Part shown: positions 1 to 64,000 of the stretch, one piece after another
Position numbering within the stretch: the first letter of the stretch is position 1
Layout: each line of letters starts with the position of its first letter
Assembly: GCA_965207995.1 (NCBI GenBank)
Contig: CBDBNG010000001.1
Coordinates: 4,681-68,680, forward strand
Length of the DNA: 64,000 bases
Direction of reading: 5' to 3'
DNA from: Dehalococcoidia bacterium
GTDB lineage: Bacteria > Chloroflexota > Dehalococcoidia > SHYB01
Program-made: the position numbers and the translations under genes
The notes under the pieces: model-generated
What the model was told of the DNA's origin: nothing
Database searches by the model: none
Seen by the model: only the letters and a program-made list of their open reading frames with translations

Positions 1-3000
1 ACAGCTGCACCAGGAAGGTCTCGTCCTCCTCGCCCAGGGTGTCCTGGACCGTCTGCACCTTCAGCTTCACCGTCTTGAACCCCGCCGCGATGGTCGCGTC
101 GGTCTCCGCCACCGCCGTGTAGTCCGAAGCCCCCGCCGCGTGGGTCCCGTCTGCGTCCGCCGCCGTCTTCCACTTGAAGAAGACCGCCTTGCCCGAGGCC
201 GCCGAGAGGGTCGCCGTGAACTCCGCCAAGCCCCCCTCGGCCACGCTCACGTCGTTCACCGACAGGGTCGGCGCGTCGTCGTCGTCGGTGATGGTTCCCG
301 TGGCCTGGCCGTCGACAATGGTGGCGTTTCGTGGCTGCGAGAGCTTTATGAGGAAGGTCTCGTCATGCTCGTCCAGCGTGTCCCCGACGGTTCGCACTGC
401 GAGCCGGCCGCTGGTGTTGCCCGCCTTGATTCTGACAATACCTGTGTCGTATACGAAATCCTTTTGCTGTTCAGCCGGGTGGTCCCCGGTGCTGTCTGGA
501 CTCGTCCGCCACCCGACGAACACATCCGTAGGCGCGATCCTGCTTATGCTGACTGTGAACACCATCGTCTTGCCTTCGGCCACGGTGAGGTCGGCGATCG
601 ACAGCTCTATCGTCTCGTCGTCGTCGGTGATGGTCCCCGTGGCCGTCAGGTCCGACGCGTCCTCGTCCAGCGCCGCGTTGGTCGCCCCCGTCAGGGTCAC
701 GATCACCGTCTCGTCGTCCTCGTACAGCACGTCCCCCCTGATGGGGATGACGATGTTGGCCGTGGTCGACCCCGCCGGCACGCTCACGCTCAGCGGGTCC
801 GGTTCCGTGTAGTCGCCGGGCGCCCTCGCCGTCCCGGTCAGCGTGTAGGTGACGGTCACCACCTTGCCCGAGGCCGCCGACAGGCTCACCGGGAAGCTCA
901 TTTCGGTCGTCTTGGTTGGGTCGTCGCCCTCGATGACCGCCGCCCCCGGCGCGCCCACCGAGACCACCGCCGTGGCCGCATCGTCGTCCTTGATGGTCGC
1001 GGTGGCGGTCGCCGCGGCGTTGGGACCTCGAGCTATGCCGTCATCGTTTCCAGAGATCAACACAAAGGCCACTTCGTTGGGATGATCCTGGGAATGAACA
1101 GAACCTCGGACACTGGCTCTCAACTCGATCAGGAAGGTCTCGTTGTGCTCGTCGACTCTGTCTTCGGTGGTCTGTACCATGATCGTTTTGTTGATTTCAT
1201 CGAATCCAGTGTAGTTTCCCGGCCAAGTAACGGTCCCGTTTGTCACTGCGGTAAAGTCGTTGGCGTCCGCCGGGTGGTCGCCGTCGGGATCGGTGGCGGT
1301 GTTCCATTCCAGGGTGACGGTGTCATCCAACGCTTTTATCTGCTGAATCTGCACAAGGAATTTGATGGCATCCCCTTCATCGACCGGCTTGACTGGGTTA
1401 AGCACAATACTGGCCCTGATTACGTCGGTTACCGTTACCTTCACGTTCAGTCTGGAGGCCAAGCCTGATTCGTCGGTCGCCACCAGCGTGACCTCGTAGA
1501 CGTTGTCCTCGTCCTCGTCCTTGGGGTCTTCGAAGTCCTGGGCGGCCAGGGACAGTTGGGCCTTGGTCACGTCGGGGGTGGCGGTGGACGTGTTAGTCAC
1601 CGTGAAGAGATCGGCATCCTCCCCGCCGAGCGTCCAGGCGATTGCGCCGGTCGGGCTGCCCTCAACCCTGAACTCGTCGCGCCACGCCAAATTCTCATCA
1701 ACTTGGTGCTCTACCGCTCCACGCAGGGAAAATCTGTCGCTGATGGTGCCCACCGCCTCGGCGTCGAAAATGGTCGCGTTGGTGGGAGAAGAGAGCTGCA
1801 CCAGGAAGGTTTCGTCCTGCTCGGTTTCGTCGTCCCCGGTGGTCTGCACCTCCAGGGTCGCCGTCCGGTCCCCCGCCGCGATGGTCGCCGTCGTGGCCGT
1901 CACCGCCGTGTAGTCCGTAGCCCCGGCCGGGTTGGCTCCGTCGGCGTCGTTGGCGGTCTTCCACTGGAACGTGACGTCCCTGGCGGAGACCGTCGACAGC
2001 GTCACCGTGAAGGCAGCCTTGCTCCCTTCGGACGCGCCGGCGTCGGCCACCGACAAGGTGGGCGGGGCGTCGTTGTCAACGATAGTCGCGGTCACGCTCG
2101 CCGTGGCGTTCGGACCCAGCTTAACGACATCGCGATTGCCTAAAATGGTGAATTCCACTTCGTGGGGATGAACGGGATGCTTGGCAATGGCGTTTAGTTC
2201 GATCAGGAAGGTCTCGTCGAACTCATCCAGCGCGTCCTGGGTGGTCTGCACGGTGATCGTTTCGACGACGTCTTCTAAGCCCCTGCTGCCTGGCCAGCCA
2301 ATGGTCTGGACTGTCACCGGGGTATAGTCGCCGGCGTCCGCCGGATGGTCGCCGTCGGCGTCCGCGGCCGTGTTCCATTCCAGGGTGATTTTTTCCAGCG
2401 TCGAATCTTCGATGAGCGAGAAGACCCTCACCGTGAATGAGACGGCATTCCCTTCATCGACCGCCGTGCGAGGGTCAAACACAACGCCGCCAATGCTTAC
2501 GTTGGTGACCGTGACTTGCACGTCAGTTGCAGCGGACAGGCCCTTCGTATCGGTGGCCACCAGCGTGACCTCGTAAACGTTGTCCCCGTCCTTGTCCTTG
2601 GGGTCTTCAAAGTCCTGGGCGGGCAGGTCTATCTGTGCCTGTACCGAAAGGCTTGATGAAATGCTGACAACGGTGAAGAGGTCGGCGTCGTCCCCGGTAA
2701 GCGTCCAGGTGACGTCGTCGTGCGGATTGCCGTAGATGACGAAACTGTCGCCAGGACTGCTCCAGGCAACATTTTCGGTCGCTTCGAAACTGGTGTCTCC
2801 GGTGATCTGGAACCCGTCGGTGATGGTGCCTTCGCCCTCGCCGTCGGAGATGGTGGCGTCGGTGGGCGAGGACAGCCGCACCAGGAACGTCTCGTCCTCC
2901 TCGTCCATCGTGTCCTGGGCGGTCTCCACCTCCAGAGTCGCGGTCGTCGACCCCGCCATGATCGTCACCGTCTGCAAAGTGGTCACCGCGGTGTAGTCCG

Positions 3001-6000
3001 TTCCCGCCGTGGCCGGATTGGCCCCGGTTGCGTCGTCGGACGTTCCCCACTTGAAGGTCACCGCCTGCTCCGAGGCCGCGCTCAGGGTCACCTCGAAGGC
3101 CACCTTGCTGCCCTCGGGCGCTTCGGCGTCGGCCACCGACAGGGTGGGCGGGGCATCGTCGTCGGTGATGGTGCCGGTGGCCGTCAGGTCCGCGGCCGTG
3201 GCGGACAGCTCCGCGTTGACGGCCCCGGTCAGGGTAACGGTCACCGTCTCGTCATCCTCGTCCACCACGTCGCCCTTGACCGGGATGACGATGTTGGCCG
3301 TGGTAGACCCGGCGGGGATGGTGACTTCCAGCGGGTCCGGGGTCGTGTAGTCGCTGACCTCCTCGGCCGTCCCGCCTGTGGCCGTCCCGCCCAGGGTGTA
3401 GGTTAGCGTAGCGTCGCTGTTCCTGGCCGCCGACAGGCTCACCGGGAAGTTCAGGGCAGTCGTCTTGGTTGGGTCGTCGCCCTCGGCCACCGCTGCCGCC
3501 GGGGCCGCCACCGACGCTATGGGGAAGCTGGTGACGGTTACCCGCACGGCCTGGGTATCGCTATTGCCGTCTTCGTCGGTGGCCCGGGCGGTTACCTGGT
3601 ACACGTTGTCCGTGTTCTGGTCCTTCGGGTCATCGAAGTCCTGGGCCGGCAGGGAGATGACGCCGGTGTCCGCGTCAATGGTGAAGCGCGCGTCGTCGTC
3701 CCCTTCCAGGGTCCAGGTCACGTGGCCCAGGGGAGCGCCGGAAACCGTTGGGACGGGCGATTCCCAGTCCAGACCCTCCAGTCGCTCCGCGTCGCTGTAA
3801 CCGCCGACGGCCACCGAACCCAGGTCATCGTTCCGGATTGTTATCCGGGGCATCCGGTACGATTGGTTACCACCGACGGGGAAATATCCCCTGTAACGAG
3901 GCTGCGGGGGATTGACGGAAGCTATATAGAACAAAACCCCCAGGTCTTCATCGGCTTCAACGCGGCTGTCCTCGGTGGTGGGGACGGGCAATTTCCAGGA
4001 TTGAGTTCCCGACAATATAAGAACGGTGCGTGACGGATAACTCCCGTATCCGGTAATTCGTCTGCCCCGTTCCCAGCCGGTGTAGTCCACGTCGTCGTCG
4101 GCTGCCGGATTGCTGACCCCGGCAGTTGTCAGGTACACCAGACCCGTTACGAGACGCGTCAACGGGTTGGATGAATTGAACAAGATGTCAACCGTTTCCC
4201 CTTCGTCCACCACCCGGTCGGGGATGTAAAGATCCGTTTGGGTGGAGTCGTTGATCTCGACGGTGGACTCGCCTTCCACGGGGTGGATGTTCAGCCCGGC
4301 GGACGCCTCTTCCAGGAAAACGGTGAAGGTCTCGGGCACGGGCTCTGCCCGGCCGTCCTCGAATATGACGACATCGACCGTCTGCGCCGTTTCTCCGGGG
4401 GCGAAGGTGATCTTTTCGCGGACGGGCTGATAATCCTCTCCGGCGATTGCGGTGCCGTTCCTGACGTCGACGAACACCTCCAGCGCCTGCGTGTGGGCCT
4501 TGGAAAGGCTGACGGTGAACCGGGCGCGCCCGGCGTTCTCGTCCACCGAGGCGGGGCCGCTCACGGACGCCTGGGGCCGCTCGTCGTCAATGATGGTGGT
4601 GGTGAGCACCAACCCCAGCCGGGCGTCAGGCGAGAACAGGCTCCACCCCCTCCCAACGAACGGATAGAGCCACAGGGACAGGGTTTCGTTGCCTTCTGCC
4701 AAACTGTCTCCGCGGGGCCGCACACCAAACGTAATCTCGCGGAGTGTTCCCCCAAATTGTACGGTGTGAATCTCCGCCAGCTCGCCAATTCGAGTTCGCT
4801 CATGGCATTCCACTAAACTCGCCCGGAACTCGCCGTCGGCGATTTTGCCAACTGAGACATCCGTGCTGCCGGCGGCGCCCACAGTCAGGCCCCGAGGCGT
4901 CGCTCCTCCCGGGAGGTTCCGGGGGTTGGGACGCGTCAGGGCGCACACCTGAAATCCGAACTCGTCCCATGGAAAGTTCACTTCATCGGGATGCGCCGTC
5001 CGTCTGATCTTCACCTGATAGATCGTGTCGTCGTCCCAGTCGGCAGTCGTGCCCTCGGGAAGGGCCGCGGGGAGGACGCCGACGATCTCCCAGGTCAGGG
5101 CGTCGTCGTCCTCGATTTCGGCATAGCCGACGACGTTGCTGAAGTCGATGCTGGCTTCGTCGCCGCTGATGGTCACCCGGAACTCTTCGGTGTTCTCGAT
5201 GAAATCGTCGTCATTGACCGTGACCGAAACCGTCTTCTCGGTTTCGCCGGCCGCGAAGGTGACGGAGCCGCTGGCGGCGGTGAAGTCATTCTCTCCCTGG
5301 TTGCCGTTGCCTCCGCTGCGGGCCGAATGGAGTGGGCCCGAGGCCCCGTCGCTCGTTGCCCACCGGACGGTCACGGCCGAGGTCTGGGCCGGCTTGAGGC
5401 TGATCACGAAATCGGCCGTGGCGCCGGGACCCTCGGTGACCGGGGCGGCGTCGGCGATGGCTACCTGCATGGTGTCGTCGTTCTTGATGGTGCCCACGGC
5501 GGTGGGGTCCCGGAACTTGGCATGGGGCGCGTGGGCCAGCTGGATCCGGAACTGCTCGTCGACCTCGGGCTCGATGTCGGGCTGGGAATCCACCACGATG
5601 GTCTTGCTCAGCTCGCCCGGCGCGAAGGTGACGGTCTGCCGCGCCGTAACGCCCACGTAGTCATTGTCCAGGACACTGGCGGTGTCGTCCTCCGTCACCC
5701 ATATCACCGACACCGGCCTCTCCGAGGCGGCGTCCAGGGAGATGGTGAATTCGAGGCTGCCGCCTTCCACTGCCTCGGCGTCGCCAATGGACATCCAGGG
5801 CCGGGAGTCGTCGTCACGCACGGTCACCACCGCGTCAGCGTCGTCGGGCAGGGCGCTGGTAACGGAGACCACCGTCACGGTGAAGTACTGGTCGCCCTCG
5901 TCTATCGTGTCTTGCAGCGTCTGCACCGCGGGCAAGTCGATACTGGTCTCACCGGCGGGGATGGTGGCGGACTGCATGGTCCGCGCCGTGTAGTCCTTGC

Positions 6001-8410
6001 CTGCCTTGGCGGTGTGGGCGTCGTCGGCGCCGTTGCCGCCGTCCTGGGTCTTCCAGGTGAAAGTGACGTCGGTGGCCGACGGATCGCTGAGGGTGGCCCG
6101 CACGTGAGCCGGCTGCCCTTCGGTGACCTTGTCTTCCAGGACCGTCAGCGACAGGCCGGGCCGGTCCACGATGGTGATGGTGGGCATGGAGACGCTGGCC
6201 GCCAGGTCTGCATACTCGTAGTTGACCCCGAACAGTTGTTTTCGGACACGTTCATTTTCTGGCGCAACGCCCAGCAAGAAAAGGCTGGCCCCGGCTTCAA
6301 TCTCCAGGGTGAAGGTTTCCAGACCCTCGCCGCTTATCCCGTCGTCATGAACTCCAATCGCCTTGCGACCAGTGGTTTGGCCTTTCGGGACATGGATCCA
6401 AAAGGCCGTGCCGCTCAGGTCTCGATAATCAACCCCTCCCGTCGCCGTAATGTCTTTGGTCTTGAAGTTGGCGGACAGATCGTAGGGCACGGGCCTGGAG
6501 AGGGTGAGACGAACCACGGCCGAGACTCCTTCCAGCACCGTGGCGTCATCCACGGCAACCGTCAGTTCCACCGGGTCGTCGTCGTTGAGGATGATGCCGC
6601 GAGAGATGAGGCCGCCGCCTCCGCAAGAAGGCACGCCGCGGAAGCAGGCGTTCACCGCGTTGGTAAAGCTAATCCACACGACTTCATCGGGTTCTTTCTC
6701 GTAATCGCCCTTGACGGTAACCTCAACCTTCTTTCGCGTTTCGCCGGGCAGGAAGGTGAGGGTGCCGGAACTCAGGGCCTCATAGTCCGTGCCCGATGTG
6801 GCCTGGTCAGGCAGTCCGGTTCCGGCCCGAGAGATTCTTGCGTAGTTCACTTTGACCGTCCGGCCGCTGGACCGGTCCAGCCGGACAACGTAGGTGAGCT
6901 TGGCGGTTTCCCCTTCGTCGGGCTCCCTCACCGTCGAACTGGTCACGGACACGATTGGCGGGTCGTCGTCATCCGTGATGGTCAGTTCCTTCAGGAAATA
7001 GCGATGTTCATTGCCGTCAGCGTCGGTCTCTACTATGGGCTGGCCGCCGTCGGCGTCGACCGCCCGCAACCCTTCGGCATTGCCATAGAGCACCAGGATG
7101 CATTCGTCGTTCTCATCCAGAACATCCCGGCGGGTATAGACCTCGAAGTGCCTGGTCTGGTCTCCTGGCCCAAAGGTGAAGCGCTGTGAATTCACTGCCC
7201 GGTAATCCACGTGCTCCACCGCTTGTTTTTCGCCGCTGGCGCAATGGCTGCCCGTTGGCTCGACGACTTCGGCGAGGATGCTGGCATGCTCGCCGGGCCG
7301 CAGCGCCCGCGCCAGGGTGACGGGCAGCCGGGCAGCCTCACCCTCCGCCACCGTGCCGCCGCGGATCGTGACGTCGACGGTGTCTTCGCTTTCGATGAAG
7401 CCGTAGGCCTTGAGGGTTGTATCCGGAGTTCCGTCGCCGTCCTGGTCGGGAAACTCCAAGTTGCCGGATGGATTGCTGAGGGTCAGGGTAAAAGCCTCCA
7501 CCCCCTCAACGAGATTGTCGTCGACCGGGGTGACAACAATCTCCTGTACCTTGGTGTCCAGGAAGGAGAGTGTTCCCGATGCGCCGCCGGCGGGCGGCGT
7601 GTAGTCGCCGGCGCTGGCGGCATTACTGAAATCGGGTGGGGCGTCGGGTGTGATGGCGTAGTTGACGGTTTGAGCGGCGCCCTGTGGCGCGGTCGGCAAC
7701 TCAACCCGAAAGACGACCTTGCCGTCCTTCTTGGCAGCTTCTGTGGCGCCGTCGTCCCAGTCCTCCTTGCCTCGGTCGTTTGCCACGTTGACGGGGAGCG
7801 GCCGGTTGGTGATAGTGACCGTTATCTTGTTGTTGGGAAAACTAACTTCCGGATCCGAAAAGTTGAAGGGTTGGAAATCAATTGCGAACCTTTCCGGCTT
7901 CTCCGCTATACCATCCCAGATTGCCTCCAAGGATATGGTTGCGGTGCGAGCCTCTTCCGAACTGCCGCTAAGCGTTATAGTCCCCTGCCGAACGACAGTG
8001 TTTCCCCCAACCTTCGCCGTGAAGTCTTGTCCATATATACCAGCGGACCCGTAAGTTTCGGTGATGTCGATCGAGGGAATAAAGGTATAGTAAAATTTGC
8101 GCTCTCGGGTTCCGGAATTTGCCGGTATCGTTAGCGTGATGTCTTGGGCCGGTCCGCCTTCTAGAATCGTGACGCTGGTCGGGGATACTGTCACTGGGAC
8201 ACGGTCTGGGCCCTGCTGGGCCGAGACGTCACTGGCGAACAGGCCGACAAGGGTGGCGCCAACGATCAGGAACAGGCCCAGCCAATGCGTGTGCCATCCA
8301 GACCGGCTTTGGCGCTCTCGCGAGGCTTCCGCCGGTGTGCTGAATTCTACGATAGATGCAATCCGTGCCCAGTCTATGGAGCGTTTCACCATATAGTTAC
8401 CCATACTCAT
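1..8410 (-). CDS. Giant secreted repeat protein (>2800 aa, partial). The C-terminus lies beyond position 1. It alternates Calx-beta-like and cadherin-like domains and has an N-terminal signal peptide.
   Basis: The reverse-strand translation from ATG 8410 is MSMGNYMVKRSIDWARIASIVEFSTPAEASRERQSRSGWHTHWLGLFLIVGATLVGLFASDVSAQQ (n/h/c signal peptide). Reading on in the same frame (plus triplets starting at positions congruent to 2 mod 3) gives Calx-beta hallmarks many times: ATGTITDDDAP, GTAEEVSDYT, TVTFAPGET, VTFAAGETEKTVSVTVNDDD. It also gives cadherin-like DxDxD...NVYQVTARATDEDG and NVYEVTLVATDESG blocks. The frame was checked at positions 272, 626, 3164, 3851-5632, 6752, 7268 and 8276 with no stop met. 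The plus-strand ORFs listed in 140-8134 are antisense artefacts. Confidence 0.8.
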   Translation of the reverse strand, partial: MSMGNYMVKRSIDWARIASIVEFSTPAEASRERQSRSGWHTHWLGLFLIVGATLVGLFASDVSAQQGPDRVPVTVSPTSVTILEGGPAQDITLTIPANSGTRERKFYYTFIPSIDITETYGSAGIYGQDFTAKVGGNTVVRQGTITLSGSSEEARTATISLEAIWDGIAEKPERFAIDFQPFNFSDPEVSFPNNKITVTITNRPLPVNVANDRGKEDWDDGATEAAKKDGKVVFRVELPTAPQGAAQTVNYAITPDAPPDFSNAASAGDYTPPAGGASGTLSFLDTKVQEIVVTPVDDNLVEGVEAFTLTLSNPSGNLEFPDQDGDGTPDTTLKAYGFIESEDTVDVTIRGGTVAEGEAARLPVTLARALRPGEHASILAEVVEPTGSHCASGEKQAVEHVDYRAVNSQRFTFGPGDQTRHFEVYTRRDVLDENDECILVLYGNAEGLRAVDADGGQPIVETDADGNEHRYFLKELTITDDDDPPIVSVTSSTVREPDEGETAKLTYVVRLDRSSGRTVKVNYARISRAGTGLPDQATSGTDYEALSSGTLTFLPGETRKKVEVTVKGDYEKEPDEVVWISFTNAVNACFRGVPSCGGGGLISRGIILNDDDPVELTVAVDDATVLEGVSAVVRLTLSRPVPYDLSANFKTKDITATGGVDYRDLSGTAFWIHVPKGQTTGRKAIGVHDDGISGEGLETFTLEIEAGASLFLLGVAPENERVRKQLFGVNYEYADLAASVSMPTITIVDRPGLSLTVLEDKVTEGQPAHVRATLSDPSATDVTFTWKTQDGGNGADDAHTAKAGKDYTARTMQSATIPAGETSIDLPAVQTLQDTIDEGDQYFTVTVVSVTSALPDDADAVVTVRDDDSRPWMSIGDAEAVEGGSLEFTISLDAASERPVSVIWVTEDDTASVLDNDYVGVTARQTVTFAPGELSKTIVVDSQPDIEPEVDEQFRIQLAHAPHAKFRDPTAVGTIKNDDTMQVAIADAAPVTEGPGATADFVISLKPAQTSAVTVRWATSDGASGPLHSARSGGNGNQGENDFTAASGSVTFAAGETEKTVSVTVNDDDFIENTEEFRVTISGDEASIDFSNVVGYAEIEDDDALTWEIVGVLPAALPEGTTADWDDDTIYQVKIRRTAHPDEVNFPWDEFGFQVCALTRPNPRNLPGGATPRGLTVGAAGSTDVSVGKIADGEFRASLVECHERTRIGELAEIHTVQFGGTLREITFGVRPRGDSLAEGNETLSLWLYPFVGRGWSLFSPDARLGLVLTTTIIDDERPQASVSGPASVDENAGRARFTVSLSKAHTQALEVFVDVRNGTAIAGEDYQPVREKITFAPGETAQTVDVVIFEDGRAEPVPETFTVFLEEASAGLNIHPVEGESTVEINDSTQTDLYIPDRVVDEGETVDILFNSSNPLTRLVTGLVYLTTAGVSNPAADDDVDYTGWERGRRITGYGSYPSRTVLILSGTQSWKLPVPTTEDSRVEADEDLGVLFYIASVNPPQPRYRGYFPVGGNQSYRMPRITIRNDDLGSVAVGGYSDAERLEGLDWESPVPTVSGAPLGHVTWTLEGDDDARFTIDADTGVISLPAQDFDDPKDQNTDNVYQVTARATDEDGNSDTQAVRVTVTSFPIASVAAPAAAVAEGDDPTKTTALNFPVSLSAARNSDATLTYTLGGTATGGTAEEVSDYTTPDPLEVTIPAGSTTANIVIPVKGDVVDEDDETVTVTLTGAVNAELSATAADLTATGTITDDDAPPTLSVADAEAPEGSKVAFEVTLSAASEQAVTFKWGTSDDATGANPATAGTDYTAVTTLQTVTIMAGSTTATLEVETAQDTMDEEDETFLVRLSSPTDATISDGEGEGTITDGFQITGDTSFEATENVAWSSPGDSFVIYGNPHDDVTWTLTGDDADLFTVVSISSSLSVQAQIDLPAQDFEDPKDKDGDNVYEVTLVATDTKGLSAATDVQVTVTNVSIGGVVFDPRTAVDEGNAVSFTVRVFSLIEDSTLEKITLEWNTAADADGDHPADAGDYTPVTVQTIGWPGSRGLEDVVETITVQTTQDALDEFDETFLIELNAIAKHPVHPHEVEFTILGNRDVVKLGPNATASVTATIVDNDAPPTLSVADAGASEGSKAAFTVTLSTVSARDVTFQWKTANDADGANPAGATDYTAVTATTATIAAGDRTATLEVQTTGDDETEQDETFLVQLSSPTNATIFDAEAVGTISDRFSLRGAVEHQVDENLAWRDEFRVEGSPTGAIAWTLGGEDADLFTVTNTSTATPDVTKAQLSLAAQDFEDPKDEDEDNVYEVTLVATDESGLASRLNVKVTVTDVIRASIVLNPVKPVDEGDAIKFLVQIQQIKALDDTVTLEWNTATDPDGDHPADANDFTAVTNGTVTWPGNYTGFDEINKTIMVQTTEDRVDEHNETFLIELRASVRGSVHSQDHPNEVAFVLISGNDDGIARGPNAAATATATIKDDDAATAVVSVGAPGAAVIEGDDPTKTTEMSFPVSLSAASGKVVTVTYTLTGTARAPGDYTEPDPLSVSVPAGSTTANIVIPIRGDVLYEDDETVIVTLTGATNAALDEDASDLTATGTITDDDETIELSIADLTVAEGKTMVFTVSISRIAPTDVFVGWRTSPDSTGDHPAEQQKDFVYDTGIVRIKAGNTSGRLAVRTVGDTLDEHDETFLIKLSQPRNATIVDGQATGTITDDDDAPTLSVNDVSVAEGGLAEFTATLSAASGKAVFFKWKTAADADGTHAAGASDYTAVAETDATIAAGFKTVKLKVQTVQDTLGEEDETFLVQL

Positions 8411-8420
8411 TTTACTATGC

Positions 8421-8446
8421 GGGGGGGGGGCAGGGCAGGGGGGGGG
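8421..8446. repeat. Homopolymeric tracts G10-CAGGGCA-G9 (C10/C9 on the coding strand) 11-36 nt upstream of the giant gene start codon
   Basis: Seen directly: gggggggggg at 8421-8430 and ggggggggg at 8438-8446. Confidence 0.9.
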
Positions 8447-8637
8447 CTACCCTAAATGCAACGAGAATGAGTCCAAGATCCACTACCCAGCGGCAAGAAT
8501 GCGATTTCGGGCCACTTGGTTGGGCCGGTGTCGGCGACGCCATCTTCACGGTGACGGCCAGCACGAACGGGTCTTCCCCGGCTCGCGGCGCTGCCGGCAG
8601 TTTCCCCCAGAGATTCATCCACGGATTCGCCCCGTTG

Positions 8638-9678
8638 TCATCGCTCCTCCCCCATGTCTTGCGCCTCCAGCAGCAAGCGAAGGGTCTGGGCCGACGTCCT
8701 CTCCTCCACCTCCGCCATGAAGACATCTGCCGATGGAAGGAAATAGTCTTCTGCGGGCCACAGGTCTCCCACAGGTGGAGGGTCGGCAAAGGTGGCAACC
8801 TTCTCCGGGTAGTGCACATAGGCTTCACGGACGCTCCGGCGCAGGGCTTGCACCAGGCTCAGCGCCTCGCTGATGCTGATTTCGTCCTCCGGGTATGACC
8901 AGGTGGTCGCACCCATGACGTCACCCACCTGCCAGTCGGTCTTGGGCGAGTTCGGGTCGCTGTTGTGGCAGACCACGCACGCCTCCGCCGAGGCGATGTC
9001 CGAGAACATGGCGGTCTGAAAGCCGATATCCGGGTCCAGGAAGAACTGCGGCTCGCCGGTGCGCCTGATGACTTGAAAGTGCTCTGTCTGCAAGCCGGTG
9101 AACTTGTTGGCGTCATTGATCGGGAAGTCCGAGCCGAGGAAGAGATACAGGGGAACCGGACTACGACAGAGACCCTTGGCAGTCTCCCGCAGGAAGAGCG
9201 CCGGAAGCGGCCCGGCGTGCGTGGGGGTGATAGGGTCGTCCTCCAACGAGGTGTCCTGGTGGCAGTGGGTGCAGAAACCGATGGTGGGCTGAGTCACCCG
9301 CACCCCTTGGTGCTCGGTGTGGCAGGCGACGCACATGTGGGCCTCGATGTGCTCCCGTGCATCGGCGAAGCGCGGCTCGAGGAAGCGGGAGATCGGGTGC
9401 CGGTCGTCAGGCCTCTCGTGGCAGTCCAGACAGGCTGCGTTACCGACATCCTCGGAGCCAAAACCGATGGTGGACTCCCGCAGGCCCAGCCAGTCGTAGA
9501 CGTTGGAGTTCAGTTGCTGCGCGGCGGTGCCCGCTACGGCTGAGTGGCATTCCTGGCAGCCCAATCCCTCGTGGCCAGTGTTCATGGGCCCCTTGGCAAC
9601 CAGCGCGTTGCGGTCCGGGAATGTGAGAAACGCCACCAAGAGCAGGCCCAGCGCGACGACCGACTGCAACGCCGACAT
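8638..9678 (-). CDS. Pentahaem c-type cytochrome with signal peptide
   Basis: The ORF translation has five CxxCH motifs (CQECH, CLDCH, CVACH, CTHCH, CVVCH). The N-terminus is hydrophobic (MSALQSVVALGLLLVAFLTF). Confidence 0.8.
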   Translation of the reverse strand: MSALQSVVALGLLLVAFLTFPDRNALVAKGPMNTGHEGLGCQECHSAVAGTAAQQLNSNVYDWLGLRESTIGFGSEDVGNAACLDCHERPDDRHPISRFLEPRFADAREHIEAHMCVACHTEHQGVRVTQPTIGFCTHCHQDTSLEDDPITPTHAGPLPALFLRETAKGLCRSPVPLYLFLGSDFPINDANKFTGLQTEHFQVIRRTGEPQFFLDPDIGFQTAMFSDIASAEACVVCHNSDPNSPKTDWQVGDVMGATTWSYPEDEISISEALSLVQALRRSVREAYVHYPEKVATFADPPPVGDLWPAEDYFLPSADVFMAEVEERTSAQTLRLLLEAQDMGEER

Positions 9679-10837
9679 ACCTCCAGTGCTTCAATAACGT
9701 CCTGATAGCAGCCCCGTTCCCGAGCGGGTCCTTAAGTGCCTCAAGTAGGATATGGGGCAGACTAGGGCCGGGAATGCACGGGTGTGTCAGCGCTGACCTG
9801 ATGAGGACGGGGCGGAAGCGGGATTAGGATGCGGTCAGCCCGACGCAAGTTGCTACAAGCCTCGCGTCGGCTATTGACAGGCTATCGCATGGCGGATGGG
9901 GAGACGCGAGGAGAGTAGACCTCCAGTGACCAGCGCTCACGCTTCCCCGTCACTAGGCGTCACACTACAGGTATCGCAAGTCCTTGGTGCGCCGACAGGC
10001 TGCCAAGCGACATCTCGAAGATGGCGGTATCTACCGTAAGCGGTGGTGGGCCAAGGCGTACCGATTTGCGAACTTTTCGCTGGGAAGTCCTGATCTAAGC
10101 AAGGCCCCGTCAAATCCGGATAGCTCTAACGAGCCTCCGCCCATCCGGTTGGAGGCTCCCTCATTTCTCCAGATGGTCCTATCTCACCGCCAGCCCATGG
10201 GACAACCCTCTCCCATTATCGGCGCTGTGTCAACGTGTGCACAAGACTTGCAATGGCAGATTCACTGTCAGTCAGAGCCGCCATCCAGTGGTGGCTAGGA
10301 TACGAGGGATTAGGAAGGCGACTACGAGCCAGATGACCTCCGAGTGGACGCGGACGGATTCGCCCTCCTTTCGGACAAGCAGGTGGACCCAGTTGCGGAT
10401 GAACCAGATAGCCAGGGCGGGGCGGCATAGAAGAGGGCGTAGCCGAGGCACCGAGGTCAGCCCAGACCTAGTCCCGCGCCCGGGATCCAGGCGAAATCGA
10501 CTGCTTTGGCGATGACTTGACCACTTCAGAGACGATGTTGAAGGCGGTCTAGATGAGCTGGGCGTCGTAGAGGGTGGCGAAGATGACCGGGCGACGTACA
10601 GCACCCAGCACGCCAGCCTCGGTCCGCTGGTTATCCGCACCACAGAAATGCCCAGCCGCCTCCAGATTCCAGTACAGGCCTGCAGCCGTTCGTGACGGCA
10701 CCCCCACTCTTGGCCCGCATCGTTTGTTTTCGGAACAAGCGCCGGCAACGCGGGACGACCTCGTGGCAACTGTCTTCCTGAGCGCAGTTACTGAATCCCA
10801 ATGGCGCGAGGTTGGAACTGATAGAGACGTCCAATGA

Positions 10838-10859
10838 CTGCTGTAGTATACTACAGCAG
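10838..10859. promoter_or_regulatory. Perfect 22-bp palindrome CTGCTGTAGTA|TACTACAGCAG, a candidate operator 27 bp upstream of the HTH gene
   Basis: Seen directly. The reverse complement of ctgctgtagta is tactacagcag. Confidence 0.6.
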
Positions 10860-10886
10860 GGTCTTTAGTCTACGAGGAATCGAGCC

Positions 10887-11114
10887 ATGTATATGCCCGA
10901 GGAACTTACCGTACCCCAAGCAGCGTCCTACCTCAACGTAAGTGAGGAGACGGTTAGACGAAACATAAGGTCGAGACGCCTGAAAGCGTTACGCAGGGGA
11001 ACCCAGTGGTTCATTCCTCGCGATATTCTCGTCGTCTTTGCAAACAGCTACGATCCTAAGACTGGCAAGTTACGATGCCATGAGAGACCGAGTCAAGGAA
11101 ATGGAAGGCTCTAG
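10887..11114 (+). CDS. Excisionase-family (HTH_17) DNA-binding protein. It is either a controller for the downstream MTase operon or an Xis.
   Basis: LTVPQAASYLNVSEETVRRNIRSRRLKALRRGTQWFIPRDIL is a typical HTH_17 / AlpA-Xis helix-turn-helix. It is the first gene of the plus-strand operon. Confidence 0.7.
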   Translation: MYMPEELTVPQAASYLNVSEETVRRNIRSRRLKALRRGTQWFIPRDILVVFANSYDPKTGKLRCHERPSQGNGRL

Positions 11115-11121
11115 GACAACC

Positions 11122-12336
11122 ATGAACGCAGGCACCAAGATTCCCGACTTCTTGGCTGTGGACTTCTATTGTGGAGCCGGGGGTACTACCCGTGGGCTTC
11201 TGGATGCAGGTGGGTATGTGATTTGCGGCATCGACAAGGACGAGACGAACCGTACCTCCTACGAGGACAACAATCGCAACACCACTCTTGACCGACGTAA
11301 GCCGAAGTATCTGGCGCTCGACATGTTTCCTCGCAGCCCGGACCATCCTACAGGGCAACAGCGGGAAATCTGGATTGAGCTAAAGTCTCTTATTCCGCGC
11401 TTTCGCGCCGAGGCCCCGAGCTCACCGTTGCTGTTCGTCATTTGTGCGCCATGTCAATCATTCACCCGATTCATACAGCGTCGAATGACGGTCGACCGAA
11501 CCGAGAGCCGCGAACGCGACCTGAATCTATTGTACCAGACGATAGGGTTCATCAGAGAGTTCCGACCCGAAATGATCATTTCGGAGAATGTGGCGAGCAT
11601 CAGGACTGGTAAGTTCAGCCACATTTGGAGCAATTTTGAGAAAGAGTTGCGAAACCTCGGCTATGCCGTAGGTGAGGATCGAGTCTGCGCGTCGCGCTTC
11701 GGAGTGCCCCAATATCGGCGACGATCGGTCCTGCTGGCGATGCGCGTCGAGAGCCCAGCCGACCTGGTACAGGATTTGCCGGTGCCTACTGCTGATCCCG
11801 ACGCTCCGACTCTTTCCGCGAGGGGAGCTCTCGACCATCTTCCCGACTTGGAGGCAGGGGAGGAATCCGACGACGTTGCAAATCACATTTGTCGAAATAT
11901 CACCGAAGTCAATCGCCGTCGTCTCATGTCTGTCAAACCCGGAGAGGCCAACTGGGGGCTCGCAAAGACCCAGTTCGGTGACCTGTCGCTACCTTGCCAT
12001 CGCAGACTTGCCGCCAAAGGTAAGAAGGGCTTCGGGGACGTGTACACCCGAATGCATCCAGACCGTCCCTCACCAACCTTGACAACGAGGTTCCACAGCA
12101 TTTCGAACGGAAGATTCGGGCACTATGACGAAGAGCAAGTTCGTGGCCTGTCGTTGCGCGAAGGCGCCATTCTTCAATCGTTCGGTGACGAGTATGTATT
12201 TCATGGTGAGAGTATGGACACCATTGCCAGGATGATAGGCAATGCAGTCCCCCCCAAGCTGTCGGCCTACATGGCGAAGTGGCTTCTGAACCTTTGGCAA
12301 GGCCGTTTTCGGAAGCATGTCAACCCAGCAAGTTGA
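11122..12336 (+). CDS. DNA (cytosine-5)-methyltransferase (Dcm-type)
   Basis: C5-MTase motifs are present: I FLAVDFYCGAGG, IV ICAPCQSFT, VI ISENVASI, VIII VPQYRRRSVLL, and C-terminal RMHPDRPSPTLTT and GNAVPP. The start is set at MNAGTK (11122) to avoid overlap with the upstream gene. Confidence 0.9.
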   Translation: MNAGTKIPDFLAVDFYCGAGGTTRGLLDAGGYVICGIDKDETNRTSYEDNNRNTTLDRRKPKYLALDMFPRSPDHPTGQQREIWIELKSLIPRFRAEAPSSPLLFVICAPCQSFTRFIQRRMTVDRTESRERDLNLLYQTIGFIREFRPEMIISENVASIRTGKFSHIWSNFEKELRNLGYAVGEDRVCASRFGVPQYRRRSVLLAMRVESPADLVQDLPVPTADPDAPTLSARGALDHLPDLEAGEESDDVANHICRNITEVNRRRLMSVKPGEANWGLAKTQFGDLSLPCHRRLAAKGKKGFGDVYTRMHPDRPSPTLTTRFHSISNGRFGHYDEEQVRGLSLREGAILQSFGDEYVFHGESMDTIARMIGNAVPPKLSAYMAKWLLNLWQGRFRKHVNPAS

Positions 12337-12343
12337 GGCGGTC

Positions 12344-12760
12344 ATGAGCGATATTCTGACAAAGGAAAGGCGTTCAGAGCTAATGTCCCGTGTCAAGAGC
12401 AGGGACACGTCACCAGAAGTGTTCGTCCGCAGGGCGGCTTGGGACGCTGGGTTTCGCTATCGGCTGAATGTTCGGGAATTGCCAGGGACACCAGACTTAG
12501 TGTTCCGTCGCTACGACACTGTAGCGCTAGTGCAGGGGTGCTTCTGGCACTGCCACAATTGCCGCAAAGGACGGCGCCGCCCGACTTCCAACCAAGCTTT
12601 CTGGAATCGCAAACTAGATGGTAACGAAGCGAGGGACGCCGCGAATCAAGCGAGGCTCCGGGAGATGGGCTGGACAGTGCTCTTGATTTGGGAATGCCAG
12701 CTTTATGAAGGGACAGAAGCCCTATTGGCACACCTTGGAGAGCTTCGGTCCGCTAGATGA
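12344..12760 (+). CDS. vsr: Very-short-patch repair endonuclease (Vsr)
   Basis: DTSPEVFVRRAAWDAGFRYRLNVRELPGTPDLVFRRYDTVALVQGCFWHCHNC...NQAFWNRKLDGNEARD...GWTVLLIWECQL matches the Vsr signature. RBS GAGG lies upstream of ATG 12344. Confidence 0.85.
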   Translation: MSDILTKERRSELMSRVKSRDTSPEVFVRRAAWDAGFRYRLNVRELPGTPDLVFRRYDTVALVQGCFWHCHNCRKGRRRPTSNQAFWNRKLDGNEARDAANQARLREMGWTVLLIWECQLYEGTEALLAHLGELRSAR

Positions 12761-15700
12761 GCAATTCTATGAATCAGGTCACGGCACAATTCACGGCTAG
12801 CGCTCGTACCGTTGATATGCTGGGACGCCAGCAGATTGCGGGCATTCCGAATGCCATCAGCGAATTATTTAAGAACGCGTACGATGCGTACGCAGATCGT
12901 GTAGTCGTCGAATACTACCAGCCTGAACACCTATTGGTTCTCTGGGACAATGGGCTAGGTATGACCAGGGAGGACATAGAGCAGAAGTGGTTGGTACTGG
13001 GCACCGACAGTAAGGTCGGAGACAGGAAAGGGGACTTGTCCGCCATAGCGAAGGAACTAGGCTTGGAGCACCGGAACACGGTTGGAGAGAAGGGCATCGG
13101 TCGCCTCGCAATAGGGGTAATCGGGCCACAGGTCTTGCTGCTTAGTCGGGCAAAGCGAGTTAGAGAATCACCGAAGATGGTTGCTGTTTTCGTTAACTGG
13201 TCTTTGTTTGAACTCCCGGGCGTGTCTCTGAATGAAATAGTAGTTCCGTTAAGGGAGTTTGACCACGGGATATTGCCAAACAAGGCCACTGTAGCCAGCA
13301 TGGTGGACGAAGTCAGGCAGAATCTCAAGCGGCTGCGGCGTACCGGGGACGAGGCAAGAATCAAGGAAATCGAGCAACAATTGGATGGATTCGATTTCGA
13401 TCCCGCTGCCATGCAAGCAAGATTCGGTGATTCGACCTTGAGTAATGCTGGCTTTGGCACTCAGTTCTACATTCACCCCGTTGACAGTGTCCTCAATGAG
13501 GCCCTGGAGGAGAGACAGCGTGCTAGAACGGTAGGGACCCGAGCAGCAAGGCTGAAACTGCGCAATATGCTGGTTGGCTTCACGAACACGATGGTTCACG
13601 AAGATGTCCAGCCACCCATAAGTACCGAGTTCTATTACTATCCCAAAATGGACGTACGCGTGCCGATAATAGGCAGCGAAGAGTTCTTCACCCCCGAAGA
13701 ATTCGCTTCTGCGGATCATCACATTAGTGGCAGGTTTGATGAACGGGGACAATTCACAGGCACTGTCTCTGTGTACGGCAACGCAGTAAACAATCATGTC
13801 ATTTCGTGGCCGGAAGGTAGAGGCGAAACGGCCGACTGCGGGCCATTTCATTTGAATCTAGCCTATGTCCAGGGTCAAGAGTTCGAGACGCGCATGTATG
13901 TAGAGGATTGGCGTAACCTCAACCGCAAGCTGGATGAGATGGGCGGGCTATACATCTACCGAAATGGGATCCGGATCCTTCCCTACGGCGATCCGGACGT
14001 CGATTTCTTGAGGTTCGAGGAACGACGTTCTAGAAGGGCAGCCACCTATTTTTTCTCCTATCGGCGGATGTTTGGGACGATAGAACTTTCAAACGACCGA
14101 AGATATAGGCTGCAGGAGAAAGCGGGACGCGAAGGTTTCATGGAGAACCGTGCGTTTCGGCAGTTTAGAGATATCCTAGAGCACTTTTTTACACAACTGG
14201 CTGCCGATTTCTTCCGCGAAGATTCTCCTAGCGGCACTTTCCAGGTGGAGCGAGAGGAACTTAGCCGTCAAGCCAAGGCAGCTCGACTAAGGGACAAGGA
14301 AGTTGCTCCTGTCCGATCAAGATTTGTCCGTGAATTGCGCCGCATTAAGTCTGACGTTGAGTCTGGAACGTTCGAGGACCGTGTCGAAGAAGTCATAGAA
14401 AGACTGGGATCGGACTTAAACAATAGTGCTGCTCTTCTAGACCCCAGGGAAAGGCAAGGGGCTATCGTGGCGGCGAGCCTAACGGCTGTAAATGAGATCG
14501 AGAACTTACGAGCAAGGTACAGGCCCCCCGAGCCTGAGGGATTCGGAGCCAACCAGTCGTTGCGACGGGAATTGAACGAGTACGGTCTGTTGTTTGCCAG
14601 TAAGGAGGACCGGGTACTAAGGCCTGCTTCGATCCGGGTCGAAGAGATGCTGTGGGAGTCAAGCGAGATATCTGGCCTCGCCTCTGACCGTCAGAGACTT
14701 CTGAAGGATCGTCTCGACCGCTTGATCGAGTCAGAGGTAACCGCTTTAGATTCCGATACCCAAAAGGCCTCTGAAGAGGTCGACCGAGTCTCTCAAATGG
14801 CAAAGGAGGCGTTATCCACGCAAGCCATAGAACTTAGGAACACCCTTGACATGATTGTTTCCAGGGTGGAAGAGAGCTCCCTTGACTTGTTGTCTGACAG
14901 CGAGCTGGCGAGCTTGGCGGTTTCGATGACGTCCGAGATATCAATCTTGAGTGAGGCCAAGCACCGCATAATAGACGACATAAGGAAGCAGTTCGCCATT
15001 GTGAATGTCCACCCGGACGAATCAGGAACACTGATCACCCAAGGTGATGTCGTCGGCGCTATGGAGGAGGACATAGATTCCTTAAGGCACGACTCCTTCA
15101 GAGACTTGGAGTATGTGCAACTAGGAATGACCATCGGCATCATTGATCATGAGCTCCAAGCCGTCATCCGGTCGCTACGCCTTAACCTGGGGAGACTCCG
15201 GTCTTGGGCGGTAAGGAACGAAGACCTGGCTGAAGTCTATCAAGGCATCCGAGTCAATTTTGACCATTTGGATAGCTATTTGCGATTGCTCACGCCACTG
15301 CAACGTCGCTCACGGAGAACCCTTTCTGAAATCAAGGGTTCGGCCATCTACAACTTCATCGAAGAATTGTTTGCTACGCGGTTTGCCGAACACGATATAA
15401 GACTAGAGCAGGCAACGGCTTTTGAGAACTATTCTCTGGTCAGCTACCCCTCTACGTTTTATCCTGTCTTCATTAATTTAGTTGACAACGCGATGTACTG
15501 GCTACAACGTCGGCAATCTGGACGTGTTATAAGCTTCGATGTCGAGGGAGATGCTCTGCTAGTCCGTGATAACGGGCCCGGAATCTCTGCCTTGGATCGT
15601 GAAGCAGTGTTTGAAGCTGGTTTCACTCGCAAACCTGGAGGAATGGGGCTTGGATTGTATATCGCAAGGAGTCAGTTGAGGCAAGTTAACTATGACATTG

Positions 15701-15780
15701 AGATTCTCGACCCTCCGAATGGTGAAGGAGTGACATTCAGGATAGCTCCTCTGGAGGCAGTTAATGACCGGAGTCAATAG
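12757..15780 (+). CDS. 1007-aa protein with two GHKL ATPase domains. The N-terminal domain is MutL/MORC/Hsp90-like and the C-terminal domain is a histidine-kinase-type HATPase_c, with a long coiled-coil middle. Function unknown.
   Basis: N-terminal Bergerat motifs are ISELFKNAYDAYA, LWDNGLGMTREDI and GEKGIGRLAIGV. C-terminal HK motifs are FINLVDNAMYWL (N box), VRDNGPGIS (G1) and GGMGLGLYIARSQL (G2), with a possible H-box IIDHELQAVIRSL. The start ATG overlaps the vsr stop (ATGA). Confidence 0.7.
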   Translation: MSNSMNQVTAQFTASARTVDMLGRQQIAGIPNAISELFKNAYDAYADRVVVEYYQPEHLLVLWDNGLGMTREDIEQKWLVLGTDSKVGDRKGDLSAIAKELGLEHRNTVGEKGIGRLAIGVIGPQVLLLSRAKRVRESPKMVAVFVNWSLFELPGVSLNEIVVPLREFDHGILPNKATVASMVDEVRQNLKRLRRTGDEARIKEIEQQLDGFDFDPAAMQARFGDSTLSNAGFGTQFYIHPVDSVLNEALEERQRARTVGTRAARLKLRNMLVGFTNTMVHEDVQPPISTEFYYYPKMDVRVPIIGSEEFFTPEEFASADHHISGRFDERGQFTGTVSVYGNAVNNHVISWPEGRGETADCGPFHLNLAYVQGQEFETRMYVEDWRNLNRKLDEMGGLYIYRNGIRILPYGDPDVDFLRFEERRSRRAATYFFSYRRMFGTIELSNDRRYRLQEKAGREGFMENRAFRQFRDILEHFFTQLAADFFREDSPSGTFQVEREELSRQAKAARLRDKEVAPVRSRFVRELRRIKSDVESGTFEDRVEEVIERLGSDLNNSAALLDPRERQGAIVAASLTAVNEIENLRARYRPPEPEGFGANQSLRRELNEYGLLFASKEDRVLRPASIRVEEMLWESSEISGLASDRQRLLKDRLDRLIESEVTALDSDTQKASEEVDRVSQMAKEALSTQAIELRNTLDMIVSRVEESSLDLLSDSELASLAVSMTSEISILSEAKHRIIDDIRKQFAIVNVHPDESGTLITQGDVVGAMEEDIDSLRHDSFRDLEYVQLGMTIGIIDHELQAVIRSLRLNLGRLRSWAVRNEDLAEVYQGIRVNFDHLDSYLRLLTPLQRRSRRTLSEIKGSAIYNFIEELFATRFAEHDIRLEQATAFENYSLVSYPSTFYPVFINLVDNAMYWLQRRQSGRVISFDVEGDALLVRDNGPGISALDREAVFEAGFTRKPGGMGLGLYIARSQLRQVNYDIEILDPPNGEGVTFRIAPLEAVNDRSQ

Positions 15781-17467
15781 CTCGCTCGATTACGCCAGCC
15801 AATCGAGAGGAATCGCACAGCGATTTCTTCGTAATGTCCTTTTGCTGGACGACCGAGCCTCCATGGGGCCTTCGCGTATTTTGAGTAGACGGCAATCTGC
15901 TTTGGAGACCCCTGGTCCTGAATCCGTCGACGTTGAATTGCCTGCCGCTGGCCAGGTATTGGCTGGCGCGGAGTCTTTAGACGCTAAAGAGGTTGTTAGA
16001 GGGTTTGCCAAACTGGGCCTAATGTGTGCCCCGTTAGTCCCTGATATCGATGGTGCAGGAGAAGAAGATACTTTCGTGAACGATTTTTGCGAGGCTGCAG
16101 AAAGGGCAGACATCCTGGTTCTCGATTGGTGGATGAGCGGCAATCGGAATTGGAGCAAGCCTCAGTTGGCGCAAAGAGTGATTCGGAGAATTATTGAACG
16201 AGACCAAACTGCCGGGGGTAGGTTACGCTTAGTTGCAATCTATACTGGAGAACCAAATACAACTCGAATTCTGGAGAAGCTGAAGACTTTGGTGCGGCAA
16301 CGATATCAAGGATTCAACCTGTTGCCTGCAGAGGTGGCTGGTCAACCGAACGTTGATTGGCTGTCCAAAGGTCCATTCCGCTTGGTGGTCATTCCGAAGA
16401 ACCCTGGAGCAACTGTAGGTGATCCAATAGCGGGACGTGATTTGGCAGATCGGCTGGTACAGGAGTACTCACAGTTAACGCGTGGGTTACTGCGAAACGT
16501 AGCATTCTGTGGATTAGCGGCTTTGAGAGAGCGTGCCCATCAGTTGCTTGCTACCTTTGAGAATGACATTGACCCTGCATTCCTTATCCATCGAGCATTG
16601 CTAGATGATACTAATGACGCCGAATCCCATGTCATTGAGATACTGGGTTCGGAGTTGTTGGCAATTCTCGAAGACCAAGAAGTAGGTGCGGAAGTTGGAG
16701 ACAATGCCATAGATAGGTGGCTGAGTCACTATGGACAAGATGCATTCGTCAACGTGAGCGGCTTATTGAAGTGGGGACAGAGCACGATCGATGCATGGAG
16801 TCGAGTCTTGACTCGCGGCGCGGGCTACAACGGTCGTCCGGAAGGGGTGTCGAGGAAGGATGTGGACGAATTGGTTGAAGTGCTGAGAAGCGACGGAACG
16901 CAAGCTCTACTACCTAGAGAAGGGAACCTTAATGATGATAGCTATCAGGAGATGGCTCGGCAAGCAAACTTCAAACTCGCTTCTTTGATGAATACAAGAA
17001 ATGTGTACACAGACAAACATCCATATTTGACGTTAGGGACAGTTCTGTTTCGTAAACGCGACGGGAAGTACTTTGTTTGCCTCCAGCCGAAGTGCGATTC
17101 CGTTCATTTGAGGGGAAGCAGACCCTTTCCTTTACTTTCGCTGTCCATTGCGGAAGAGCATAGCAAATACAATTTAGTCCTCAGAGATGAAGGATTGGAG
17201 AACGAATGGGTCTGGCTCGTTGTCCGAGCGGGATCTAGGAGTCTCGAATTGCCTACATTCACGCCTGAAGAAACGTCTGGGAAGGTTATCGCGACAAAGA
17301 GAGCCGGGGGTCTTTCTTTCAAGGATGACAAGAATGCGGTATATCGTTGGGTGGCTGCGATGAAGGATGAACATGCCCTGAGGATTGTAAACGAACTTGC
17401 CTCTAATCTGGCTAGGCCGGGCCCAAACGACTCAGAATGGCTACGACGCAACTTCCCGCAGACATAG
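15764..17467 (+). CDS. 567-aa protein with N-terminal receiver (REC)-like domain and uncharacterised C-terminal region
   Basis: REC-like landmarks are NVLLLDD (beta1 acidic pair), ADILVLDWWM (phospho-acceptor Asp position) and LRLVAIYTGEP (Thr position). No recognisable effector motif was seen in the C-terminal 400 aa. It overlaps the upstream gene by 17 nt. Confidence 0.55.
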   Translation: MTGVNSSLDYASQSRGIAQRFLRNVLLLDDRASMGPSRILSRRQSALETPGPESVDVELPAAGQVLAGAESLDAKEVVRGFAKLGLMCAPLVPDIDGAGEEDTFVNDFCEAAERADILVLDWWMSGNRNWSKPQLAQRVIRRIIERDQTAGGRLRLVAIYTGEPNTTRILEKLKTLVRQRYQGFNLLPAEVAGQPNVDWLSKGPFRLVVIPKNPGATVGDPIAGRDLADRLVQEYSQLTRGLLRNVAFCGLAALRERAHQLLATFENDIDPAFLIHRALLDDTNDAESHVIEILGSELLAILEDQEVGAEVGDNAIDRWLSHYGQDAFVNVSGLLKWGQSTIDAWSRVLTRGAGYNGRPEGVSRKDVDELVEVLRSDGTQALLPREGNLNDDSYQEMARQANFKLASLMNTRNVYTDKHPYLTLGTVLFRKRDGKYFVCLQPKCDSVHLRGSRPFPLLSLSIAEEHSKYNLVLRDEGLENEWVWLVVRAGSRSLELPTFTPEETSGKVIATKRAGGLSFKDDKNAVYRWVAAMKDEHALRIVNELASNLARPGPNDSEWLRRNFPQT

Positions 17468-17746
17468 GTGGCTCGGTATGCAGGAGGCTTACGACCTGAG
17501 GCAGGCGCGAGGGCGAGCAATGGGGAAACGTGGTTGAGGACTCTAGGACTGCCATTCTGAGGCAGTTAGCGGAGAGAGACCATCTCCAAGGCTCTTGAGA
17601 TTGCGAACGAGATGAATCTTCAAGCCACCGACGGGTCACGTAGCTTGAGGGTCTCACGGAGCAAGTAGGCCCCTATATCAGAGCATGGGATGTTGACGAG
17701 TGCTACCTCACGGAGGAATTGACGCCTCAGAAATTCGCGACGGCAA

Positions 17747-18361
17747 TCAATCTCCCTTCACCCCGGCAGACTGGTGCTTGCGGACGTACTGGTCGAAGCG
17801 GTCCGCATATTCTCCAACCAATTGAACTGTTCTCGCTCCCATCCCCAGCAGGCTCGCGTTACCAGGGCTGTCCAGCGTCAGCAGAGGCTTACCCGTTTCA
17901 GCGAGCTTGTGGGCAAAGGCTTCAGTCTTACTTCCGGGTGCTGCGTGAGCGATGAAGACTCGCTGGGCGAGGTCGGCTACCAGATCATTGCGCTGGGCTG
18001 CGAGCTCCGCGGTCGGTCGTCGGGCTGTGGCCGGGAAGGGCGACAGGACCAGCAGGCGGCCGTCGTCTAGAGTTGGGCGCCATTCGCGAGGGATTCGCAT
18101 GTTGTCGATGCCGCGGGCCGGGCAGACGACCACCGGCTGACTTCCTCGAAGCAGCAGACGCAGACATTCCCGCTCCATCGGAGTTTGGAAGCCGCCGATG
18201 ACGGGAACGCCGGCATCGCGCATGGCTCTGGCAAGGTCATAGGTCTTCAGGATGAGATTGCCGGGGCAGCGATTGGAGCAGAACATGGCCGTAAGGGTCT
18301 CGTCAAGCAGGCTTAGGTTGCCCTTCGACTTGACTTCCGGTAGTAGCTCCAAGTTCACCAT
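17747..18361 (-). CDS. Stand-alone SLOG-superfamily (DprA/Smf/LOG-like Rossmann) domain protein
   Basis: GVPVIGGFQTPMERECLRLLLRGSQPVVVCPARGID...LLVLSPFP resembles the DprA/LOG Rossmann core. It lies directly downstream of an SMODS-like NTase on the same strand. Confidence 0.5.
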   Translation of the reverse strand: MVNLELLPEVKSKGNLSLLDETLTAMFCSNRCPGNLILKTYDLARAMRDAGVPVIGGFQTPMERECLRLLLRGSQPVVVCPARGIDNMRIPREWRPTLDDGRLLVLSPFPATARRPTAELAAQRNDLVADLAQRVFIAHAAPGSKTEAFAHKLAETGKPLLTLDSPGNASLLGMGARTVQLVGEYADRFDQYVRKHQSAGVKGD

Positions 18362-18377
18362 GCCGCCCCCGTCTGCC

Positions 18378-19223
18378 TTAGTTCCCTATGCAGAACAGGG
18401 CGTTGAACGCTGTCCTGGTCTTGCAGCGCTTGACCTCGGCGCGCATCTGTCCAAAGTACGTTGAGGCCCGCTGGCGAGTTCCAGAATCTGCCGGGCCAAG
18501 ATATTCGTCCACGTATCTCGACTGCCCCGTGGAATCTTTGATCGGACTCTTTACCGCATCCATCGAGTGCCCCAATAGGTGAATCAGCATGTTCTTCGGG
18601 TCGAGGGGTCCTTGATAGCCCTTGAACGCGTCGATTGCTAGAGACTCCATGTGGTAGCCACTGATCTTCCTGCTGGGACGGCTGATGAAACAGTCCGCCA
18701 TCGCCTTGGCAAGTTTGATTACCGGAACTACTCTGCCGTCCCTCGCCGTATTGACTTTGGCGAGGTTCCGGGCAAAGTCATCAGGCCGCGCCACGTTGCT
18801 CCACTGGTTGCTCCCCGGGTTGGCAATCCGAACGCCGCCAGTATTGGTCCGTAAGGCGGGCAGTATCTGAATCTCCGTCCCGTCGGAGTAGCTGACCGTC
18901 ACCGCTAGATTGCCCGCGCTTACGGTATTCTGCCGAAGCCGATCCTGGATGGTCTCCCGCACGTACTCTATGGCTCTTGCAGGAGGCTGATTTACAAGCG
19001 AAGACTGGTTCACTATGAGTAGAGCGTCGACATCGCTGAGGCCGGTCACGTAAGTGCCCTTCCGCACCGAACCGCCGAACATGGTTTGCACGACATCGCC
19101 CTTCTGCCTGAGGAACCCACACAAGTTTTCCAGACGCTGAGTGACAGTCTGCGTGTTCCTGCGGGCGTACTGTGCGAGCAATGCCTCGCAGTATTCATTG
19201 AACCTATCGTCTGGCACGGTCAT
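18378..19223 (-). CDS. SMODS / CD-NTase-like nucleotidyltransferase (Pol-beta superfamily)
   Basis: The FGGSVRKGTYVTGLSDVDALLIV motif is GS-x9-11-SDxD, with a later acidic residue in SYSDGTE. The start is set at MTVPDD (ATG 19223), which overlaps the vapC stop as ATGA. Confidence 0.6.
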   Translation of the reverse strand: MTVPDDRFNEYCEALLAQYARRNTQTVTQRLENLCGFLRQKGDVVQTMFGGSVRKGTYVTGLSDVDALLIVNQSSLVNQPPARAIEYVRETIQDRLRQNTVSAGNLAVTVSYSDGTEIQILPALRTNTGGVRIANPGSNQWSNVARPDDFARNLAKVNTARDGRVVPVIKLAKAMADCFISRPSRKISGYHMESLAIDAFKGYQGPLDPKNMLIHLLGHSMDAVKSPIKDSTGQSRYVDEYLGPADSGTRQRASTYFGQMRAEVKRCKTRTAFNALFCIGN

Positions 19224-19675
19224 GCGTCCGCTTCCGTCTCGACCAGATCGTCCAAGATGACGAAGGGCAAGCCCTCGACGCGGCGAAAGTCGGTGTCGTT
19301 TGTAATGAAGGCAGCGCAGCCAGCACTCAGAGCCGTCGCGGCGTGAAGTGCGTCGGGTGTCGCTAAGCCCGTCTCGGCGCGGATGCGAGCGGCATCTTCC
19401 CAAGTTGCCAGGGTAGCGGGGATGAGGTCCATCTCCGCAGCGGCAAGGATGGACCGAAAAAGCGCCTCAAGACGGGAGTTGCCGTCTCGCAGGGGTCTGA
19501 CCAAGGTTTCCAATGCAACCAACTCGCTGCTTACCAGAATGAACCGGCCTGCCTTGGCCTCTTCCCACATCGGAGCCAACAGACCGTGGTAAGGCTCAAT
19601 CCGTTCTACGCTGTAGATGATCGCATTGGCGTCGACGTAGACCAGCCCGCCGGCGGGCAGCCTCAACGGCCCCAT
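19220..19675 (-). CDS. vapC: PIN-domain toxin (VapC)
   Basis: LVYVDANAIIY...ITNDTDF has the PIN acidic residues. The gene is 151 aa and directly follows the antitoxin gene. Confidence 0.85.
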   Translation of the reverse strand: MGPLRLPAGGLVYVDANAIIYSVERIEPYHGLLAPMWEEAKAGRFILVSSELVALETLVRPLRDGNSRLEALFRSILAAAEMDLIPATLATWEDAARIRAETGLATPDALHAATALSAGCAAFITNDTDFRRVEGLPFVILDDLVETEADA

Positions 19676-19914
19676 GATTCCTTCTCTTCCTTCAAGTAGG
19701 CCGCCACTTCCGCCGCCGTCTTGAAAGCCAATCCCCCCGGCGCTTCGGCCAGAATGTCAACCGCAGACCGCCGTTCTGACACCGATGACTGGCTGACGAC
19801 CACATCGACGGACTCCCCCACAGGAAGCCCCTGGTCTACGATCTCTATCTTTCCCCCAGGCTGTACAGTCGTCCGTACATGCAGCGCTTTTTGCATCTGC
19901 TTGCCCTCCTTCAT
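19663..19914 (-). CDS. Antitoxin (VapB-like, probably AbrB/MazE-type swapped-hairpin)
   Basis: It is an 83-aa ORF immediately upstream of vapC with a 13-nt overlap. Confidence 0.6.
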   Translation of the reverse strand: MKEGKQMQKALHVRTTVQPGGKIEIVDQGLPVGESVDVVVSQSSVSERRSAVDILAEAPGGLAFKTAAEVAAYLKEEKESWGR

Positions 19915-19959
19915 TCACAAACTAGTCGTCGTACAACGGCCCCATAGTTCCTTCTCTTC

Positions 19960-20706
19960 CTACATATGGGCCGTAACGTCGGCCGCCATCTTGAAAGTCA
20001 GGCCTCCCGGCACTTCTTTCAGGATGTCAACCACGGACCGCCGTTCTGACACCAGCGATTGGCTGACGACCACATCGACGGACTCCTCCACGGGAAACTC
20101 ATGAGCCAATGCAAGAGTCAGTTGTCGGATGTCGGCCTGGGCGGACGGCTTGTTCCGTTGGAGACGCGGCTTACTGAGCGGCTTCAAGTTATCCTTCATC
20201 TCAACGAGCGTTTCTGCGAAGGTCAACAAGCCTCCAACGTCTTCCGCATAGACGACTAGCGCACCTTCGGCCCCATTGACCAACCCGCAGTTTGCAAGTT
20301 CAGCCGCCTTCAGTAGATTGCGCACACGGCCTTTGCGGCAATAGAAGGCAACCAGTGGATAAGGTTCATGGTGTCCGGGACCACCGGAGCAGCTCGATAT
20401 GGGAGCACAATTCGCCGCTGAAAGGGCGAACACCGCTGCGCCGACGCCAAGGTCGAGATAGGTCTCTTCACCGTTGAGATTCACTACTTCAATGCCAGGA
20501 TTCACTCCGGCTCCTGGCTGTGCAAGACCCTTATGCTCTTCCTCAAGCATCGTGCGGACGTCTTCCCACGTCGCCCCGCGTACGTCTATGTAGCCTCGTG
20601 AGAATATATCTTCGTCGGCGAGGTCACTCTCGGATGGCCATACCATCAGGGACGCATCGATTGTCCGCTGAATCACAGCCCGTTCTCTTGCGGCGGCCCT
20701 ATTCAT
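19960..20706 (-). CDS. Hypothetical 248-aa protein whose C-terminal ~45 aa duplicate the downstream antitoxin C-terminus
   Basis: Its C-terminus EESVDVVVSQSLVSERRSVVDILKEVPGGLTFK matches the antitoxin GESVDVVVSQSSVSERRSAVDILAEAPGGLAFK. The nucleotide repeat is 19935-20095 versus 19665-19825. Confidence 0.4.
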   Translation of the reverse strand: MNRAAARERAVIQRTIDASLMVWPSESDLADEDIFSRGYIDVRGATWEDVRTMLEEEHKGLAQPGAGVNPGIEVVNLNGEETYLDLGVGAAVFALSAANCAPISSCSGGPGHHEPYPLVAFYCRKGRVRNLLKAAELANCGLVNGAEGALVVYAEDVGGLLTFAETLVEMKDNLKPLSKPRLQRNKPSAQADIRQLTLALAHEFPVEESVDVVVSQSLVSERRSVVDILKEVPGGLTFKMAADVTAHM

Positions 20707-21454
20707 CCCAACCTACCTCGCAGGCAAGGTATTCGTGCAGTACCATCCTCACCAGGATTCCTTCTGGAACTTGAGCTACGGCGTAGCGATAAACGCCGTC
20801 TTGAACATCCTGCCAGCCATCAAAGTAGGCTTCTTGAGCAACTCCAGGGCTGTGGATGACGAATGCCCTTTGCATCGCTCTGCTGCCCACTTCCGGCCAA
20901 CCTGTGCCATGCGGGACGTTCTCGAATTGCTCAAGTTGTTGAGCTGTCAACGTCTGAATCGGACAAACTGACACGTGAGACGGTTGCTGAAGCATCGGTT
21001 CACCGAGTTCGTAGAGGACGTGCCCGCGGGCGTTCTTCACGATGACCCGCTCGACGCGGTCGAGTTCAGGCTCCCACAAGACTTCGACGTCACCCCACAG
21101 GTTCCCATGAACTGTTCGGGACCGGTCAATCCGGCTGCCCAATCGGGGGCTGTGGGTCAATATGCCGGAGGCAACAGGAAATCTAATCGGGTCTGGTCTG
21201 GTGGAGCCGCTGAGCACCGAGCCGAGAAAGGCAATGAGGTAATCCTCGTCCGACGAGAATCCAGAGTTGCACTGTCGGCACACTTCCACTACGGGCAAGT
21301 TCTCGGGGTACGGAGGGTTCAAGAGTCCCCGAGTCGGAACGTGGTCCCGATTGGATTCATCGGGTCCCAGCCCGTTCCCGCAATGGACGCAGAAGCCCTT
21401 GTTCCTACTGTCACTGTAGTCAGTCAGTTGGTCCATATTGCAAAGCCTCGCCAC
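20699..21454 (-). CDS. HNH-family endonuclease-like protein
   Basis: FCVHCGNGLGPDESNRDHVPTRGL...CRQCNS has HNH/zinc-finger-like Cys pairs and a DH dipeptide. It has a 4-nt overlap with the upstream MTase gene. Confidence 0.55.
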   Translation of the reverse strand: MARLCNMDQLTDYSDSRNKGFCVHCGNGLGPDESNRDHVPTRGLLNPPYPENLPVVEVCRQCNSGFSSDEDYLIAFLGSVLSGSTRPDPIRFPVASGILTHSPRLGSRIDRSRTVHGNLWGDVEVLWEPELDRVERVIVKNARGHVLYELGEPMLQQPSHVSVCPIQTLTAQQLEQFENVPHGTGWPEVGSRAMQRAFVIHSPGVAQEAYFDGWQDVQDGVYRYAVAQVPEGILVRMVLHEYLACEVGWDE

Positions 21455-24400
21455 TAGTCACTCCGCCCCATGCGGTACTTGATGTCGTAGTTGATGATGA
21501 AGTCCAACTCCTCCTCAGTGAGGCCGTAGTGCTTCGCCAGAACGCGGTCGATATCGTCTATAGTCTCCTTGCTCAACCGTGGGTACGTGGACTGAATTGT
21601 CAGACTTCCCCTGGTGCGGTAATTGATCGTTGACATCTCCGAATGGTTCTGTATGTCCTCCATGAGTTCCTTGGCGAGGTCTGCCAATCGTCGAACCCCA
21701 TCACCGTCATCGAGACTCAACCGCGTCATCTCGATTTCCCGCTTGTTCAGATTTCTGCAATCAGAAAACAAGGTGATCAGCCAATAGAAGAGAGTCGAAT
21801 TAAGAAACGCCAGCACAGCGCCCCTGCTGACCTGACTGTCAAATCTGAGCTCCTTTAGTTCAGAGGGCTTCCTCAGCTTGCCGGCCGCGTCATAGATTGC
21901 TGGAACGAAGTCTAGAATCTGCACGAAGCTGCTCAACTTCCTCGTATAGAAGATTGATTCTTGCCCGGATCTGCTCGCAGGTGCTAGAGGCCTACGATTG
22001 AACTTCCGAAGTATCGACATCTCGATAGGATCCCCAAACTTAGGCAGAAGACCATTGGAATCAGTTCCAGTGGACTCGATGAAAGTCAGCCTTTGGAACA
22101 GTGTGCCTCTTTCCGTGGCTTGCCACTTGTTGTAGGCGGTTGAGAACACCCTTCTTGCACTGGAGCCGACGTTTAGGAGATAAATGGAAAGTCGGCAGTG
22201 CTCGATCCCGTCAAAGAGTCTGCTGGGTCTGTCATTGAAGTGACTTACAACCATACCGCCAGCACTCGCGAGACAGCTTCTCAGGGGAGCGAACCCATCG
22301 GTGCATGCGCCAGACACCGGGACAATCATGCCAAATCGGCCATTGCTCAGGATTGTGAGTGACCGTTCCATCATCATTGCGTACAAGTTGCCGCACTCTT
22401 CGGTCACCATGCCACGAACCGAATACAAACCCTTGACCTTGGTGTACTCGACGTATGGCGGGTTACCAATCACCACATCAAAGCCGCCCTTGCCCATGAT
22501 CCCGTAGAATTCGACGAACCAGTGGAAGGGCTGATGTCTGGCGCACCAAGCGCCGTAGGCAGCGGGCTTGCTAGGGTCGATGCCGTACTCTCGAGCTAGG
22601 TGGCGATCCAGTTCGTCGTCGAGGCTGCGGAGGCGGTTGCGGAGGGCCTGCTTGTCGGCGGAAGTTACCTCTCCACCCAGCATGGTCTGCTGCCAACGGA
22701 ACTGGTTGAAGGCGGCGCTCGCGGTCTCGGCTTCCTCATTGATTCGGTCGAGGGCTGCCTGGTCTTCGGGGAACACCTGCCGGTGCTGGCCGTTGGGCAT
22801 GACCGTCATGGCCTGCCGCACAGCGTCCAGTGACGTGAAGCCGACCAGCGTGTTGCCGGCGCGGACGTTGAAGTCGATGTCCGGCAGCGGCTCGATTTGG
22901 TCGTAACTCTCCAACTGAGCGACCAACTTCAGGAAGAGACGCAGCTTGCATATCTCTACAGCCTCTTCCATGATGTCGACGCCGTAGAGGTTGTTCAGGA
23001 CGATGGACTTGAGGATGAAGTATCGCTCGCTTGGGTGCTTTTCTACCTGCTCCAGGATGCGGCGAAAGTCCCCTAGGTGCTCAGGACTGCGCTTGCGCTC
23101 AGATCTTTCGGCGTCGTCCAAGAATCCCCGCATTCCCTCCAGGCAGGCGGTGTAGAGGGGTTCAAGGACGTTCAGCGCGGCGAAGAGGAACGCGCCGGAG
23201 CCGCAGGCGGGGTCCAGGACAGAGATTCCGGTGTCACTGCGTTCGCGGTTGCCATAGAGAGCGTGCCAGAATGCCCGCAGCAATTCGGGTCCCTCGCTCT
23301 GCGCGATTACATCTCCGGCGAACCTCTCGACGTCAAGGTTGAGTGTGATGAGGTCGTCTACATCCTGCACTTCCCCCGATGCGAGCTTGGCGCGAACCTC
23401 TTCAAATCGAGTGCGGCGGGTTACAACCTCCCGCCATGTCTCGGTGGCGAGCGCGTAGTCGTCTGGCGCAGGGAGGTTCCATCCTCCGCGTTTGGGTACG
23501 TCGTCTATGCCCGCGGCGATATGGTCTGGCAGGTCAAGTGGCGCTTCAAGGCGCTTGGGGTCTTCCGGCTGTCCCGCGTTCCATGCCATGCCGTGGCCGA
23601 CGGCAGGATAGATGTATCGGTCCGGGTTGTCCCGAAGCAAGCGCCATACACCGCCATCCGGCCCAAAGGCCACGGGACACTCCTTCTTGGCGGCATCGAA
23701 CAAGGAGGGGATTACCGTGTTTCGTGAGATGTAGCCGGTAATGTCCTCCCTGGTGTAGTAGGCTCCCATCTGCTTCTGGTTGACGTACTTCTCGAAGATG
23801 TATCCAAGCACGTCGGGGTTGATCTCGTTGTCCTCCCGGTATGGCCGCTCGTCCAGGTGCCAGCGGTAGCCGTCGAAAAAGTCGAAGACCCGCTCGAACG
23901 CCTTGTCGGGGATGGAGATGTCCGGGTTGTCTCGCTCCAGATCGTGTACGTCGAAGAGGCCGCCATTGAGGAAGGGCACCCTGCCAAGAAGGGCGGCCAG
24001 GTCAGGAGCGCGTTGGGCTTCGGGCTGGCCGAGACCCTCATGGAACAGCCGCAGGAGGAAGAGGCGGTAGAACTGCTGGAAGCGTCCACTGCCGCTCTGC
24101 TCCTGGACCATCTTCAGGCGGTTGCGCAGGTAGTCGTGGTCCTCGTCTAGGAAGCCCTGCTTCTGGACGAAGTAGACGAACATCATGCGGTTGAGCATGA
24201 GGGAGGCATACCAGTCACGGTCGCCCTGGGCCGTGATCCCATCGATGAAGTTCCCGAATGTCTTCAACTCTTTCTGGAACCGTTCGTAGAAGCGCTTGGT
24301 AATCTTCTCGACATCTAATGCCGCCCGGACCCGAGAGGCGATAAGGGCAATGTTCAGCGACGGCTCTTCATCCAAGGAGACGAACAAAGGCTGAAGGCGT

Positions 24401-24792
24401 TGGAGTAGGTGGTCTCCGCTTGCGCCCGTAGTAACGGCGTACTCGCGGCAGGCGGCAGGCTTACCGCTTTCTCGCCTGACCCACTGCCAGACCTGCGCCT
24501 TACGGCCCGGGTCGGTGAAGATGATGAGGTGCTCGAATGTGCGCTTGGCAACCTCGCTCTCAATCTTGCGTCGGACCGGGTACTGGGGGACGTTGTTGTC
24601 GACGCTGGAATCGCACTCGTAGACTGCGAACCCCGCTTTCTCCGCAATTGGGTTGATCGTGTAGTCCCGGTCGTTGACTCGGACGACGAACGGCTCCGTG
24701 GGGTAGTGGTCCCATCCCAGCCCTTCGACGAAGAGACGCGGGAAGTCGAAAGCCCGTAGATGGGGGCGTAGCTCTTCAATCGAGACTGGCAT
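21454..24792 (-). CDS. Eco57I/PglX-family N6-adenine DNA methyltransferase (1112 aa; BREX PglX-like / DISARM DrmMI-like)
   Basis: Motif I is VLDPACGSGAFLFAAL, motif IV is VIGNPPYV, and a GAYYTRED motif lies upstream. Its size is typical of PglX-like enzymes. Confidence 0.8.
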   Translation of the reverse strand: MPVSIEELRPHLRAFDFPRLFVEGLGWDHYPTEPFVVRVNDRDYTINPIAEKAGFAVYECDSSVDNNVPQYPVRRKIESEVAKRTFEHLIIFTDPGRKAQVWQWVRRESGKPAACREYAVTTGASGDHLLQRLQPLFVSLDEEPSLNIALIASRVRAALDVEKITKRFYERFQKELKTFGNFIDGITAQGDRDWYASLMLNRMMFVYFVQKQGFLDEDHDYLRNRLKMVQEQSGSGRFQQFYRLFLLRLFHEGLGQPEAQRAPDLAALLGRVPFLNGGLFDVHDLERDNPDISIPDKAFERVFDFFDGYRWHLDERPYREDNEINPDVLGYIFEKYVNQKQMGAYYTREDITGYISRNTVIPSLFDAAKKECPVAFGPDGGVWRLLRDNPDRYIYPAVGHGMAWNAGQPEDPKRLEAPLDLPDHIAAGIDDVPKRGGWNLPAPDDYALATETWREVVTRRTRFEEVRAKLASGEVQDVDDLITLNLDVERFAGDVIAQSEGPELLRAFWHALYGNRERSDTGISVLDPACGSGAFLFAALNVLEPLYTACLEGMRGFLDDAERSERKRSPEHLGDFRRILEQVEKHPSERYFILKSIVLNNLYGVDIMEEAVEICKLRLFLKLVAQLESYDQIEPLPDIDFNVRAGNTLVGFTSLDAVRQAMTVMPNGQHRQVFPEDQAALDRINEEAETASAAFNQFRWQQTMLGGEVTSADKQALRNRLRSLDDELDRHLAREYGIDPSKPAAYGAWCARHQPFHWFVEFYGIMGKGGFDVVIGNPPYVEYTKVKGLYSVRGMVTEECGNLYAMMMERSLTILSNGRFGMIVPVSGACTDGFAPLRSCLASAGGMVVSHFNDRPSRLFDGIEHCRLSIYLLNVGSSARRVFSTAYNKWQATERGTLFQRLTFIESTGTDSNGLLPKFGDPIEMSILRKFNRRPLAPASRSGQESIFYTRKLSSFVQILDFVPAIYDAAGKLRKPSELKELRFDSQVSRGAVLAFLNSTLFYWLITLFSDCRNLNKREIEMTRLSLDDGDGVRRLADLAKELMEDIQNHSEMSTINYRTRGSLTIQSTYPRLSKETIDDIDRVLAKHYGLTEEELDFIINYDIKYRMGRSD

Positions 24793-27700
24793 CAGGAGTC
24801 GCCCTCCGTATCGAATAGGCCCAGGGAGCAGATGATCTGAGGCTCCTGGGCATCGACGGCAGCGTCCCCCGTCAGGCAGAGTCTGTCCTCCTCACGCAGC
24901 GAAATGACGATTTCGGCCAACTGGTCGTCGGAGACGCCGCTTCGGAGCTGCCGGTTCAGGGTGTCCACTGCCGACGGGCGCAGAGGATAGCGGTAGATGT
25001 CGTCGATGGCCTTGTGAAGTGCTTCCACGTCGAACAACTGACCCTTGATGGCGTCGGCGTGGGCTTTCAGGCGAGTGTAGGTGCGGAAGCGAGCGCCGGA
25101 GGGCCGTCCAAGCTGGCCTCCGACTCGCTTCTCCTCCATGACGACGTGCCTGACGCCCTCGGCAACAAGCTCGTGGTGGCTCTCGTGGTGAGGCTGAGCC
25201 GGGGTGTCAGGCTTGCACTCGGCGGCGGAGAGAATTTCAAGCTGCGACTCGGTGATGCTCTGTCCATCGCGGTCCACGTATGCCAGGGCATTGTTGCCAT
25301 CGGCGGTGCGCATGAACACCAGCACGCCTTCGGGCCGTTGAGCAATGGGCGCGTGCTCACGCGAGGAGAAGACGACGTCCGGCAAGTCAGCCACGGCCTT
25401 CTCCAGTCGCGGGTCTGACCCGATGGCGTTCTTCCATATCTGGTAGGCGTGGGACGCCAGGTCTACGTCGCCCTCCGGGTCACCGTCCAGGATGCCGGCT
25501 CGCTCGTGGTACAGGTTGAGGATTGCCTGATCGTCGTCTTCATCCTCGAAAAACGCCTCGTCTGCGCCGACCACCTCGGCGTTCTCCCTGAGCCGCTCCC
25601 GGACCCGGCCGCGCAGGTCGATGATGCGCTCGACACCCTCGGCCGGTAGGAAGGAGTGGCAGAGAATCTCCTCCGCCTTCTGTCCGATGCGGTCGACGCG
25701 GCCAGCACGCTGGATGAGACGGATGATTGCCCAGGGCAGGTCGTAATTCACAACTACGTGGGAGTCCTGGAGGTTCTGGCCCTCGCTCAGCACGTCGGTG
25801 GCGACTAGGACGCGAAGCTCCCTCTCAGGTTTGCTCTGGCCCGGCCGCTGGTTACTCTCCGGGCTGAATCGCCATGCCGAGTCCGTGGGGTCGGCGGAAC
25901 TGCCGGTGACTCCTGCCATGTCCGCAACTCCTCTCTTCTTGAGCTGCGCTTCCAGGTAGTAAACGGTGTCGGCGAATTGAGAGAACACCAGCACCTTCCG
26001 GTCTGGGAATGTCTTCGTCAGCAGTGAATTGAGCGCGTCGAGCTTTGCGTCCTTGGCGGGGTCCCACTCTCCGTAGGTCTGGAGTATGTCCAGGAGCGCG
26101 TTGGAGTCCGAAAGAAGCTCGCTTTCAAGGGAACCTTTGAATAGATCGGCGCGGAGCCACTTGAATCGGCGACTGTAGCGGCCCTCGTACTCAACGTAAA
26201 TCTGGGCAGCCCTCGCCTCGAAGTCGGAGGTAGTCCAAGCGCTGCCGGTCTTCTCGACCGCTTCCTCCTGATCGTCGTCATCAGGGTCGAAGAGAGCGCC
26301 CTTCGCCTGGTCCGCGTCCTCGTCGGTGAATCGCGAGTCCAGCATCTCGGCATCCTGCGTGCCAAGCGGCAAAGGGAGGCCGTTCCTGATGGCGTGGAGG
26401 AAGACGTAGTTGCGGAGCACGTGACGCTCGACCGATTGCAGGAAGGCCGCGCCACTGCTCTCCAGGCGTTTGAACAGGTTGGTGCGGCAGAATCCGATGA
26501 GCCGCTTGCCAGCCCGCGAAAGGTCGTCGATCTGACCCTCCTCTTTCTTGCTGTGTGGTGTCTCCGGGTTATCGAGCACGTAGTTACCCAGGCCGTACCT
26601 GGGCAGGTGCAGGTGTTTCACTATGTCGACCACCTTCGGCGAGTACAGCTTGGCGTATTGGTCATCGGGGTTGGAGTCGTCGATGGCGAACTTGACTGTC
26701 TTAGGTACGCGCGTAGGGAAGAAAGAGCGGGTCCCGTCCTCGTAGGTGAGGAACTTACGGCGAGTCTCCTGGTCCGTCTCGGCATAGTTGTCCTGGATGA
26801 AGCTACGGGTGCGGCGCACCAGGTAGAGGCGCATCAGGTCTCGCCAGTCGTCGGCGTACTCGCTGAAGTCGAAGGCTGCCAACGTGCGGAGTCCAGCCTG
26901 GTGGCGCCGGACGAACTCCACCTCGCCCAACTCACGCAGGAGTCGTTCGGGGCGGATGCCCAGGTCCTGGTCTTCCTCCACGAAGATGCGGAGTTGGCTG
27001 GACAAATCCAAGTACGTCTTGTTGTAGGGCGTGGCCGATAGAAGGATGCACTTGCTCTCGTTGGCTCGAACGTACTCTTGGATGGCTCTGTAGCGGCGGC
27101 CCTCGCGGTTACGGAGGTTGTGGCTCTCGTCGATGACGACAAGGCGGTAACGGCGCAAGGTGGGCAATTCGCCGAGCACCCGGCTCAGGGATAGCACTCT
27201 GGCCCGAAGCTGGTACTGGTACGCGTAGTCTTCCCACATCGGGACGAGGTTCTTCGGGCAGATGATGAGGGTCTCCAACCCGTAGTCGTCCTCGAAGATG
27301 CGAGCGACGGCGGTGGCCATAAGCGTCTTGCCAAGTCCCACCACGTCCCCGATGAGAACCCCGTTGCGCTTGTTCAGGTGATGGGCCGCAATCTTGACCG
27401 CTGCGGCCTGGAAGTCGAAGAGCCGGTCGCCGAAAACCTTGGGAATCCTGAACTCAGCGAGGCCGGCGCGAGCTTCGTGGGAGAGGTGATAGGCCATTTT
27501 CAGGTAGACGTGGTAGGGAGGTATCAGGGTCTCCCGCGCCCAGCTCTTTTCGATGATCTGGAGCAGCTCGTCCGTGATGTCCACGCAGAAGCGGTCGTTC
27601 CACCTGTCCTCGAACCACTGCTTGAGCTTCACCGTTGCGTCCTGGTCAAGCACGTCCACGTTCAACTCGCCCTGTGCCGACAGACCGGCGAAGGTCAGGT

Positions 27701-28187
27701 TGCTGCTTCCCAGGTAGCCCACGATGGGGTTGATGGGATCGTTGCGAAACATGAGGTAGAGCTTCGCGTGTAGCGGGTGACCGAGAAAGAGCTTGACTAC
27801 GACCTTCTTGGCGCGAAGCTGCGCGGCCAGTTGTCGCAAGGTCCTTTCGTCGGCATTGGTAGGAGCGCCGATGGTGAGCTGCTGGCGAAGCTGTTCGGCC
27901 AACTGGACTCTCAGACGGTGCGCCGTCTGGTTGTCCATGCCCGAGGGCCTATCGATTAAACTCAGGGCATCCCGTAGGTCTTCGTGCGGAAGTCTCTGCA
28001 TCCCGATGAGTACGCGACACGGCCCGTCACCGTCACTCCAGCCATCTACCTGCGGCGCAAGCCCGCCCCAACCGCGCAGGTTGAAATAGCCTACGCAGAA
28101 GTCTGCTCTGGAAGAGAGCTTCAGAGTCTCCTGTAACGCAGGCAGGAGACTGTAACCGGGCGAGAGGTTGTCGAAGATACGCGGCAT
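24792..28187 (-). CDS. PLD-family nuclease domain fused to SNF2-family helicase (1131 aa), with a ~300-aa uncharacterised C-terminal extension
   Basis: The N-terminal HKD motif is HAKLYLMF...GSSNLTFAGL. The helicase carries GDVVGLGKT (Walker A), VIDESHNLRN (DExH), LLSATPYNKT and QRAGRVDRIGQ (motif VI). Confidence 0.8.
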   Translation of the reverse strand: MPRIFDNLSPGYSLLPALQETLKLSSRADFCVGYFNLRGWGGLAPQVDGWSDGDGPCRVLIGMQRLPHEDLRDALSLIDRPSGMDNQTAHRLRVQLAEQLRQQLTIGAPTNADERTLRQLAAQLRAKKVVVKLFLGHPLHAKLYLMFRNDPINPIVGYLGSSNLTFAGLSAQGELNVDVLDQDATVKLKQWFEDRWNDRFCVDITDELLQIIEKSWARETLIPPYHVYLKMAYHLSHEARAGLAEFRIPKVFGDRLFDFQAAAVKIAAHHLNKRNGVLIGDVVGLGKTLMATAVARIFEDDYGLETLIICPKNLVPMWEDYAYQYQLRARVLSLSRVLGELPTLRRYRLVVIDESHNLRNREGRRYRAIQEYVRANESKCILLSATPYNKTYLDLSSQLRIFVEEDQDLGIRPERLLRELGEVEFVRRHQAGLRTLAAFDFSEYADDWRDLMRLYLVRRTRSFIQDNYAETDQETRRKFLTYEDGTRSFFPTRVPKTVKFAIDDSNPDDQYAKLYSPKVVDIVKHLHLPRYGLGNYVLDNPETPHSKKEEGQIDDLSRAGKRLIGFCRTNLFKRLESSGAAFLQSVERHVLRNYVFLHAIRNGLPLPLGTQDAEMLDSRFTDEDADQAKGALFDPDDDDQEEAVEKTGSAWTTSDFEARAAQIYVEYEGRYSRRFKWLRADLFKGSLESELLSDSNALLDILQTYGEWDPAKDAKLDALNSLLTKTFPDRKVLVFSQFADTVYYLEAQLKKRGVADMAGVTGSSADPTDSAWRFSPESNQRPGQSKPERELRVLVATDVLSEGQNLQDSHVVVNYDLPWAIIRLIQRAGRVDRIGQKAEEILCHSFLPAEGVERIIDLRGRVRERLRENAEVVGADEAFFEDEDDDQAILNLYHERAGILDGDPEGDVDLASHAYQIWKNAIGSDPRLEKAVADLPDVVFSSREHAPIAQRPEGVLVFMRTADGNNALAYVDRDGQSITESQLEILSAAECKPDTPAQPHHESHHELVAEGVRHVVMEEKRVGGQLGRPSGARFRTYTRLKAHADAIKGQLFDVEALHKAIDDIYRYPLRPSAVDTLNRQLRSGVSDDQLAEIVISLREEDRLCLTGDAAVDAQEPQIICSLGLFDTEGDS

Positions 28188-28195
28188 TGAGGCCG

Positions 28196-28456
28196 TTACT
28201 CCTTCTTCTCTGATGTTCCCGCTTGGGTTTCCTCTCCGCCATTGGGAGTCAGCATTCCGGCGGGGCGAGTCTCTGGCTCATTGCCACCACCGGCTTCCAC
28301 CCATTCGTCCACCTCAGAGAGCCGGAATCGCAGGAGCCGTCCGACCTTGCGCGTTGGGAAGCCCTTGGTGTAAATCCAACGGTAGATGGACTCTTTGCCC
28401 ACGCTCAAATGGGCAGCCACCTCTCCGATGTTGACCCAGCCCTCTTCAGACGCCAT
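28196..28456 (-). CDS. Excisionase-family (HTH_17/AlpA-like) DNA-binding protein
   Basis: IGEVAAHLSVGKESIYRWIYTKGFPTRKVGRLLRFRLSEVDEWV. It heads the helicase-MTase-HNH operon. Confidence 0.75.
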   Translation of the reverse strand: MASEEGWVNIGEVAAHLSVGKESIYRWIYTKGFPTRKVGRLLRFRLSEVDEWVEAGGGNEPETRPAGMLTPNGGEETQAGTSEKKE

Positions 28457-28690
28457 GTTCCACCATCTCCTTTAGGAAGGAAAACCCACAAGCTACAATG
28501 AGAATATAAGACTATGCACTTCAATCAGTCAATGCTCTTGATCCCTCTTGATCCGGCATCAGCGCAGCGGATAAACAGCCTCCAAGAGCAGAACAAAGTA
28601 CGGTCATTGATGGAGGTGAAGAGGTGGGGACGACAGACATGCCGGTAGAGAGGGAGGCCATCCAATTCGGATAGCCTCCCTCTCTTGTAC

Positions 28691-29839
28691 CTAAGCAGTC
28701 GCCGGTCTAGGCTGCACCAGCAGTGCGGCGTAGCTGGGAGCCACCACGTGCTCCACCGACACCTTCCCTGCGCCGTCGTACCCGGTGCGGAAGGCGTACT
28801 CCACCTCCGCGCCCCAGGGCACGCGCCCGCCGACGCGCACCGCTCCGCCCCTGGCCGTGCCGTCGCGTCCGCGAGCGCCGTGCACCACCATGCCGCTGCG
28901 CTCTCCCTTCTTCCAGCCCAGCACCTTCATGGCCACGGGCATCACCCGCTCCGAGTCCTCCGCCCGCCGGAACAGCGCCCCGTGCAGCTTCCTGAGTACC
29001 ACGGCTGACGGGGTGCTTCTGCCGTTCATGATCTGGGAGAGGTGGCCGGAGCTGATGCCCGCCCTACGCGCCACCTCGTTCTGGCTGACGTCGAGCTCCT
29101 TCATCCGGTCCCAGACGGCCTGTTGGTCGAGGTTGGGACACTGGGCGGACGCGACCTTCGCCCGTCCCCCAAGCATGGCCTCGACCCTGGCCTGGAGCTT
29201 CACCCCCATGCTACGGTGCCCTCTGGACACCTGGCTGAGGTACCCGGCGGACACACCGACCTTCTCGGCCAGTTCTCTCATGGTCATGCCCAGGGCCCGG
29301 GCGGTCTCCCGGATGAAGCTGCTGGCCTCACTCTCGATCACGTCACCCTGGCGGTTGGCGAGCTGGGCGGGGGCGACCCTGGCCGCCACCCCAAGCGCCG
29401 ACTCGATGCTGGCCTGCACCTTGGGTCCCATGTTCCGGCGACCCCTTGCCACCTGGGTCAAGTAGCCGTAGGAGACCCCCGACCGGTCGGACAGTTCCAG
29501 CATGGTGATTCCTATCTCGCGTGCGCGCTCCCGGATGAAGGTACTTTCTGCATCTACCTCGCGGGTCTGTCGGTAGACGATCCCCTGCCCAGGGACCTCT
29601 CCCAGCACGGCCATCGCCTTCTCCCGCAGGTTGGGGGTCCAGGGCTTCTTGCCCGTGCCGACCTGGGAGAGGTGGCTTGCGCTGACGCCCATCAGGGCCG
29701 CAAGCTCCTTCAAGGTGAGGCCGCGCTTCCTGGCGGCGGCCCTCAGCTCGCTCTCCGGCCTGCCCCTGCGCTCTTCGGACGCTGCCGCATTCCTCGTTGT
29801 CTTCGTCGAGTTGATCGTCGTGGTGGTTGCCGTCGTCAT
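28691..29839 (-). CDS. DNA-binding protein with four tandem XRE-type HTH modules plus a C-terminal domain
   Basis: Four repeats of the pattern L(E/K)ELA...GVS.G(H/Y)LSQV..G appear (for example LTLKELAALMGVSASHLSQV and ITMLELSDRSGVSYGYLTQV). The start is set at MTTATTTT (ATG 29839) with RBS AGGAGA 6 nt upstream. Confidence 0.7.
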   Translation of the reverse strand: MTTATTTTINSTKTTRNAAASEERRGRPESELRAAARKRGLTLKELAALMGVSASHLSQVGTGKKPWTPNLREKAMAVLGEVPGQGIVYRQTREVDAESTFIRERAREIGITMLELSDRSGVSYGYLTQVARGRRNMGPKVQASIESALGVAARVAPAQLANRQGDVIESEASSFIRETARALGMTMRELAEKVGVSAGYLSQVSRGHRSMGVKLQARVEAMLGGRAKVASAQCPNLDQQAVWDRMKELDVSQNEVARRAGISSGHLSQIMNGRSTPSAVVLRKLHGALFRRAEDSERVMPVAMKVLGWKKGERSGMVVHGARGRDGTARGGAVRVGGRVPWGAEVEYAFRTGYDGAGKVSVEHVVAPSYAALLVQPRPATA

Positions 29840-30802
29840 GTCGCTTCTCCTTTCAATGAAGAAGCGGGACGGCCTACCACCCCCGTGGGGTAGAGACAGT
29901 CCCGCTCGAATTGGTTGTCCCGAATGCCGGGACTGTCTCCGTGGGTATTTGTGCTGGCCTTGCCTTCGCCCTGGTTCGGGCAAAGAGAAGCGCCGCTCCT
30001 CGTGGACGGAGAAGCGGCGCTGTGCTCGCCAACTGCTATGTGGGCCTTCCTTGCGAGAGGCCGGAGCGTGAAGCTGCCGAAGCAACTCCGAAACCCCGAC
30101 CTCGCCTACCGTTTAATCAACGTGCATACGCACCTCCTGATTTTGAGCTTCTTGACCCGCGCGGCATCCGTGTGCGGGTCGTGTTTGATGGGTTCGTTCG
30201 GCGCAAGACGCACTCCGCCCACGGTCGGATGCCGGACGCGGGGACGAAGGGGATGAGATGGACGCAACTCGGCCCGGGGTCACGTCACGGGGGAGCGACT
30301 TGGAGGAGCTGCGTTGAAGAGGATGAGACCGGCCTGAATTTCAGTCCGAGACCGGCGCGGTGAGAGAGCGACGCAGCCCTGCGGGGTAATCACAGGACGG
30401 CGTGCATGGAAGCTGCGACCCAACCGCGTGACGGTTGCGCCGCAGGCGTGGGGAATGGCCGGGCGCAGGGCGCACTCCGACCAATGTTCTCCGTACTCGC
30501 TACGGAGTCTCCCGTCTTCCGAGTCGGCGTCGGGGGAGCGGTGCTCGACCCCTGTGCCGGCTCACGCAGCGGGAAGGCGCTTGTCCCTCGTGGAACGCCG
30601 TCGGGAGAGCAGGGCTCGATCCGTCGGGCGGCTCCGGGTCGGGGATGGACCCTCCAGGTTTCTCAGGCGCGAAACGCTGGAAAAAGCCAGAAACTGACTC
30701 GATTATCGCCCCGCCGTCGGGCAAATGGAAGGGTTTGGGGGCCTTTCGGCCCACATTGCTCGCTCTGGCTTAGCTCCCGTTTCGCAGGGTGCGGGGAAGG
30801 TC

Positions 30803-31660
30803 CTACTCTCTCCACAGCCCGCAGCTCAGTATCCGCCGCAGCCACAGTCGCAGCAGCGCCCGGTTCCGCTCCACGCGGGCATCCCCCAACGACTGCCTTC
30901 TTCGCCACGCCTGATCCCGCTGGTCGAACTGGTCCCAGGGATAGGACGCCGGGGGCAGCGTCAACCCGTGCTCCTCGATGAGAGCGATCTCCAGGGTCAG
31001 CATCCTGGCCTTGGCCTCCGCCCTGGCCAACGCCGTCCCGGCCTGAGTTGTCCCCCGGTGCTCGTTCCTGGCCTCCCGCCATTCGACGATCACCGGCGTG
31101 GCCTTGCCATAGACCCTCTCCTCTCCATCCTCGGCTTCCAGGGTCACCAGCTGGGGATACGTCCTGGGCGGCGCGTACCCCCGCGTCGTGCGGTCCGTCT
31201 CCGTGGGGGTCGAAGAGACCCGCCCGCCTTCGGCCCCTGCCGATTCCAGGGCCACCAGCCGCCGCTCCACGTGCCGCATACCCATGGCGTGCTCCTCCCG
31301 CAGCCCGTCGCTCCGGCCCTCGGCGTCTTCACGGGAGGCTTGAATCTCCCCTTGCAGTTCCGTCACCTGCTCCTCCAACTCCGTCACCCGCTTACCCTGC
31401 TTCATCGCAGCCGACAGGTCCCGCTCCAGCAACAGCCGCTCCAGCGCGGCGGACAGCCGGGGAGTGAGCCTCCCCCTCTTCCTGCACCGCCACAGCGTCT
31501 TGCGGCCGATGCCCAGCTTCCGCGCCGCCTTCACCTGGCCCAACTCGTCCATGAGGTCGTTCAGCAGGGCCGTCATCTGCAATTGCCGGGGACTCTCCAG
31601 GCTCGGGGTAGCCCCCGACCATTCGGTCTGTCGCTCGTTTGGCGTCCGTTTTTCTTCCAT
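30803..31660 (-). CDS. Hypothetical HTH plus coiled-coil protein
   Basis: LGQVKAARKLGIGRKTLWRCRKRG is HTH-like and is followed by a long charged helical region. The start is uncertain because direct repeats offer two ATGs. Confidence 0.4.
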   Translation of the reverse strand: MEEKRTPNERQTEWSGATPSLESPRQLQMTALLNDLMDELGQVKAARKLGIGRKTLWRCRKRGRLTPRLSAALERLLLERDLSAAMKQGKRVTELEEQVTELQGEIQASREDAEGRSDGLREEHAMGMRHVERRLVALESAGAEGGRVSSTPTETDRTTRGYAPPRTYPQLVTLEAEDGEERVYGKATPVIVEWREARNEHRGTTQAGTALARAEAKARMLTLEIALIEEHGLTLPPASYPWDQFDQRDQAWRRRQSLGDARVERNRALLRLWLRRILSCGLWRE

Positions 31661-31922
31661 GTTCCACTTGACCCATTCCGTAGCTGTCGCTGACCCATAA
31701 CTTCCGCAAACGCCATGTTCCGCTTGACCCATCTCCTAGCTGCGGCTGCCCCATGACCGTGGAGCGAACCCCGGAGACAAAGTGCTCGCAGGTTACGTCC
31801 GGTAGGGGGGTCTTCCCCGCCTGTAGCAGCTTGCCCACGACCCAGCCTGCTCCCCGTTCACCGGAGTCCTTTCCCTGTACACGGGTATCACACCACACCC
31901 GGCCCGCCATTTGTCACGCCCT

Positions 31923-31972
31923 GTGAGGGGGGTCAGTACACAGACCCGGGCCAGCGAACTGACCCCCCTCAC
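31923..31972. promoter_or_regulatory. Perfect 15-bp inverted repeat GTGAGGGGGGTCAGT...ACTGACCCCCCTCAC with a 20-nt loop. It is either a transcription terminator or an oriT-like hairpin ahead of the conjugation gene block.
   Basis: Seen directly at 31923-31937 and 31958-31972. Confidence 0.5.
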
Positions 31973-32050
31973 GCACCATTCCTAAGCCGTTTCCGGCTCC
32001 TCAGACTCGATGGCAGACATCACGACCCCATCTGTGAGGAGACCATCAAC

Positions 32051-32668
32051 TTGGAACGGCGCTCGACCATCCGGCGATCCTTTAGTAGGGCCAGGAGACT
32101 GATACCCCTGGCCGCAGCGCTGCTGCTGGCGGCGCTGGTCGCCGTACCAACGAGCAACCTCGCCCTAGCCCAGTCGCCGCCCGCAGGCGACATCGCCCTG
32201 GTCAACGAGGACCAGGAGTTCGTCGAGCGCAAGAAGGGCGGCGAGTTCGTTGCAAGGCCCCTCTTCGACCGCAAGCTGGCCGACCTCTTCTACGCCGTCC
32301 GGGATGCCGACACCGGCGACTGGATAAGCGCCATGTACCGGGTCCGGGGCGGCGAGAAGAAGAGAAGCGACGGATGGGAGTACTCCTGGGAGTACCCCAA
32401 GCTGGACGAGCAGCCCGACCTCGACCCCGACCGGGCCTACCTGCTGGTCATGCTGGCCCACGCCGAGGACGGCAAGCGTGGAGATTTCTACGCCGTCGTC
32501 CCCATCCACCAGCCGGGGCGCATCTGGGACAAGATTCTGAGCGCCCTCAACCCCTCTCGCTGGGCCAGGGCCGCAGCCGGCTGGGTAATCGAGGGAGTCC
32601 ACGGGACGCTGTGCGGGGTTGTTGAGCGGGCCTCGGGCGAGGACGCCGCCAACTGTGAGGGGAGCTAG
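32051..32668 (+). CDS. Secreted hypothetical protein (signal peptide)
   Basis: The N-terminus RRLIPLAAALLLAALVAVPTSNLALAQ looks like a signal peptide. Confidence 0.45.
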   Translation: MERRSTIRRSFSRARRLIPLAAALLLAALVAVPTSNLALAQSPPAGDIALVNEDQEFVERKKGGEFVARPLFDRKLADLFYAVRDADTGDWISAMYRVRGGEKKRSDGWEYSWEYPKLDEQPDLDPDRAYLLVMLAHAEDGKRGDFYAVVPIHQPGRIWDKILSALNPSRWARAAAGWVIEGVHGTLCGVVERASGEDAANCEGS

Positions 32669-32671
32669 CCC

Positions 32672-33652
32672 ATGAGCGACATCCTCACCGGGACTCCCGA
32701 ATCTCTCACCTACGGACACGACCTTGTGCAGCAGGCGTGGATGGTCGTCTGGGCCGTCACGTCGGGCGCGCTAATCGTGATCCTGGGCTGGATGGGCCTC
32801 TCCCTCATCGTGAGCGAGCACCTGGGAAGGTCTCAGACAGGGTGGCGGGAGATGGTCCCCCGTCTGGTGCTGGGGCTTGTGGCCGCCGCGTCGTCCCTGT
32901 GGTGGTGCGCGCTGGTCATCGACGTTGCCGACGCCGTGTCCGGCTTCGTCGCGGTATCACTGAACGTCACCGCCGGGGACATGCTCCGCTCCACCCTCAA
33001 GACTCTGCTCACCGCAGTTCAGGCGGGGAGCGTGGGCATGGCGTTGCTGCTGGCCCTTCTCTACCTGGTCTACGGCTTCTTCGTCCTCTACGTCATCGTG
33101 CAGATGATCCTGCGCCTTGCGTTGATCGACATCCTCCTGGCCCTGGCCCCCATCGCCTTGGGGCTGTGGATTCTGCCGCACACGGCGGGCTGGGGGCGCC
33201 ACTGGCTCAGGCTCTTCATGACGACCACCTTCCAGCAGGCGATCCAGCTCATCGCATTGGCGTTGGGGTTCGGGTTCCTGAACGAGGTGGCGCAGATAGC
33301 GGCCTTCGAGCCGGTGCAGGACCTGGTCTGGAAGCTCTTGATGAGTCTGGCCTTCGTCTACATGGCGACCCGGGTGCCCAGCCTGCTGGGCAACGCCGGG
33401 ACCTTCGACGCCTGGCTCTCCACCCTCTACTTCGGGATGAACCTGCCCGCGTCGATGGTGCGGTCGGCCCGGACCATCGGGCTGATGGCCGGGGGAGCGG
33501 GGGGAGGGCCTGGAGGTGTTGCGGTGGGAGCGGTCGCTGCCAGCGCGGGGCTGTCGGCGGCGGCTGGCGGCCTGAACTCGGCGGCTTCGATGGCGACCCC
33601 GTCGGGCGGCGGAGACGCAGGCGGCGATGCCCCCAGGAGCGCCAGCGAGTGA
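32672..33652 (+). CDS. Polytopic membrane protein, TrbL/VirB6-like (conjugal transfer)
   Basis: It has multiple hydrophobic spans and a Gly/Ala-rich C-terminal tail, as in TrbL. It sits in a cluster with VirB4-like and coupling-protein genes. Confidence 0.5.
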   Translation: MSDILTGTPESLTYGHDLVQQAWMVVWAVTSGALIVILGWMGLSLIVSEHLGRSQTGWREMVPRLVLGLVAAASSLWWCALVIDVADAVSGFVAVSLNVTAGDMLRSTLKTLLTAVQAGSVGMALLLALLYLVYGFFVLYVIVQMILRLALIDILLALAPIALGLWILPHTAGWGRHWLRLFMTTTFQQAIQLIALALGFGFLNEVAQIAAFEPVQDLVWKLLMSLAFVYMATRVPSLLGNAGTFDAWLSTLYFGMNLPASMVRSARTIGLMAGGAGGGPGGVAVGAVAASAGLSAAAGGLNSAASMATPSGGGDAGGDAPRSASE

Positions 33653-33828
33653 TTTTTCAAAGAAGGCGAGAACCCATGAGGCGCGGGCGAAGGATCCCGC
33701 CCCAATCGAGAACGAGAAGGAGGTGGCCGCGATGTGCAGGTAGATGAGCGAAAGAGCGGAACCGATAGGGACAGACGAAAGACCGGGCTAGGAATGCCCG
33801 GTAGAGAAAGACAGAGAGGAGAAAAACA

Positions 33829-34119
33829 ATGGAAGACCTTACACAGACCATTAGCAACCTGGTGGGCATCCTGCTGGGCGTCGTGGGCGCGATAGGCGTG
33901 GGCTTCTTTATCTACGGGGCCTACCTGTACCTGACGGCCAGTGGCGCGCCCCACCAGATGGAGCGTGGCAAGAGCGCCATGATGACCGCCCTGGCGGGCG
34001 TCGTGTTGGCGATGGTCGCCTACGGCGTCGTGGAGCTGGTGATGAACGCCGTCGTCGGCTCCCCGGTGGAAGTCACCGTGCCCGACCCGGCCACGCCCAC
34101 GCCTGAGCCCAAGAACTAG
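33829..34119 (+). CDS. Small two-TM membrane protein (pilin/VirB2-VirB3-like candidate)
   Basis: It is 96 aa with two hydrophobic helices. Confidence 0.4.
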   Translation: MEDLTQTISNLVGILLGVVGAIGVGFFIYGAYLYLTASGAPHQMERGKSAMMTALAGVVLAMVAYGVVELVMNAVVGSPVEVTVPDPATPTPEPKN

Positions 34120-34140
34120 CCGGACGGGAAGGAGAAAACA

Positions 34141-35877
34141 ATGAGAGAACACGAGGTACCGACCCACGTGCAGGCCGAGGACAGGGTGCTTTTGTGGTTC
34201 ACCTTCCCGCAGGTCGTGGCGGTGGTGGCGGTGTGCGCCCTGTCCTACGGCGCATACCGCTACGCCCCGGTGGGGCCGAACGAGGTGCGGATGGCCATTG
34301 CCGTCCTGTTCGGCCTCATCGGGATCGCCGTTGTCGTGGGGAAGATAGGAGGTCGTCGGCTGCCGCTGGTGGCCGCCGACCTTTTGAAGTACCGGCTGGG
34401 TGCGCGGGTCTACGCCGGGCCTGTGTCCCAGCTGGTGCGCCCTGAGCCGCCCGCGCCGGTGCACCCTGTGAGGAGCGGCCCCGGCCCGTTGAGCCTGATG
34501 GCGAGGCGGGCGGGCAAGGCCCTCAGGAGCCTGCGCCGCCGCAGGAAGCGGAAGCGCAGCGGGGAGAGAAAACCCTTTCGTCCCCACCGCTGGTTCGGCA
34601 GGGGCCGCAGGCCACGGGTGGACAGGGAGAGCGTCAACAACAACGGGACCGGAAGTGAGGGCCGTAAGGCCCGGAGTCGCAAGAAGCTCCCGAAGCACTT
34701 CCTGGCAATGGTGACGGCCGTCGCTCTCGCGGCGGTCGTCACCGTCCCCCAAGCCGTCCTTGCCGACGGACATGAGCCGTGGCGGGACGAGATCGACTTC
34801 GAGGTCGAAGAGCCGGTGGAGGGTCGGAGAATCTTCGTCGAATCCCTCACCGTGTCCGGCGACCGGGCCGCCGTGACGCTGAGAGCGGCAACGGAGTTGG
34901 ACATCCGGGTGCGAGCCTTCAGCGGCAGCCAGGGCACGACCCTCCGATTCTGGGGTTCTGCGAGCCTAGCCGATGGAGAGAGCATCGACTACTCGCTCCC
35001 CCTTCACGGACCCGTGCCCTCCATCACCGTCTCGTGGGAGGACACGCTGGGGCAGGCCGGGGCGCTTACGGTCGAGCATGACAGCATCCCGTACCCGCTC
35101 CCCGAAGTCGAGGGAGAGCTGTGCGACCTGAGCATGACCTCCCTGGGCTGGACGCCGGGGGCCGTCACCGGCGTTATCGAGTCGGTGTGCGTGTCCGACA
35201 TCAAGGAGCCGGTCGAGCTTCAGACGGTGGCCGGACATGAGAGCGTCACCGAGACGGCGCTGATGGACGCCGCGGTGACGGCGGTTACGGGAACGGTGGT
35301 CGCAACCACCGGAGCGTCGACCGCCAGCGTCCCCTTCGTCCCCGACGGTGAGACGAGTTTCCGGCTCGCCGTTCCGATGGGTCAGGCCATTCACGCCGTG
35401 AGCGTGGACGTGAGCCTTGAGGCCAGCCTCAGCGTCCCCATTCCTCCGCTGACGACGCTCACCCACCACCCGGAGCGGACGGAGGAGCGCACCGAGACGG
35501 TGAGCCTGTACAGGCCGGGGGCGAGCGACTCCGACAGCGACAGCGAGACCATCACCGTCACCCACGACGACGGTACCACGACGGACCACACCGTGTCCGC
35601 CTATGCCCACGCCCACGTGCCGGGCACGACGATCCCGAAGCAGGTCACGCTCACCATCGTCCACCCCGAACACGTGAAGGCCGAAACGACCGACCGAGCA
35701 CCCATAGCCAGGACGAGGGAGGAAACGCTTTCCCTTGCGTCCGGCATCGGGTCCGACGACGCCTTTGCCCTGCTGACTCTGCCGGAGCCGGAGCCGGAGG
35801 ACCCGCCCGCCGAACAGACGCCTGCCAATGGCCTGCGCAACTGGTTCGAGCGGCTGGGATGGGAGTGGCCCTGGTGA
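34141..35877 (+). CDS. Membrane-anchored surface protein (N-terminal TM hairpin, basic linker, large Thr/Ser-rich extracytoplasmic domain)
   Basis: Its 578-aa ORF translation lies within the conjugation cluster. Confidence 0.45.
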   Translation: MREHEVPTHVQAEDRVLLWFTFPQVVAVVAVCALSYGAYRYAPVGPNEVRMAIAVLFGLIGIAVVVGKIGGRRLPLVAADLLKYRLGARVYAGPVSQLVRPEPPAPVHPVRSGPGPLSLMARRAGKALRSLRRRRKRKRSGERKPFRPHRWFGRGRRPRVDRESVNNNGTGSEGRKARSRKKLPKHFLAMVTAVALAAVVTVPQAVLADGHEPWRDEIDFEVEEPVEGRRIFVESLTVSGDRAAVTLRAATELDIRVRAFSGSQGTTLRFWGSASLADGESIDYSLPLHGPVPSITVSWEDTLGQAGALTVEHDSIPYPLPEVEGELCDLSMTSLGWTPGAVTGVIESVCVSDIKEPVELQTVAGHESVTETALMDAAVTAVTGTVVATTGASTASVPFVPDGETSFRLAVPMGQAIHAVSVDVSLEASLSVPIPPLTTLTHHPERTEERTETVSLYRPGASDSDSDSETITVTHDDGTTTDHTVSAYAHAHVPGTTIPKQVTLTIVHPEHVKAETTDRAPIARTREETLSLASGIGSDDAFALLTLPEPEPEDPPAEQTPANGLRNWFERLGWEWPW

Positions 35878-36191
35878 GGCGCTTGCTGACGGCGATCCTT
35901 CTGGCCGGGGTTGCGCTGGCGACCACCGGCGCGGCCCCGGCGGAGGAGCGGGAGATGCTCGCGGCCTTCGACGCGGTGCTGACCGCGATGGCATACGCCG
36001 CCGCCGGACTGTGCGTCTTCGCCATCGTTTGGGCGGGCTTCGTCCTGATGGCCGAGGGCGCGGAGGAGCGGGGAGGCGGCAGGGCCAGGACCGCCGTGGT
36101 GATGGCCGTCGTCGGCCTGGTGCTGGTGCTGTCCGCCAAGGGAGTCGCCGCGCTCCTGAAGCACGGCGTCATCCCCATTCCAGTTCCGTAG
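35859..36191 (+). CDS. Small secreted/membrane protein (pilin-like candidate)
   Basis: It is 110 aa with a signal peptide and a second TM helix. Confidence 0.4.
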   Translation: MGVALVRRLLTAILLAGVALATTGAAPAEEREMLAAFDAVLTAMAYAAAGLCVFAIVWAGFVLMAEGAEERGGGRARTAVVMAVVGLVLVLSAKGVAALLKHGVIPIPVP

Positions 36192-36212
36192 CGAAAAAAG
36201 GAAACAAACGAA

Positions 36213-38474
36213 TTGAAAGAGTTATTTCAGAAACTGACGAGACGCGGAGAACGGCAGCCCTCAGAGGAGGGCGTCGTCCGGCTGGGCAGTGCGGGCAACG
36301 AACAGGAGACCGCTCTCCAGCCGGAACAGCCCGCACCCAAGCCCATACCCGAAATACCCCTCTTCTTCATGCTGTCGCACCTGGAGGAGGACGGCCCGGT
36401 GAGGCTGGACGGGGTGAAGATCGGCGTGTGCGAGGTGATGGGGCTTGAGATCGACGAGCCGAAGCTGGGGGCCTTCGCCGGGGCGCTCAACGCCCTCGAC
36501 TTCCCCGTCCAGCTTCTCATCCGCCAGCACCCGCCGCGCCTTGGCGGTCTGAAGGAGAAGCTGCAAGAGGCCCAACCCGACTACCTGCCGCCGCAGACGA
36601 AAGCGGCGGCCGAGTCTCTTGGACGACTACTCACCGACCTTGAGTCGCGGGACGGCATCCTCGACCGGCGCTTCTACACCGTGTGCGAGCACACTCGCGT
36701 CGACGAGCTGCGGGGCCTGCTGGCGCGGTCAGGGCTGTCCGTGCATCCGCTCAGGGGCAGGCAGCTTCGGATGTTTTTCGTATCGGCAGTCCTGGGCGGG
36801 TCTCCAGCCGAGTTCGACGAGGGAGCGAACGCCGAGGTCGAAATCAACCGGCGCGACATGCGCATTGGCACGCATCTCATCCGCTCCCTTCACCTGGGCA
36901 AGTGGCCGAGATCGCTGGCCCCAGGGTTCCTGCAAGGACTGATGGCGGCGGGAGCGCCCATGGACCTGTCCATTCACCTGGGGCCGATACCCGCCGAGCA
37001 GGCGGCGAGGACCCTGGAGTGGCAGAAGGTCCGCTTCGAGTCTGCGCAAAGCCTTTCGTTCAAACGGGGCAGAACCATGTCGCCGGACGCGGAGATCGCC
37101 CTGGAGGACGTGACAAGGCTCAGGGACGAGGTGCAGCGGGGAAGAGAGCGTCTATTTCATTCCTCATTATCCGTGACCCTCCACGCCAGGGACGAGGACT
37201 CGCTGAAGGAGATGACGCAGCGGGCGAAGGCCCACTTCGCCGCGACCCTGGGCAAGCTGGACAACCTGGCCTTCCGCCAGCGTGAGGGGCTGCTCTCGAC
37301 CTTGCCCCTGGGACTGAACGCCGTGGCCGAGTGGAGGACCCTGGACACGTCCAGCCTTGCGAGGCTCTTCCCCTTCTCGCCGCCGGACCTGGACACAAGA
37401 AACGGCACCCTCTACGGCATCGACATGCGGGCCTGCTCCCCGGTGGTCTACGACCCCTGGGACGGCACCCACCTCAACGCCAACACCGCCGTCCTCGCAA
37501 GATCGGGCAGCGGCAAGAGTTTTGCGACGAAGCTCGGAGTGCTCAGGGGTCTGACCAGGGGCGTCACCGCCTACGTCATCGACCCGGAGGGCGAGTACGC
37601 GGACATGGCTCGCGCCGCCGGAGGCCGTGTGCTGTCCCCCGGAGTTGAGGGCCAGGGCATGAACCCCTTCGTCATCGACCGGGGAGACGACGAGGAGCTG
37701 TTACAGCGCATCGGGAGCCTGCGCCGTCTGATTGAAGTCATGGTGGGCGAGAGCCTCGGAGCGGAGCGCAGGGCCTCCCTGGACCACGCCCTGGCCGGCT
37801 ACTACGCCCAGCACAGGCAGCGCACCGGCTTCCGCGACTTCTACTCGTACCTGGAAGGGGAAGCGCCGGACATAGCCCACCTGCTGAGACCCTTCGCCAC
37901 CGGCAGCCTGCGCAACCTCCTCTCCGACGAGGGGGACGACCTGCTGGGGAGCGAAGCTCTCGTCACCGTGTTCGACCTGCGGCTCTTGGAGCCGGAGTTG
38001 CGACCCGCCGCCGCGATGGTCTGCACCGAGACGGTGTGGGCGGCGGCCGCCCAGGACCCCAAGCCCCGCCTGCTGGTGGTGGACGAGGTGTGGAGCATCA
38101 TGCAGCACCCGGAGGGCGCGGCCTTCATGGTCAGCATGGCGAAGAGAGCAAGAAAACACCGGCTGGGGTTGCAGTTCATCACTCAGGACGTGCAGGACCT
38201 GCTCAGCGAGGACTCCTCTCGCACCATCACCGGCCATTCGGGAAGGGCGCTTCTTCAGAACGCCGCCTTCAAGCTGCTGCTCCAGCAGGACGCGGCGGCG
38301 ATAGCCACCGTGGGCGACGCCTTCGACCTGCCACAGGACCTCCAGCGCTGGCTGCTGTCCTGCCCCCGTGGTGACGGGCTGCTGCTGGCCAGGGGACACC
38401 GTTTCCCCGTGCGCATCGAGGCCACGCCGGAGGAGACAGCAGTAATTGAGTGGAGGCCGGGCAAACACAGATAA
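36213..38474 (+). CDS. VirB4/TrbE-family conjugal transfer ATPase
   Basis: Walker A is ARSGSGKSFATKL, Walker B is LLVVDEVWSIM, and RKHRLGLQFITQDVQDL is also present. Length is 753 aa. It uses a TTG start with RBS AAGGAAA upstream. Confidence 0.8.
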   Translation: MKELFQKLTRRGERQPSEEGVVRLGSAGNEQETALQPEQPAPKPIPEIPLFFMLSHLEEDGPVRLDGVKIGVCEVMGLEIDEPKLGAFAGALNALDFPVQLLIRQHPPRLGGLKEKLQEAQPDYLPPQTKAAAESLGRLLTDLESRDGILDRRFYTVCEHTRVDELRGLLARSGLSVHPLRGRQLRMFFVSAVLGGSPAEFDEGANAEVEINRRDMRIGTHLIRSLHLGKWPRSLAPGFLQGLMAAGAPMDLSIHLGPIPAEQAARTLEWQKVRFESAQSLSFKRGRTMSPDAEIALEDVTRLRDEVQRGRERLFHSSLSVTLHARDEDSLKEMTQRAKAHFAATLGKLDNLAFRQREGLLSTLPLGLNAVAEWRTLDTSSLARLFPFSPPDLDTRNGTLYGIDMRACSPVVYDPWDGTHLNANTAVLARSGSGKSFATKLGVLRGLTRGVTAYVIDPEGEYADMARAAGGRVLSPGVEGQGMNPFVIDRGDDEELLQRIGSLRRLIEVMVGESLGAERRASLDHALAGYYAQHRQRTGFRDFYSYLEGEAPDIAHLLRPFATGSLRNLLSDEGDDLLGSEALVTVFDLRLLEPELRPAAAMVCTETVWAAAAQDPKPRLLVVDEVWSIMQHPEGAAFMVSMAKRARKHRLGLQFITQDVQDLLSEDSSRTITGHSGRALLQNAAFKLLLQQDAAAIATVGDAFDLPQDLQRWLLSCPRGDGLLLARGHRFPVRIEATPEETAVIEWRPGKHR

Positions 38475-38479
38475 GGACA

Positions 38480-39740
<1,261 letters not shown>

Positions 39741-39774
39741 GACACACGAAATTCAACATACAAGGAAGAGAACC

Positions 39775-42423
39775 ATGAAGATGAACCCGATGAAGTGGCT
39801 GACGAACGATGAGGGGAAGAAAAAACCAGTGCTGCTTGCGGTGACGCCGCCCAGGACGGGTGAGCGCACCCTGCTGGGGGTGGAGAACCTGCTCCAGTCC
39901 ATCGCGGTGCCGGAGCCATTCTCCCTGGAGCTTGCCGGGGACATGGACGGCGTGACGCTGATGGCCCGCTGCCTGGACGACAAGGTGGTGCGCGGCCAGA
40001 TAAGCGCCCACTACCCCCAGGCCCGCATCCTGGACGTCGAGCCGGAGGACGACCCCCTCAGGCTCGACGAGGGAGAGCAGGCGTGGAGCATGACGCTGCG
40101 GGCCGACGGCCCCGATTACGTGCCCCTGCGCACCTTCCGGGACGACGACCTCCTCGACCCCGGCTCCGACCCCCTCATCGCCCTGTTGGGCGCGCTGTCC
40201 AACCTAGGGGACGACGAGCGCGTCGTGGCCCAGCTCAAGCTGAACTCCCTGGGGCCGGACTGGTCGCAGGCGCACATGGAGAAGGCCCACAAGAAGCCCG
40301 TGCCGGAGCGATACGAGCCCTCCTACAAGTACCAGACCCGGCCCCTCCAGACCGACGGGGTGACGATGGCCGTGTTGGGCGTTGCGGCGTTGGCCGCGCT
40401 GCGGGGCTACCTGTGGGTGCAGGCGGGCGAGGCGTGGAAGGCGATTCTGACGGGCATCGGGGTCAGCGCCGCGCTCATCGCCGGGGGCTGGCTGTGGCAC
40501 AAGTGGAAGAAGGCCCGCAACCGGGTGTACGACCCGCTGCTGATACGCGAAAAGGTCTCCCGCATCGCCTTCGACGGAGAGATACAGGTGACGGCGGTCC
40601 TGCCCGCGACGGAGAATGCGAACGAAGGCCGACGGCGGGCGAAGGCGCTGCTGGAGCCGGTGGCCGCCGCCTACCGCCACTACGACCATCCCGCTGGGGC
40701 GCGGTTCAAGGTGGGCAGGGTCCGGCCCGTCGTGCCCGATCGGTCAATGCTACACCCGTCAGGCCCCGGCCTGTTCGGCAGGCGGAGCGTCCTGGGGGTC
40801 CGCGAGGCGGCGGCGCTGTGGCACCCGCCTGGGGCCAGGGACGAGACGCCGCTGGTGGAGCGGTCCGGCTCGCGGGCGCTGATCCCATCGGCCAGGGGCG
40901 TGCGGGGCGGCGCGCCGGTGGGTGAGACCACGGGGGGCAAGGCCCGCCCCATCCACTTCCCCGACGACCTGCTCAGACGCCACCACCTCTACGTGGCCCG
41001 CACCCGCATGGGCAAGTCCACACTGATGCAGCACATCGTCCGGCACAAGATGCGGGAGAAGGCGGCGGGCAGGGACGGCGACGCCATCGTGGTGGTCGAT
41101 CCCCACGCCGACCTGGTGGAGGCGCTGCTCAGACACGTGCCGGAGTCGCTCATCGACAGGGTTAAGGTCATCGACCTGTCCGACAAGCGGGGGGCGCCCG
41201 GAATCAACCTGCTGGACGCCCGCATCTTTGCCGACCGCGACCGCACCGCCGACTCGGTGGTGCGCATCGCCAAGGGGCTGTGGGACCAGTGGGGGCCGAG
41301 GATGCAGTCCATCCTGGAGCAGACCGTCAAGACCCTCCACGAGGTCAACGAGCGCCCCGACACGGCCGACGACGAGCAACTGACCATTCTGGACGCGCTC
41401 ACGCTCCTGGCCGACGAGGAGTTCAAGAACGGCGTGCTCAAGCAGGTCTCCGACTCCTACCTCATCCGGTGGTGGCGCAGGGACTTCAAGGGGTGGCGGG
41501 GTGAGACCCGGGCCGACGCCCTGGCCCCGGTGCAGACCCGCCTCAACTACTACGCTTCCTCCAAGCGGGCCAGGGCCATCCTGGGACAGCCCCGCTCCAC
41601 CATCGACCTGCGTAGCGTGATCCGGGAGGGCGGAGTCCTGCTGGTCAACACCGCCCAGGGCAAGGCGGGAAGGGACGTGGCGGCCCTGGTGGGCGCGTCG
41701 CTTCTCAACCTGGTGGACGCGGTGATACGGGAGCAGGGCGACCTGCCGCCTGAGCAGAGACGGGGCGCATTGGTCGTCGTGGACGAGATGCAGTCCATGC
41801 CCGGCGTGGACTACGAGTCGATGCTCTCGGAGCTTGGGAAGTTCGGGGCCAGCTTCGTGCTGGCCACCCAGAGCCTGGCCAAGCTGGGGGACCTCTCCCT
41901 CACCATGCGCGACACCCTGCTCGCCAACGTGGGCTGCCTCGCCGTCTTCCAGGTGGCGGGCAACGACGCGAGGCAGCTTGTGTGGGAGCTGGGCAAGGAC
42001 CGGGTGAGCGAGGAGGACATCGTATCGCTGCCTGTGCACCAGTGCTACGTCCGAGCCACGGTGGGAACGGAGCGGATGCCCACCTTCTCCATGATGGTGA
42101 GCAAGCCGGAGCACGGAGCCCCCGCCGTCGCCGAGCGCATCCGCGTCGAGGCGGCCTCCTACCTGACCACCGACGAGGAGATCGCCGCGCAGCAGGCCGG
42201 GGCCGAAGAGCGCGCCGAGGAGTTCCGCAAGGCAGGCAGGCAGGCCGGTGAGGACAGGAGCGCCTCGACCGAGGAGAAGAAGGACGCGCCCAGGGACCTG
42301 GGGCGGAGCGAGCAGCGCAGCAAGCACTTCCAGCCGCCCACCGGCAGGTCCGCCGAGAACGCCGACGACGTGGAGGGGGCGGAAGAGGCTCAGGACGCGG
42401 AGGCAGGGGAGGCCGAGGAATGA
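39775..42423 (+). CDS. Type IV coupling protein (TraD/TraG/VirD4-family ATPase)
   Basis: N-terminal TM helices are followed by Walker A ARTRMGKSTLMQ and Walker B ALVVVDEMQSMPG, and it has an acidic C-terminal tail. The start at ATG 39775 has RBS AAGGAAGAG. Confidence 0.7.
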   Translation: MKMNPMKWLTNDEGKKKPVLLAVTPPRTGERTLLGVENLLQSIAVPEPFSLELAGDMDGVTLMARCLDDKVVRGQISAHYPQARILDVEPEDDPLRLDEGEQAWSMTLRADGPDYVPLRTFRDDDLLDPGSDPLIALLGALSNLGDDERVVAQLKLNSLGPDWSQAHMEKAHKKPVPERYEPSYKYQTRPLQTDGVTMAVLGVAALAALRGYLWVQAGEAWKAILTGIGVSAALIAGGWLWHKWKKARNRVYDPLLIREKVSRIAFDGEIQVTAVLPATENANEGRRRAKALLEPVAAAYRHYDHPAGARFKVGRVRPVVPDRSMLHPSGPGLFGRRSVLGVREAAALWHPPGARDETPLVERSGSRALIPSARGVRGGAPVGETTGGKARPIHFPDDLLRRHHLYVARTRMGKSTLMQHIVRHKMREKAAGRDGDAIVVVDPHADLVEALLRHVPESLIDRVKVIDLSDKRGAPGINLLDARIFADRDRTADSVVRIAKGLWDQWGPRMQSILEQTVKTLHEVNERPDTADDEQLTILDALTLLADEEFKNGVLKQVSDSYLIRWWRRDFKGWRGETRADALAPVQTRLNYYASSKRARAILGQPRSTIDLRSVIREGGVLLVNTAQGKAGRDVAALVGASLLNLVDAVIREQGDLPPEQRRGALVVVDEMQSMPGVDYESMLSELGKFGASFVLATQSLAKLGDLSLTMRDTLLANVGCLAVFQVAGNDARQLVWELGKDRVSEEDIVSLPVHQCYVRATVGTERMPTFSMMVSKPEHGAPAVAERIRVEAASYLTTDEEIAAQQAGAEERAEEFRKAGRQAGEDRSASTEEKKDAPRDLGRSEQRSKHFQPPTGRSAENADDVEGAEEAQDAEAGEAEE

Positions 42424-44078
42424 GTCCCATCGAAGCCGACCTGTTGCGTCTTCTCTCCCACATGCCCCTCATCGACCGGCTGGAGGCGGTCGCCGTCTCT
42501 GGCTGGTCCAGGGGCGCGGTCTACAAGGCGGTCGAGAGCCTTGAGTGGGCCGGGCTGGTCGCATCGGCCCCCCACGCCTCGGAGTTGATTGCGCCGACCC
42601 GCCGCTACTGCCTCACCGCCGCCGGGCTGCGCCGGTTGGCTGACGAGGAGGGCAAGAGCGTGGACGGGTTGCTCCGCAACCGTCCCGTCTCGAACCAGTG
42701 GCGGCGCGCGCTCCTGGAGCGGCTGGACGCCGTGGCGGTCGTCCACCGGCTGGCATCCGCCGTCTCCGACCTCGCCCACCCCGTCCGCCTCCGCTGGTAC
42801 CGGGCCATGCCCATGGACGCCGCCATAGCCCTTCCCGACGGGCGGGTCATCGCCGTGGTCAGGCAGGGAGCGGCCACCGACCGCACCGGTGTTTCGAAGC
42901 GGCTCTGGCGGCTCAGGGAGGGGACCCAGCCCGCCGCGACGCTCCTGCTCATGCCCGACGAGACGCGGCTCAGGCACGCCCGCAGGCTGATGGCCGGAGC
43001 GCCGTTCGTCTCCTACCTTGCACTGGAACGGGACGCGGCCTCGGCGGGGGCCGGAGCGGCCGTCTGGCGCACCCCCTCCGGGGACACGCTCCTCGACCTC
43101 CGAGAGTGCCTCGGCCACACCGGGCCGAGTGGCTCCTGGCCCGATGAGCCGCCGACGGCGAGGGCCTCACTCCCCACGGAACTCGGAGATGCGGCCGGAG
43201 AGGACTGGATGCTTCCCGCGACGCTGACGCCCGTCGAGAAGCGCGCCCTGGACCTCAGCGTCGACTGGCCCTGGCTCGCCCCCGCCCATCTGGGCGCGGT
43301 CATGGGGCTGAGGCGCTCCAGGCTCTCGGAGGTCGTCGGACGGCTGAGCGTCCTGGGCCTGGTCTTGGACATCCGCATGGAGGGCAGCCGCCGTCTCGCC
43401 GCCTCTGACCGGGGGCTGGCGACGCTGGCCCGCAGGGACCGCGCCTCGGTGGGAGCTGCCAGGAAGCGGTGGAGCGTCGCTCCCCTGGACGATGAGGCCC
43501 CGCTCTCGTGGCGCAACGTCTCCGGCAGGCGCAGCAGGCAGCTTCTCCGGAACATCGAGCACACGGACTCCGTCCACGCCTTCATCGCCGCCCTGGCGAG
43601 GCAGGCCCGCTCACGATCCAGGGAGATCGTCCAGCTCGACCCGCCCCGCAGGGCATCCCGCTACTTCCGCCACGCCGACCGGCTGCGCTCCGTCCACCCC
43701 GACGCCTTCGGCGTGCTGCGATGGCGAGACGCCGTCTGGTCCTTCTTCCTGGAGTGGGAGCGCCGCGCCGTGCGGCCCGTCACCATGGCGGCGCGCATCG
43801 CCCCCTACCTGCGCTACTACTCCTCCCACCGGCCCGCCGACGACCACGGGGCGCGTCCAGACGTGCTGGTGGTCTTCCACGACGAGCTGGCGGCCACTCA
43901 CTTCCTGCGCATCGCCGGTGAGGAGATGGAGCGGGTGGGCGTGGAAATCCCCCTGCTGGTATCCCACCGGAAGCTGCTGGAGCGGGAGGGGCCGCTGGGC
44001 CGCGTCTGGCTGTTTCCCGGCGGCGGCCACGAGCCGGTGCATCCCCCAACCGACAACCGAGGAGCACGACGCCCATGA
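42420..44078 (+). CDS. Replication-relaxation-family (putative relaxase/mobilisation) protein with N-terminal winged-helix domains
   Basis: N-terminal MarR-like wHTH repeats are present. It sits directly after the coupling protein with a 4-nt overlap. Confidence 0.4.
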   Translation: MSPIEADLLRLLSHMPLIDRLEAVAVSGWSRGAVYKAVESLEWAGLVASAPHASELIAPTRRYCLTAAGLRRLADEEGKSVDGLLRNRPVSNQWRRALLERLDAVAVVHRLASAVSDLAHPVRLRWYRAMPMDAAIALPDGRVIAVVRQGAATDRTGVSKRLWRLREGTQPAATLLLMPDETRLRHARRLMAGAPFVSYLALERDAASAGAGAAVWRTPSGDTLLDLRECLGHTGPSGSWPDEPPTARASLPTELGDAAGEDWMLPATLTPVEKRALDLSVDWPWLAPAHLGAVMGLRRSRLSEVVGRLSVLGLVLDIRMEGSRRLAASDRGLATLARRDRASVGAARKRWSVAPLDDEAPLSWRNVSGRRSRQLLRNIEHTDSVHAFIAALARQARSRSREIVQLDPPRRASRYFRHADRLRSVHPDAFGVLRWRDAVWSFFLEWERRAVRPVTMAARIAPYLRYYSSHRPADDHGARPDVLVVFHDELAATHFLRIAGEEMERVGVEIPLLVSHRKLLEREGPLGRVWLFPGGGHEPVHPPTDNRGARRP

Positions 44079-44815
44079 GAATCTACTACATCGACGACGC
44101 CGAGGGTCCCGCCTGCTACGTCCGCTCCGCCCTGGGCGTGGACGCCGAGGGATGGAACCGGCTGCACGGACGCTTCCAGGACTGGCGCTACGCGATGGCG
44201 GGCGACTACAACGTCCCCACCCGCCTGAAGCTGAGCCCCCGCGACCTGCTGGCCGACAGGGGCAGGGGGGTGCGCATCGACAACACCGGACGCAGGCTCA
44301 CCCCGGAGCAGGGGGCCGAGATCTTCATGAACGGTCTGCGCGTCATCAGGGGAGCCGCCACCCATCGCGGGGGCATCGAGGTCATCAACGTCTGCCTGCG
44401 CAAGGCCGACGTGCCGGGCTACGAGCGGCTCAGCCTTGACCGGCTCCTCGACCGCATCGACGCCTCCGTCTCGGCGGACGACCGCTACGCCCACCTCGTC
44501 TTCGACGACGACGGCGAGTGGGTGGTCGAACAGCTCTACGGCAGGCCCAGGAGCCGCCACGGGGTGGGGGAGGACGCCGGGCGAATCGGCGACATACCCA
44601 TCGAGCGCATAATCGGCGACCCCTCCTTGCGAAGCTCCGAGGACGACGACCTGCTTCAGATGGCCGACCTCATAGCCCACGCCCTGCTCAAGCAGGAGGA
44701 GCAGCCCTCCGAAAGGGAGGCGGAATTGAGCCTCCACCTGGCCTTCGGCATCCTCAAAGACACCCTCAACCACGAGGCGTCCAGGACAGACCCCCAGGGC
44801 ATCGTCCGAAGGTGA
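44075..44815 (+). CDS. DUF3800-family protein
   Basis: The N-terminus RIYYIDDAEGP and the C-terminus QMADLIAHAL are typical of DUF3800. Confidence 0.55.
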   Translation: MRIYYIDDAEGPACYVRSALGVDAEGWNRLHGRFQDWRYAMAGDYNVPTRLKLSPRDLLADRGRGVRIDNTGRRLTPEQGAEIFMNGLRVIRGAATHRGGIEVINVCLRKADVPGYERLSLDRLLDRIDASVSADDRYAHLVFDDDGEWVVEQLYGRPRSRHGVGEDAGRIGDIPIERIIGDPSLRSSEDDDLLQMADLIAHALLKQEEQPSEREAELSLHLAFGILKDTLNHEASRTDPQGIVRR

Positions 44816-44844
44816 GGTAGGGAGAGACGCGGAGGGAACCCGAG

Positions 44845-46230
44845 TCAGGAACTGCTTCCCTGTACCGTAGGCGAGCCATCCGGGCCGTCGAGCGGCTCCA
44901 GGTCCTTAGGTCCTATGACGAACCTTCTGCCGTCCACCTCGACAGTGGCCGCGGAGAACCTCAGCAGCGTGCCCACCTTGCCTTCCTCGCCATCCCAGGG
45001 ACGCTCCGGTGGCACCCGGACCTTTCCTCCCTCCCAGAATCCCCTGGTCGCCGCTCTGCGGTCCGGCTCAGGCTCCGCCCCGAGTTCTGACCGCAGTTCC
45101 AAGCCGTCGGTCTCACCCTCCGGCGTCTCGATGGTCCGTTCAATCGCCAGCACGCGCCGCACCTTCCCCGGTTCCAGCAGCTTGGCGACTTCTCCGTCCA
45201 CGACCACCACATCCATGAGCGAAGGGGCCTCGACTTCCCCCAGCCACGCCCAGCAGCGGCCCACCCACTCGACCCCAACCCGGTCGTCCTCGCCAAACCG
45301 CGTCTGCGCGACCAGGGCACGGTCCGCCACGACGTCGAGCAGCAACTCGACGACATCGTCCTCTTCTTCGATTTCACCGTTCGCTCGACTTTCGCCTGTG
45401 AGGTGCGGCGGCGCGTCCGCACTGTCCAGCGGCTCCAGGCTGTCCAGTCCTGTGCCGAACCGTTTGCCGTCCACCTCCACCACTCCCGTGTGGAACCGCA
45501 ACAGCGTGCCGATCTTGCCCGGCTGATCACGTGAAGACCGCCATGCTATGCGGACCTTCCCTCCCTCCCAGAGCCCTCTGGCCGTCGCTCTGAGTTCCGG
45601 TTCGGGCTCCGCCCTGAACCCTCTGAACTCCATCCATACTTCCAGTCCGCCGACCTCGCCCTCAGGCGTCTCGATGGTCCGTTCAGTCGCCCGCACGCGC
45701 CGCACCTGTCCCGGCTCCAGCAGCTTGACGATCTCACCGTCCCTGACCGCCACGTCCACGAGGGAAGGGGATTCGCCCTCGGTCAGCCACGCCCAGCAGC
45801 GACCCACCCACTCGACTTCCATCCGGCCGTCCTCGCCGAGCCGCGTCTGCGCGACCAGGGCACGGTCCGCCACGACGTCGATGCTCGTTGCTCCGGTCTC
45901 ATGGGTCTCCTCAGCCTTCGCTTCCCACGCGGCCGCTCCCTCTTGCGAAGATTCTTCCCGTAGCACGTGGGCGAGCGCCTCCAGCACCTGCGGGTCGTGA
46001 ATGGCGCTGTCGTCAACCGGCTCCGGGGCTTCGCCCTTCGCCTTGCCCTTCCTTCGCCGAAAGTACGACTTCCGGTAACAGTTGGGGCCGCACCAGCCCA
46101 GGGTGGGATTCGTCCGCACCCGCAGCCGCACGTAGATCCGCCCGCACTCGCGGCAAACCTTCTTTCTGCCCCTGGACATTTGCTCGAACCTCCCCCGGGT
46201 CTCGATCTGGTCCTTCAGAGGAAGGGACAT
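44845..46230 (-). CDS. Hypothetical protein with N-terminal zinc-ribbon and two ~160-aa tandem repeats
   Basis: CRECGRIY...CGPNC is the zinc ribbon. The repeat DVVADRALVAQTR(L/F)GED...LEPLD occurs twice. Confidence 0.5.
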   Translation of the reverse strand: MSLPLKDQIETRGRFEQMSRGRKKVCRECGRIYVRLRVRTNPTLGWCGPNCYRKSYFRRRKGKAKGEAPEPVDDSAIHDPQVLEALAHVLREESSQEGAAAWEAKAEETHETGATSIDVVADRALVAQTRLGEDGRMEVEWVGRCWAWLTEGESPSLVDVAVRDGEIVKLLEPGQVRRVRATERTIETPEGEVGGLEVWMEFRGFRAEPEPELRATARGLWEGGKVRIAWRSSRDQPGKIGTLLRFHTGVVEVDGKRFGTGLDSLEPLDSADAPPHLTGESRANGEIEEEDDVVELLLDVVADRALVAQTRFGEDDRVGVEWVGRCWAWLGEVEAPSLMDVVVVDGEVAKLLEPGKVRRVLAIERTIETPEGETDGLELRSELGAEPEPDRRAATRGFWEGGKVRVPPERPWDGEEGKVGTLLRFSAATVEVDGRRFVIGPKDLEPLDGPDGSPTVQGSSS

Positions 46231-46392
46231 CCGCGTAGCTGCGGGAACCGAAGCGGTCGGTGAGCGCCTTCACGTCGTTTATGACGCCGCGCCCATTGTC
46301 CACCTTACGGGTCGGAAAGGGCAACCGGATTCCTGTCAACGGAACGCTCGCGACGGGAGCGGGGGCTACGAGGCCCCGGTTTGAGAGGGCTT

Positions 46393-46704
46393 CTACGTCC
46401 GCCTCATCGCCAGCACCGCGTCCGGGTCCAATCCCTCGGCCATGTCCCGGTCGGGGCACGTCAGAATCCCATCCCGCAGTCCCATCGCTCCCGCGATGGT
46501 GAAGAGGGCGAACAGATGGATATGGTTGGGGGCCACCTCCCCGCTCTTCCACTTCCTGATGCGGTCGGGGTTGACTCCCAGAAGGCGGCCCAGGGCTCGC
46601 GTGGACAGACCGCTCCTCTTCTGGAACAGCGCTATCCGCTCGGGGAAGTCCGGCGGCATGACCCACACGACGGGCAGCCCATGCACCCGACGCTGCACGC
46701 CCAT
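46393..46704 (-). CDS. Small HTH protein (paralogue of next gene)
   Basis: GLSTRALGRLLGVNPDRIRKWKSG is HTH-like. Confidence 0.45.
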   Translation of the reverse strand: MGVQRRVHGLPVVWVMPPDFPERIALFQKRSGLSTRALGRLLGVNPDRIRKWKSGEVAPNHIHLFALFTIAGAMGLRDGILTCPDRDMAEGLDPDAVLAMRRT

Positions 46705-46708
46705 CGCC

Positions 46709-47047
46709 CTAATCCTCTCCGCCGCTTGCCGAACGCTGGGAACCGGCGGCCAGGGGCGGCTGCAACACCCAGCCGACGGGAGGGATGGCGTGCACGTCGA
46801 AGAGGATGTAAAGCCCACCGGGGATGCGGGACGCCAGCTTCACCAGCGCGCACATCCCGTCCCCGCTGGGACTGGTGCCGTCTCGCCACCGTTGAAGCTG
46901 GCGGGGGTCCACGCCCAGGCACGCGGCCAGACCCTCCCACGTGAGGAAGGTGGCCTCCTTGAAGGCTTCGAGGCGAGCGCCGAAGTCCTCCGGCACGGAG
47001 GTGTCGCAGAAGAGAAGGTGGCGCGGCGGCACGGAGCTGGGCCTCAT
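46709..47047 (-). CDS. Small HTH protein (paralogue)
   Basis: LTWEGLAACLGVDPRQLQRWRDG is HTH-like. It has similar architecture to 46393-46704. Confidence 0.45.
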   Translation of the reverse strand: MRPSSVPPRHLLFCDTSVPEDFGARLEAFKEATFLTWEGLAACLGVDPRQLQRWRDGTSPSGDGMCALVKLASRIPGGLYILFDVHAIPPVGWVLQPPLAAGSQRSASGGED

Positions 47048-47283
47048 TCGACATCCTCCAGGTAGAACAGGTCGTCGAAGTCGGTGACGCCCAGGGCGTC
47101 CATGAGCCTCTTGCGGAAGGCCGCAGACGGGCAGCGGTGCCCCGACATGAGCTGGGAGAGGTAGCTGGACGAGGTGCCGACCAGACGCGCCAGCTCGTTC
47201 TGGCTCATGTTGAGCCGGTTGAGGATGGCCCACATCTTGTGGGGATCGAGCCTGACCCGGAACGCGGGCTGCCTGCGACTCAC
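47044..47283 (-). CDS. XRE-family HTH transcriptional regulator
   Basis: LNMSQNELARLVGTSSSYLSQLMSG. Confidence 0.75.
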   Translation of the reverse strand: MSRRQPAFRVRLDPHKMWAILNRLNMSQNELARLVGTSSSYLSQLMSGHRCPSAAFRKRLMDALGVTDFDDLFYLEDVE

Positions 47284-47621
47284 GCCGCGCCCTCCTTCCG
47301 GGTCTTCTTCCCGCCAGCGCCGTTGCGGTACAGGTGGGGATTGACCAGGTAGTGGCGGGCGATGATGCGGGCCAGCATACGCAGGCCCTCGATGCGCCTG
47401 CGCTCCTGATTCTTGGTTAGCTTTCGCTTGCCCCTGCTACTCACGCGTTCCATCTCTCTACCAGAGTCCGGCGCTGCAATGAAGGCATGGCCTTGGAGAG
47501 CGCCGGTGCTGTATACTCATTACAGTATTAGCTATGTTGTTCTGCATGCGTAAGTGTAGCAATATACCGATGGTCAACACAATGACAAAACGGCGCTATC
47601 AGAGCCTTTACGGGCAACTTG

Positions 47622-47650
47622 TTGACAATCGCTCGCAATCTTGTAACAAT
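47622..47650 (+). promoter_or_regulatory. Sigma70-like promoter TTGACA-N16-TAACAA, followed by two TGATTTAGC direct repeats (47650-47658 and 47682-47690), in an AT-rich divergent intergenic region
   Basis: Seen directly. It is oriented towards the XRE gene at 47735. Confidence 0.45.
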
Positions 47651-47734
47651 GATTTAGCGGGTAGTTAGCAGTGATTTAGCAGGATGCGGAGTGCGCAAAG
47701 CTGTTCGCACCTGCGGACTCAAAGAGGAGACGAC

Positions 47735-48166
47735 ATGGATGAACTTGAGGAGAAACAGGACGTTGAAGATCGCCAAAAGATCGAGAGCGACGAGCCCATC
47801 GGCCCGCTCCTGCGCCGTCTGCGGGGAGGGCAGAGCCTGCGGGACATCACCCGGCGCATCGGCGTCTCCTCCTCCTACCTCTCCCAGATAGAGCGAGGCG
47901 ACCGGAACCCCGGCTCCAACCTGATCTACAAGCTGGCCGACCTCTACAACGTGGACCCCAGGGATCTCATGAAGCGGGTGGGCAGGGAGGACCACATCGA
48001 CCCCTACAGCCAGGAGGCGATGGACGTGGACCGGGCCTACCAGTACGTCCTAGCCGACCCCGTCTTCCGCGTCGGCACCCGGCCCGACGGCCCCATCACT
48101 CTCAAGACCAAGCGGTTCATCGTCGAGATGTACGAACGATTCGCCAACAAGAGGCTGCTGGAATGA
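47735..48166 (+). CDS. XRE-family HTH transcriptional regulator
   Basis: LRDITRRIGVSSSYLSQIERGDRNP. RBS AGGAG is 8 nt upstream of ATG 47735. Confidence 0.8.
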   Translation: MDELEEKQDVEDRQKIESDEPIGPLLRRLRGGQSLRDITRRIGVSSSYLSQIERGDRNPGSNLIYKLADLYNVDPRDLMKRVGREDHIDPYSQEAMDVDRAYQYVLADPVFRVGTRPDGPITLKTKRFIVEMYERFANKRLLE

Positions 48167-49113
48167 ACGGAACGAGAGTGGACTTCTGCATCAATCTGCT
48201 GGACGACGCCCTGGAGCGGGGACTGGACCCCGAGGGCATCGCCGCCCGCTTCGTGCGCTACTTCAATCTGTCGGGCCATCCCACCGTGCCCGAGCTGACC
48301 GTCCTGCTGAAGGAGGCCGGGTTCGGGGAGGTGTCGGGCAAATGCAGGGAGAGCCTGGACGTCAAGGGCATCCACTTCAGTTCGCCGGGCGGCGGCTACG
48401 ACATCCACTACCGGGAGGACCTGTGGGAGGGCTCCAAGGAGCACACCGTCCTCCACGAGACCTTCGAGATCATCGACGAGACCCTGTGCGACCTGCACTC
48501 AGGCTCCGCACCCGCGCGCAGGGTGTGCTGGCAGGCCGACCGGTTCGCCGCCGCCGCGCTGATGCCCCCGGACGTGTTCTCCCTCTTCGCCGAGGCGTCG
48601 GGGTTCGACGTGGTGGCCCTCCAGGGGATGTACCAGCGCGCCTACTCGTCCGTCGCCATCCGTCTGGCCGAGGTGATGCGCCACCAGCCCCTCCTTGCGG
48701 TCCTGTACGAGCACAGGGAGAAGGGAGACCCGCGCCTGTGGCCGCCGACGGCGACCCTCGGCGACTTCTCCGCGAAAGTGGTGGCGCGGACGCCGGGATT
48801 CAGGCTGAGGATGCAGAAGCGGCCCCTGTCCTCCCTGCGGGGGCTGCTGCCCCGCAGAGGCGCTCCGCCCACGCCGGGATCGGTGACCGAGCGGGTGATC
48901 CTCACCGGCAGACCCGTCTACGTGGAGCGGGTGAGCGGCTACGACCTGTGGCGGAATGACGACGTGACCCTTGCGGCGAGGCCCGTGGTCTGGTACGGAA
49001 GAGTAGCCAAGATAGCCTTGGTCGCCGTGCCGTACAGAGACCGCTCGGTGCTGGCCCCGCAGCTGGGCCGCGCCTGCTTCGAGCGCATCCCTCACTCCCA
49101 CCAGGTGCTCTAG
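48163..49113 (+). CDS. ImmA/IrrE-family metallopeptidase-like protein (partner of XRE regulator)
   Basis: It is co-oriented with and overlaps the upstream XRE gene, which is the COG2856-type arrangement. It has an HETFE metal-site-like motif. Confidence 0.6.
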   Translation: MNGTRVDFCINLLDDALERGLDPEGIAARFVRYFNLSGHPTVPELTVLLKEAGFGEVSGKCRESLDVKGIHFSSPGGGYDIHYREDLWEGSKEHTVLHETFEIIDETLCDLHSGSAPARRVCWQADRFAAAALMPPDVFSLFAEASGFDVVALQGMYQRAYSSVAIRLAEVMRHQPLLAVLYEHREKGDPRLWPPTATLGDFSAKVVARTPGFRLRMQKRPLSSLRGLLPRRGAPPTPGSVTERVILTGRPVYVERVSGYDLWRNDDVTLAARPVVWYGRVAKIALVAVPYRDRSVLAPQLGRACFERIPHSHQVL

Positions 49114-49183
49114 GGTTGAGGCCAGGTTGCTCAGTGATGTATAGTAAGACAAAGCACTACATATAAAGGCAACAAGAGAGAGC

Positions 49184-49417
49184 ATGACCACTCCCAGGCG
49201 TTCCAAGACCATCACCTTCTCGCTGCCCCCGGAGATGGAAGCGCAGGTCAGGCGGGTGATGAAGGAGGACGACCTCTCCGTGAGCGAGCTCCTCCGGCAG
49301 GGTATACGCCTGTTCATGGAGGAGCGGGAGTGGCGAAGACGGGAGCGGCTACAACGGCTGCGCTCCCGCACGACTGCCAAGCACGACGACACAGACACAG
49401 GGAGGAGGAATCAATGA
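49184..49417 (+). CDS. Ribbon-helix-helix (CopG/Arc-like) DNA-binding protein
   Basis: TITFSLPPEMEAQVRRVMKEDDLSVSELLRQGIRLFMEE. Confidence 0.6.
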   Translation: MTTPRRSKTITFSLPPEMEAQVRRVMKEDDLSVSELLRQGIRLFMEEREWRRRERLQRLRSRTTAKHDDTDTGRRNQ

Positions 49418-51006
49418 ACGACAAGCTCGATCTGATACCGGCGGCCCTCTACGCCAGGGTCTCCAGCGACCGCCAGGACGTGGACCTGTCCGTGGCGGCA
49501 CAGCTAAGGGCGCTCAGGGACCACGCCGAGAAGAACGGCTACCTCGTCGTCCGCGAGTACGTGGACGAGGCAGAGAGCGGACGCATCGCAGATAGGCCCC
49601 AGTTCCAGAAGATGCTGGACGAGGCGGGCAAGCCCGAAGCCCCTTTTAGGGAGATTTTGGTCTGGAAATTTAGTAGGTTCACCAGAAAGCGTGAGCACGC
49701 CGTCGCCTTCAAGTCCATGCTCCGCAGGCGCGGCATCCGCGTCGTCTCCATCACCGAGCACGCCGACGACTCGGCAACCGGCAGGCTCATGGAGGCGATA
49801 ATCGAGTCCGTAGATGAATTCTATAGCGAAAATTTGGCGCAGGAGGTTACCAGGGGGATGAGAGAAGCGGCCTCTCGCGGCTTCTGGGTCACCAGCTACG
49901 CCCCCTACGGCTACAGGAGGGTCTACGTCCAGGACGGTCCCAAGAAGCGCCCCAAGCTGGAGTTGAACCCGCCCGCAGACGCTGTGGTCCGCCGCATCTT
50001 CGACATGGCCCTGAAGGGAAGGAGCATCCTCGACATCACCAAGACCCTCAACTCAGAGGGCATCCCCACCATGAACGGCAAGAGGTGGCTCAAGACCACC
50101 ATTCACACCATGCTGGATAACGAAGCCTACACGGGAGCGGTGGTGTGGGGCATCAGCTCCAAGGACGGCCAGCCGCCCGTGAGGGTGGAGGACGCGCACC
50201 CCGCCATCATCTCCAAGCGGGAGTTCCAGCGGGTGAGGAAACTGCTCGACTCCCGCGCACCCAAGCGGGCGAACCCCAGGCGGACGTCCAGTCCCTACCT
50301 GCTCAGCGGCATCCTCAAGTGCGAGACCTGCGGCAGGGCCATGTCCGCATCCGAGGCCAAGAGCGGCAAGTACACCTACTACGTTTGCCAGTCCCTCATG
50401 AAGAGGGGTAGCGGCGCCTGCAAGACCCCCAGGCTCAACGCCAAGAAGATCGAGAGCACCATCGTCGATGAGCTTCGCTCCAACATCCTCACCGAGTCCA
50501 ACATCAGGGACCTGGTGAAGCTGCTGGACGAGGAGATGGACGGAGCGGCACGGGAGCACCGTCAGAAGCTGGAGAGCATCGACGCGGAGCTTGAGGAGGT
50601 GAAGAAGCAACTGGGACGCGTCTGGCACTTCATATCCACAAGCGACAGCGTGGACGTGGCCGCCGCCTCGGATCACATCGTGGAACTGCGGGGGCGCAAG
50701 GAGAGTCTGGAGAGCGCCGCAGACGAGGCAAGGGCGGTGCTCACTGAGCGGCGGCAATACCTGGACTCAACCGACACCATAGCCACCTTCGCAGAGGAGA
50801 TGGGCGAGTTCCTCGCGACCAGCGAGTTGACCGAGACCAAAGCCTTCGTCCACTCCTTCGTCAAGGAGATACAGGTCAAGCCCGGACGGGCGGCAATCAT
50901 CTACGCCATACCGATGCCGGAAGACTCTCCTATGGGTGGTGCGGACTCCGCTGAAATCGCCCTCAAAGGCGGAGTTCGCAAATCGGGACGTGATGGTGGG
51001 CGCTAG
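49414..51006 (+). CDS. Large serine recombinase (integrase)
   Basis: The N-terminal resolvase domain is ALYARVSSDRQ (catalytic Ser). It also has a recombinase domain, a zinc ribbon CETCGRAM...YVCQ and a C-terminal coiled coil. RBS GGAGGAGGA lies before ATG 49414. Its stop codon overlaps the tRNA-Val 3' end. Confidence 0.9.
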   Translation: MNDKLDLIPAALYARVSSDRQDVDLSVAAQLRALRDHAEKNGYLVVREYVDEAESGRIADRPQFQKMLDEAGKPEAPFREILVWKFSRFTRKREHAVAFKSMLRRRGIRVVSITEHADDSATGRLMEAIIESVDEFYSENLAQEVTRGMREAASRGFWVTSYAPYGYRRVYVQDGPKKRPKLELNPPADAVVRRIFDMALKGRSILDITKTLNSEGIPTMNGKRWLKTTIHTMLDNEAYTGAVVWGISSKDGQPPVRVEDAHPAIISKREFQRVRKLLDSRAPKRANPRRTSSPYLLSGILKCETCGRAMSASEAKSGKYTYYVCQSLMKRGSGACKTPRLNAKKIESTIVDELRSNILTESNIRDLVKLLDEEMDGAAREHRQKLESIDAELEEVKKQLGRVWHFISTSDSVDVAAASDHIVELRGRKESLESAADEARAVLTERRQYLDSTDTIATFAEEMGEFLATSELTETKAFVHSFVKEIQVKPGRAAIIYAIPMPEDSPMGGADSAEIALKGGVRKSGRDGGR

Positions 51007-51070
51007 TGGACTCGAACCACTGACCTCTTCCTTGTAAGGGAAGCGCTCTAACCGGCTGAGCTAAGCGCCC
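50994..51070 (-). tRNA. tRNA-Val (anticodon TAC), CCA encoded
   Basis: The reverse complement folds as GGGCGCT-TA-GCTC...GAGC-G-CTTCC-CTTACAA-GGAAG-AGGTC-AGTGG-TTCGAGT-CCACT-AGCGCCC-A-CCA. Confidence 0.8.
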
Positions 51071-51393
51071 GTGGTGGACTGGCCCGCCACGACCGCCGAG
51101 CAGTCGGGGCAGAATCGCCAATAGGCATAGTCGAACATTTCGCAGGTGTAGAGGTCGTCGGCGGCGAAGGCGACACGCGACCGGCAGCCGGGGCAGGTCA
51201 TCTCGTAGCGGTTCGGGCCGACGACTTCGACTTCGAGGCGGTCGCGGTACCAGCGGAGGGCTGCCTCCGCCGGCGGCTCCCCCGAGGGAAACGGCGACGT
51301 CTCCATCTTGTCGTAACCGAACCAGGCTTGGACCGCCGCGACGAGCTCGTCCAAGGTCGTGATGGTGGGCGGACCCCCCGCGCCGTCGGGCAT
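51061..51393 (-). CDS. Small Cys-rich hypothetical protein (zinc-ribbon-like). Weak call; the 3' end overlaps the tRNA.
   Basis: Paired Cys motifs CPGC...CPDC appear in the ORF translation. Confidence 0.3.
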   Translation of the reverse strand: MPDGAGGPPTITTLDELVAAVQAWFGYDKMETSPFPSGEPPAEAALRWYRDRLEVEVVGPNRYEMTCPGCRSRVAFAADDLYTCEMFDYAYWRFCPDCSAVVAGQSTTGA

Positions 51394-51510
51394 CGCCTCG
51401 GCCTCCGCAAACGTACCTCCTCTCGAAGGTACCGGCGGCGGCGCGTGCCTGTCAACGCTCGCTGGCCGGCAGACCACGTTTGCGGGGCAGGTTGGGTGTA
51501 TAAAGAGGCT

Positions 51511-52587
51511 ATGTTCCGCGCGAGACTCATCGCTGCCGTCGTCTCTTCCCTAATCGTCTTCGCCGCGTGCGTATCCGCCGAGCCGCCGACCCAGCCTCCG
51601 ACTGCGACGCCACTCCCGCCGCCGGTGACGCCCACCGCCACATCGCTTCCTCCAACGCCGACGGTGACGGTGGGCCCGGACCTTCCCGAGATCGACCTGG
51701 GGCGGCTCTACCAAGTCCTCGAGACTGACGAAATCGAGCCCGTCTACGATCCCGTGTTCGAGGCGGCAGGGCGGACTCGCCTAGGCGACGAACAGTTGGT
51801 GATGGGCGTCGCGATCAACGGTGAGGCCAAGGCGTACCCCATTTCCATTCTCCATATCCGGGAGATGGTGAACGACGTGGTGGGAGGCACGCCGGTCCTG
51901 GTCACGTGGTGACCGCTCTGCTACACCGGTCTCGTGCATGACCGGCGGATCGACGGAGAGACCCAGAAGTTCGGCAACAACGGCGCACTCTTCATGAACG
52001 CCATGACGTGGTGGGACTGGAGGACGGGAAGCGTGTGGGCCCAGCCATGGGGTCTGGCCATCGACGGCGAGCTGCGCGGCGCGAGATTGGAGCAGCTCCC
52101 CATGAGCCTGACGACCTGGGGCGAATGGAGGGCCGACCATCCCGGCAGCCTGGTGCTCGCCGACGATCGCTACTACCCGCCGCCCCTCACGGGCGTCGAG
52201 TTCGACCCCGACTTCGTCGTGGGCATCGCGCTCGACGATGCGGCGAAGCACTACCCGTTCCCCACGCTTCAGGAGGAGGTCGTGGTCAACGACTTCGTCG
52301 GCGAGGTTCCCGTGACCCTCTTCACGCCGGCGGGCGGGAACGTCCACGCGTTCGTGCGCCGGCTCGGCGACCGCGTGCTGACGTTCGAGGCGGTGAGCAG
52401 CGAGGTCCCGCGCCTGCGCGACGTAGAAACGGGGAGCGTGTGGGACGCGGCGCTCGGGTTGGCCGTCGAGGGGCCGCTGAGCGGTCTGGGGCTGCAGCGG
52501 GCGCCGACCGCGAGCGCCTTCGATTGGGCCTGGCTCGATTTCTACCCGGACTCCGTCGAGTACCAGGGGCGCGACGCGGCGGAATAG
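51511..52587 (+). CDS. DUF3179-family lipoprotein interrupted by an in-frame TGA (51910-51912) where the family has a conserved Cys. It is either a selenocysteine candidate or a pseudogene.
   Basis: The lipoprotein signal is MFRARLIAAVVSSLIVFAAC. ORFs 51328-51912 and 51934-52587 are in the same frame, and the readthrough reads VLVTW-[TGA]-PLCYTGLVHDRRIDGETQKFGNNGALFMN. This fits the TWCPLC..G.V.DR...G....F...G motif of DUF3179 as I recall it. Confidence 0.55.
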
Positions 52588-52600
52588 CCGGGAGAAAAGC

Positions 52601-52677
52601 TGGCGCGCTCGGCGGGATTCGAACCCACAACCTCAGCCTCCGCAGGGCTGCGCTCTGTCCTATTGAGCTACGAGCGC
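52601..52677 (-). tRNA. tRNA-Arg (anticodon read as GCG; anticodon assignment tentative)
   Basis: The reverse complement is GCGCTCG-TA-GCTC-AATAGGACA-GAGC-G-CAGCC-CTGCGGA-GGCTG-AGGTT-GTGGG-TTCGAAT-CCCGC-CGAGCGC-G-CCA. Confidence 0.7.
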
Positions 52678-52837
52678 GCGAGGGGCGGAGCGAAACCGGC
52701 GACGCGGGTCTCACTCCTGTTAGACGCATGCTCCACTATAACAAAGGGGCGTCCGGCGCGCTAGCTGAAGTTCCCGCTGTCGCTATAATCCCTCCGCGCC
52801 CCGACCCCACCAACATTCCCGGCGCGGAGAGTGTGCT

Positions 52838-53848
52838 ATGCGCTTCGAGCTGAGCTTCGATCTTCGGAATCCCCCGTGGTCGGGCAAGCCGTTCGACCGG
52901 TTCTACTCCGACTTTCTCGACCTCGTCGAATGGGCCGACGGCCAAGGATTCGAACGGATCGGCCTGTCGGAGCACCACTTTGTCGAGGACGGCTACCTGC
53001 CGTCGCCGTTCGTCGCCGCCGCGGCTGTCGCCGCCCGCACAAAGAAGATGCGCATCTGCATCAGCCTGGTGCTGCTCCCTTTGAAGCACCCGGTGCAGAC
53101 GGCGGAGGACGGCGCGTTGGTCGACATCATCAGCGGGGGCCGTTTCGAGCTCATGGTTGGCGCGGGCTACCGCAACGAGGAGTACGAAGGCTACGGCATC
53201 TCAATCAAGACGCGGCCGGGGCGCATGGAGGAAGGCGTCGAGATCATCAAGAAGTGCTGGGCCGACGAGACCTTTAGCCACGAGGGCCGGTACTGGACGC
53301 TGAAGAACGTGAACGTCGTGCCCAAGCCGGTGCAGAAGCCCCGCCCGCCGATCATCATGGGCGGCGCCTCTCCGGCGTCGGCGCGGCGCGCCGCACGGAT
53401 CGCCGACGGCTACTCGCCGGTGTCGGCGCGCCTGAGTGAGTTTTACCGGGAGGAGCTGCGGGCGCAGGGGAAGGACCCCGGCCCGATTCCGCCCGCCGAC
53501 GCGCCCCGTCCGCCCCGAAACTTCCTGCACGTGGCCAAGGACCCCGAGGCCGCATGGAAGATCGTCGGGCCGCACGCCATGCACACCGCCAACAGCTACG
53601 CCGAGTTCGCCGCAGGCCTGCGCCACGGCCCCTTCCAGGCCGTCGAAAACCCCGATGACCTCCGGGGCAAGGGGACCGACGAGGTGATGACCCCGGAGCA
53701 GGTCGTCGAGCTTGGCAAGGCCATGGAGGCCGCCGACCCCGATGGGGCGGTGCTCAACTTCCGTCCCCTCATGGGCGGGATGCCTGCCGAAGAGGGACGG
53801 CGCTGCCTGGAATTGGTCGTCTCCGAGGTCATGCCGCACTTCCGTTAG
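52838..53848 (+). CDS. LLM-class (luciferase-like) flavin/F420-dependent oxidoreductase
   Basis: ERIGLSEHHF...ISGGRFELMVGAGY are typical bacterial-luciferase-family motifs. Confidence 0.8.
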   Translation: MRFELSFDLRNPPWSGKPFDRFYSDFLDLVEWADGQGFERIGLSEHHFVEDGYLPSPFVAAAAVAARTKKMRICISLVLLPLKHPVQTAEDGALVDIISGGRFELMVGAGYRNEEYEGYGISIKTRPGRMEEGVEIIKKCWADETFSHEGRYWTLKNVNVVPKPVQKPRPPIIMGGASPASARRAARIADGYSPVSARLSEFYREELRAQGKDPGPIPPADAPRPPRNFLHVAKDPEAAWKIVGPHAMHTANSYAEFAAGLRHGPFQAVENPDDLRGKGTDEVMTPEQVVELGKAMEAADPDGAVLNFRPLMGGMPAEEGRRCLELVVSEVMPHFR

Positions 53849-53858
53849 GCGTGCTGGC

Positions 53859-55289
53859 TCACGCTCCCGCGCGGTAGATGGGACGCTCGAAGCGCGCCGG
53901 GTTGAGGACGTGGCGCGGGTCGAGGGCGTCGCGAACACGCCCGACGACGGCGGCGTGTTCGGGGCCGTAGTAGCGCTGGAACCACTCGTAGTGCTGGGGG
54001 AAGACCCCTTGCTCGCCGGTGGTGCAGCCGAACTCCAACTGGAGCTCCAACATTCGTTGGTGCATCTCGGCGGATAGGGCCTGGAGGCGGTCGAACTCCC
54101 ACGACTGCGGGGCGAAGAAGACAGGGTGAAAAGTGCCGCCGCCGATGTGGCCGATGCGGACGCCGTAGAGGCCGGGGTTCGCGGCGCACATTTCGTCGAG
54201 CATCCGTCCCGCCGCCTCCATGCAGGGAGCCATGGCGTCGAGCGGCCCGTCCATGACGCCGCCGAGCAGCGGGAAGAGTCCGAGCTCCTTGATGAGGTCG
54301 GCCTTCTCGCCGACGTTGCGAAAGCCCACGAAGTTCTGGAACGCCTCGTAGGTAACCTGCTCCGTCCTCCGCGCCCCTTCGGCGCGGGCGACCTCGAAGA
54401 TGGCGTCGAGCTTCGCCTGGGCCTCGACCTCCGTCCAGCCGTCGGTCCCGATCAAGATGACGGCGTCGCGGTCCTCGTTGGTAAGTCCGCCGAGCTCGAG
54501 GAACTGATCGTCCATAAGCTCCATAAGGCGAGGCGGAGGGACCCCCTGCCGGTAGAGCCGGGCCACGGTGCGGCCGGCGTCTTCCACGGTCGGAATGTAG
54601 ACGACGCCCCAGCGGGTGTTGCGCGGCGTGGGGACGAGCCGCAGCCGAAGGTTGGTGATGACGCCGGCCATCGCCTGGAAGCCGGCGAAGAGCCGCGTGA
54701 GGTCGACGCCGCAGGGCCTGCGGTGGGACCGCGTCCCAGTCCAGATGACCTCGCCCGTCGGCAGGGCTACCTCGAGGCCCATGAGGTAGTCGCCCGGCTT
54801 GCCCCAGTAAGGGTCGACGGACCGCCCGCTGGTGTTCGAGGCGGCGAGGCCGCCCCAGGTGACGGGCCCAACGAACTCGGGGTAACTGAAGCCGTGCGGC
54901 GCGAGCGCCTCGTTGAGCGCGCTTTCCGGCACGGCAGGGCCGACCTCGACGTAGCCGCCGTCGAGATTCGGCCGTATCCACTTCAGCCGGCGCAGGTCGA
55001 GGACGAGCGACCCAGGCGGCTCGGGACGGATGACGTCCATGGTGACCCCGCCGACGCCCTGCCGGACGTAGACCGGCGTCTCCCTGTCGTTGGCCTTCTT
55101 GAGGATGGCGCCGACCTCGGCCGCGCTCTCCACCTCGACCAGGGTGATCGGCTCGCCCTCCCGCAGCGACTCGGGCACCTGCACGTGCATGTATTTGCCG
55201 GCCTTGATGATCGGCGAGTACCTGAGCGTCTGTACCCGGGCGGGATCGACGAGCCCGTCTAAGAACGCCCGCGCCGTTGCCGTGTCCAT
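53859..55289 (-). CDS. FAD-linked oxidase (GlcD / D-lactate dehydrogenase-like)
   Basis: The 476-aa ORF shows the FAD_binding_4-type fold pattern and a C-terminal FAD-oxidase domain. Confidence 0.75.
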   Translation of the reverse strand: MDTATARAFLDGLVDPARVQTLRYSPIIKAGKYMHVQVPESLREGEPITLVEVESAAEVGAILKKANDRETPVYVRQGVGGVTMDVIRPEPPGSLVLDLRRLKWIRPNLDGGYVEVGPAVPESALNEALAPHGFSYPEFVGPVTWGGLAASNTSGRSVDPYWGKPGDYLMGLEVALPTGEVIWTGTRSHRRPCGVDLTRLFAGFQAMAGVITNLRLRLVPTPRNTRWGVVYIPTVEDAGRTVARLYRQGVPPPRLMELMDDQFLELGGLTNEDRDAVILIGTDGWTEVEAQAKLDAIFEVARAEGARRTEQVTYEAFQNFVGFRNVGEKADLIKELGLFPLLGGVMDGPLDAMAPCMEAAGRMLDEMCAANPGLYGVRIGHIGGGTFHPVFFAPQSWEFDRLQALSAEMHQRMLELQLEFGCTTGEQGVFPQHYEWFQRYYGPEHAAVVGRVRDALDPRHVLNPARFERPIYRAGA

Positions 55290-55371
55290 GCCGTCTTCCT
55301 TTCTCCTTTAGCTGGCCGTCCGCCGGTAGCGGGGTATACGATATCCTTGCGGTCAACCGGGCGGCATCGTC

Positions 55372-55791
55372 ATGAAGATCAATACGGACTATCTGGACCG
55401 TTGCATCGAGACGCTGGAAAGCGCCTACAACTTGTTGTCGCGGCACGCGCCCGACGACGTCGCCCACCGCATCTATCGCTCGGCTTGCGTGAAGGAATTC
55501 GAGCTCATCGAGGAGCAATGCGGCGCGCTGCTGAAGAGGCGGCTGCGGGAGTACTTCGCATCCAATCGCGACGCGGACCGGCTTGCGTTCAAGGACATCT
55601 TCCGCCATGCGGCGAAGCACGTCCTGATCACGGGAGACGAATGCGAGCGATGGCTGCGCTACCGCGACTACCGGAACGACGCCGCCCATCGCTACGGCGA
55701 AGGCTACGCCAAGGAAGTTCTGGCTGCCTTACCGAGCTTCATCGAGGACGCCAAGGCGCTGTCCCGAACGCTGGCCGGGGAGAGCGAATGA
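55372..55791 (+). CDS. hepT: HepT-like HEPN toxin (nucleotidyltransferase substrate-binding protein family)
   Basis: The HEPN motif is RNDAAHRY. ATGA overlap joins it to the downstream MNT gene. Confidence 0.75.
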   Translation: MKINTDYLDRCIETLESAYNLLSRHAPDDVAHRIYRSACVKEFELIEEQCGALLKRRLREYFASNRDADRLAFKDIFRHAAKHVLITGDECERWLRYRDYRNDAAHRYGEGYAKEVLAALPSFIEDAKALSRTLAGESE

Positions 55792-56099
55792 CCCTCCGAC
55801 TCGACATGAACCCCCGGCACCGGGAGCAGATCGAACGCCTGCTGCGCGAGCACGTTCCCGGCGTGGAAGTGTGGGCGTACGGAAGCCGCGTGGATGGCCG
55901 TGGTCATGAGGGGAGCGATCTGGATCTCGTACTCCGCGGCGGCGACTTGCGGCCGATTCCGCTGGACGCTCTCCGCGGACTGGAGGAAGCCCTCCGAGAC
56001 TCGACCATCCCCTTCATCGTCGAAGTGCGCGACTGGGCGCGTCTGCCGGAGGCATTTCACCGCGAGATCGAGCGCGGCTACGTGGCCCTCACAACCTAG
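55788..56099 (+). CDS. mntA: MntA-like minimal nucleotidyltransferase antitoxin
   Basis: GSRVDGRGHEGSDLDLVL is a GS-x-SDxD NTase motif. The start is set at MTLRLDMNP. Confidence 0.75.
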   Translation: MTLRLDMNPRHREQIERLLREHVPGVEVWAYGSRVDGRGHEGSDLDLVLRGGDLRPIPLDALRGLEEALRDSTIPFIVEVRDWARLPEAFHREIERGYVALTT

Positions 56100-57481
56100 C
56101 TGACGCCGCCCTGCCGCAGCGCGTAGGCGCACGCCGACTCGGCGGCGACCTTCCCGGTGATCAAGGCGATGCCGAGGCCGCCGAGGTATCCCCCGCCGCC
56201 GGCTTTGCCGTGGATCCCTCCCGCGGAGCAGCCGGCGGCGTAGAGCCCGGGGATGACGCCGCCGGACTGGTGCAGCACCTCGGTCTTCTCGTTGATGGCG
56301 ATACCGGGGAAGGTGAAGGTGATTCCGGGGCTCACCGGGATGCCGTAGAACGGCGGCGTGGCCACCTTCGTGGCGCCGGTCGCGTTGTGGCGCTCGACCC
56401 CCTCCGTCAACGACTTGGGGTTCATGCCGCACCGCTGGGCCAGCTCCTCCACCGTGCCCCCGCGCTCGACCCTGCCGCCGCGCTCCTCGATGGCGGGGTT
56501 GACGCTGGCATGGTAGGGGCCGCCGCCCTTGGCCGGTCCGGTCCATAGCGGCTCATCGAGGACGACCCAGTACCCGGCGGGGTCGGCCGATGCCAGCATT
56601 CTGGCCGTGAGGTCGGGGCCATCGGCGGCCCCGTGCTCGAAGAGCACACCCCGCTCGTCGACGACGGGTGCCTTCAAGCACAGCTCGTCGAACATCGGGT
56701 ATGGGAGAAAATTCTCGTCGGAGGCCGCGTTGCGGTGGAGGATGTGCCCATAGACCCCTCGGCCCTCCCCCGCGACGTAGGCCCCGTGCTTCTGGGCCAT
56801 GGTCAAGCCGTCGCCCGTCGCCGTGAGGAGCGCCCGCAGCGAGCCCTTGCTGGCCTTAGGCCAGAGATAGCGGTCAACCAGTTCAGGGTTGGCCTGAAAG
56901 CCACCGTCGGCGATCACGACCGTGGGCGCCTCGATCTGGAGGTCGCCGGCCGCCGTTCCCGTGGCGCCGACGACCCACCGGCTGCCATCGCTCGATCGGG
57001 CCAAGGACTGGGCTCTGGCTCCGTAATAGATGGCGCCACCCTGCTGGATGAACTTGAAGTGCAGGTTCCGCATGGCGAGGTCGGGCGCCGCCGCTCGGTT
57101 GAACGCCCTCCCCGGTTGCGACGGCCCGCGCGGGTCGATGGTGAACTTCCCGTGCTCGCCACCCTGCGGCTTGAAGGGGACGCCCTGGCTCGCCAGCCAC
57201 TCGATGCTCGGCTTCGACTCGTCCGCGACCAACCGCGCGAGGTTGGGTGCGATCTCGCCGCCGGTCACGTTGTTGACGTGGGCGAGCATGGCCTCCGGCT
57301 CCAGGTCCATGGGTCCCATCGCCAGGTGGAAGGCGCCGCCCGACAAGCGAATCCCTGCCGCGCCGCCAAGCTCCTGGCCGCGTTCGAGTGCGACGACGTT
57401 CGCTCCGAGCTCTTGGGCCCGCAGCGCGACCGAGATTCCGGCCGTTCCCGCGCCGATGATGACGATGTCGCAGGAGTCCAT
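56096..57481 (-). CDS. FAD-dependent oxidoreductase (fumarate reductase/succinate dehydrogenase flavoprotein-like, KstD/TcuA-type)
   Basis: The N-terminal dinucleotide-binding motif is DIVIIGAGTAGISVA and the C-terminus is GLYAAGCSAGGIHG. Confidence 0.8.
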   Translation of the reverse strand: MDSCDIVIIGAGTAGISVALRAQELGANVVALERGQELGGAAGIRLSGGAFHLAMGPMDLEPEAMLAHVNNVTGGEIAPNLARLVADESKPSIEWLASQGVPFKPQGGEHGKFTIDPRGPSQPGRAFNRAAAPDLAMRNLHFKFIQQGGAIYYGARAQSLARSSDGSRWVVGATGTAAGDLQIEAPTVVIADGGFQANPELVDRYLWPKASKGSLRALLTATGDGLTMAQKHGAYVAGEGRGVYGHILHRNAASDENFLPYPMFDELCLKAPVVDERGVLFEHGAADGPDLTARMLASADPAGYWVVLDEPLWTGPAKGGGPYHASVNPAIEERGGRVERGGTVEELAQRCGMNPKSLTEGVERHNATGATKVATPPFYGIPVSPGITFTFPGIAINEKTEVLHQSGGVIPGLYAAGCSAGGIHGKAGGGGYLGGLGIALITGKVAAESACAYALRQGGVS

Positions 57482-57560
57482 GAAGTTGCTTGTGGGGCGA
57501 CGCTGACGTTGCGTTGGCCATTCTAGCGGAAGCAGGTGGCGGGCATTGCGTGTGCTAGCC

Positions 57561-58025
57561 CTACACCAAGAGCGACCACAGGGCGCCCGCGAACACGCAA
57601 ACGCTGAAGCCCGTCAACCACCCGCCGACGTCGCGATAGGCCCAATCGCGAATGCGGAGCCCCTCAGTGATCTCGTACGCCAGGAAGCCGGTGAACATGA
57701 TTCCGACCGCCCCCAGCGCCAGACCGTGAGGAAGTTGGCCGAACAGCGCGGCGACGATCAGCAGCCCGGCCAGGACGCCGACGACCGCGTGCATGCCTTC
57801 GCGCTGCCACGCCCACCCGCGCACCGGGTCCTTGCGCCACTGTCCGCCGTCGCCGATGTACCAGGCCGGGTTCTCGTCGGGCGGCGGCGACGTCCGGGTG
57901 GCGCCGGGGTGTTCGCGGATCGCGGCCAACCGGTACGAATAGCGTTCCTGTCGCGTGCTTCCTTGTCGAACGACGACGCTGCCGCCCTCGTTTGGGTCGT
58001 CGTAGACATAGCGTTTCAGCAGCAA
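57561..58025 (-). CDS. Hypothetical membrane protein
   Basis: Hydrophobic helices appear in the C-terminal half of the ORF translation. Confidence 0.35.
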   Translation of the reverse strand: MLLKRYVYDDPNEGGSVVVRQGSTRQERYSYRLAAIREHPGATRTSPPPDENPAWYIGDGGQWRKDPVRGWAWQREGMHAVVGVLAGLLIVAALFGQLPHGLALGAVGIMFTGFLAYEITEGLRIRDWAYRDVGGWLTGFSVCVFAGALWSLLV

Positions 58026-58447
58026 CCTCCGGTCAGAGCAAGGGAATCGGTCAGGGGGCCGCCCTCCACCTGGATGGACAAGCCCATGATTGACGCTACG
58101 GCTTGGCGGTGCGGTCGGTCAAGGGCCGAGTGTCTGTGCGGGAAGCGGCTAGCCGCCTGACGACTGACCCAGCAAGAAGATGACCACACCGGCCCCCAGA
58201 CTCAGAAGGCGAGGCACAACCCACCGGATGACGCCTAACACTCCGGACGCCTGGTTGATTTTGGCCTCCACGTCACGGAGGCGTCGGTCTAGTTCGATGA
58301 GGCCCGAGTCGTCAGGGAGAACAGGCTGTTCGACCTCGGCTCGGCGGAAAAGACGACTCATCCCATACGCTCCTTAGGTGTGACTTACATGCACAAAGGT
58401 AGCGCGGGCACTGCGCGTTCCGTTACCAGACTATCCGGCGATAGCCT

Positions 58448-59149
58448 TCAACTGCGGGAGCGTCGTCCCTTGAACGGCCAGCACTCCCAAGGTGCAGGGA
58501 GCCTGCCGTCCTGTTCTCCGGCCTTCTTGATCGCATCCATCACGGTGCGTTCCTCGATGTCGCACGCCTCGGCTACGGCGGTGTAGCCCATCATCTTTGG
58601 CAGCCCCAGGTAGAGAAGAACACTGAAGACGTAGGCGAGTGTCGCGTTTCGGTTGTCGTTGGCGTAGGGTGGTTGACCCTTGTGGGCCTGGGGCTTCGGC
58701 GGGGCAGTGCGTTCGCCCCGGTGCACTTCAGCCGCCCACTTCGCAAGAGGGGCGGGGAACGGCTGCCCCTCTTCATGGAGGCGGGCGGCGATAAGGTTCA
58801 GGGCCTCCCAGTAGTCGGGATCACGCGCGCTGGCCTCGACCATGTTTCGGAGCTTCTCGGCCTGTCGTTCCTCTCCCCAATCCCATCCTTCCCCATTACC
58901 CTCACCCCAACTACGCATTGCGAACCAGTTCTCCGCCTCTCTGGAACCCCGCCAGGGAATCGTGGACATGTCGAAGCCGTGCAGGAGGTAGCGGACGACG
59001 TAGTCGGCCTCTTCTTGCGCCTCAGCCTCGGTTAGGCCCTTGAACAGGTCTCTCGATAGCAGCGCGTTGTGTTCCTCGACGGGAACATCCTCGCCGCGTT
59101 CTTGCTTGGCGAGCGTCGACTCCCACAAGACGCGCCGTTGCTCATGCAC
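58448..59149 (-). CDS. Hypothetical protein
   Basis: This is a 233-aa ORF with plausible codon usage and no recognised motif. Confidence 0.35.
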   Translation of the reverse strand: MHEQRRVLWESTLAKQERGEDVPVEEHNALLSRDLFKGLTEAEAQEEADYVVRYLLHGFDMSTIPWRGSREAENWFAMRSWGEGNGEGWDWGEERQAEKLRNMVEASARDPDYWEALNLIAARLHEEGQPFPAPLAKWAAEVHRGERTAPPKPQAHKGQPPYANDNRNATLAYVFSVLLYLGLPKMMGYTAVAEACDIEERTVMDAIKKAGEQDGRLPAPWECWPFKGRRSRS

Positions 59150-59214
59150 TGGCCTGCAGCTTCACCGCTATGCCCGCCGGGTTGTCGTCAAGGTAGCCCA
59201 TCTAGAAAATAGAG

Positions 59215-59301
59215 TGGTGCCGAAGGTGAGATTCGAACTCACACGCCCGTAAGGACACTGCGCCCTGAACACAGCGCGTCTGCCTGTTCCGCCACTTCGG
59301 C
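59215..59301 (-). tRNA. tRNA-Leu (anticodon CAG), long variable arm, CCA encoded
   Basis: The reverse complement is GCCGAAGTGGCGGAA...CTGTG-TTCAGGG-CGCAG...GTTCGAATC...TTCGGCACCA, closely resembling bacterial tRNA-Leu(CAG). Confidence 0.8.
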
Positions 59302-59369
59302 CCGGGGTCTTTCATTTTACGTGACGCGCCGGAAGGCTGGCAACGAGCGCGCGGCGCGGCCCGCGGACG

Positions 59370-60317
59370 CTAGTCGATGTAGACCGGGGCGTCGGGGCGG
59401 ATGACGTGGCGCTCGGCGGTGAGGCGCTCCCGCAGCCACTTGGGGAGGGCGAAAATGCCGCGGTGGGCCTGGCCGTCGTAGAAGCGGAGGGGGCGTTCGA
59501 CGCGCTCGGCGATGCGGCGGTCCACCTCAATGGGGCTAAGGGCGGCTGGATCGGAGCCTTCGGCGGCGATGACGAAGCCCCACGCGCCGCCGAAGGATGG
59601 CACCTCGGCGACGTAGGCGGCGGCGCTCGTGAACGCTTGGGCGGCGGTGTGACGGATTGCGGTCAGCGCCCGCGTCATGCCGAGCGTCGCGGGACCGGCC
59701 TGGGTTACGAGCACGCCGCCCGGCTTCAGTCGTTGTGCCGCCATGGTGTAGAAGTCGGCGGTGAAGAGCGGCAGCGACGGCCCTGACTCGGTGGGGTCGG
59801 TGACGTCGATGATGATCACGTCGAACTCGGGGCCGCGGCGTTCGAGGGCGGCGCGGGCGTCGCCGACCTCGAGCTCCGTGCGCGGGTCGTCGAATGCGCC
59901 CGCGTGCCACTCGGGCAGGTGCTTGCGACAGAGGTCGACGAGCTCGCCGTCTAGGTCGGCCATGACGGCGCGGCGCACCGTGCGGTGGGCGAGGACCTCG
60001 CGCAACGTGGCGCCCTCGCCGCCCCCGGCGATGAAGACGTCGGCGGGGTCGTCGTGGGCGATCAGGGCGGGGTGGACGAGGGCCTCGTGGTAGATGAACT
60101 CATCGGCGGCGGCAGACTGCGTCTTGCCGTCGAGGACGAGCGTCTTGCCGAAGGGGTCGGTGTCGAGGATGTCGACACGCTGGAAGGCGGTGGTGCCCGA
60201 GAAGAGGACGCGCTTCAGGACCAGGCTATGGTGAAGGCTCGCGCGGACCGGCTCGGTGTACCACGCCTGCCCCGGCGGAAGGTCTGGGAGCCCGGACGGG
60301 CCCGCCCTCTCCGCCAT
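59370..60317 (-). CDS. speE: Spermidine synthase (polyamine aminopropyltransferase)
   Basis: VLDGKTQSAADEFIYHEALVHPAL...VFIAGGGEGATLREVL...IIIDVTDP. The start ATG overlaps the speH stop (ATGA). Confidence 0.85.
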   Translation of the reverse strand: MAERAGPSGLPDLPPGQAWYTEPVRASLHHSLVLKRVLFSGTTAFQRVDILDTDPFGKTLVLDGKTQSAAADEFIYHEALVHPALIAHDDPADVFIAGGGEGATLREVLAHRTVRRAVMADLDGELVDLCRKHLPEWHAGAFDDPRTELEVGDARAALERRGPEFDVIIIDVTDPTESGPSLPLFTADFYTMAAQRLKPGGVLVTQAGPATLGMTRALTAIRHTAAQAFTSAAAYVAEVPSFGGAWGFVIAAEGSDPAALSPIEVDRRIAERVERPLRFYDGQAHRGIFALPKWLRERLTAERHVIRPDAPVYID

Positions 60318-60679
60318 CAGTGGGCGGCGACGGGAAGCCGCCCGCGCGCCACCTCGATGAACTCGGGGTCCTTGCACCGGAGCTTGCGGGCGATCTCCTC
60401 GGCGGCGCGGCGGGGCTCGAACGAAGCGCCGCAGGTGAAGATGTCGACGGCGGCATAGGCGAACTCGGGCCAGGTGTGGATGCTGATGTGGGACTCGGCA
60501 ATCGAGACGATGCCGGTGACGCCCTGAGGAGAGAACTGGTGGAAGTTGTGGGTGAGTACCGTGACGCCCAAGTCGTGGGCGGCGGTGAGGAGTGTGCTTC
60601 TAATGAAGGAAAGATCGTCTAGGAGAACGGGGTCGCTCTCCCGAAGCTCGACGAGAAGGTGCGTACCTAATGCATTCAA
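60317..60679 (-). CDS. speH: S-adenosylmethionine decarboxylase proenzyme (class 1A)
   Basis: VSIAESHISIHTWPE contains the autocleavage Ser. The protein is 120 aa. Confidence 0.85.
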   Translation of the reverse strand: MNALGTHLLVELRESDPVLLDDLSFIRSTLLTAAHDLGVTVLTHNFHQFSPQGVTGIVSIAESHISIHTWPEFAYAAVDIFTCGASFEPRRAAEEIARKLRCKDPEFIEVARGRLPVAAH

Positions 60680-60797
60680 TCACCTGCCCCCCTTTAGGAT
60701 TTGGGTCACGAACAGCAATTATATCCCCAATTCGCGCGGATTCAATAGTTTTCTTCTGGGCGGCCGCGACGGAAGGAGGAAGGTGAGGAAGAAGGGG

Positions 60798-61775
60798 CTA
60801 GAAGCCGAGCTTGGAGAGATCGAGGTGGCGCTCGATGAGCTCGGCGGCACGTTCGAGCTTCTGCGGGTAGTGGAAGCGTGGGGCGGCGGCGAAGGCGGCG
60901 ATGCCGTCGATCGTCTCCGGAGTATGGTTGGGTACGACGACGAGGGGCACGTCGAAGGACTGAGCCTTGTCCCGGACGTAGGCGATGGGGCTCCCGCCGC
61001 CGGTCAGGATGAGGCACTTGGTGCGCTCGTTGATCGCGTTCCACTGGAGGTCGGGTCGGTCTGTGCGGGTGACCAGCGCCTTGTTCTCGTAACGGTCGTA
61101 GTAGGGGCCGCTGGCGTCGACGATCATCGCGCCCAACAAAACGTGCTCGACGAGTTCGCCGGTCCGCTCCCCGGCGTTCAGCACCTCGCCCTCCAGGGCG
61201 TCGGCGTAGTCTTGGACGCTGAAGCTGAGGAGCCGCCGGTCCTCAGGAATGTAGCCGAGCACTTCGACGCCCTTCTCGGCAAGCGCGGGCGCGGCCTCCT
61301 CCCGGGCCGTCCGCTCGCCCGCCGGCGGTACGGTGTTGAAGACGACGCCGAGCAGGCGTTCGCCGAAGGTGGACTTGAGCGCTGCGATGGCGTCGAGATC
61401 GACGTCGCGGTGGTAGCTGACGATCGCTACTACCGGCGCGTCGACAATGCCGGCAAGCTCGGCGGCGGCGGTGGCAAGCTCGCCCCCGGCGGGCAGCCCT
61501 TCGACGATGAGATCGGTCCCGGCGGCCTGCTTGTGGGCCTTGCCGACGGCGTCGGCGTGATCTCCCAAGCCCGCGGCCAACTCGTCGGCCGAGGCGGATA
61601 CCGGCGGCTGGACGCCGGCGAAGGCGGCGTCGGCGTCGGGGACGCCGTCGTCAATGGCGACGGGCTTGAAATAGGAAGCGGTGACGCCGCGGGAGGCGAG
61701 GACGGCGGTGAGTCCGGCGGCGAGGGTCGTGCGGCCCTCACCCTTATCCATCGATATGACGTGCAGGCTGGGCAT
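60798..61775 (-). CDS. DRTGG-domain protein with BioD/CobQ-like N-terminal P-loop-like fold (phosphotransacetylase N-terminal-like)
   Basis: A TRTDRPDLQ DRTGG-like segment and an N-terminal ISMDKGEGRTTLAAGL are present. Confidence 0.45.
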   Translation of the reverse strand: MPSLHVISMDKGEGRTTLAAGLTAVLASRGVTASYFKPVAIDDGVPDADAAFAGVQPPVSASADELAAGLGDHADAVGKAHKQAAGTDLIVEGLPAGGELATAAAELAGIVDAPVVAIVSYHRDVDLDAIAALKSTFGERLLGVVFNTVPPAGERTAREEAAPALAEKGVEVLGYIPEDRRLLSFSVQDYADALEGEVLNAGERTGELVEHVLLGAMIVDASGPYYDRYENKALVTRTDRPDLQWNAINERTKCLILTGGGSPIAYVRDKAQSFDVPLVVVPNHTPETIDGIAAFAAAPRFHYPQKLERAAELIERHLDLSKLGF

Positions 61776-61830
61776 TTGGCGGCGGTTCTACAGGGTGAAT
61801 CCGGAGGTGAAGTGTAGCACACACCGGGCG

Positions 61831-62823
61831 TTAGACGCGGCGGTGGATGGCGTAGTCGCAGAGCTTGAGCAGCGAGGCCTTGGCTGGGACGTCGGGGAAG
61901 ATGGCGAGGGCGCTCCGGGCGCGGTCGCAGTAGTCCTGGGCCACGGTGTACGCCTGCTTGATGGCGGGTGAACCCTGGATGAGTTCGACGGCGTCGTCGA
62001 GTTTGGCGGCATCGTTGCGGTGGTCGAAGACGGCTTGGATGGCGCCTTCGTTGGAACGCTCGCGGGTGAGTAGTATCGCGGGAAGCGTCATGACGCCGTG
62101 GCGGAGATCGTTCTTCAGCGGTTTGCCGACGGTCTCCTCCGACCCCTCGAAGTCGAGGATGTCGTCGGCCACCTGAAAGCCCATGCCCAGGTTCCAGCCA
62201 TAGCTGCTGAGCGCGGCGACCTCTTCTTCAGGGGCGCCGCTGAGTACGGCGCCCGCCTCCGAGGCCGTTTGGAAGAGGGAGGCCGTCTTGTCGCTGATGC
62301 GGGCCTCGTAGTCTTCCTGCGTCTGACCGGCGTCGAAGCTGGTGAGGTACTCGCGAAGCTCGCCGGCGGAGAGCGCCATGATGGTCTCGGCGAAGCGGCG
62401 CATCACGCGGACGTTGCCGGTGTCGCAGACGTAGGTGGCAGACTTGGCGAAAACGTAGTCGCCGAGCAGGACGGCGACATTGCGGCCCCACAACGAGCTG
62501 ACGGTGGGGTGGCCGCGCCGGAACTCGGCCTCGTCGACGGTGTCGTCGTGGACCAGGGTGGCGATGTGCAGGAGCTCGACGGCGGTTGCCATCAGAATCG
62601 ACAGCTTGGGGTCGTGGGGGTGGAACTTCGAGGCGAGCAGTGTGAGCGTGGGCCTGAGCTGCTTGCCTCGATGGCTCAGGAGGCGCCTGAGCATGTCGCT
62701 GTGGCCGTCGAACCGGGAAGCGTTGCTCATCTCGTTGAGCATGTCGCCGACCTGGGCGAGCTCGTCTCGCACCGGGTCGTAGATGGAGGCGATGGTGTCC
62801 CGCGTGCGCGGTTCTTCAGGCAT
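61831..62823 (-). CDS. Polyprenyl diphosphate synthase (trans-isoprenyl diphosphate synthase family)
   Basis: Both DDxxD motifs are present: LVHDDTVDE and QVADDILD. Confidence 0.85.
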   Translation of the reverse strand: MPEEPRTRDTIASIYDPVRDELAQVGDMLNEMSNASRFDGHSDMLRRLLSHRGKQLRPTLTLLASKFHPHDPKLSILMATAVELLHIATLVHDDTVDEAEFRRGHPTVSSLWGRNVAVLLGDYVFAKSATYVCDTGNVRVMRRFAETIMALSAGELREYLTSFDAGQTQEDYEARISDKTASLFQTASEAGAVLSGAPEEEVAALSSYGWNLGMGFQVADDILDFEGSEETVGKPLKNDLRHGVMTLPAILLTRERSNEGAIQAVFDHRNDAAKLDDAVELIQGSPAIKQAYTVAQDYCDRARSALAIFPDVPAKASLLKLCDYAIHRRV

Positions 62824-64000
62824 CCTGGCCGGCGCCGACGGCGCTCATCTCCTTCGCCACTTCCGCCTCGTCGAGCTTTTGGAAGAGGGGCTTGGGGCGC
62901 TCGAACGGCGTGCCGGCCACGGGGGGCTGAAGGACCCATCCGGCGTCTTCAACCGCGCCGTCCAACCCCAGGTACTCGTGCACCCGCTGTGAGCTGCCCG
63001 GCATGAAAGGATACAGCGCCGTCTTGAGCGCTGCTATCGTGTAGCAGCCGGCCCAGAGCGCCGTCGCGGCGGCCTGCCGGTCGGTCTTCACCGTCTTCCA
63101 CGGCGACTGCTCTTCCAGGTAGCGGTTGCCGTGGTGCGCCAGGCCCATCGCCGCGTTGATCGCCGCCTTGAACTTGGTCGTGCCGAGCAGTTCGTCGACG
63201 CGCTCGAGCGCCCCGTCCGACGCGGCGACCAGCTCGCGCGTCGACTCGTCGAAGGCGCCGGGGTCGCCGGGGTCGGGGATGCGGCCGTCGAAGGCGCGGT
63301 GGGTGAAGCTGAGGACGCGGTTGACGAGGTTGCCGTAGGTGGCGACGAGCTCGTCGTTGTTGCGGCGGACGAACTCTTGCCAGCGGAAGTCGGCGTCGGC
63401 GGACTCGGGCATGATGGCGGTAAGGACGTAGCGCAGCGGGTCGGGGTCGAAGCGGTCGAGGTAGTCGGGCACCCAGACCGCCCAGTTGCGGCTCTTGGAG
63501 AATTTTAACCCTGCGAGGTTGAGGTATTCGTTGGCCGGGACGTCGTAAGGCAACGCGAGGCCGCCGAAGCCCATGAGCATGGCGGGCCAAATGATGGTGT
63601 GGAAGGGAATGTTGTCCTTGGCCATGAAGTAGTAGGCCCGGGACCCGTCCTCCCAGAATGGGCGCCATGCCTTGGGCTCGCCACGGTCTTGCGCCCACTG
63701 TTTGGAGGCCGAAAGGTAACCGATGACGGCCTCGAACCAGACGTAGATGCGTTTGCTCTCGTAGCCGTCGAGCGGGATTGGGACACCCCAGGTGAGGTCG
63801 CGGGTGACGGCGCGGTCCTGCAGACCGTCCCGGAGATAGCCGAGGGTGAAGTTGCGGACGTTGGGCCGCCAGTGCTCCTGCTCCGCGACCCATGCCTCGA
63901 GCTGCTCCTGGAAGGCCGAGAGCTTGAGGAAGAAGTGCTCGGTGTCGCGGAACTCGGGCGTGTCGCCGGAGATGGCGCTGCGAATGCCGATGAGGTCCTT
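62816..64000 (-). CDS. metG: Methionyl-tRNA synthetase, C-terminal part (N-terminus beyond window end)
   Basis: The KMSKS-type motif is KFSKSRN. The MetRS-like anticodon-binding region WQEFVRRNNDELVATYGNLVNRV is present. The reading frame continues upstream to position 64000. Confidence 0.9.
   Translation of the reverse strand, partial: KDLIGIRSAISGDTPEFRDTEHFFLKLSAFQEQLEAWVAEQEHWRPNVRNFTLGYLRDGLQDRAVTRDLTWGVPIPLDGYESKRIYVWFEAVIGYLSASKQWAQDRGEPKAWRPFWEDGSRAYYFMAKDNIPFHTIIWPAMLMGFGGLALPYDVPANEYLNLAGLKFSKSRNWAVWVPDYLDRFDPDPLRYVLTAIMPESADADFRWQEFVRRNNDELVATYGNLVNRVLSFTHRAFDGRIPDPGDPGAFDESTRELVAASDGALERVDELLGTTKFKAAINAAMGLAHHGNRYLEEQSPWKTVKTDRQAAATALWAGCYTIAALKTALYPFMPGSSQRVHEYLGLDGAVEDAGWVLQPPVAGTPFERPKPLFQKLDEAEVAKEMSAVGAGQDA

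Follow-up and report, generated by a model that had tools for sequence, protein, structure and literature searches.

Gene order at the locus

The window, that is, the whole analysed stretch of 64,000 nucleotides, contains an array of minus-strand genes whose features, in the direction of transcription, are as follows.

28503..28532, minus strand: promoter-like site TTGACT-18-TATATT (10/12), ~47 nt before the start codon of HTH_17
28196..28456, minus strand: small DNA-binding protein of the HTH_17 / excisionase family, 86 aa (Pfam HTH_17, E 8e-13)
24792..28187, minus strand: core gene 1, PLD-SNF2 protein, 1131 aa (Pfam, PADLOC, NCBIfam, conserved motifs)
21454..24792, minus strand: core gene 2, gamma-class N6-adenine DNA methylase of the Eco57I/MmeI/PglX superfamily, 1112 aa (Pfam, PADLOC, motifs)
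20699..21454, minus strand: HNH-like protein, putative embedded cargo, 251 aa (GTG start) or 245 aa (ATG) (conserved motif, weak Pfam)
19960..20706, minus strand: chimeric ORF, embedded, 248 aa (residues 204–248 are a duplicated vapB fragment)
19220..19914, minus strand: vapBC-like toxin-antitoxin pair, embedded (PIN, E 4e-20)
18378..19403, minus strand: CD-NTase (CBASS-type oligonucleotide cyclase), embedded, listed ORF 341 aa (NCBIfam, PADLOC)
17747..18361, minus strand: small DprA/Smf-like (SLOG-superfamily) Rossmann-domain protein, 204 aa, terminal gene (PADLOC, family profile)

The ORF listing bears out the first four genes of the preliminary description, all in one direction (28196–28456, 24792–28187, 21454–24792 and 20699–21454; 86, 1131, 1112 and 251 aa, respectively). 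The HTH_17 stop codon is separated from the ATG of the PLD-SNF2 gene by 8 nt. The stop codon of the latter shares one base with the methylase start, within TGATG, a 1-nt overlap as described. The methylase and HNH-like genes, said to overlap by 4 nt, in fact overlap by 1 nt with the GTG start and are 17 nt apart with the first ATG. Nor does the array end at 20699, as had been supposed: it continues in the same direction to 17747, the 248-aa ORF (19960..20706) and the HNH-like gene sharing 8 nt. The original coordinates omitted a frequent third partner, the DprA-like gene at 17747–18361. Between the methylase and the DprA-like gene lie the HNH-like gene, the chimeric ORF with the vapB fragment, vapBC and the CD-NTase gene.

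No DrmA/DrmB or BrxC/PglZ gene is found among the window ORFs scanned, in agreement with the preliminary description, and, the methylase motifs being intact, neither such genes nor a degenerate methylase speak against it. The same ORFs include no DUF499 or DUF3780 gene.

The locus is situated in a low-GC island inside an integrative conjugative element (ICE) with TrbL, VirB4, coupling-protein and relaxase-like genes, and is flanked by a Dcm/HEF_HK/receiver system and a CD-NTase gene. In this genome the cargo region of a conjugative element houses the system.

The helicase-nuclease and methylase pair

The PLD-SNF2 protein consists of a single-HKD phospholipase-D nuclease (residues ~110–200), a SNF2-type SF2 ATPase core (~240–870) and a conserved C-terminal region, whose fold is unassigned. 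The family matches are PLDc_2 / RE_NgoFVII at residues 112–196, followed by SNF2-rel_dom, DEAD, ResIII and Helicase_C. The HKD motif quoted earlier is present (H140-x-K142, G160-S-S-N163), as are the Walker A GLGKT (284–288) and DESH (353–356), and all of these, like the motif VI residues, are invariant in an alignment of eight sequences with 39–60% identity. The family is large, with at least 8000 homologues in the protein database and matches in at least 600 species genomes.

The methylase starts with a family-specific alpha/beta domain (residues 1–125) and an HsdM/MmeI-like helical domain (127–345), and has a C-terminal specificity region; it matches Pfam Eco57I (E 6e-23) and MmeI_Mtase. 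Motif I (DPxCGSG, 527–533) and motif IV (NPPY, 777–780) are intact, as had been stated, and invariant in diverse homologues.

The linkage of the two genes was surveyed, with a crude ORF caller, in 80 species-level loci from more than 12 phyla, the best among at least 600 that match; the helicase identities are 49–94%. A methylase homologue adjoins the PLD-SNF2 gene in all 75 loci with a readable flank, so the adjacency is not due to chance. In one locus (L038) the order is reversed, the genes still being adjacent. The pair also occurs on plasmids of Pelobacter, Synechocystis, Anabaena, Rhodococcus and Pseudarthrobacter, and no full-length copy was found in phage records. Thus, the PLD-SNF2 and methylase genes are a translationally coupled, strictly co-inherited pair, and the conserved unit is a widespread, unnamed two-gene restriction-like system of a DNA-motor nuclease and an adenine methylase, in many cases with a small DprA-like gene behind it. 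Of the three-gene unit with an HTH_17 leader proposed earlier, the pair is upheld, whereas the HNH-like gene recurs in one survey locus and HTH_17 is limited to one lineage.

A homologue of the HTH_17 gene is seen upstream of the pair only in L004, L005, L010, L011, L012 and L023, and weakly in L030 from the Fibrobacterota (tblastn match, 42% identity). HTH_17 accounts for just 4 of the 27 small ORFs found upstream, all from close Chloroflexota relatives, which does not fit a general leader gene. The score with NCBIfam MAD1 is 54 bits, below the cut-off of 80. We consider the gene a putative lineage-specific regulator rather than a universal component. The promoter-like site upstream of it is followed by a ribosome-binding site, AAAGGAGA, read from the sequence. 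It is the sole sigma-70-like match in 17000–29500, where 2.9 are expected by chance; since the count is no higher than chance, the evidence is purely positional.

The DprA-like gene and the inserted genes

The DprA-like protein falls short of the cut-off for Pfam DNA_processg_A (E 5e-6) and is matched by PADLOC PsyrA (E 2e-13); its family profile retrieves DprA (1.5e-6) and ShosA (9vzo, 3e-4) from the PDB. By these similarities it is related to the PsyrA and ShosA antitoxins. A homologue is located downstream on the same strand in 20 of the 80 loci, in some of them overlapping the methylase ORF by 4 nt. It is present in 19 of 31 loci with the window-type methylase versus 1 of 17 with the other type (Fisher p = 1.8e-4); in the former subtype the system often ends with it as its third gene.

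The genes between the helicase and the methylase, or 3' of the methylase, are of kinds typical of defence and change from one locus to the next. The position after the methylase is occupied by other nucleases (MTaX1-HNH_2 in L013, YhcG in L017, Mrr_cat in L023), ATPases, or Fic, KilA-N or AlbA_2 genes; GmrSD and PDDEXK_3 genes are seen within or alongside further pair operons. In several loci either the DprA-like gene comes straight after the methylase or no conserved gene does.

The HNH-like protein combines an N-terminal CxxC..DH..CxxCN beta-beta-alpha-metal motif with a C-terminal domain of about 180 aa that has no known relative. The "HNH" label holds in part: Pfam HNH_5 is well below its cut-off (E 0.0069, 16.7 bits against 27.5), but CxxC...DH...CxxCN is kept in 35 homologues. 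The top Foldseek match of the model (pLDDT 85) is the Gme HNH nickase 4h9d, with probability 0.92 and E 0.21 over only ~46 residues. When the same triplet was sought in other genomes, the HNH-like gene joined the pair in only 1 of 80 loci (L011, same order). The family has about 1,900 members, and the three contexts sampled are unrelated and lack the pair. This distribution suggests that the gene is swappable cargo inserted into the pair operon.

The chimeric ORF yields no Pfam, PADLOC or NCBIfam match, and its residues 1–203 are without detectable relatives. The vapB-derived fragment is 73% identical to VapB residues 30–74, and a 170-nt direct repeat (82% identity) joins 19664–19833 to 19934–20103; this partial duplication of vapB is a scar of recombination where the window genes were inserted. 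The intact vapBC comprises an 83-aa antitoxin-like ORF (19663–19914) and a PIN-domain protein (19220–19675). This same pair is also downstream of the methylase in L004, L005, L010 and L023.

The CD-NTase scores 221 bits with NCBIfam CBASS_cyclase_b (cut-off 200) and E 4e-93 with PADLOC Cyclase. The cyclase match begins at about residue 66–73, which puts the probable true start near 19220. In L011 and L023, too, the gene directly precedes the DprA-like gene, and its plasmid relatives belong to CBASS operons of the QueC type, one of which includes a SLATT effector gene. Together with the HNH-like gene, the chimeric ORF and vapBC, it appears to be interchangeable inserted cargo, not a subunit.

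Known systems and the likely mechanism

The closest characterised relative is MANTIS (formerly Gao_RL / Gao_29; the "Type-2 BREX-related" system, BREX-related type 2), which comprises MtsA, MtsB, MtsC and MtsD and restricts unmethylated DNA. There too, specificity is provided by an N6-adenine methylase, MtsC, and MtsD has an N-terminal single-HKD PLD nuclease and an SF2 helicase-like ATPase, two subunits of the dimer forming a single PLD active site. However, methylation in MANTIS needs the DUF499 AAA+ loader MtsA and the DUF3780-type MtsB, neither of which is in the window, and the recurrent gene clusters in the 80 related loci showed no recognisable MtsA/MtsB-type partner. Moreover, the window methylase has an extra family-specific N-terminal domain, and the usual third gene is DprA-like. 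The PLD-SNF2 protein was rejected as an MtsD orthologue (NCBIfam NF042964, 132 bits, cut-off 1100); PADLOC PLD_Helicase matches its C-terminal lobe only.

The preliminary description compared the locus with DISARM and viewed the PLD-SNF2 protein as a DrmC-DrmD fusion. This is true only of the domain composition: with NCBIfam DrmD the protein reaches 133.6 bits where 610 are required, and MtsC/MtsD is the closer analogue. Class 1 DISARM (DrmA, DrmB, DrmC, DrmD, DrmMI) shares the SNF2 helicase, PLD nuclease and N6-adenine methylase activities; unlike it, the locus lacks DrmA (YprA-type helicase) and DrmB (DUF1998), has PLD and SNF2 fused, and its methylase scores far lower with the PADLOC DrmMI models than with the Type IIG model. 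In the case of BREX, the PglX/BrxX equivalog models give at most 57 bits at cut-offs of 400–900, and the other BREX genes are missing.

Hma, the Type-1 BREX-related system (HmaA SNF2-nuclease, HmaB methylase, HmaC DUF499 ATPase), likewise combines a SNF2 helicase-nuclease fusion with an N6A methylase, and its operon is an insertion hotspot for other defence genes. However, its nuclease is a C-terminal PD-(D/E)XK rather than an N-terminal PLD, and it depends on the DUF499 ATPase; the match to PADLOC HmaA is partial (E 7e-23).

In Type III, Type ISP, SauUSI and PbeA (PbeABCD), an SF2 motor and a nuclease are directed by, or cooperate with, a modification function, and in SauUSI and PbeA the HKD nuclease precedes the helicase, as here. 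They differ in having a beta-class Mod and a PD-(D/E)XK Res subunit (Type III), one polypeptide (Type ISP), modified DNA as the target and no methylase (SauUSI), or ABC ATPase and DndE partners (PbeA), and a sequence search against solved structures detected none of them. PsyrTA and ShosTA resemble the locus in their DprA-like Rossmann-domain antitoxins PsyrA and ShosA, matching the 204-aa third gene. The partner of PsyrA is an SF2 (RecQ-like) helicase toxin; here the partners are the SNF2-PLD protein and a methylase, and the DprA-like protein is much shorter (147–246 aa).

We favour, as the probable reading, a two-component ATP-dependent restriction-modification-like system carried as ICE cargo. 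The 1112-aa methylase, similar to MmeI and PglX, would read a short DNA motif via its C-terminal specificity region and mark host DNA with N6-methyladenine. On unmarked incoming DNA, the site-bound methylase may recruit or license the PLD-SNF2 protein, which the SNF2 motor would drive along the DNA; HKD plus SF2 helicase modules have been described as supplying the restriction function in Type I/III-like systems. Because it has a single HKD motif, the protein should have to dimerise, and the dimer would form one PLD active site before the DNA is cut, as in BfiI, SauUSI and MtsD. The DprA-like protein may be a modulator, probably restraining the nuclease by analogy with PsyrA and ShosA, and HTH_17 may act as a regulator specific to the lineage. 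Several observations run counter to this reading: the MANTIS methylase cannot load on DNA without its AAA+ partner, for which there is no counterpart here, and HmaA, a SNF2-nuclease fusion, defends without its methylase; the Type IIG/IIL naming of the methylase and the invariant residues of its N-terminal domain, described next, weigh against it as well.

Rather unlikely is that the two genes are independent neighbours, a self-sufficient Type IIG/IIL enzyme with an N-terminal nuclease and a stand-alone, Type IV-like or abortive-infection-like PLD-SNF2 protein, cf. HmaA, which alone protects against T4. The best PADLOC model for the methylase, REase_MTase_IIG PDLC03628 ("Type IIG"), covers its full length (1216 bits), and one relative is named "type IIL ... 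MmeI" by NCBI; the curators thus treated it as a self-contained enzyme. Its alpha/beta domain occupies the place of the MmeI nuclease, has weak fold matches to restriction-endonuclease-like proteins, and contains invariant K52, E87 and H88, which could make up an unconventional active site. However, no invariant D...(D/E)xK was found in residues 1–125 of the homologue alignment, and the methylase seems to carry no recognisable nuclease of its own; Type IIL/IIG enzymes such as MmeI and Eco57I differ also in that here a separate motor-nuclease partner is always present. Further, the N-terminal third, found at the N-terminus in family proteins, is the best-conserved stretch of the methylase, a pattern that appears to fit partner binding, and the 75/75 adjacency with the 1-nt stop/start overlap is hard to account for by independence.

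With still lower probability, the pair would not be primarily anti-phage but would keep the conjugative element stable by addiction or exclusion, with post-segregational killing once methylation lapses, or would act as an epigenetic regulator. The ICE location, the many plasmid-borne loci, the toxin-antitoxin genes often near the pair and the lack of a full-length copy in phage records agree with this, but defence genes dominate the neighbourhoods. As the molecular mechanism would be identical to that of the two-component system, this alternative concerns the selective benefit, not another machine.

The least probable is the originally proposed obligate unit of PLD-SNF2, methylase and HNH as a second nuclease subunit, led by HTH_17, since the HNH-like gene is missing in 79 of the 80 other loci and its family occurs without the pair, HTH_17 is confined to one lineage, and several loci have the DprA-like gene or nothing conserved directly after the methylase, although the window genes run in one direction and overlap or nearly abut, L011 has the same order, and the frequent presence of some nuclease in the post-methylase slot elsewhere is reminiscent of what has been described in BREX-related systems as "auxiliary or backup effectors".

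A conserved pair of helicase-nuclease and methylase

The preliminary description of this locus listed four minus-strand ORFs, and all of them are present with exact coordinates. It ended the unit at 20699, but the co-directional array extends beyond that position. The genes of the array are as follows.

28196-28456, minus strand: HTH_17/excisionase-type protein, 86 aa (Pfam HTH_17, E 8e-13)
24792-28187, minus strand: helicase-nuclease, 1131 aa, with a single-HKD PLD domain (PLDc_2 / RE_NgoFVII, residues 112-196) and an SNF2-type SF2 ATPase core
21454-24792, minus strand: methylase, 1112 aa, Eco57I/MmeI-type N6-adenine methylase by Pfam
20699-21454, minus strand: HNH-like protein, 251 aa
19960-20706, minus strand: ORF of 248 aa
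19220-19914, minus strand: vapBC-like pair
18378-19403, minus strand: CD-NTase
17747-18361, minus strand: DprA-like protein, 204 aa

The motifs quoted earlier for the helicase-nuclease (H140-x-K142, GSSN160-163, GLGKT284-288 and DESH353-356) and for the methylase (DPxCGSG527-533 and NPPY777-780) are indeed there, and across homologues of other phyla they do not vary. No Pfam family matches the last 250 or so residues of the helicase (about 880-1131, encoded by 24792-25500), and these residues are conserved throughout the family, with invariant positions up to 1123. The helicase stop and the methylase start share one base (TGATG), and 8 nt lie between the HTH_17 stop and the helicase start. For the methylase and the HNH-like gene, a 4-nt overlap had been reported; the measured value is an overlap of 1 nt with the GTG start or a gap of 17 nt with the ATG start. 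The HTH_17 gene has a ribosome-binding site upstream. It is also preceded by the sole promoter-like match in 12.5 kb, a count not above chance in a scan that is uninformative for this phylum.

The protein search yielded at least 8000 homologues of the helicase-nuclease, with matches in at least 600 species genomes. The nearest relatives among the matches listed are from Dehalococcoidia genomes (92-94% protein identity). Full-length copies are present on plasmids of cyanobacteria, Desulfuromonadia and actinomycetes; no full-length copy was found in phage records. Cultured hosts of the family include Pelobacter propionicus DSM 2379 (plasmid pPRO1), Synechocystis PCC 6803 (pSYSX) and Anabaena cylindrica PCC 7122 (pANACY.05). 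On the annotated plasmids, the gene directly after the helicase-nuclease is always a 'DNA methyltransferase', and the gene after that varies from record to record.

The survey of loci (denoted by L and a number) covered the best 80 of at least 600, taken at the species level, with helicase identity of 49-94% and more than 12 phyla represented; ORFs were called by the plain longest-ORF rule. A methylase homologue adjoins the helicase gene in all 75 of the 75 loci where the contig is long enough. The order of the two genes is inverted only once among the 80 loci (L038), and even there they remain adjacent. The HNH-like gene recurs in a single locus of the 80 (L011), the 248-aa ORF recurs in none, and HTH_17 genes are seen only in close Chloroflexota relatives, apart from a weak match in L030. 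Therefore the system is a two-gene pair, and the idea of three genes led by an HTH gene is not borne out. An HTH_17 or other small upstream regulator was likewise rejected as a general feature of the surveyed loci. An apparently conserved neighbour of 254 aa (cluster C3) turned out to be an artefact, formed by antisense ORFs within methylase genes severed by contig ends.

The methylase unites the modification and specificity regions in one large Eco57I/MmeI-family polypeptide, as is characteristic of Type IIG and Type IIL enzymes, and one of its relatives is labelled 'type IIL ... MmeI' by NCBI. The only strong PADLOC model for the whole system is a 'Type IIG' methylase model. Models of this kind would label the methylase alone, leaving the obligate partner hidden. 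The single methylase sequence gave no matches to solved structures, and the family profile matched BrxX/PglX (E 1e-11), TaqI and MmeI, in the methylase core only.

The N-terminal part of the methylase deserves separate consideration. In the AlphaFold model of residues 1-345 (mean pLDDT 84), an alpha/beta domain (residues 1-125, pLDDT about 80-95) is followed by a helical domain. The N-terminal third, which holds the alpha/beta domain, is the best-conserved part of the methylase across the family; the invariant residues of the domain are G26, W27, K52, P69, E87, H88 and W102. Matches to it, all N-terminal in proteins of about 1040-1190 aa, form 840 clusters (50% identity) at E <=0.001 and 400 clusters at <=1e-10. 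We read it as a putative family-specific domain for partner binding or regulation. An alternative is that it may be an unconventional nuclease, as its location is that of the MmeI nuclease. Comparison of homologues reveals no conserved D...(D/E)xK pattern in residues 1-125, and the fold search with this domain produced no significant match, those to nucleases included.

Relation to DISARM, BREX and MANTIS

Most ORFs of the window with at least 150 aa were scanned for partner genes by Pfam, PADLOC or NCBIfam. None of DrmA, DrmB, BrxC, PglZ, DUF499 and DUF3780 was found in these ORFs, in agreement with the preliminary description, which had noted the absence of DrmA/DrmB and of the BREX core. 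The same description called the locus DISARM-like. This is correct as far as activities are concerned, as they are common with DISARM class 1, but every test of DISARM membership failed. DISARM class 1 requires the YprA-type DEAD helicase DrmA and the DUF1998 protein DrmB, both missing from the scanned ORFs. The window helicase is not orthologous to DrmD: it scores 133.6 bits with NCBIfam DISARM_DrmD against a cut-off of 610, and 68 with DrmD_b against 950. The PADLOC DrmD matches to it are partial and weaker than that of C3a139 'HKD+Snf2', a label that originates from work surveying the accessory genes of type III CRISPR systems. The window methylase, in turn, is not DrmMI, since its best PADLOC match to the latter is partial (E 1e-23), whereas the Type IIG model PDLC03628 spans the entire protein with E 0.

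All BREX types (1-6) require the PglZ phosphatase and the BrxC/PglY ATPase, neither of which has a match in the scanned window ORFs. The NCBIfam models of BREX PglX assign 57, 47, 37 and 32 bits to the window methylase at cut-offs of 400-900; hence it is not an equivalog, and its kinship to PglX, as judged from sequence, is at the superfamily level only.

The window pair resembles MANTIS in architecture: an N6A methylase accompanies an effector in which an N-terminal HKD nuclease is joined to an SF2 helicase. However, the operon of MANTIS, or Type-2 BREX-related (Gao_RL) systems, is defined by the DUF499 AAA+ protein MtsA and the DUF3780-type MtsB, and neither was found in the window. The window helicase is not an orthologue of MtsD either, with 132 bits for NF042964 against a cut-off of 1100. 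No recurrent cluster of ATPases of about 1000 aa was found among the 80 related loci; one neighbour of 972 aa, in L025, has no Pfam matches.

To our knowledge, all BREX, DISARM, Hma and MANTIS systems studied to date depend on additional ATPases or helicases, and their mechanisms are only now emerging. The family considered here appears to be a minimal version of motor-based methylation defence, with one methylase and one motor-nuclease. We regard the system as a relative of the defences that combine a methylase with a motor-nuclease, one that has no loader and consists of two genes, or often three. Its modules and its logic are familiar; the novelty lies in a strict core of two genes, a methylase N-terminal domain specific to the family, a DprA-like partner and a cargo slot. 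In more modest terms than those of the signalling hybrid considered below, the family may represent a class of its own: loader-free motor nucleases under the direction of a methylase, with a DprA-like protein as regulator and a built-in slot for swappable defence cargo. A full-text search of the literature for a name of the two-gene system returned only passing mentions of the pair; in particular, a survey of programmed inversions noted Type II R-M genes adjoining a PLD+SNF gene.

The DprA-like gene and the cargo slot

The 204-aa ORF encodes a short DprA/Smf-like Rossmann-domain protein of the SLOG superfamily. It matches PADLOC PsyrA (E 2e-13), and the family profile compared with the PDB retrieves DprA (E 1.5e-6) and the DprA-like antitoxin ShosA (E 3e-4). 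The residues invariant in the family are G14, S29, G57, E63, A82 and R124-N125. The protein is not an orthologue of DprA, as its TIGR00732 score is 23 bits against a cut-off of 191.

Twenty of the 80 loci, among them L015, L036, L049, L051, L052 and L083, have a homologue of this gene downstream on the same strand, as the last gene of the helicase-methylase operon. These loci include members of the Desulfobacterales, Burkholderiales, Verrucomicrobiota, Bacteroidota, Ignavibacteriota, Deinococcota, Fibrobacterota and Cloacimonadota. In several loci the DprA-like gene directly follows the methylase, with the ORFs overlapping by 4 nt in L036, L051 and L052; elsewhere, one to six unrelated genes separate the two. 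The presence of the gene tracks the methylase subtype: it is found in 19 of 31 loci where most of the methylase can be aligned to that of the window, and in one of 17 loci where the methylase diverges past the first half (Fisher p = 1.8e-4).

At the window locus, the methylase and the DprA-like gene are parted by five genes: the HNH-like gene, the 248-aa ORF, the vapBC-like pair and the CD-NTase. These genes are cargo. The equivalent slots of other loci, located either in the helicase-methylase gap or 3' of the methylase, contain AlbA_2/HATPase_c_4 proteins, AAA_15/21 ATPases with DUF4276, KilA-N, Fic, DUF3800 and PIN proteins, and the nucleases MTaX1-HNH_2, YhcG, Mrr and GmrSD. The helicase-methylase operon appears to receive insertions of defence genes in general. 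Insertion of defence genes into a defence operon has likewise been reported for the Hma systems, and variable auxiliary nucleases have been described in BREX-related systems. The present locus is a clear example of other defence genes landing in a defence operon, and a reminder for the annotation of defence islands that co-directional, overlapping genes are not necessarily subunits.

Several individual inserts may be mentioned. The helicase-methylase gap harbours vapBC in L002 (Synechocystis pSYSX), KilA-N in L051-L053, and AlbA_2/HATPase_c_4 in L056 and L071, and an AAA_15/21 ATPase with DUF4276 follows the methylase in L006, L020 and L087. In L013 (Bryobacterales), the methylase and the DprA-like gene are separated by a gene (16915-17916 of that locus) that combines a methylase-associated domain, MTaX1, with an HNH_2 nuclease; this nuclease is of another HNH family than the HNH-like protein of the window.

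The HNH-like protein itself has a Pfam HNH_5 score of 16.7 bits, under the cut-off of 27.5. The pattern CxxC..DH..CxxCN is conserved (C16, C19, D31, H32, C53, C56, N57). For its confident structural model, the top Foldseek match is the HNH nickase 4h9d (probability 0.92, a weak E of 0.21, about 46 columns); no structural match was found for the C-terminal part.

Over its last 45 residues, the 248-aa ORF has 73% identity to a part of the neighbouring VapB, and a direct repeat of 170 nt with 82% identity (19664-19833 and 19934-20103) confirms that this ORF is a chimera whose 3' end is a duplicated vapB fragment. The partial duplication marks a recombination scar at the insertion point. The 248-aa ORF was also considered as a partner of the HNH-like protein and rejected: the neighbour of the HNH-like homologue in L090 bears no similarity to it.

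The CD-NTase passes the NCBIfam CBASS_cyclase_b cut-off, and no standard CBASS effector is adjacent to it. Where a cyclase gene and a DprA/SLOG-like gene are paired (the window, L011 and L023), the former is always directly upstream of the latter. This arrangement could mean that the DprA-like gene is a mere effector of the adjacent cyclase, an explanation that we reject on three grounds. A cyclase homologue is present in only two of the 20 loci with the DprA-like gene (L011 and L023). The plasmid relatives of the cyclase, from Bacillus and Pseudanabaena, have a QueC-like gene in their operons, and in Pseudanabaena there is a gene for a SLATT 2TM effector as well, unrelated to the DprA-like protein; the QueC-like and SLATT genes are absent at the window locus. 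Finally, the DprA-like protein has no plasmid homologues at E 1e-5. In another reading, to which we assign a small chance, the DprA/SLOG-like protein would sense nucleotides and thereby switch the PLD-SNF2 nuclease, next to a CD-NTase gene that has inserted just upstream in the lineage of the window. The nuclease would then be gated by both the methylation status and a cyclic-oligonucleotide alarm. If this were true, the system would be a hybrid of restriction-modification and CBASS-type signalling, with an RM-like motor-nuclease as the effector.

Putative mechanism and genomic setting

The pair is most likely a methylase-directed motor nuclease, a model that fits its parts and their linkage. 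The methylase would read a motif and mark the host DNA, and unmarked sites would license the PLD-SNF2 protein, which would then translocate along DNA and cut it, presumably as a dimer because of the single HKD motif. By analogy with PsyrA and ShosA, the DprA-like protein may modulate the nuclease. All these steps, including the last one, are inferred; what the analysis shows directly is the domain content, the intact motifs and the gene linkage. In the Type III and Type ISP systems, cleavage depends on ATP-driven communication between two sites; of such a system, the genes here display the parts list, namely a motor, a nuclease and a methylase, and the single HKD motif implies dimerisation. 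The scheme proposed for the pair parallels the one shown or proposed for MtsC and MtsD of MANTIS, in which MtsD is dimeric, has a single PLD site and is similar to SauUSI; more generally, modules of HKD and SF2 are read as components of Type I/III-like restriction.

The two-gene system lends itself easily to experiments on how a PglX/MmeI-like methylase passes unmodified sites to a PLD-helicase, on what stands in for the AAA+ loader required by MANTIS, and on the role of DprA-like proteins in defence.

The locus is part of an island of low GC (about 10-29 kb), in which the GC content falls from about 0.65-0.70 to 0.50-0.62. The island is adjoined by conjugation genes (about 30000-46000), including the following.

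32672-33652: TrbL/VirB6
36213-38474: VirB4/TraC-like ATPase
39646-42423: coupling protein
42420-44078: relaxase-like protein

Hence the defence island is the cargo of an integrative conjugative element.

A separate three-gene system occupies 11038-17467 on the plus strand. Its members are a C5 cytosine methylase (11038-12336), a 1007-aa protein (12757-15780) in which HATPase_c_3, HEF_HK and HATPase_c domains are combined, and, at 15764-17467, a Response_reg_2 protein. In L011, the DprA-like gene is also followed by related genes, one for a C5 methylase and one for a homologue of the 1007-aa protein.

On the other side, at 28691-30085 on the minus strand, is a gene for a protein with four HTH_3 repeats. 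The listed ORF has 464 aa and the homologues have about 370 aa; the true start is probably downstream of the listed one. The gene keeps its place upstream of HTH_17 in L004, L005 and L012, and the HTH_3-repeat protein may take part in the backbone regulation of the element.

Follow-up and report, generated by a model that had tools for sequence, protein, structure and literature searches.

An in-frame UGA in a DUF3179 gene of a Dehalococcoidia bacterium probably encodes selenocysteine

A DUF3179 gene in a contig of a Dehalococcoidia bacterium, located on the forward strand at positions 51511..52587 of the 64,000-nucleotide stretch analyzed here (the window), appears to be one intact selenoprotein gene. 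A probability of roughly 90% is assigned to the reading that the UGA at 51910..51912 would be decoded as selenocysteine (Sec). The product would then bear a U134-x-x-C137 center instead of the CxxC of the family, and from the comparative evidence below we infer that selenium is actually inserted. Translation gave a single frame of 358 codons from ATG 51511 to TAG 52587, in which the TGA, codon 134, is the sole internal stop. According to the preliminary description, the two open reading frames 51328-51912 and 51934-52587 share one frame, and both this and the read-through peptide quoted there were reproduced exactly by the translation. The peptide around the stop reads GGTPVLVTW-stop-PLCYTGLVHDRRIDGETQKFGNNGALFMN, also given as GGTPVLVTW-stop-PLCYTGLVHDRR. 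The N-termini of two close relatives on long ENA metagenome contigs, L001 (87% identical) and L002 (80%), align from the same Met.

With Cys placed at the stop, the product matched Pfam DUF3179 (PF11376) from residue 73 onward with an E-value of 7.7e-62 and a score of 209.8 bits, against a cut-off of 27; NCBIfam held no model matching the protein. The stop lies in the motif W-U-P-L-C (TGG TGA CCG CTC TGC, 51907..51921, forward strand), which is a UxxC version of the family motif W-C-P-x-C. It had been proposed that the TGA falls exactly on the conserved Cys of a DUF3179 motif and that homologues should be aligned at this position. In the alignment of 42 full-length Cys-containing homologues (33-45% identity), the TGA column coincides with the first Cys of W-C-P-x-C, a residue kept by at least 90% of these proteins; the second Cys never varies. 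All family invariants are present in the window protein at E118, D122, R145, F154-G155, D169, W176, and Q178.

The codon at the motif column was then compared across 84 family copies, which comprise 80 loci of GTDB species representatives (one genome per species), the metagenome copies L001 and L002, and the window. The codon is TGA in 57 copies, TGC in 15, and TGT in 12. TGA-type orthologues, which the preliminary description had suggested looking for, were found in many species. The 80 species-representative loci contributed 54 of the TGA copies, with identities to the window protein of 32-50%. Most TGA copies belong to Chloroflexota (Dehalococcoidia, Anaerolineae, SAR202, and Promineifilaceae), and others were found in Marinimicrobia, Nitrospinota, Poribacteria, and one Actinomycetes MAG. 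All Thaumarchaeota copies in the 84-copy set have Cys. In a neighbor-joining tree, the window sequence lies inside a Sec clade marked by the residues VHDRR, and a second, larger Sec clade is separate from it. The Cys clades are distinct, with the exception of one Cys sequence, L060, nested among the Sec forms. Some Dehalococcoidia genomes have more than one Sec-form DUF3179 gene, and every paralogue has a TGA and a hairpin of its own; examples are a tandem pair in L034 (2626 and 3382) and three dispersed paralogues in one MAG, CBDFJV01 (L026, L031, and L074).

Selection on the gene was assessed in the window sequence and its two close relatives, both of which retain the TGA. L001 and L002 have a gene order in common (tRNA-Val, small ORF, DUF3179, tRNA-Arg, luciferase-like gene, FAD oxidase, and tRNA-Leu). 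Synonymous divergence (dS) among the three sequences is 0.25-0.73, and between the window and its relatives 0.36-0.73. For the 75 codons 5' of the TGA, dN/dS was 0.12-0.34, and for the 223-224 codons 3' of it 0.15-0.22. Because dN/dS is low on both sides of a retained TGA, both halves are maintained as coding sequence. A sequencing or assembly error at 51910-51912, with TGC or TGT as the true codon, would need a difference of one base only. However, the identical TGA is found in the independent assemblies L001 and L002, and a local sequencing error is therefore ruled out. The 54 TGA copies from species representatives argue against it as well, as does the 90% cluster of the database homologue P0001, whose 13 members come from different contigs and are all the same C-terminal fragment. 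The chance of such an error is negligible.

The preliminary description had left two readings side by side, a selenocysteine codon and a fresh pseudogene, in which a recent nonsense mutation from TGC or TGT to TGA would have inactivated a Cys-type DUF3179 gene. A single sequence with an in-frame stop in a conserved domain does look like a pseudogene, and gene callers split the gene. Against this, the TGA sits on a conserved Cys and recurs in more than half of the family copies, in several phyla; it has been kept by relatives at the synonymous distances given above; and the codons that follow it are under purifying selection. In addition, a hairpin with compensatory changes goes with the TGA copies and is absent from the Cys copies except L060. 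The selenocysteine reading was upheld by these data, and the fresh pseudogene was dismissed as extremely unlikely.

The hairpin named in the preliminary description, a 6-bp stem with an 8-nt loop beginning 13 nt after the TGA, was found at 51926..51945 on the forward strand. Its 5' arm is CCGGUC (51926-51931), its loop UCGUGCAU (51932-51939), and its 3' arm GACCGG (51940-51945). In an alternative fold, U51932 pairs with A51938 and U51939 is bulged, which leaves a 5-nt apical loop, CGUGC (51933-51937). The published consensus for bacterial SECIS elements has a loop of 3-9 nt, a stem of 4-16 bp, a G in the first two loop positions, a UGA-loop distance of 16-37 nt, and a minimum free energy of at most -7.5 kcal/mol (PMC13188914). 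The window hairpin satisfies four of these limits outright, with its 6-bp stem, its 8-nt loop, a UGA-loop distance of 19-20 nt, and a minimum free energy of -10.2 kcal/mol, and the earlier remark that it lies about where bacterial SECIS elements sit agrees with the published distance. The loop G, G51934, is the third nucleotide in the minimum-energy fold UCGUGCAU and becomes the second only with the U51932-A51938 pair and the U51939 bulge, where the loop is CGUGC as in the larger clade. Against shuffled sequences, this single hairpin stands out only weakly: the z-score is -3.5 when its 20 nt are folded alone, but -0.85 over 41 nt starting at the UGA and +0.78 in a 69-nt context, where it could not be told apart from the shuffles. 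Its significance rests on the comparative data rather than on single-sequence stability.

The TGA copies align free of gaps from the UGA, and 55 of them were scored for the hairpin, with the stem starting at nucleotide 17 (U of UGA = 1) and two registers considered. At least six of seven stem pairs are present in 52 of these TGA copies, compared with one of 27 Cys copies, the one being L060. In the larger TGA clade (46 copies), nucleotides 17-23 pair with 29-35 around a 5-nt loop, and 96% of the positions are paired. Compensatory changes were seen in five of the seven pairs, for example from GGC/GCC to GGA/UCC, GCU/AGC, and GCC/GGC, and some of them alter the encoded amino acids. The covariation score of this clade was reached by none of 500 shuffles, and slid controls were 23-47% paired. 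In the 27 Cys copies, these columns were 44% paired, and their covariation was not in excess. In the clade of the window (9 sequences), the stem is 100% paired, with six pairs invariant and one compensatory, and neighboring synonymous sites vary. The two clades differ in their register: in the VHDRR clade, 6 bp enclose an 8-nt loop, or the bulged-U variant forms, and in the larger clade, 7 bp enclose a 5-nt loop. The loop G is invariant across the TGA copies. The earlier proposal of a candidate SECIS element is thereby strengthened, since the stem-loop is conserved and covarying in TGA copies and, L060 apart, missing from Cys copies. By analogy with other bacterial selenoprotein genes, the mRNA hairpin would bind SelB together with GTP and Sec-tRNASec, and the hairpin-bound complex would be offered to a ribosome paused at the UGA. 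Like the E. coli fdhF-type elements and the bSECISearch consensus, it is a stem-loop within the ORF shortly 3' of the UGA, its loop lies 19-20 nt from the UGA, and the loop G is followed by U. It has no sequence similarity to the E. coli SECIS elements, and its G comes first or second in the loop only when U51932 pairs with A51938.

A covariance model, R1, was built from the larger TGA clade with the clade of the window left out. Its only match in the window was 51904-51963 with 52.9 bits, a score that is partly due to coding homology. R1 scored the Sec forms above most Cys forms, yet the Cys form L013 reached 40.7 bits; because coding homology is also detected, the model is not a clean discriminator of Sec and Cys forms. 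In L003, a second R1 match of 36.8 bits was observed at 2162-2221 on the minus strand, upstream of the main DUF3179 gene and on the opposite strand, which is probably another DUF3179 paralogue. Among the Cys-form copies, only L060 (2011-2070, TGC) has the full 7-pair hairpin, and its position in the tree is within a Sec clade. In this copy, Sec seems to have been replaced by Cys recently, with the SECIS element left behind as a fossil.

Automatic annotation calls two genes in this region, a 133-aa N-terminal lipoprotein ending at the TGA and an independent 217-aa protein starting from GTG 51934, and among the best 120 database homologues (P0001-P0120), 62 are such C-terminal fragments of ~207-217 aa that start at (V)HDRR. 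As an account of the locus, however, two separate genes are hardly credible. The split would fall inside one Pfam domain and within its most conserved motif, and Cys-type homologues are continuous across it. The supposed GTG start (51934..51936, forward strand) is the codon for Val142 in the apical loop of the putative SECIS element, and the 217-aa piece lacks the signal peptide of the full protein. With the single selenoprotein gene as the preferred reading, the 62 fragments are systematic miscalls of Sec-form DUF3179 genes, in which the Val codon of the SECIS loop or a neighboring codon is taken for the start. For annotation, this means that the gene is to be called as one 358-aa selenoprotein and not as two ORFs, and that the same error is widespread. 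The SECIS element, with its two registers and clear covariation, could be turned into a family-specific model with which Sec codons are called automatically.

The window was searched for the Sec machinery. No tRNA-Sec was detected in the 64 kb by ARAGORN; ARAGORN and Rfam gave only tRNA-Val, tRNA-Arg, and tRNA-Leu. No match to SelA, SelB, or SelD was obtained in the window by tblastn with E. coli queries. The statement in the preliminary description that the window holds no sel genes is in line with both searches. In a protein-database search with the Chloroflexota SelD of L030, none of the 120 matches listed could be assigned to the long contigs of the relatives, a result that speaks neither for nor against Sec machinery there. 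In six other loci (L030, L036, L053, L063, L079, and L058), selD was found within ~3 kb of a TGA-form DUF3179 gene. It lies at 5737-6759 in L030, at 277-1272 in L058, at 6495-7130 in L036, and at the ends of L053, L063, and L079; the genes between selD and the Sec-form DUF3179 gene are unrelated housekeeping or membrane genes. The selD genes of L030 and L058, whose N-termini are within the locus, carry TGA where E. coli SelD has Cys17. The linkage of selD to the Sec form was seen in at least three lineages (L030/L036, L053/L063/L079, and L058), and selD adjoined none of the 27 Cys-form DUF3179 genes. Selenoproteins have been documented in Chloroflexi (PMC1794560).

Several genes of the window with Pfam support, those for the FAD oxidase, the Replic_Relax protein, and the TrwB-like protein, are terminated by TGA. 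Since TGA is an ordinary stop elsewhere in the window, there is no genome-wide reassignment, and a local recoding signal is needed. This bears on the alternative that, in place of Sec, one of the standard amino acids (Trp, Cys, or Gly) is inserted through read-through or reassignment of the UGA. Some uncultured bacterial lineages have reassigned UGA, which speaks for this alternative, as does the result that none of the sel genes was found in the 64-kb window. Besides the ordinary TGA stops, three observations argue against it. The site is that of a redox or metal-binding Cys, the classic position for Sec; the SECIS-type hairpin with its conserved loop G is specific to TGA copies (52/55 versus 1/27); and selD is located near TGA copies in six loci, in two of them with a Sec codon of its own. 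Insertion of a standard amino acid is considered very unlikely.

When the window was scanned for TGA codons flanked on either side by coding-like composition, 51910 alone emerged, and no further selenoprotein genes were found in the window. The TGA candidates at 7187, 25416, and 45088 were rejected, as their translations are antisense-type junk. At 8638-9678 on the minus strand lies an ORF of 346 aa that contains five CxxCH motifs and ends in TGA; it is likely a multihaem c-type cytochrome, and its terminal TGA does not look like a Sec site.

Within 36213-51070, the genes appear to belong to an integrative conjugative element that ends at tRNA-Val (50994-51070, minus strand). It includes a VirB4/TraC-like ATPase (36213-38474), a TrwB/VirD4-like coupling protein (39646-42423), a Replic_Relax protein (42420-44078), and a large serine recombinase (49414-51006), the last 13 nt of which overlap the 3' end of the tRNA-Val gene. 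The left end of the element was not found in the window. Because L001 and L002 carry DNA unlike that of the window to the left of the shared tRNA-Val, the DUF3179 gene is chromosomal and not cargo of the element.

The N-terminal part of the product was evaluated by inspection. A lipoprotein signal peptide, MFRARLIAAVVSSLIVFAA|C, is predicted at 51511..51570 (forward strand); its lipobox-like motif is FAAC, and Cys20 would be the residue that is lipidated. The N-terminus reads MFRARLIAAVVSSLIVFAAC and is followed by a Pro/Thr-rich stretch. Homologues are arranged likewise, and their N-termini are similarly hydrophobic, followed by A-C or A-A-C. The Pro/Thr-rich low-complexity linker, roughly VSAEPPTQPPTATPLPPPVTPTATSLPPTPTVTVGPDLPE, extends over 51571..51690 (forward strand, end approximate) and joins the membrane anchor to the DUF3179 domain. 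From these features, the protein is most likely extracytoplasmic and membrane-anchored, and it would be lipidated, exported, and held as a lipoprotein on the outer face of the cytoplasmic membrane. Immediately 5' of the ATG, the sequence TATAAAGAGGCT (51499-51510) is conserved in L001 and L002. TATAAAGAGGCT could be a -10-like box of a leaderless or short-leader mRNA, or it could provide a Shine-Dalgarno-like AAGAGG 2 nt from the start. A scan of 51250-52750 with consensus promoters and for terminators returned neither.

The finding is a correct rediscovery, as earlier publications already cover the family and its UxxC Sec site. DUF3179 is listed as a selenoprotein family with the motif UxxC/T (PMC9312934, PMC13188914), and members carry the NCBI name "DUF3179 domain-containing (seleno)protein." For this listing, PMC9312934 cites Zhang and Gladyshev 2007, in which the DUF3179 family was not found named. 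The window gene shares with the described selenoproteins the Pfam family, the Sec at the first Cys, the UxxC motif, and the SECIS element immediately downstream in the coding region. It is one more member with no substantive difference.

No experimental data on the function of DUF3179 were found in the literature, and no solved structure related by sequence was found in the PDB. The AlphaFold2 model of the Cys homologue P0014 (49% identical, pLDDT 87) consists almost wholly of beta strands. The model has no thioredoxin fold, and searches of Pfam, the PDB, and Foldseek returned no thioredoxin-type match. In the Foldseek search of the P0014 model against the PDB, the best matches were Rieske ferredoxins and NirD, which were sub-significant, with E-values of 0.026-0.3 and TM-scores of 0.5-0.6 on targets of ~100 residues. 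The Pfam Rieske families gave no match even at E<=10. According to the alignment, just two Cys are conserved in the family, and no His ligand is. The C-terminal half alone matches the DUF3179 profile with an E-value of 4.7e-12 and, by eye, repeats the N-terminal pattern VxGxxxxxxAKxYP...VND..G..PV without the CxxC. Around ~50 TGA-form loci, no conserved neighbor gene was observed, and AhpC/Redoxin-like genes accounted for only 4 of 94 flanking genes.

The center can be compared with two groups of known proteins. As in the thioredoxin-fold selenoproteins with UxxC or CxxU (Prx-like, DsbA-like, and AhpD-like), Sec replaces the N-terminal Cys of CxxC, which is the usual attacking nucleophile in thiol oxidoreductases (PMC1976440); the predicted all-beta fold of DUF3179 sets it apart from them. 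With the metal-binding UxxC selenoproteins (HMA-domain P-type ATPase, MerT, and CobW-like) and the Rieske/NirD beta domains, it has in common a CxxC/UxxC "knuckle" on a beta-rich scaffold, but the CxH...CxxH ligand set of Rieske proteins is absent from the family. Sec at the N-terminal position of the CxxC fits either a nucleophilic redox center or a soft-metal ligand. Judging from the motif, we prefer a redox-active selenenylsulfide/selenol-thiol pair, for which the odds seem about even. A soft-metal-binding site, likewise suggested by the motif, is the next most likely assignment and is put forward tentatively.

For the family, the codon survey means that most of the sampled Chloroflexota copies use Sec. 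A further and unlikely reading is that DUF3179 proteins are a mainly Sec-using family of extracytoplasmic lipoproteins, in Chloroflexota and some marine phyla, whose UxxC center would capture selenium or a soft metal at the cell surface. It is suggested by the linkage of selD, which lies within ~3 kb of Sec forms in at least three lineages and beside none of the 27 Cys forms. If this reading is true, the family would fill a gap in selenium acquisition, as its extracellular step, and would not be a generic redox protein.
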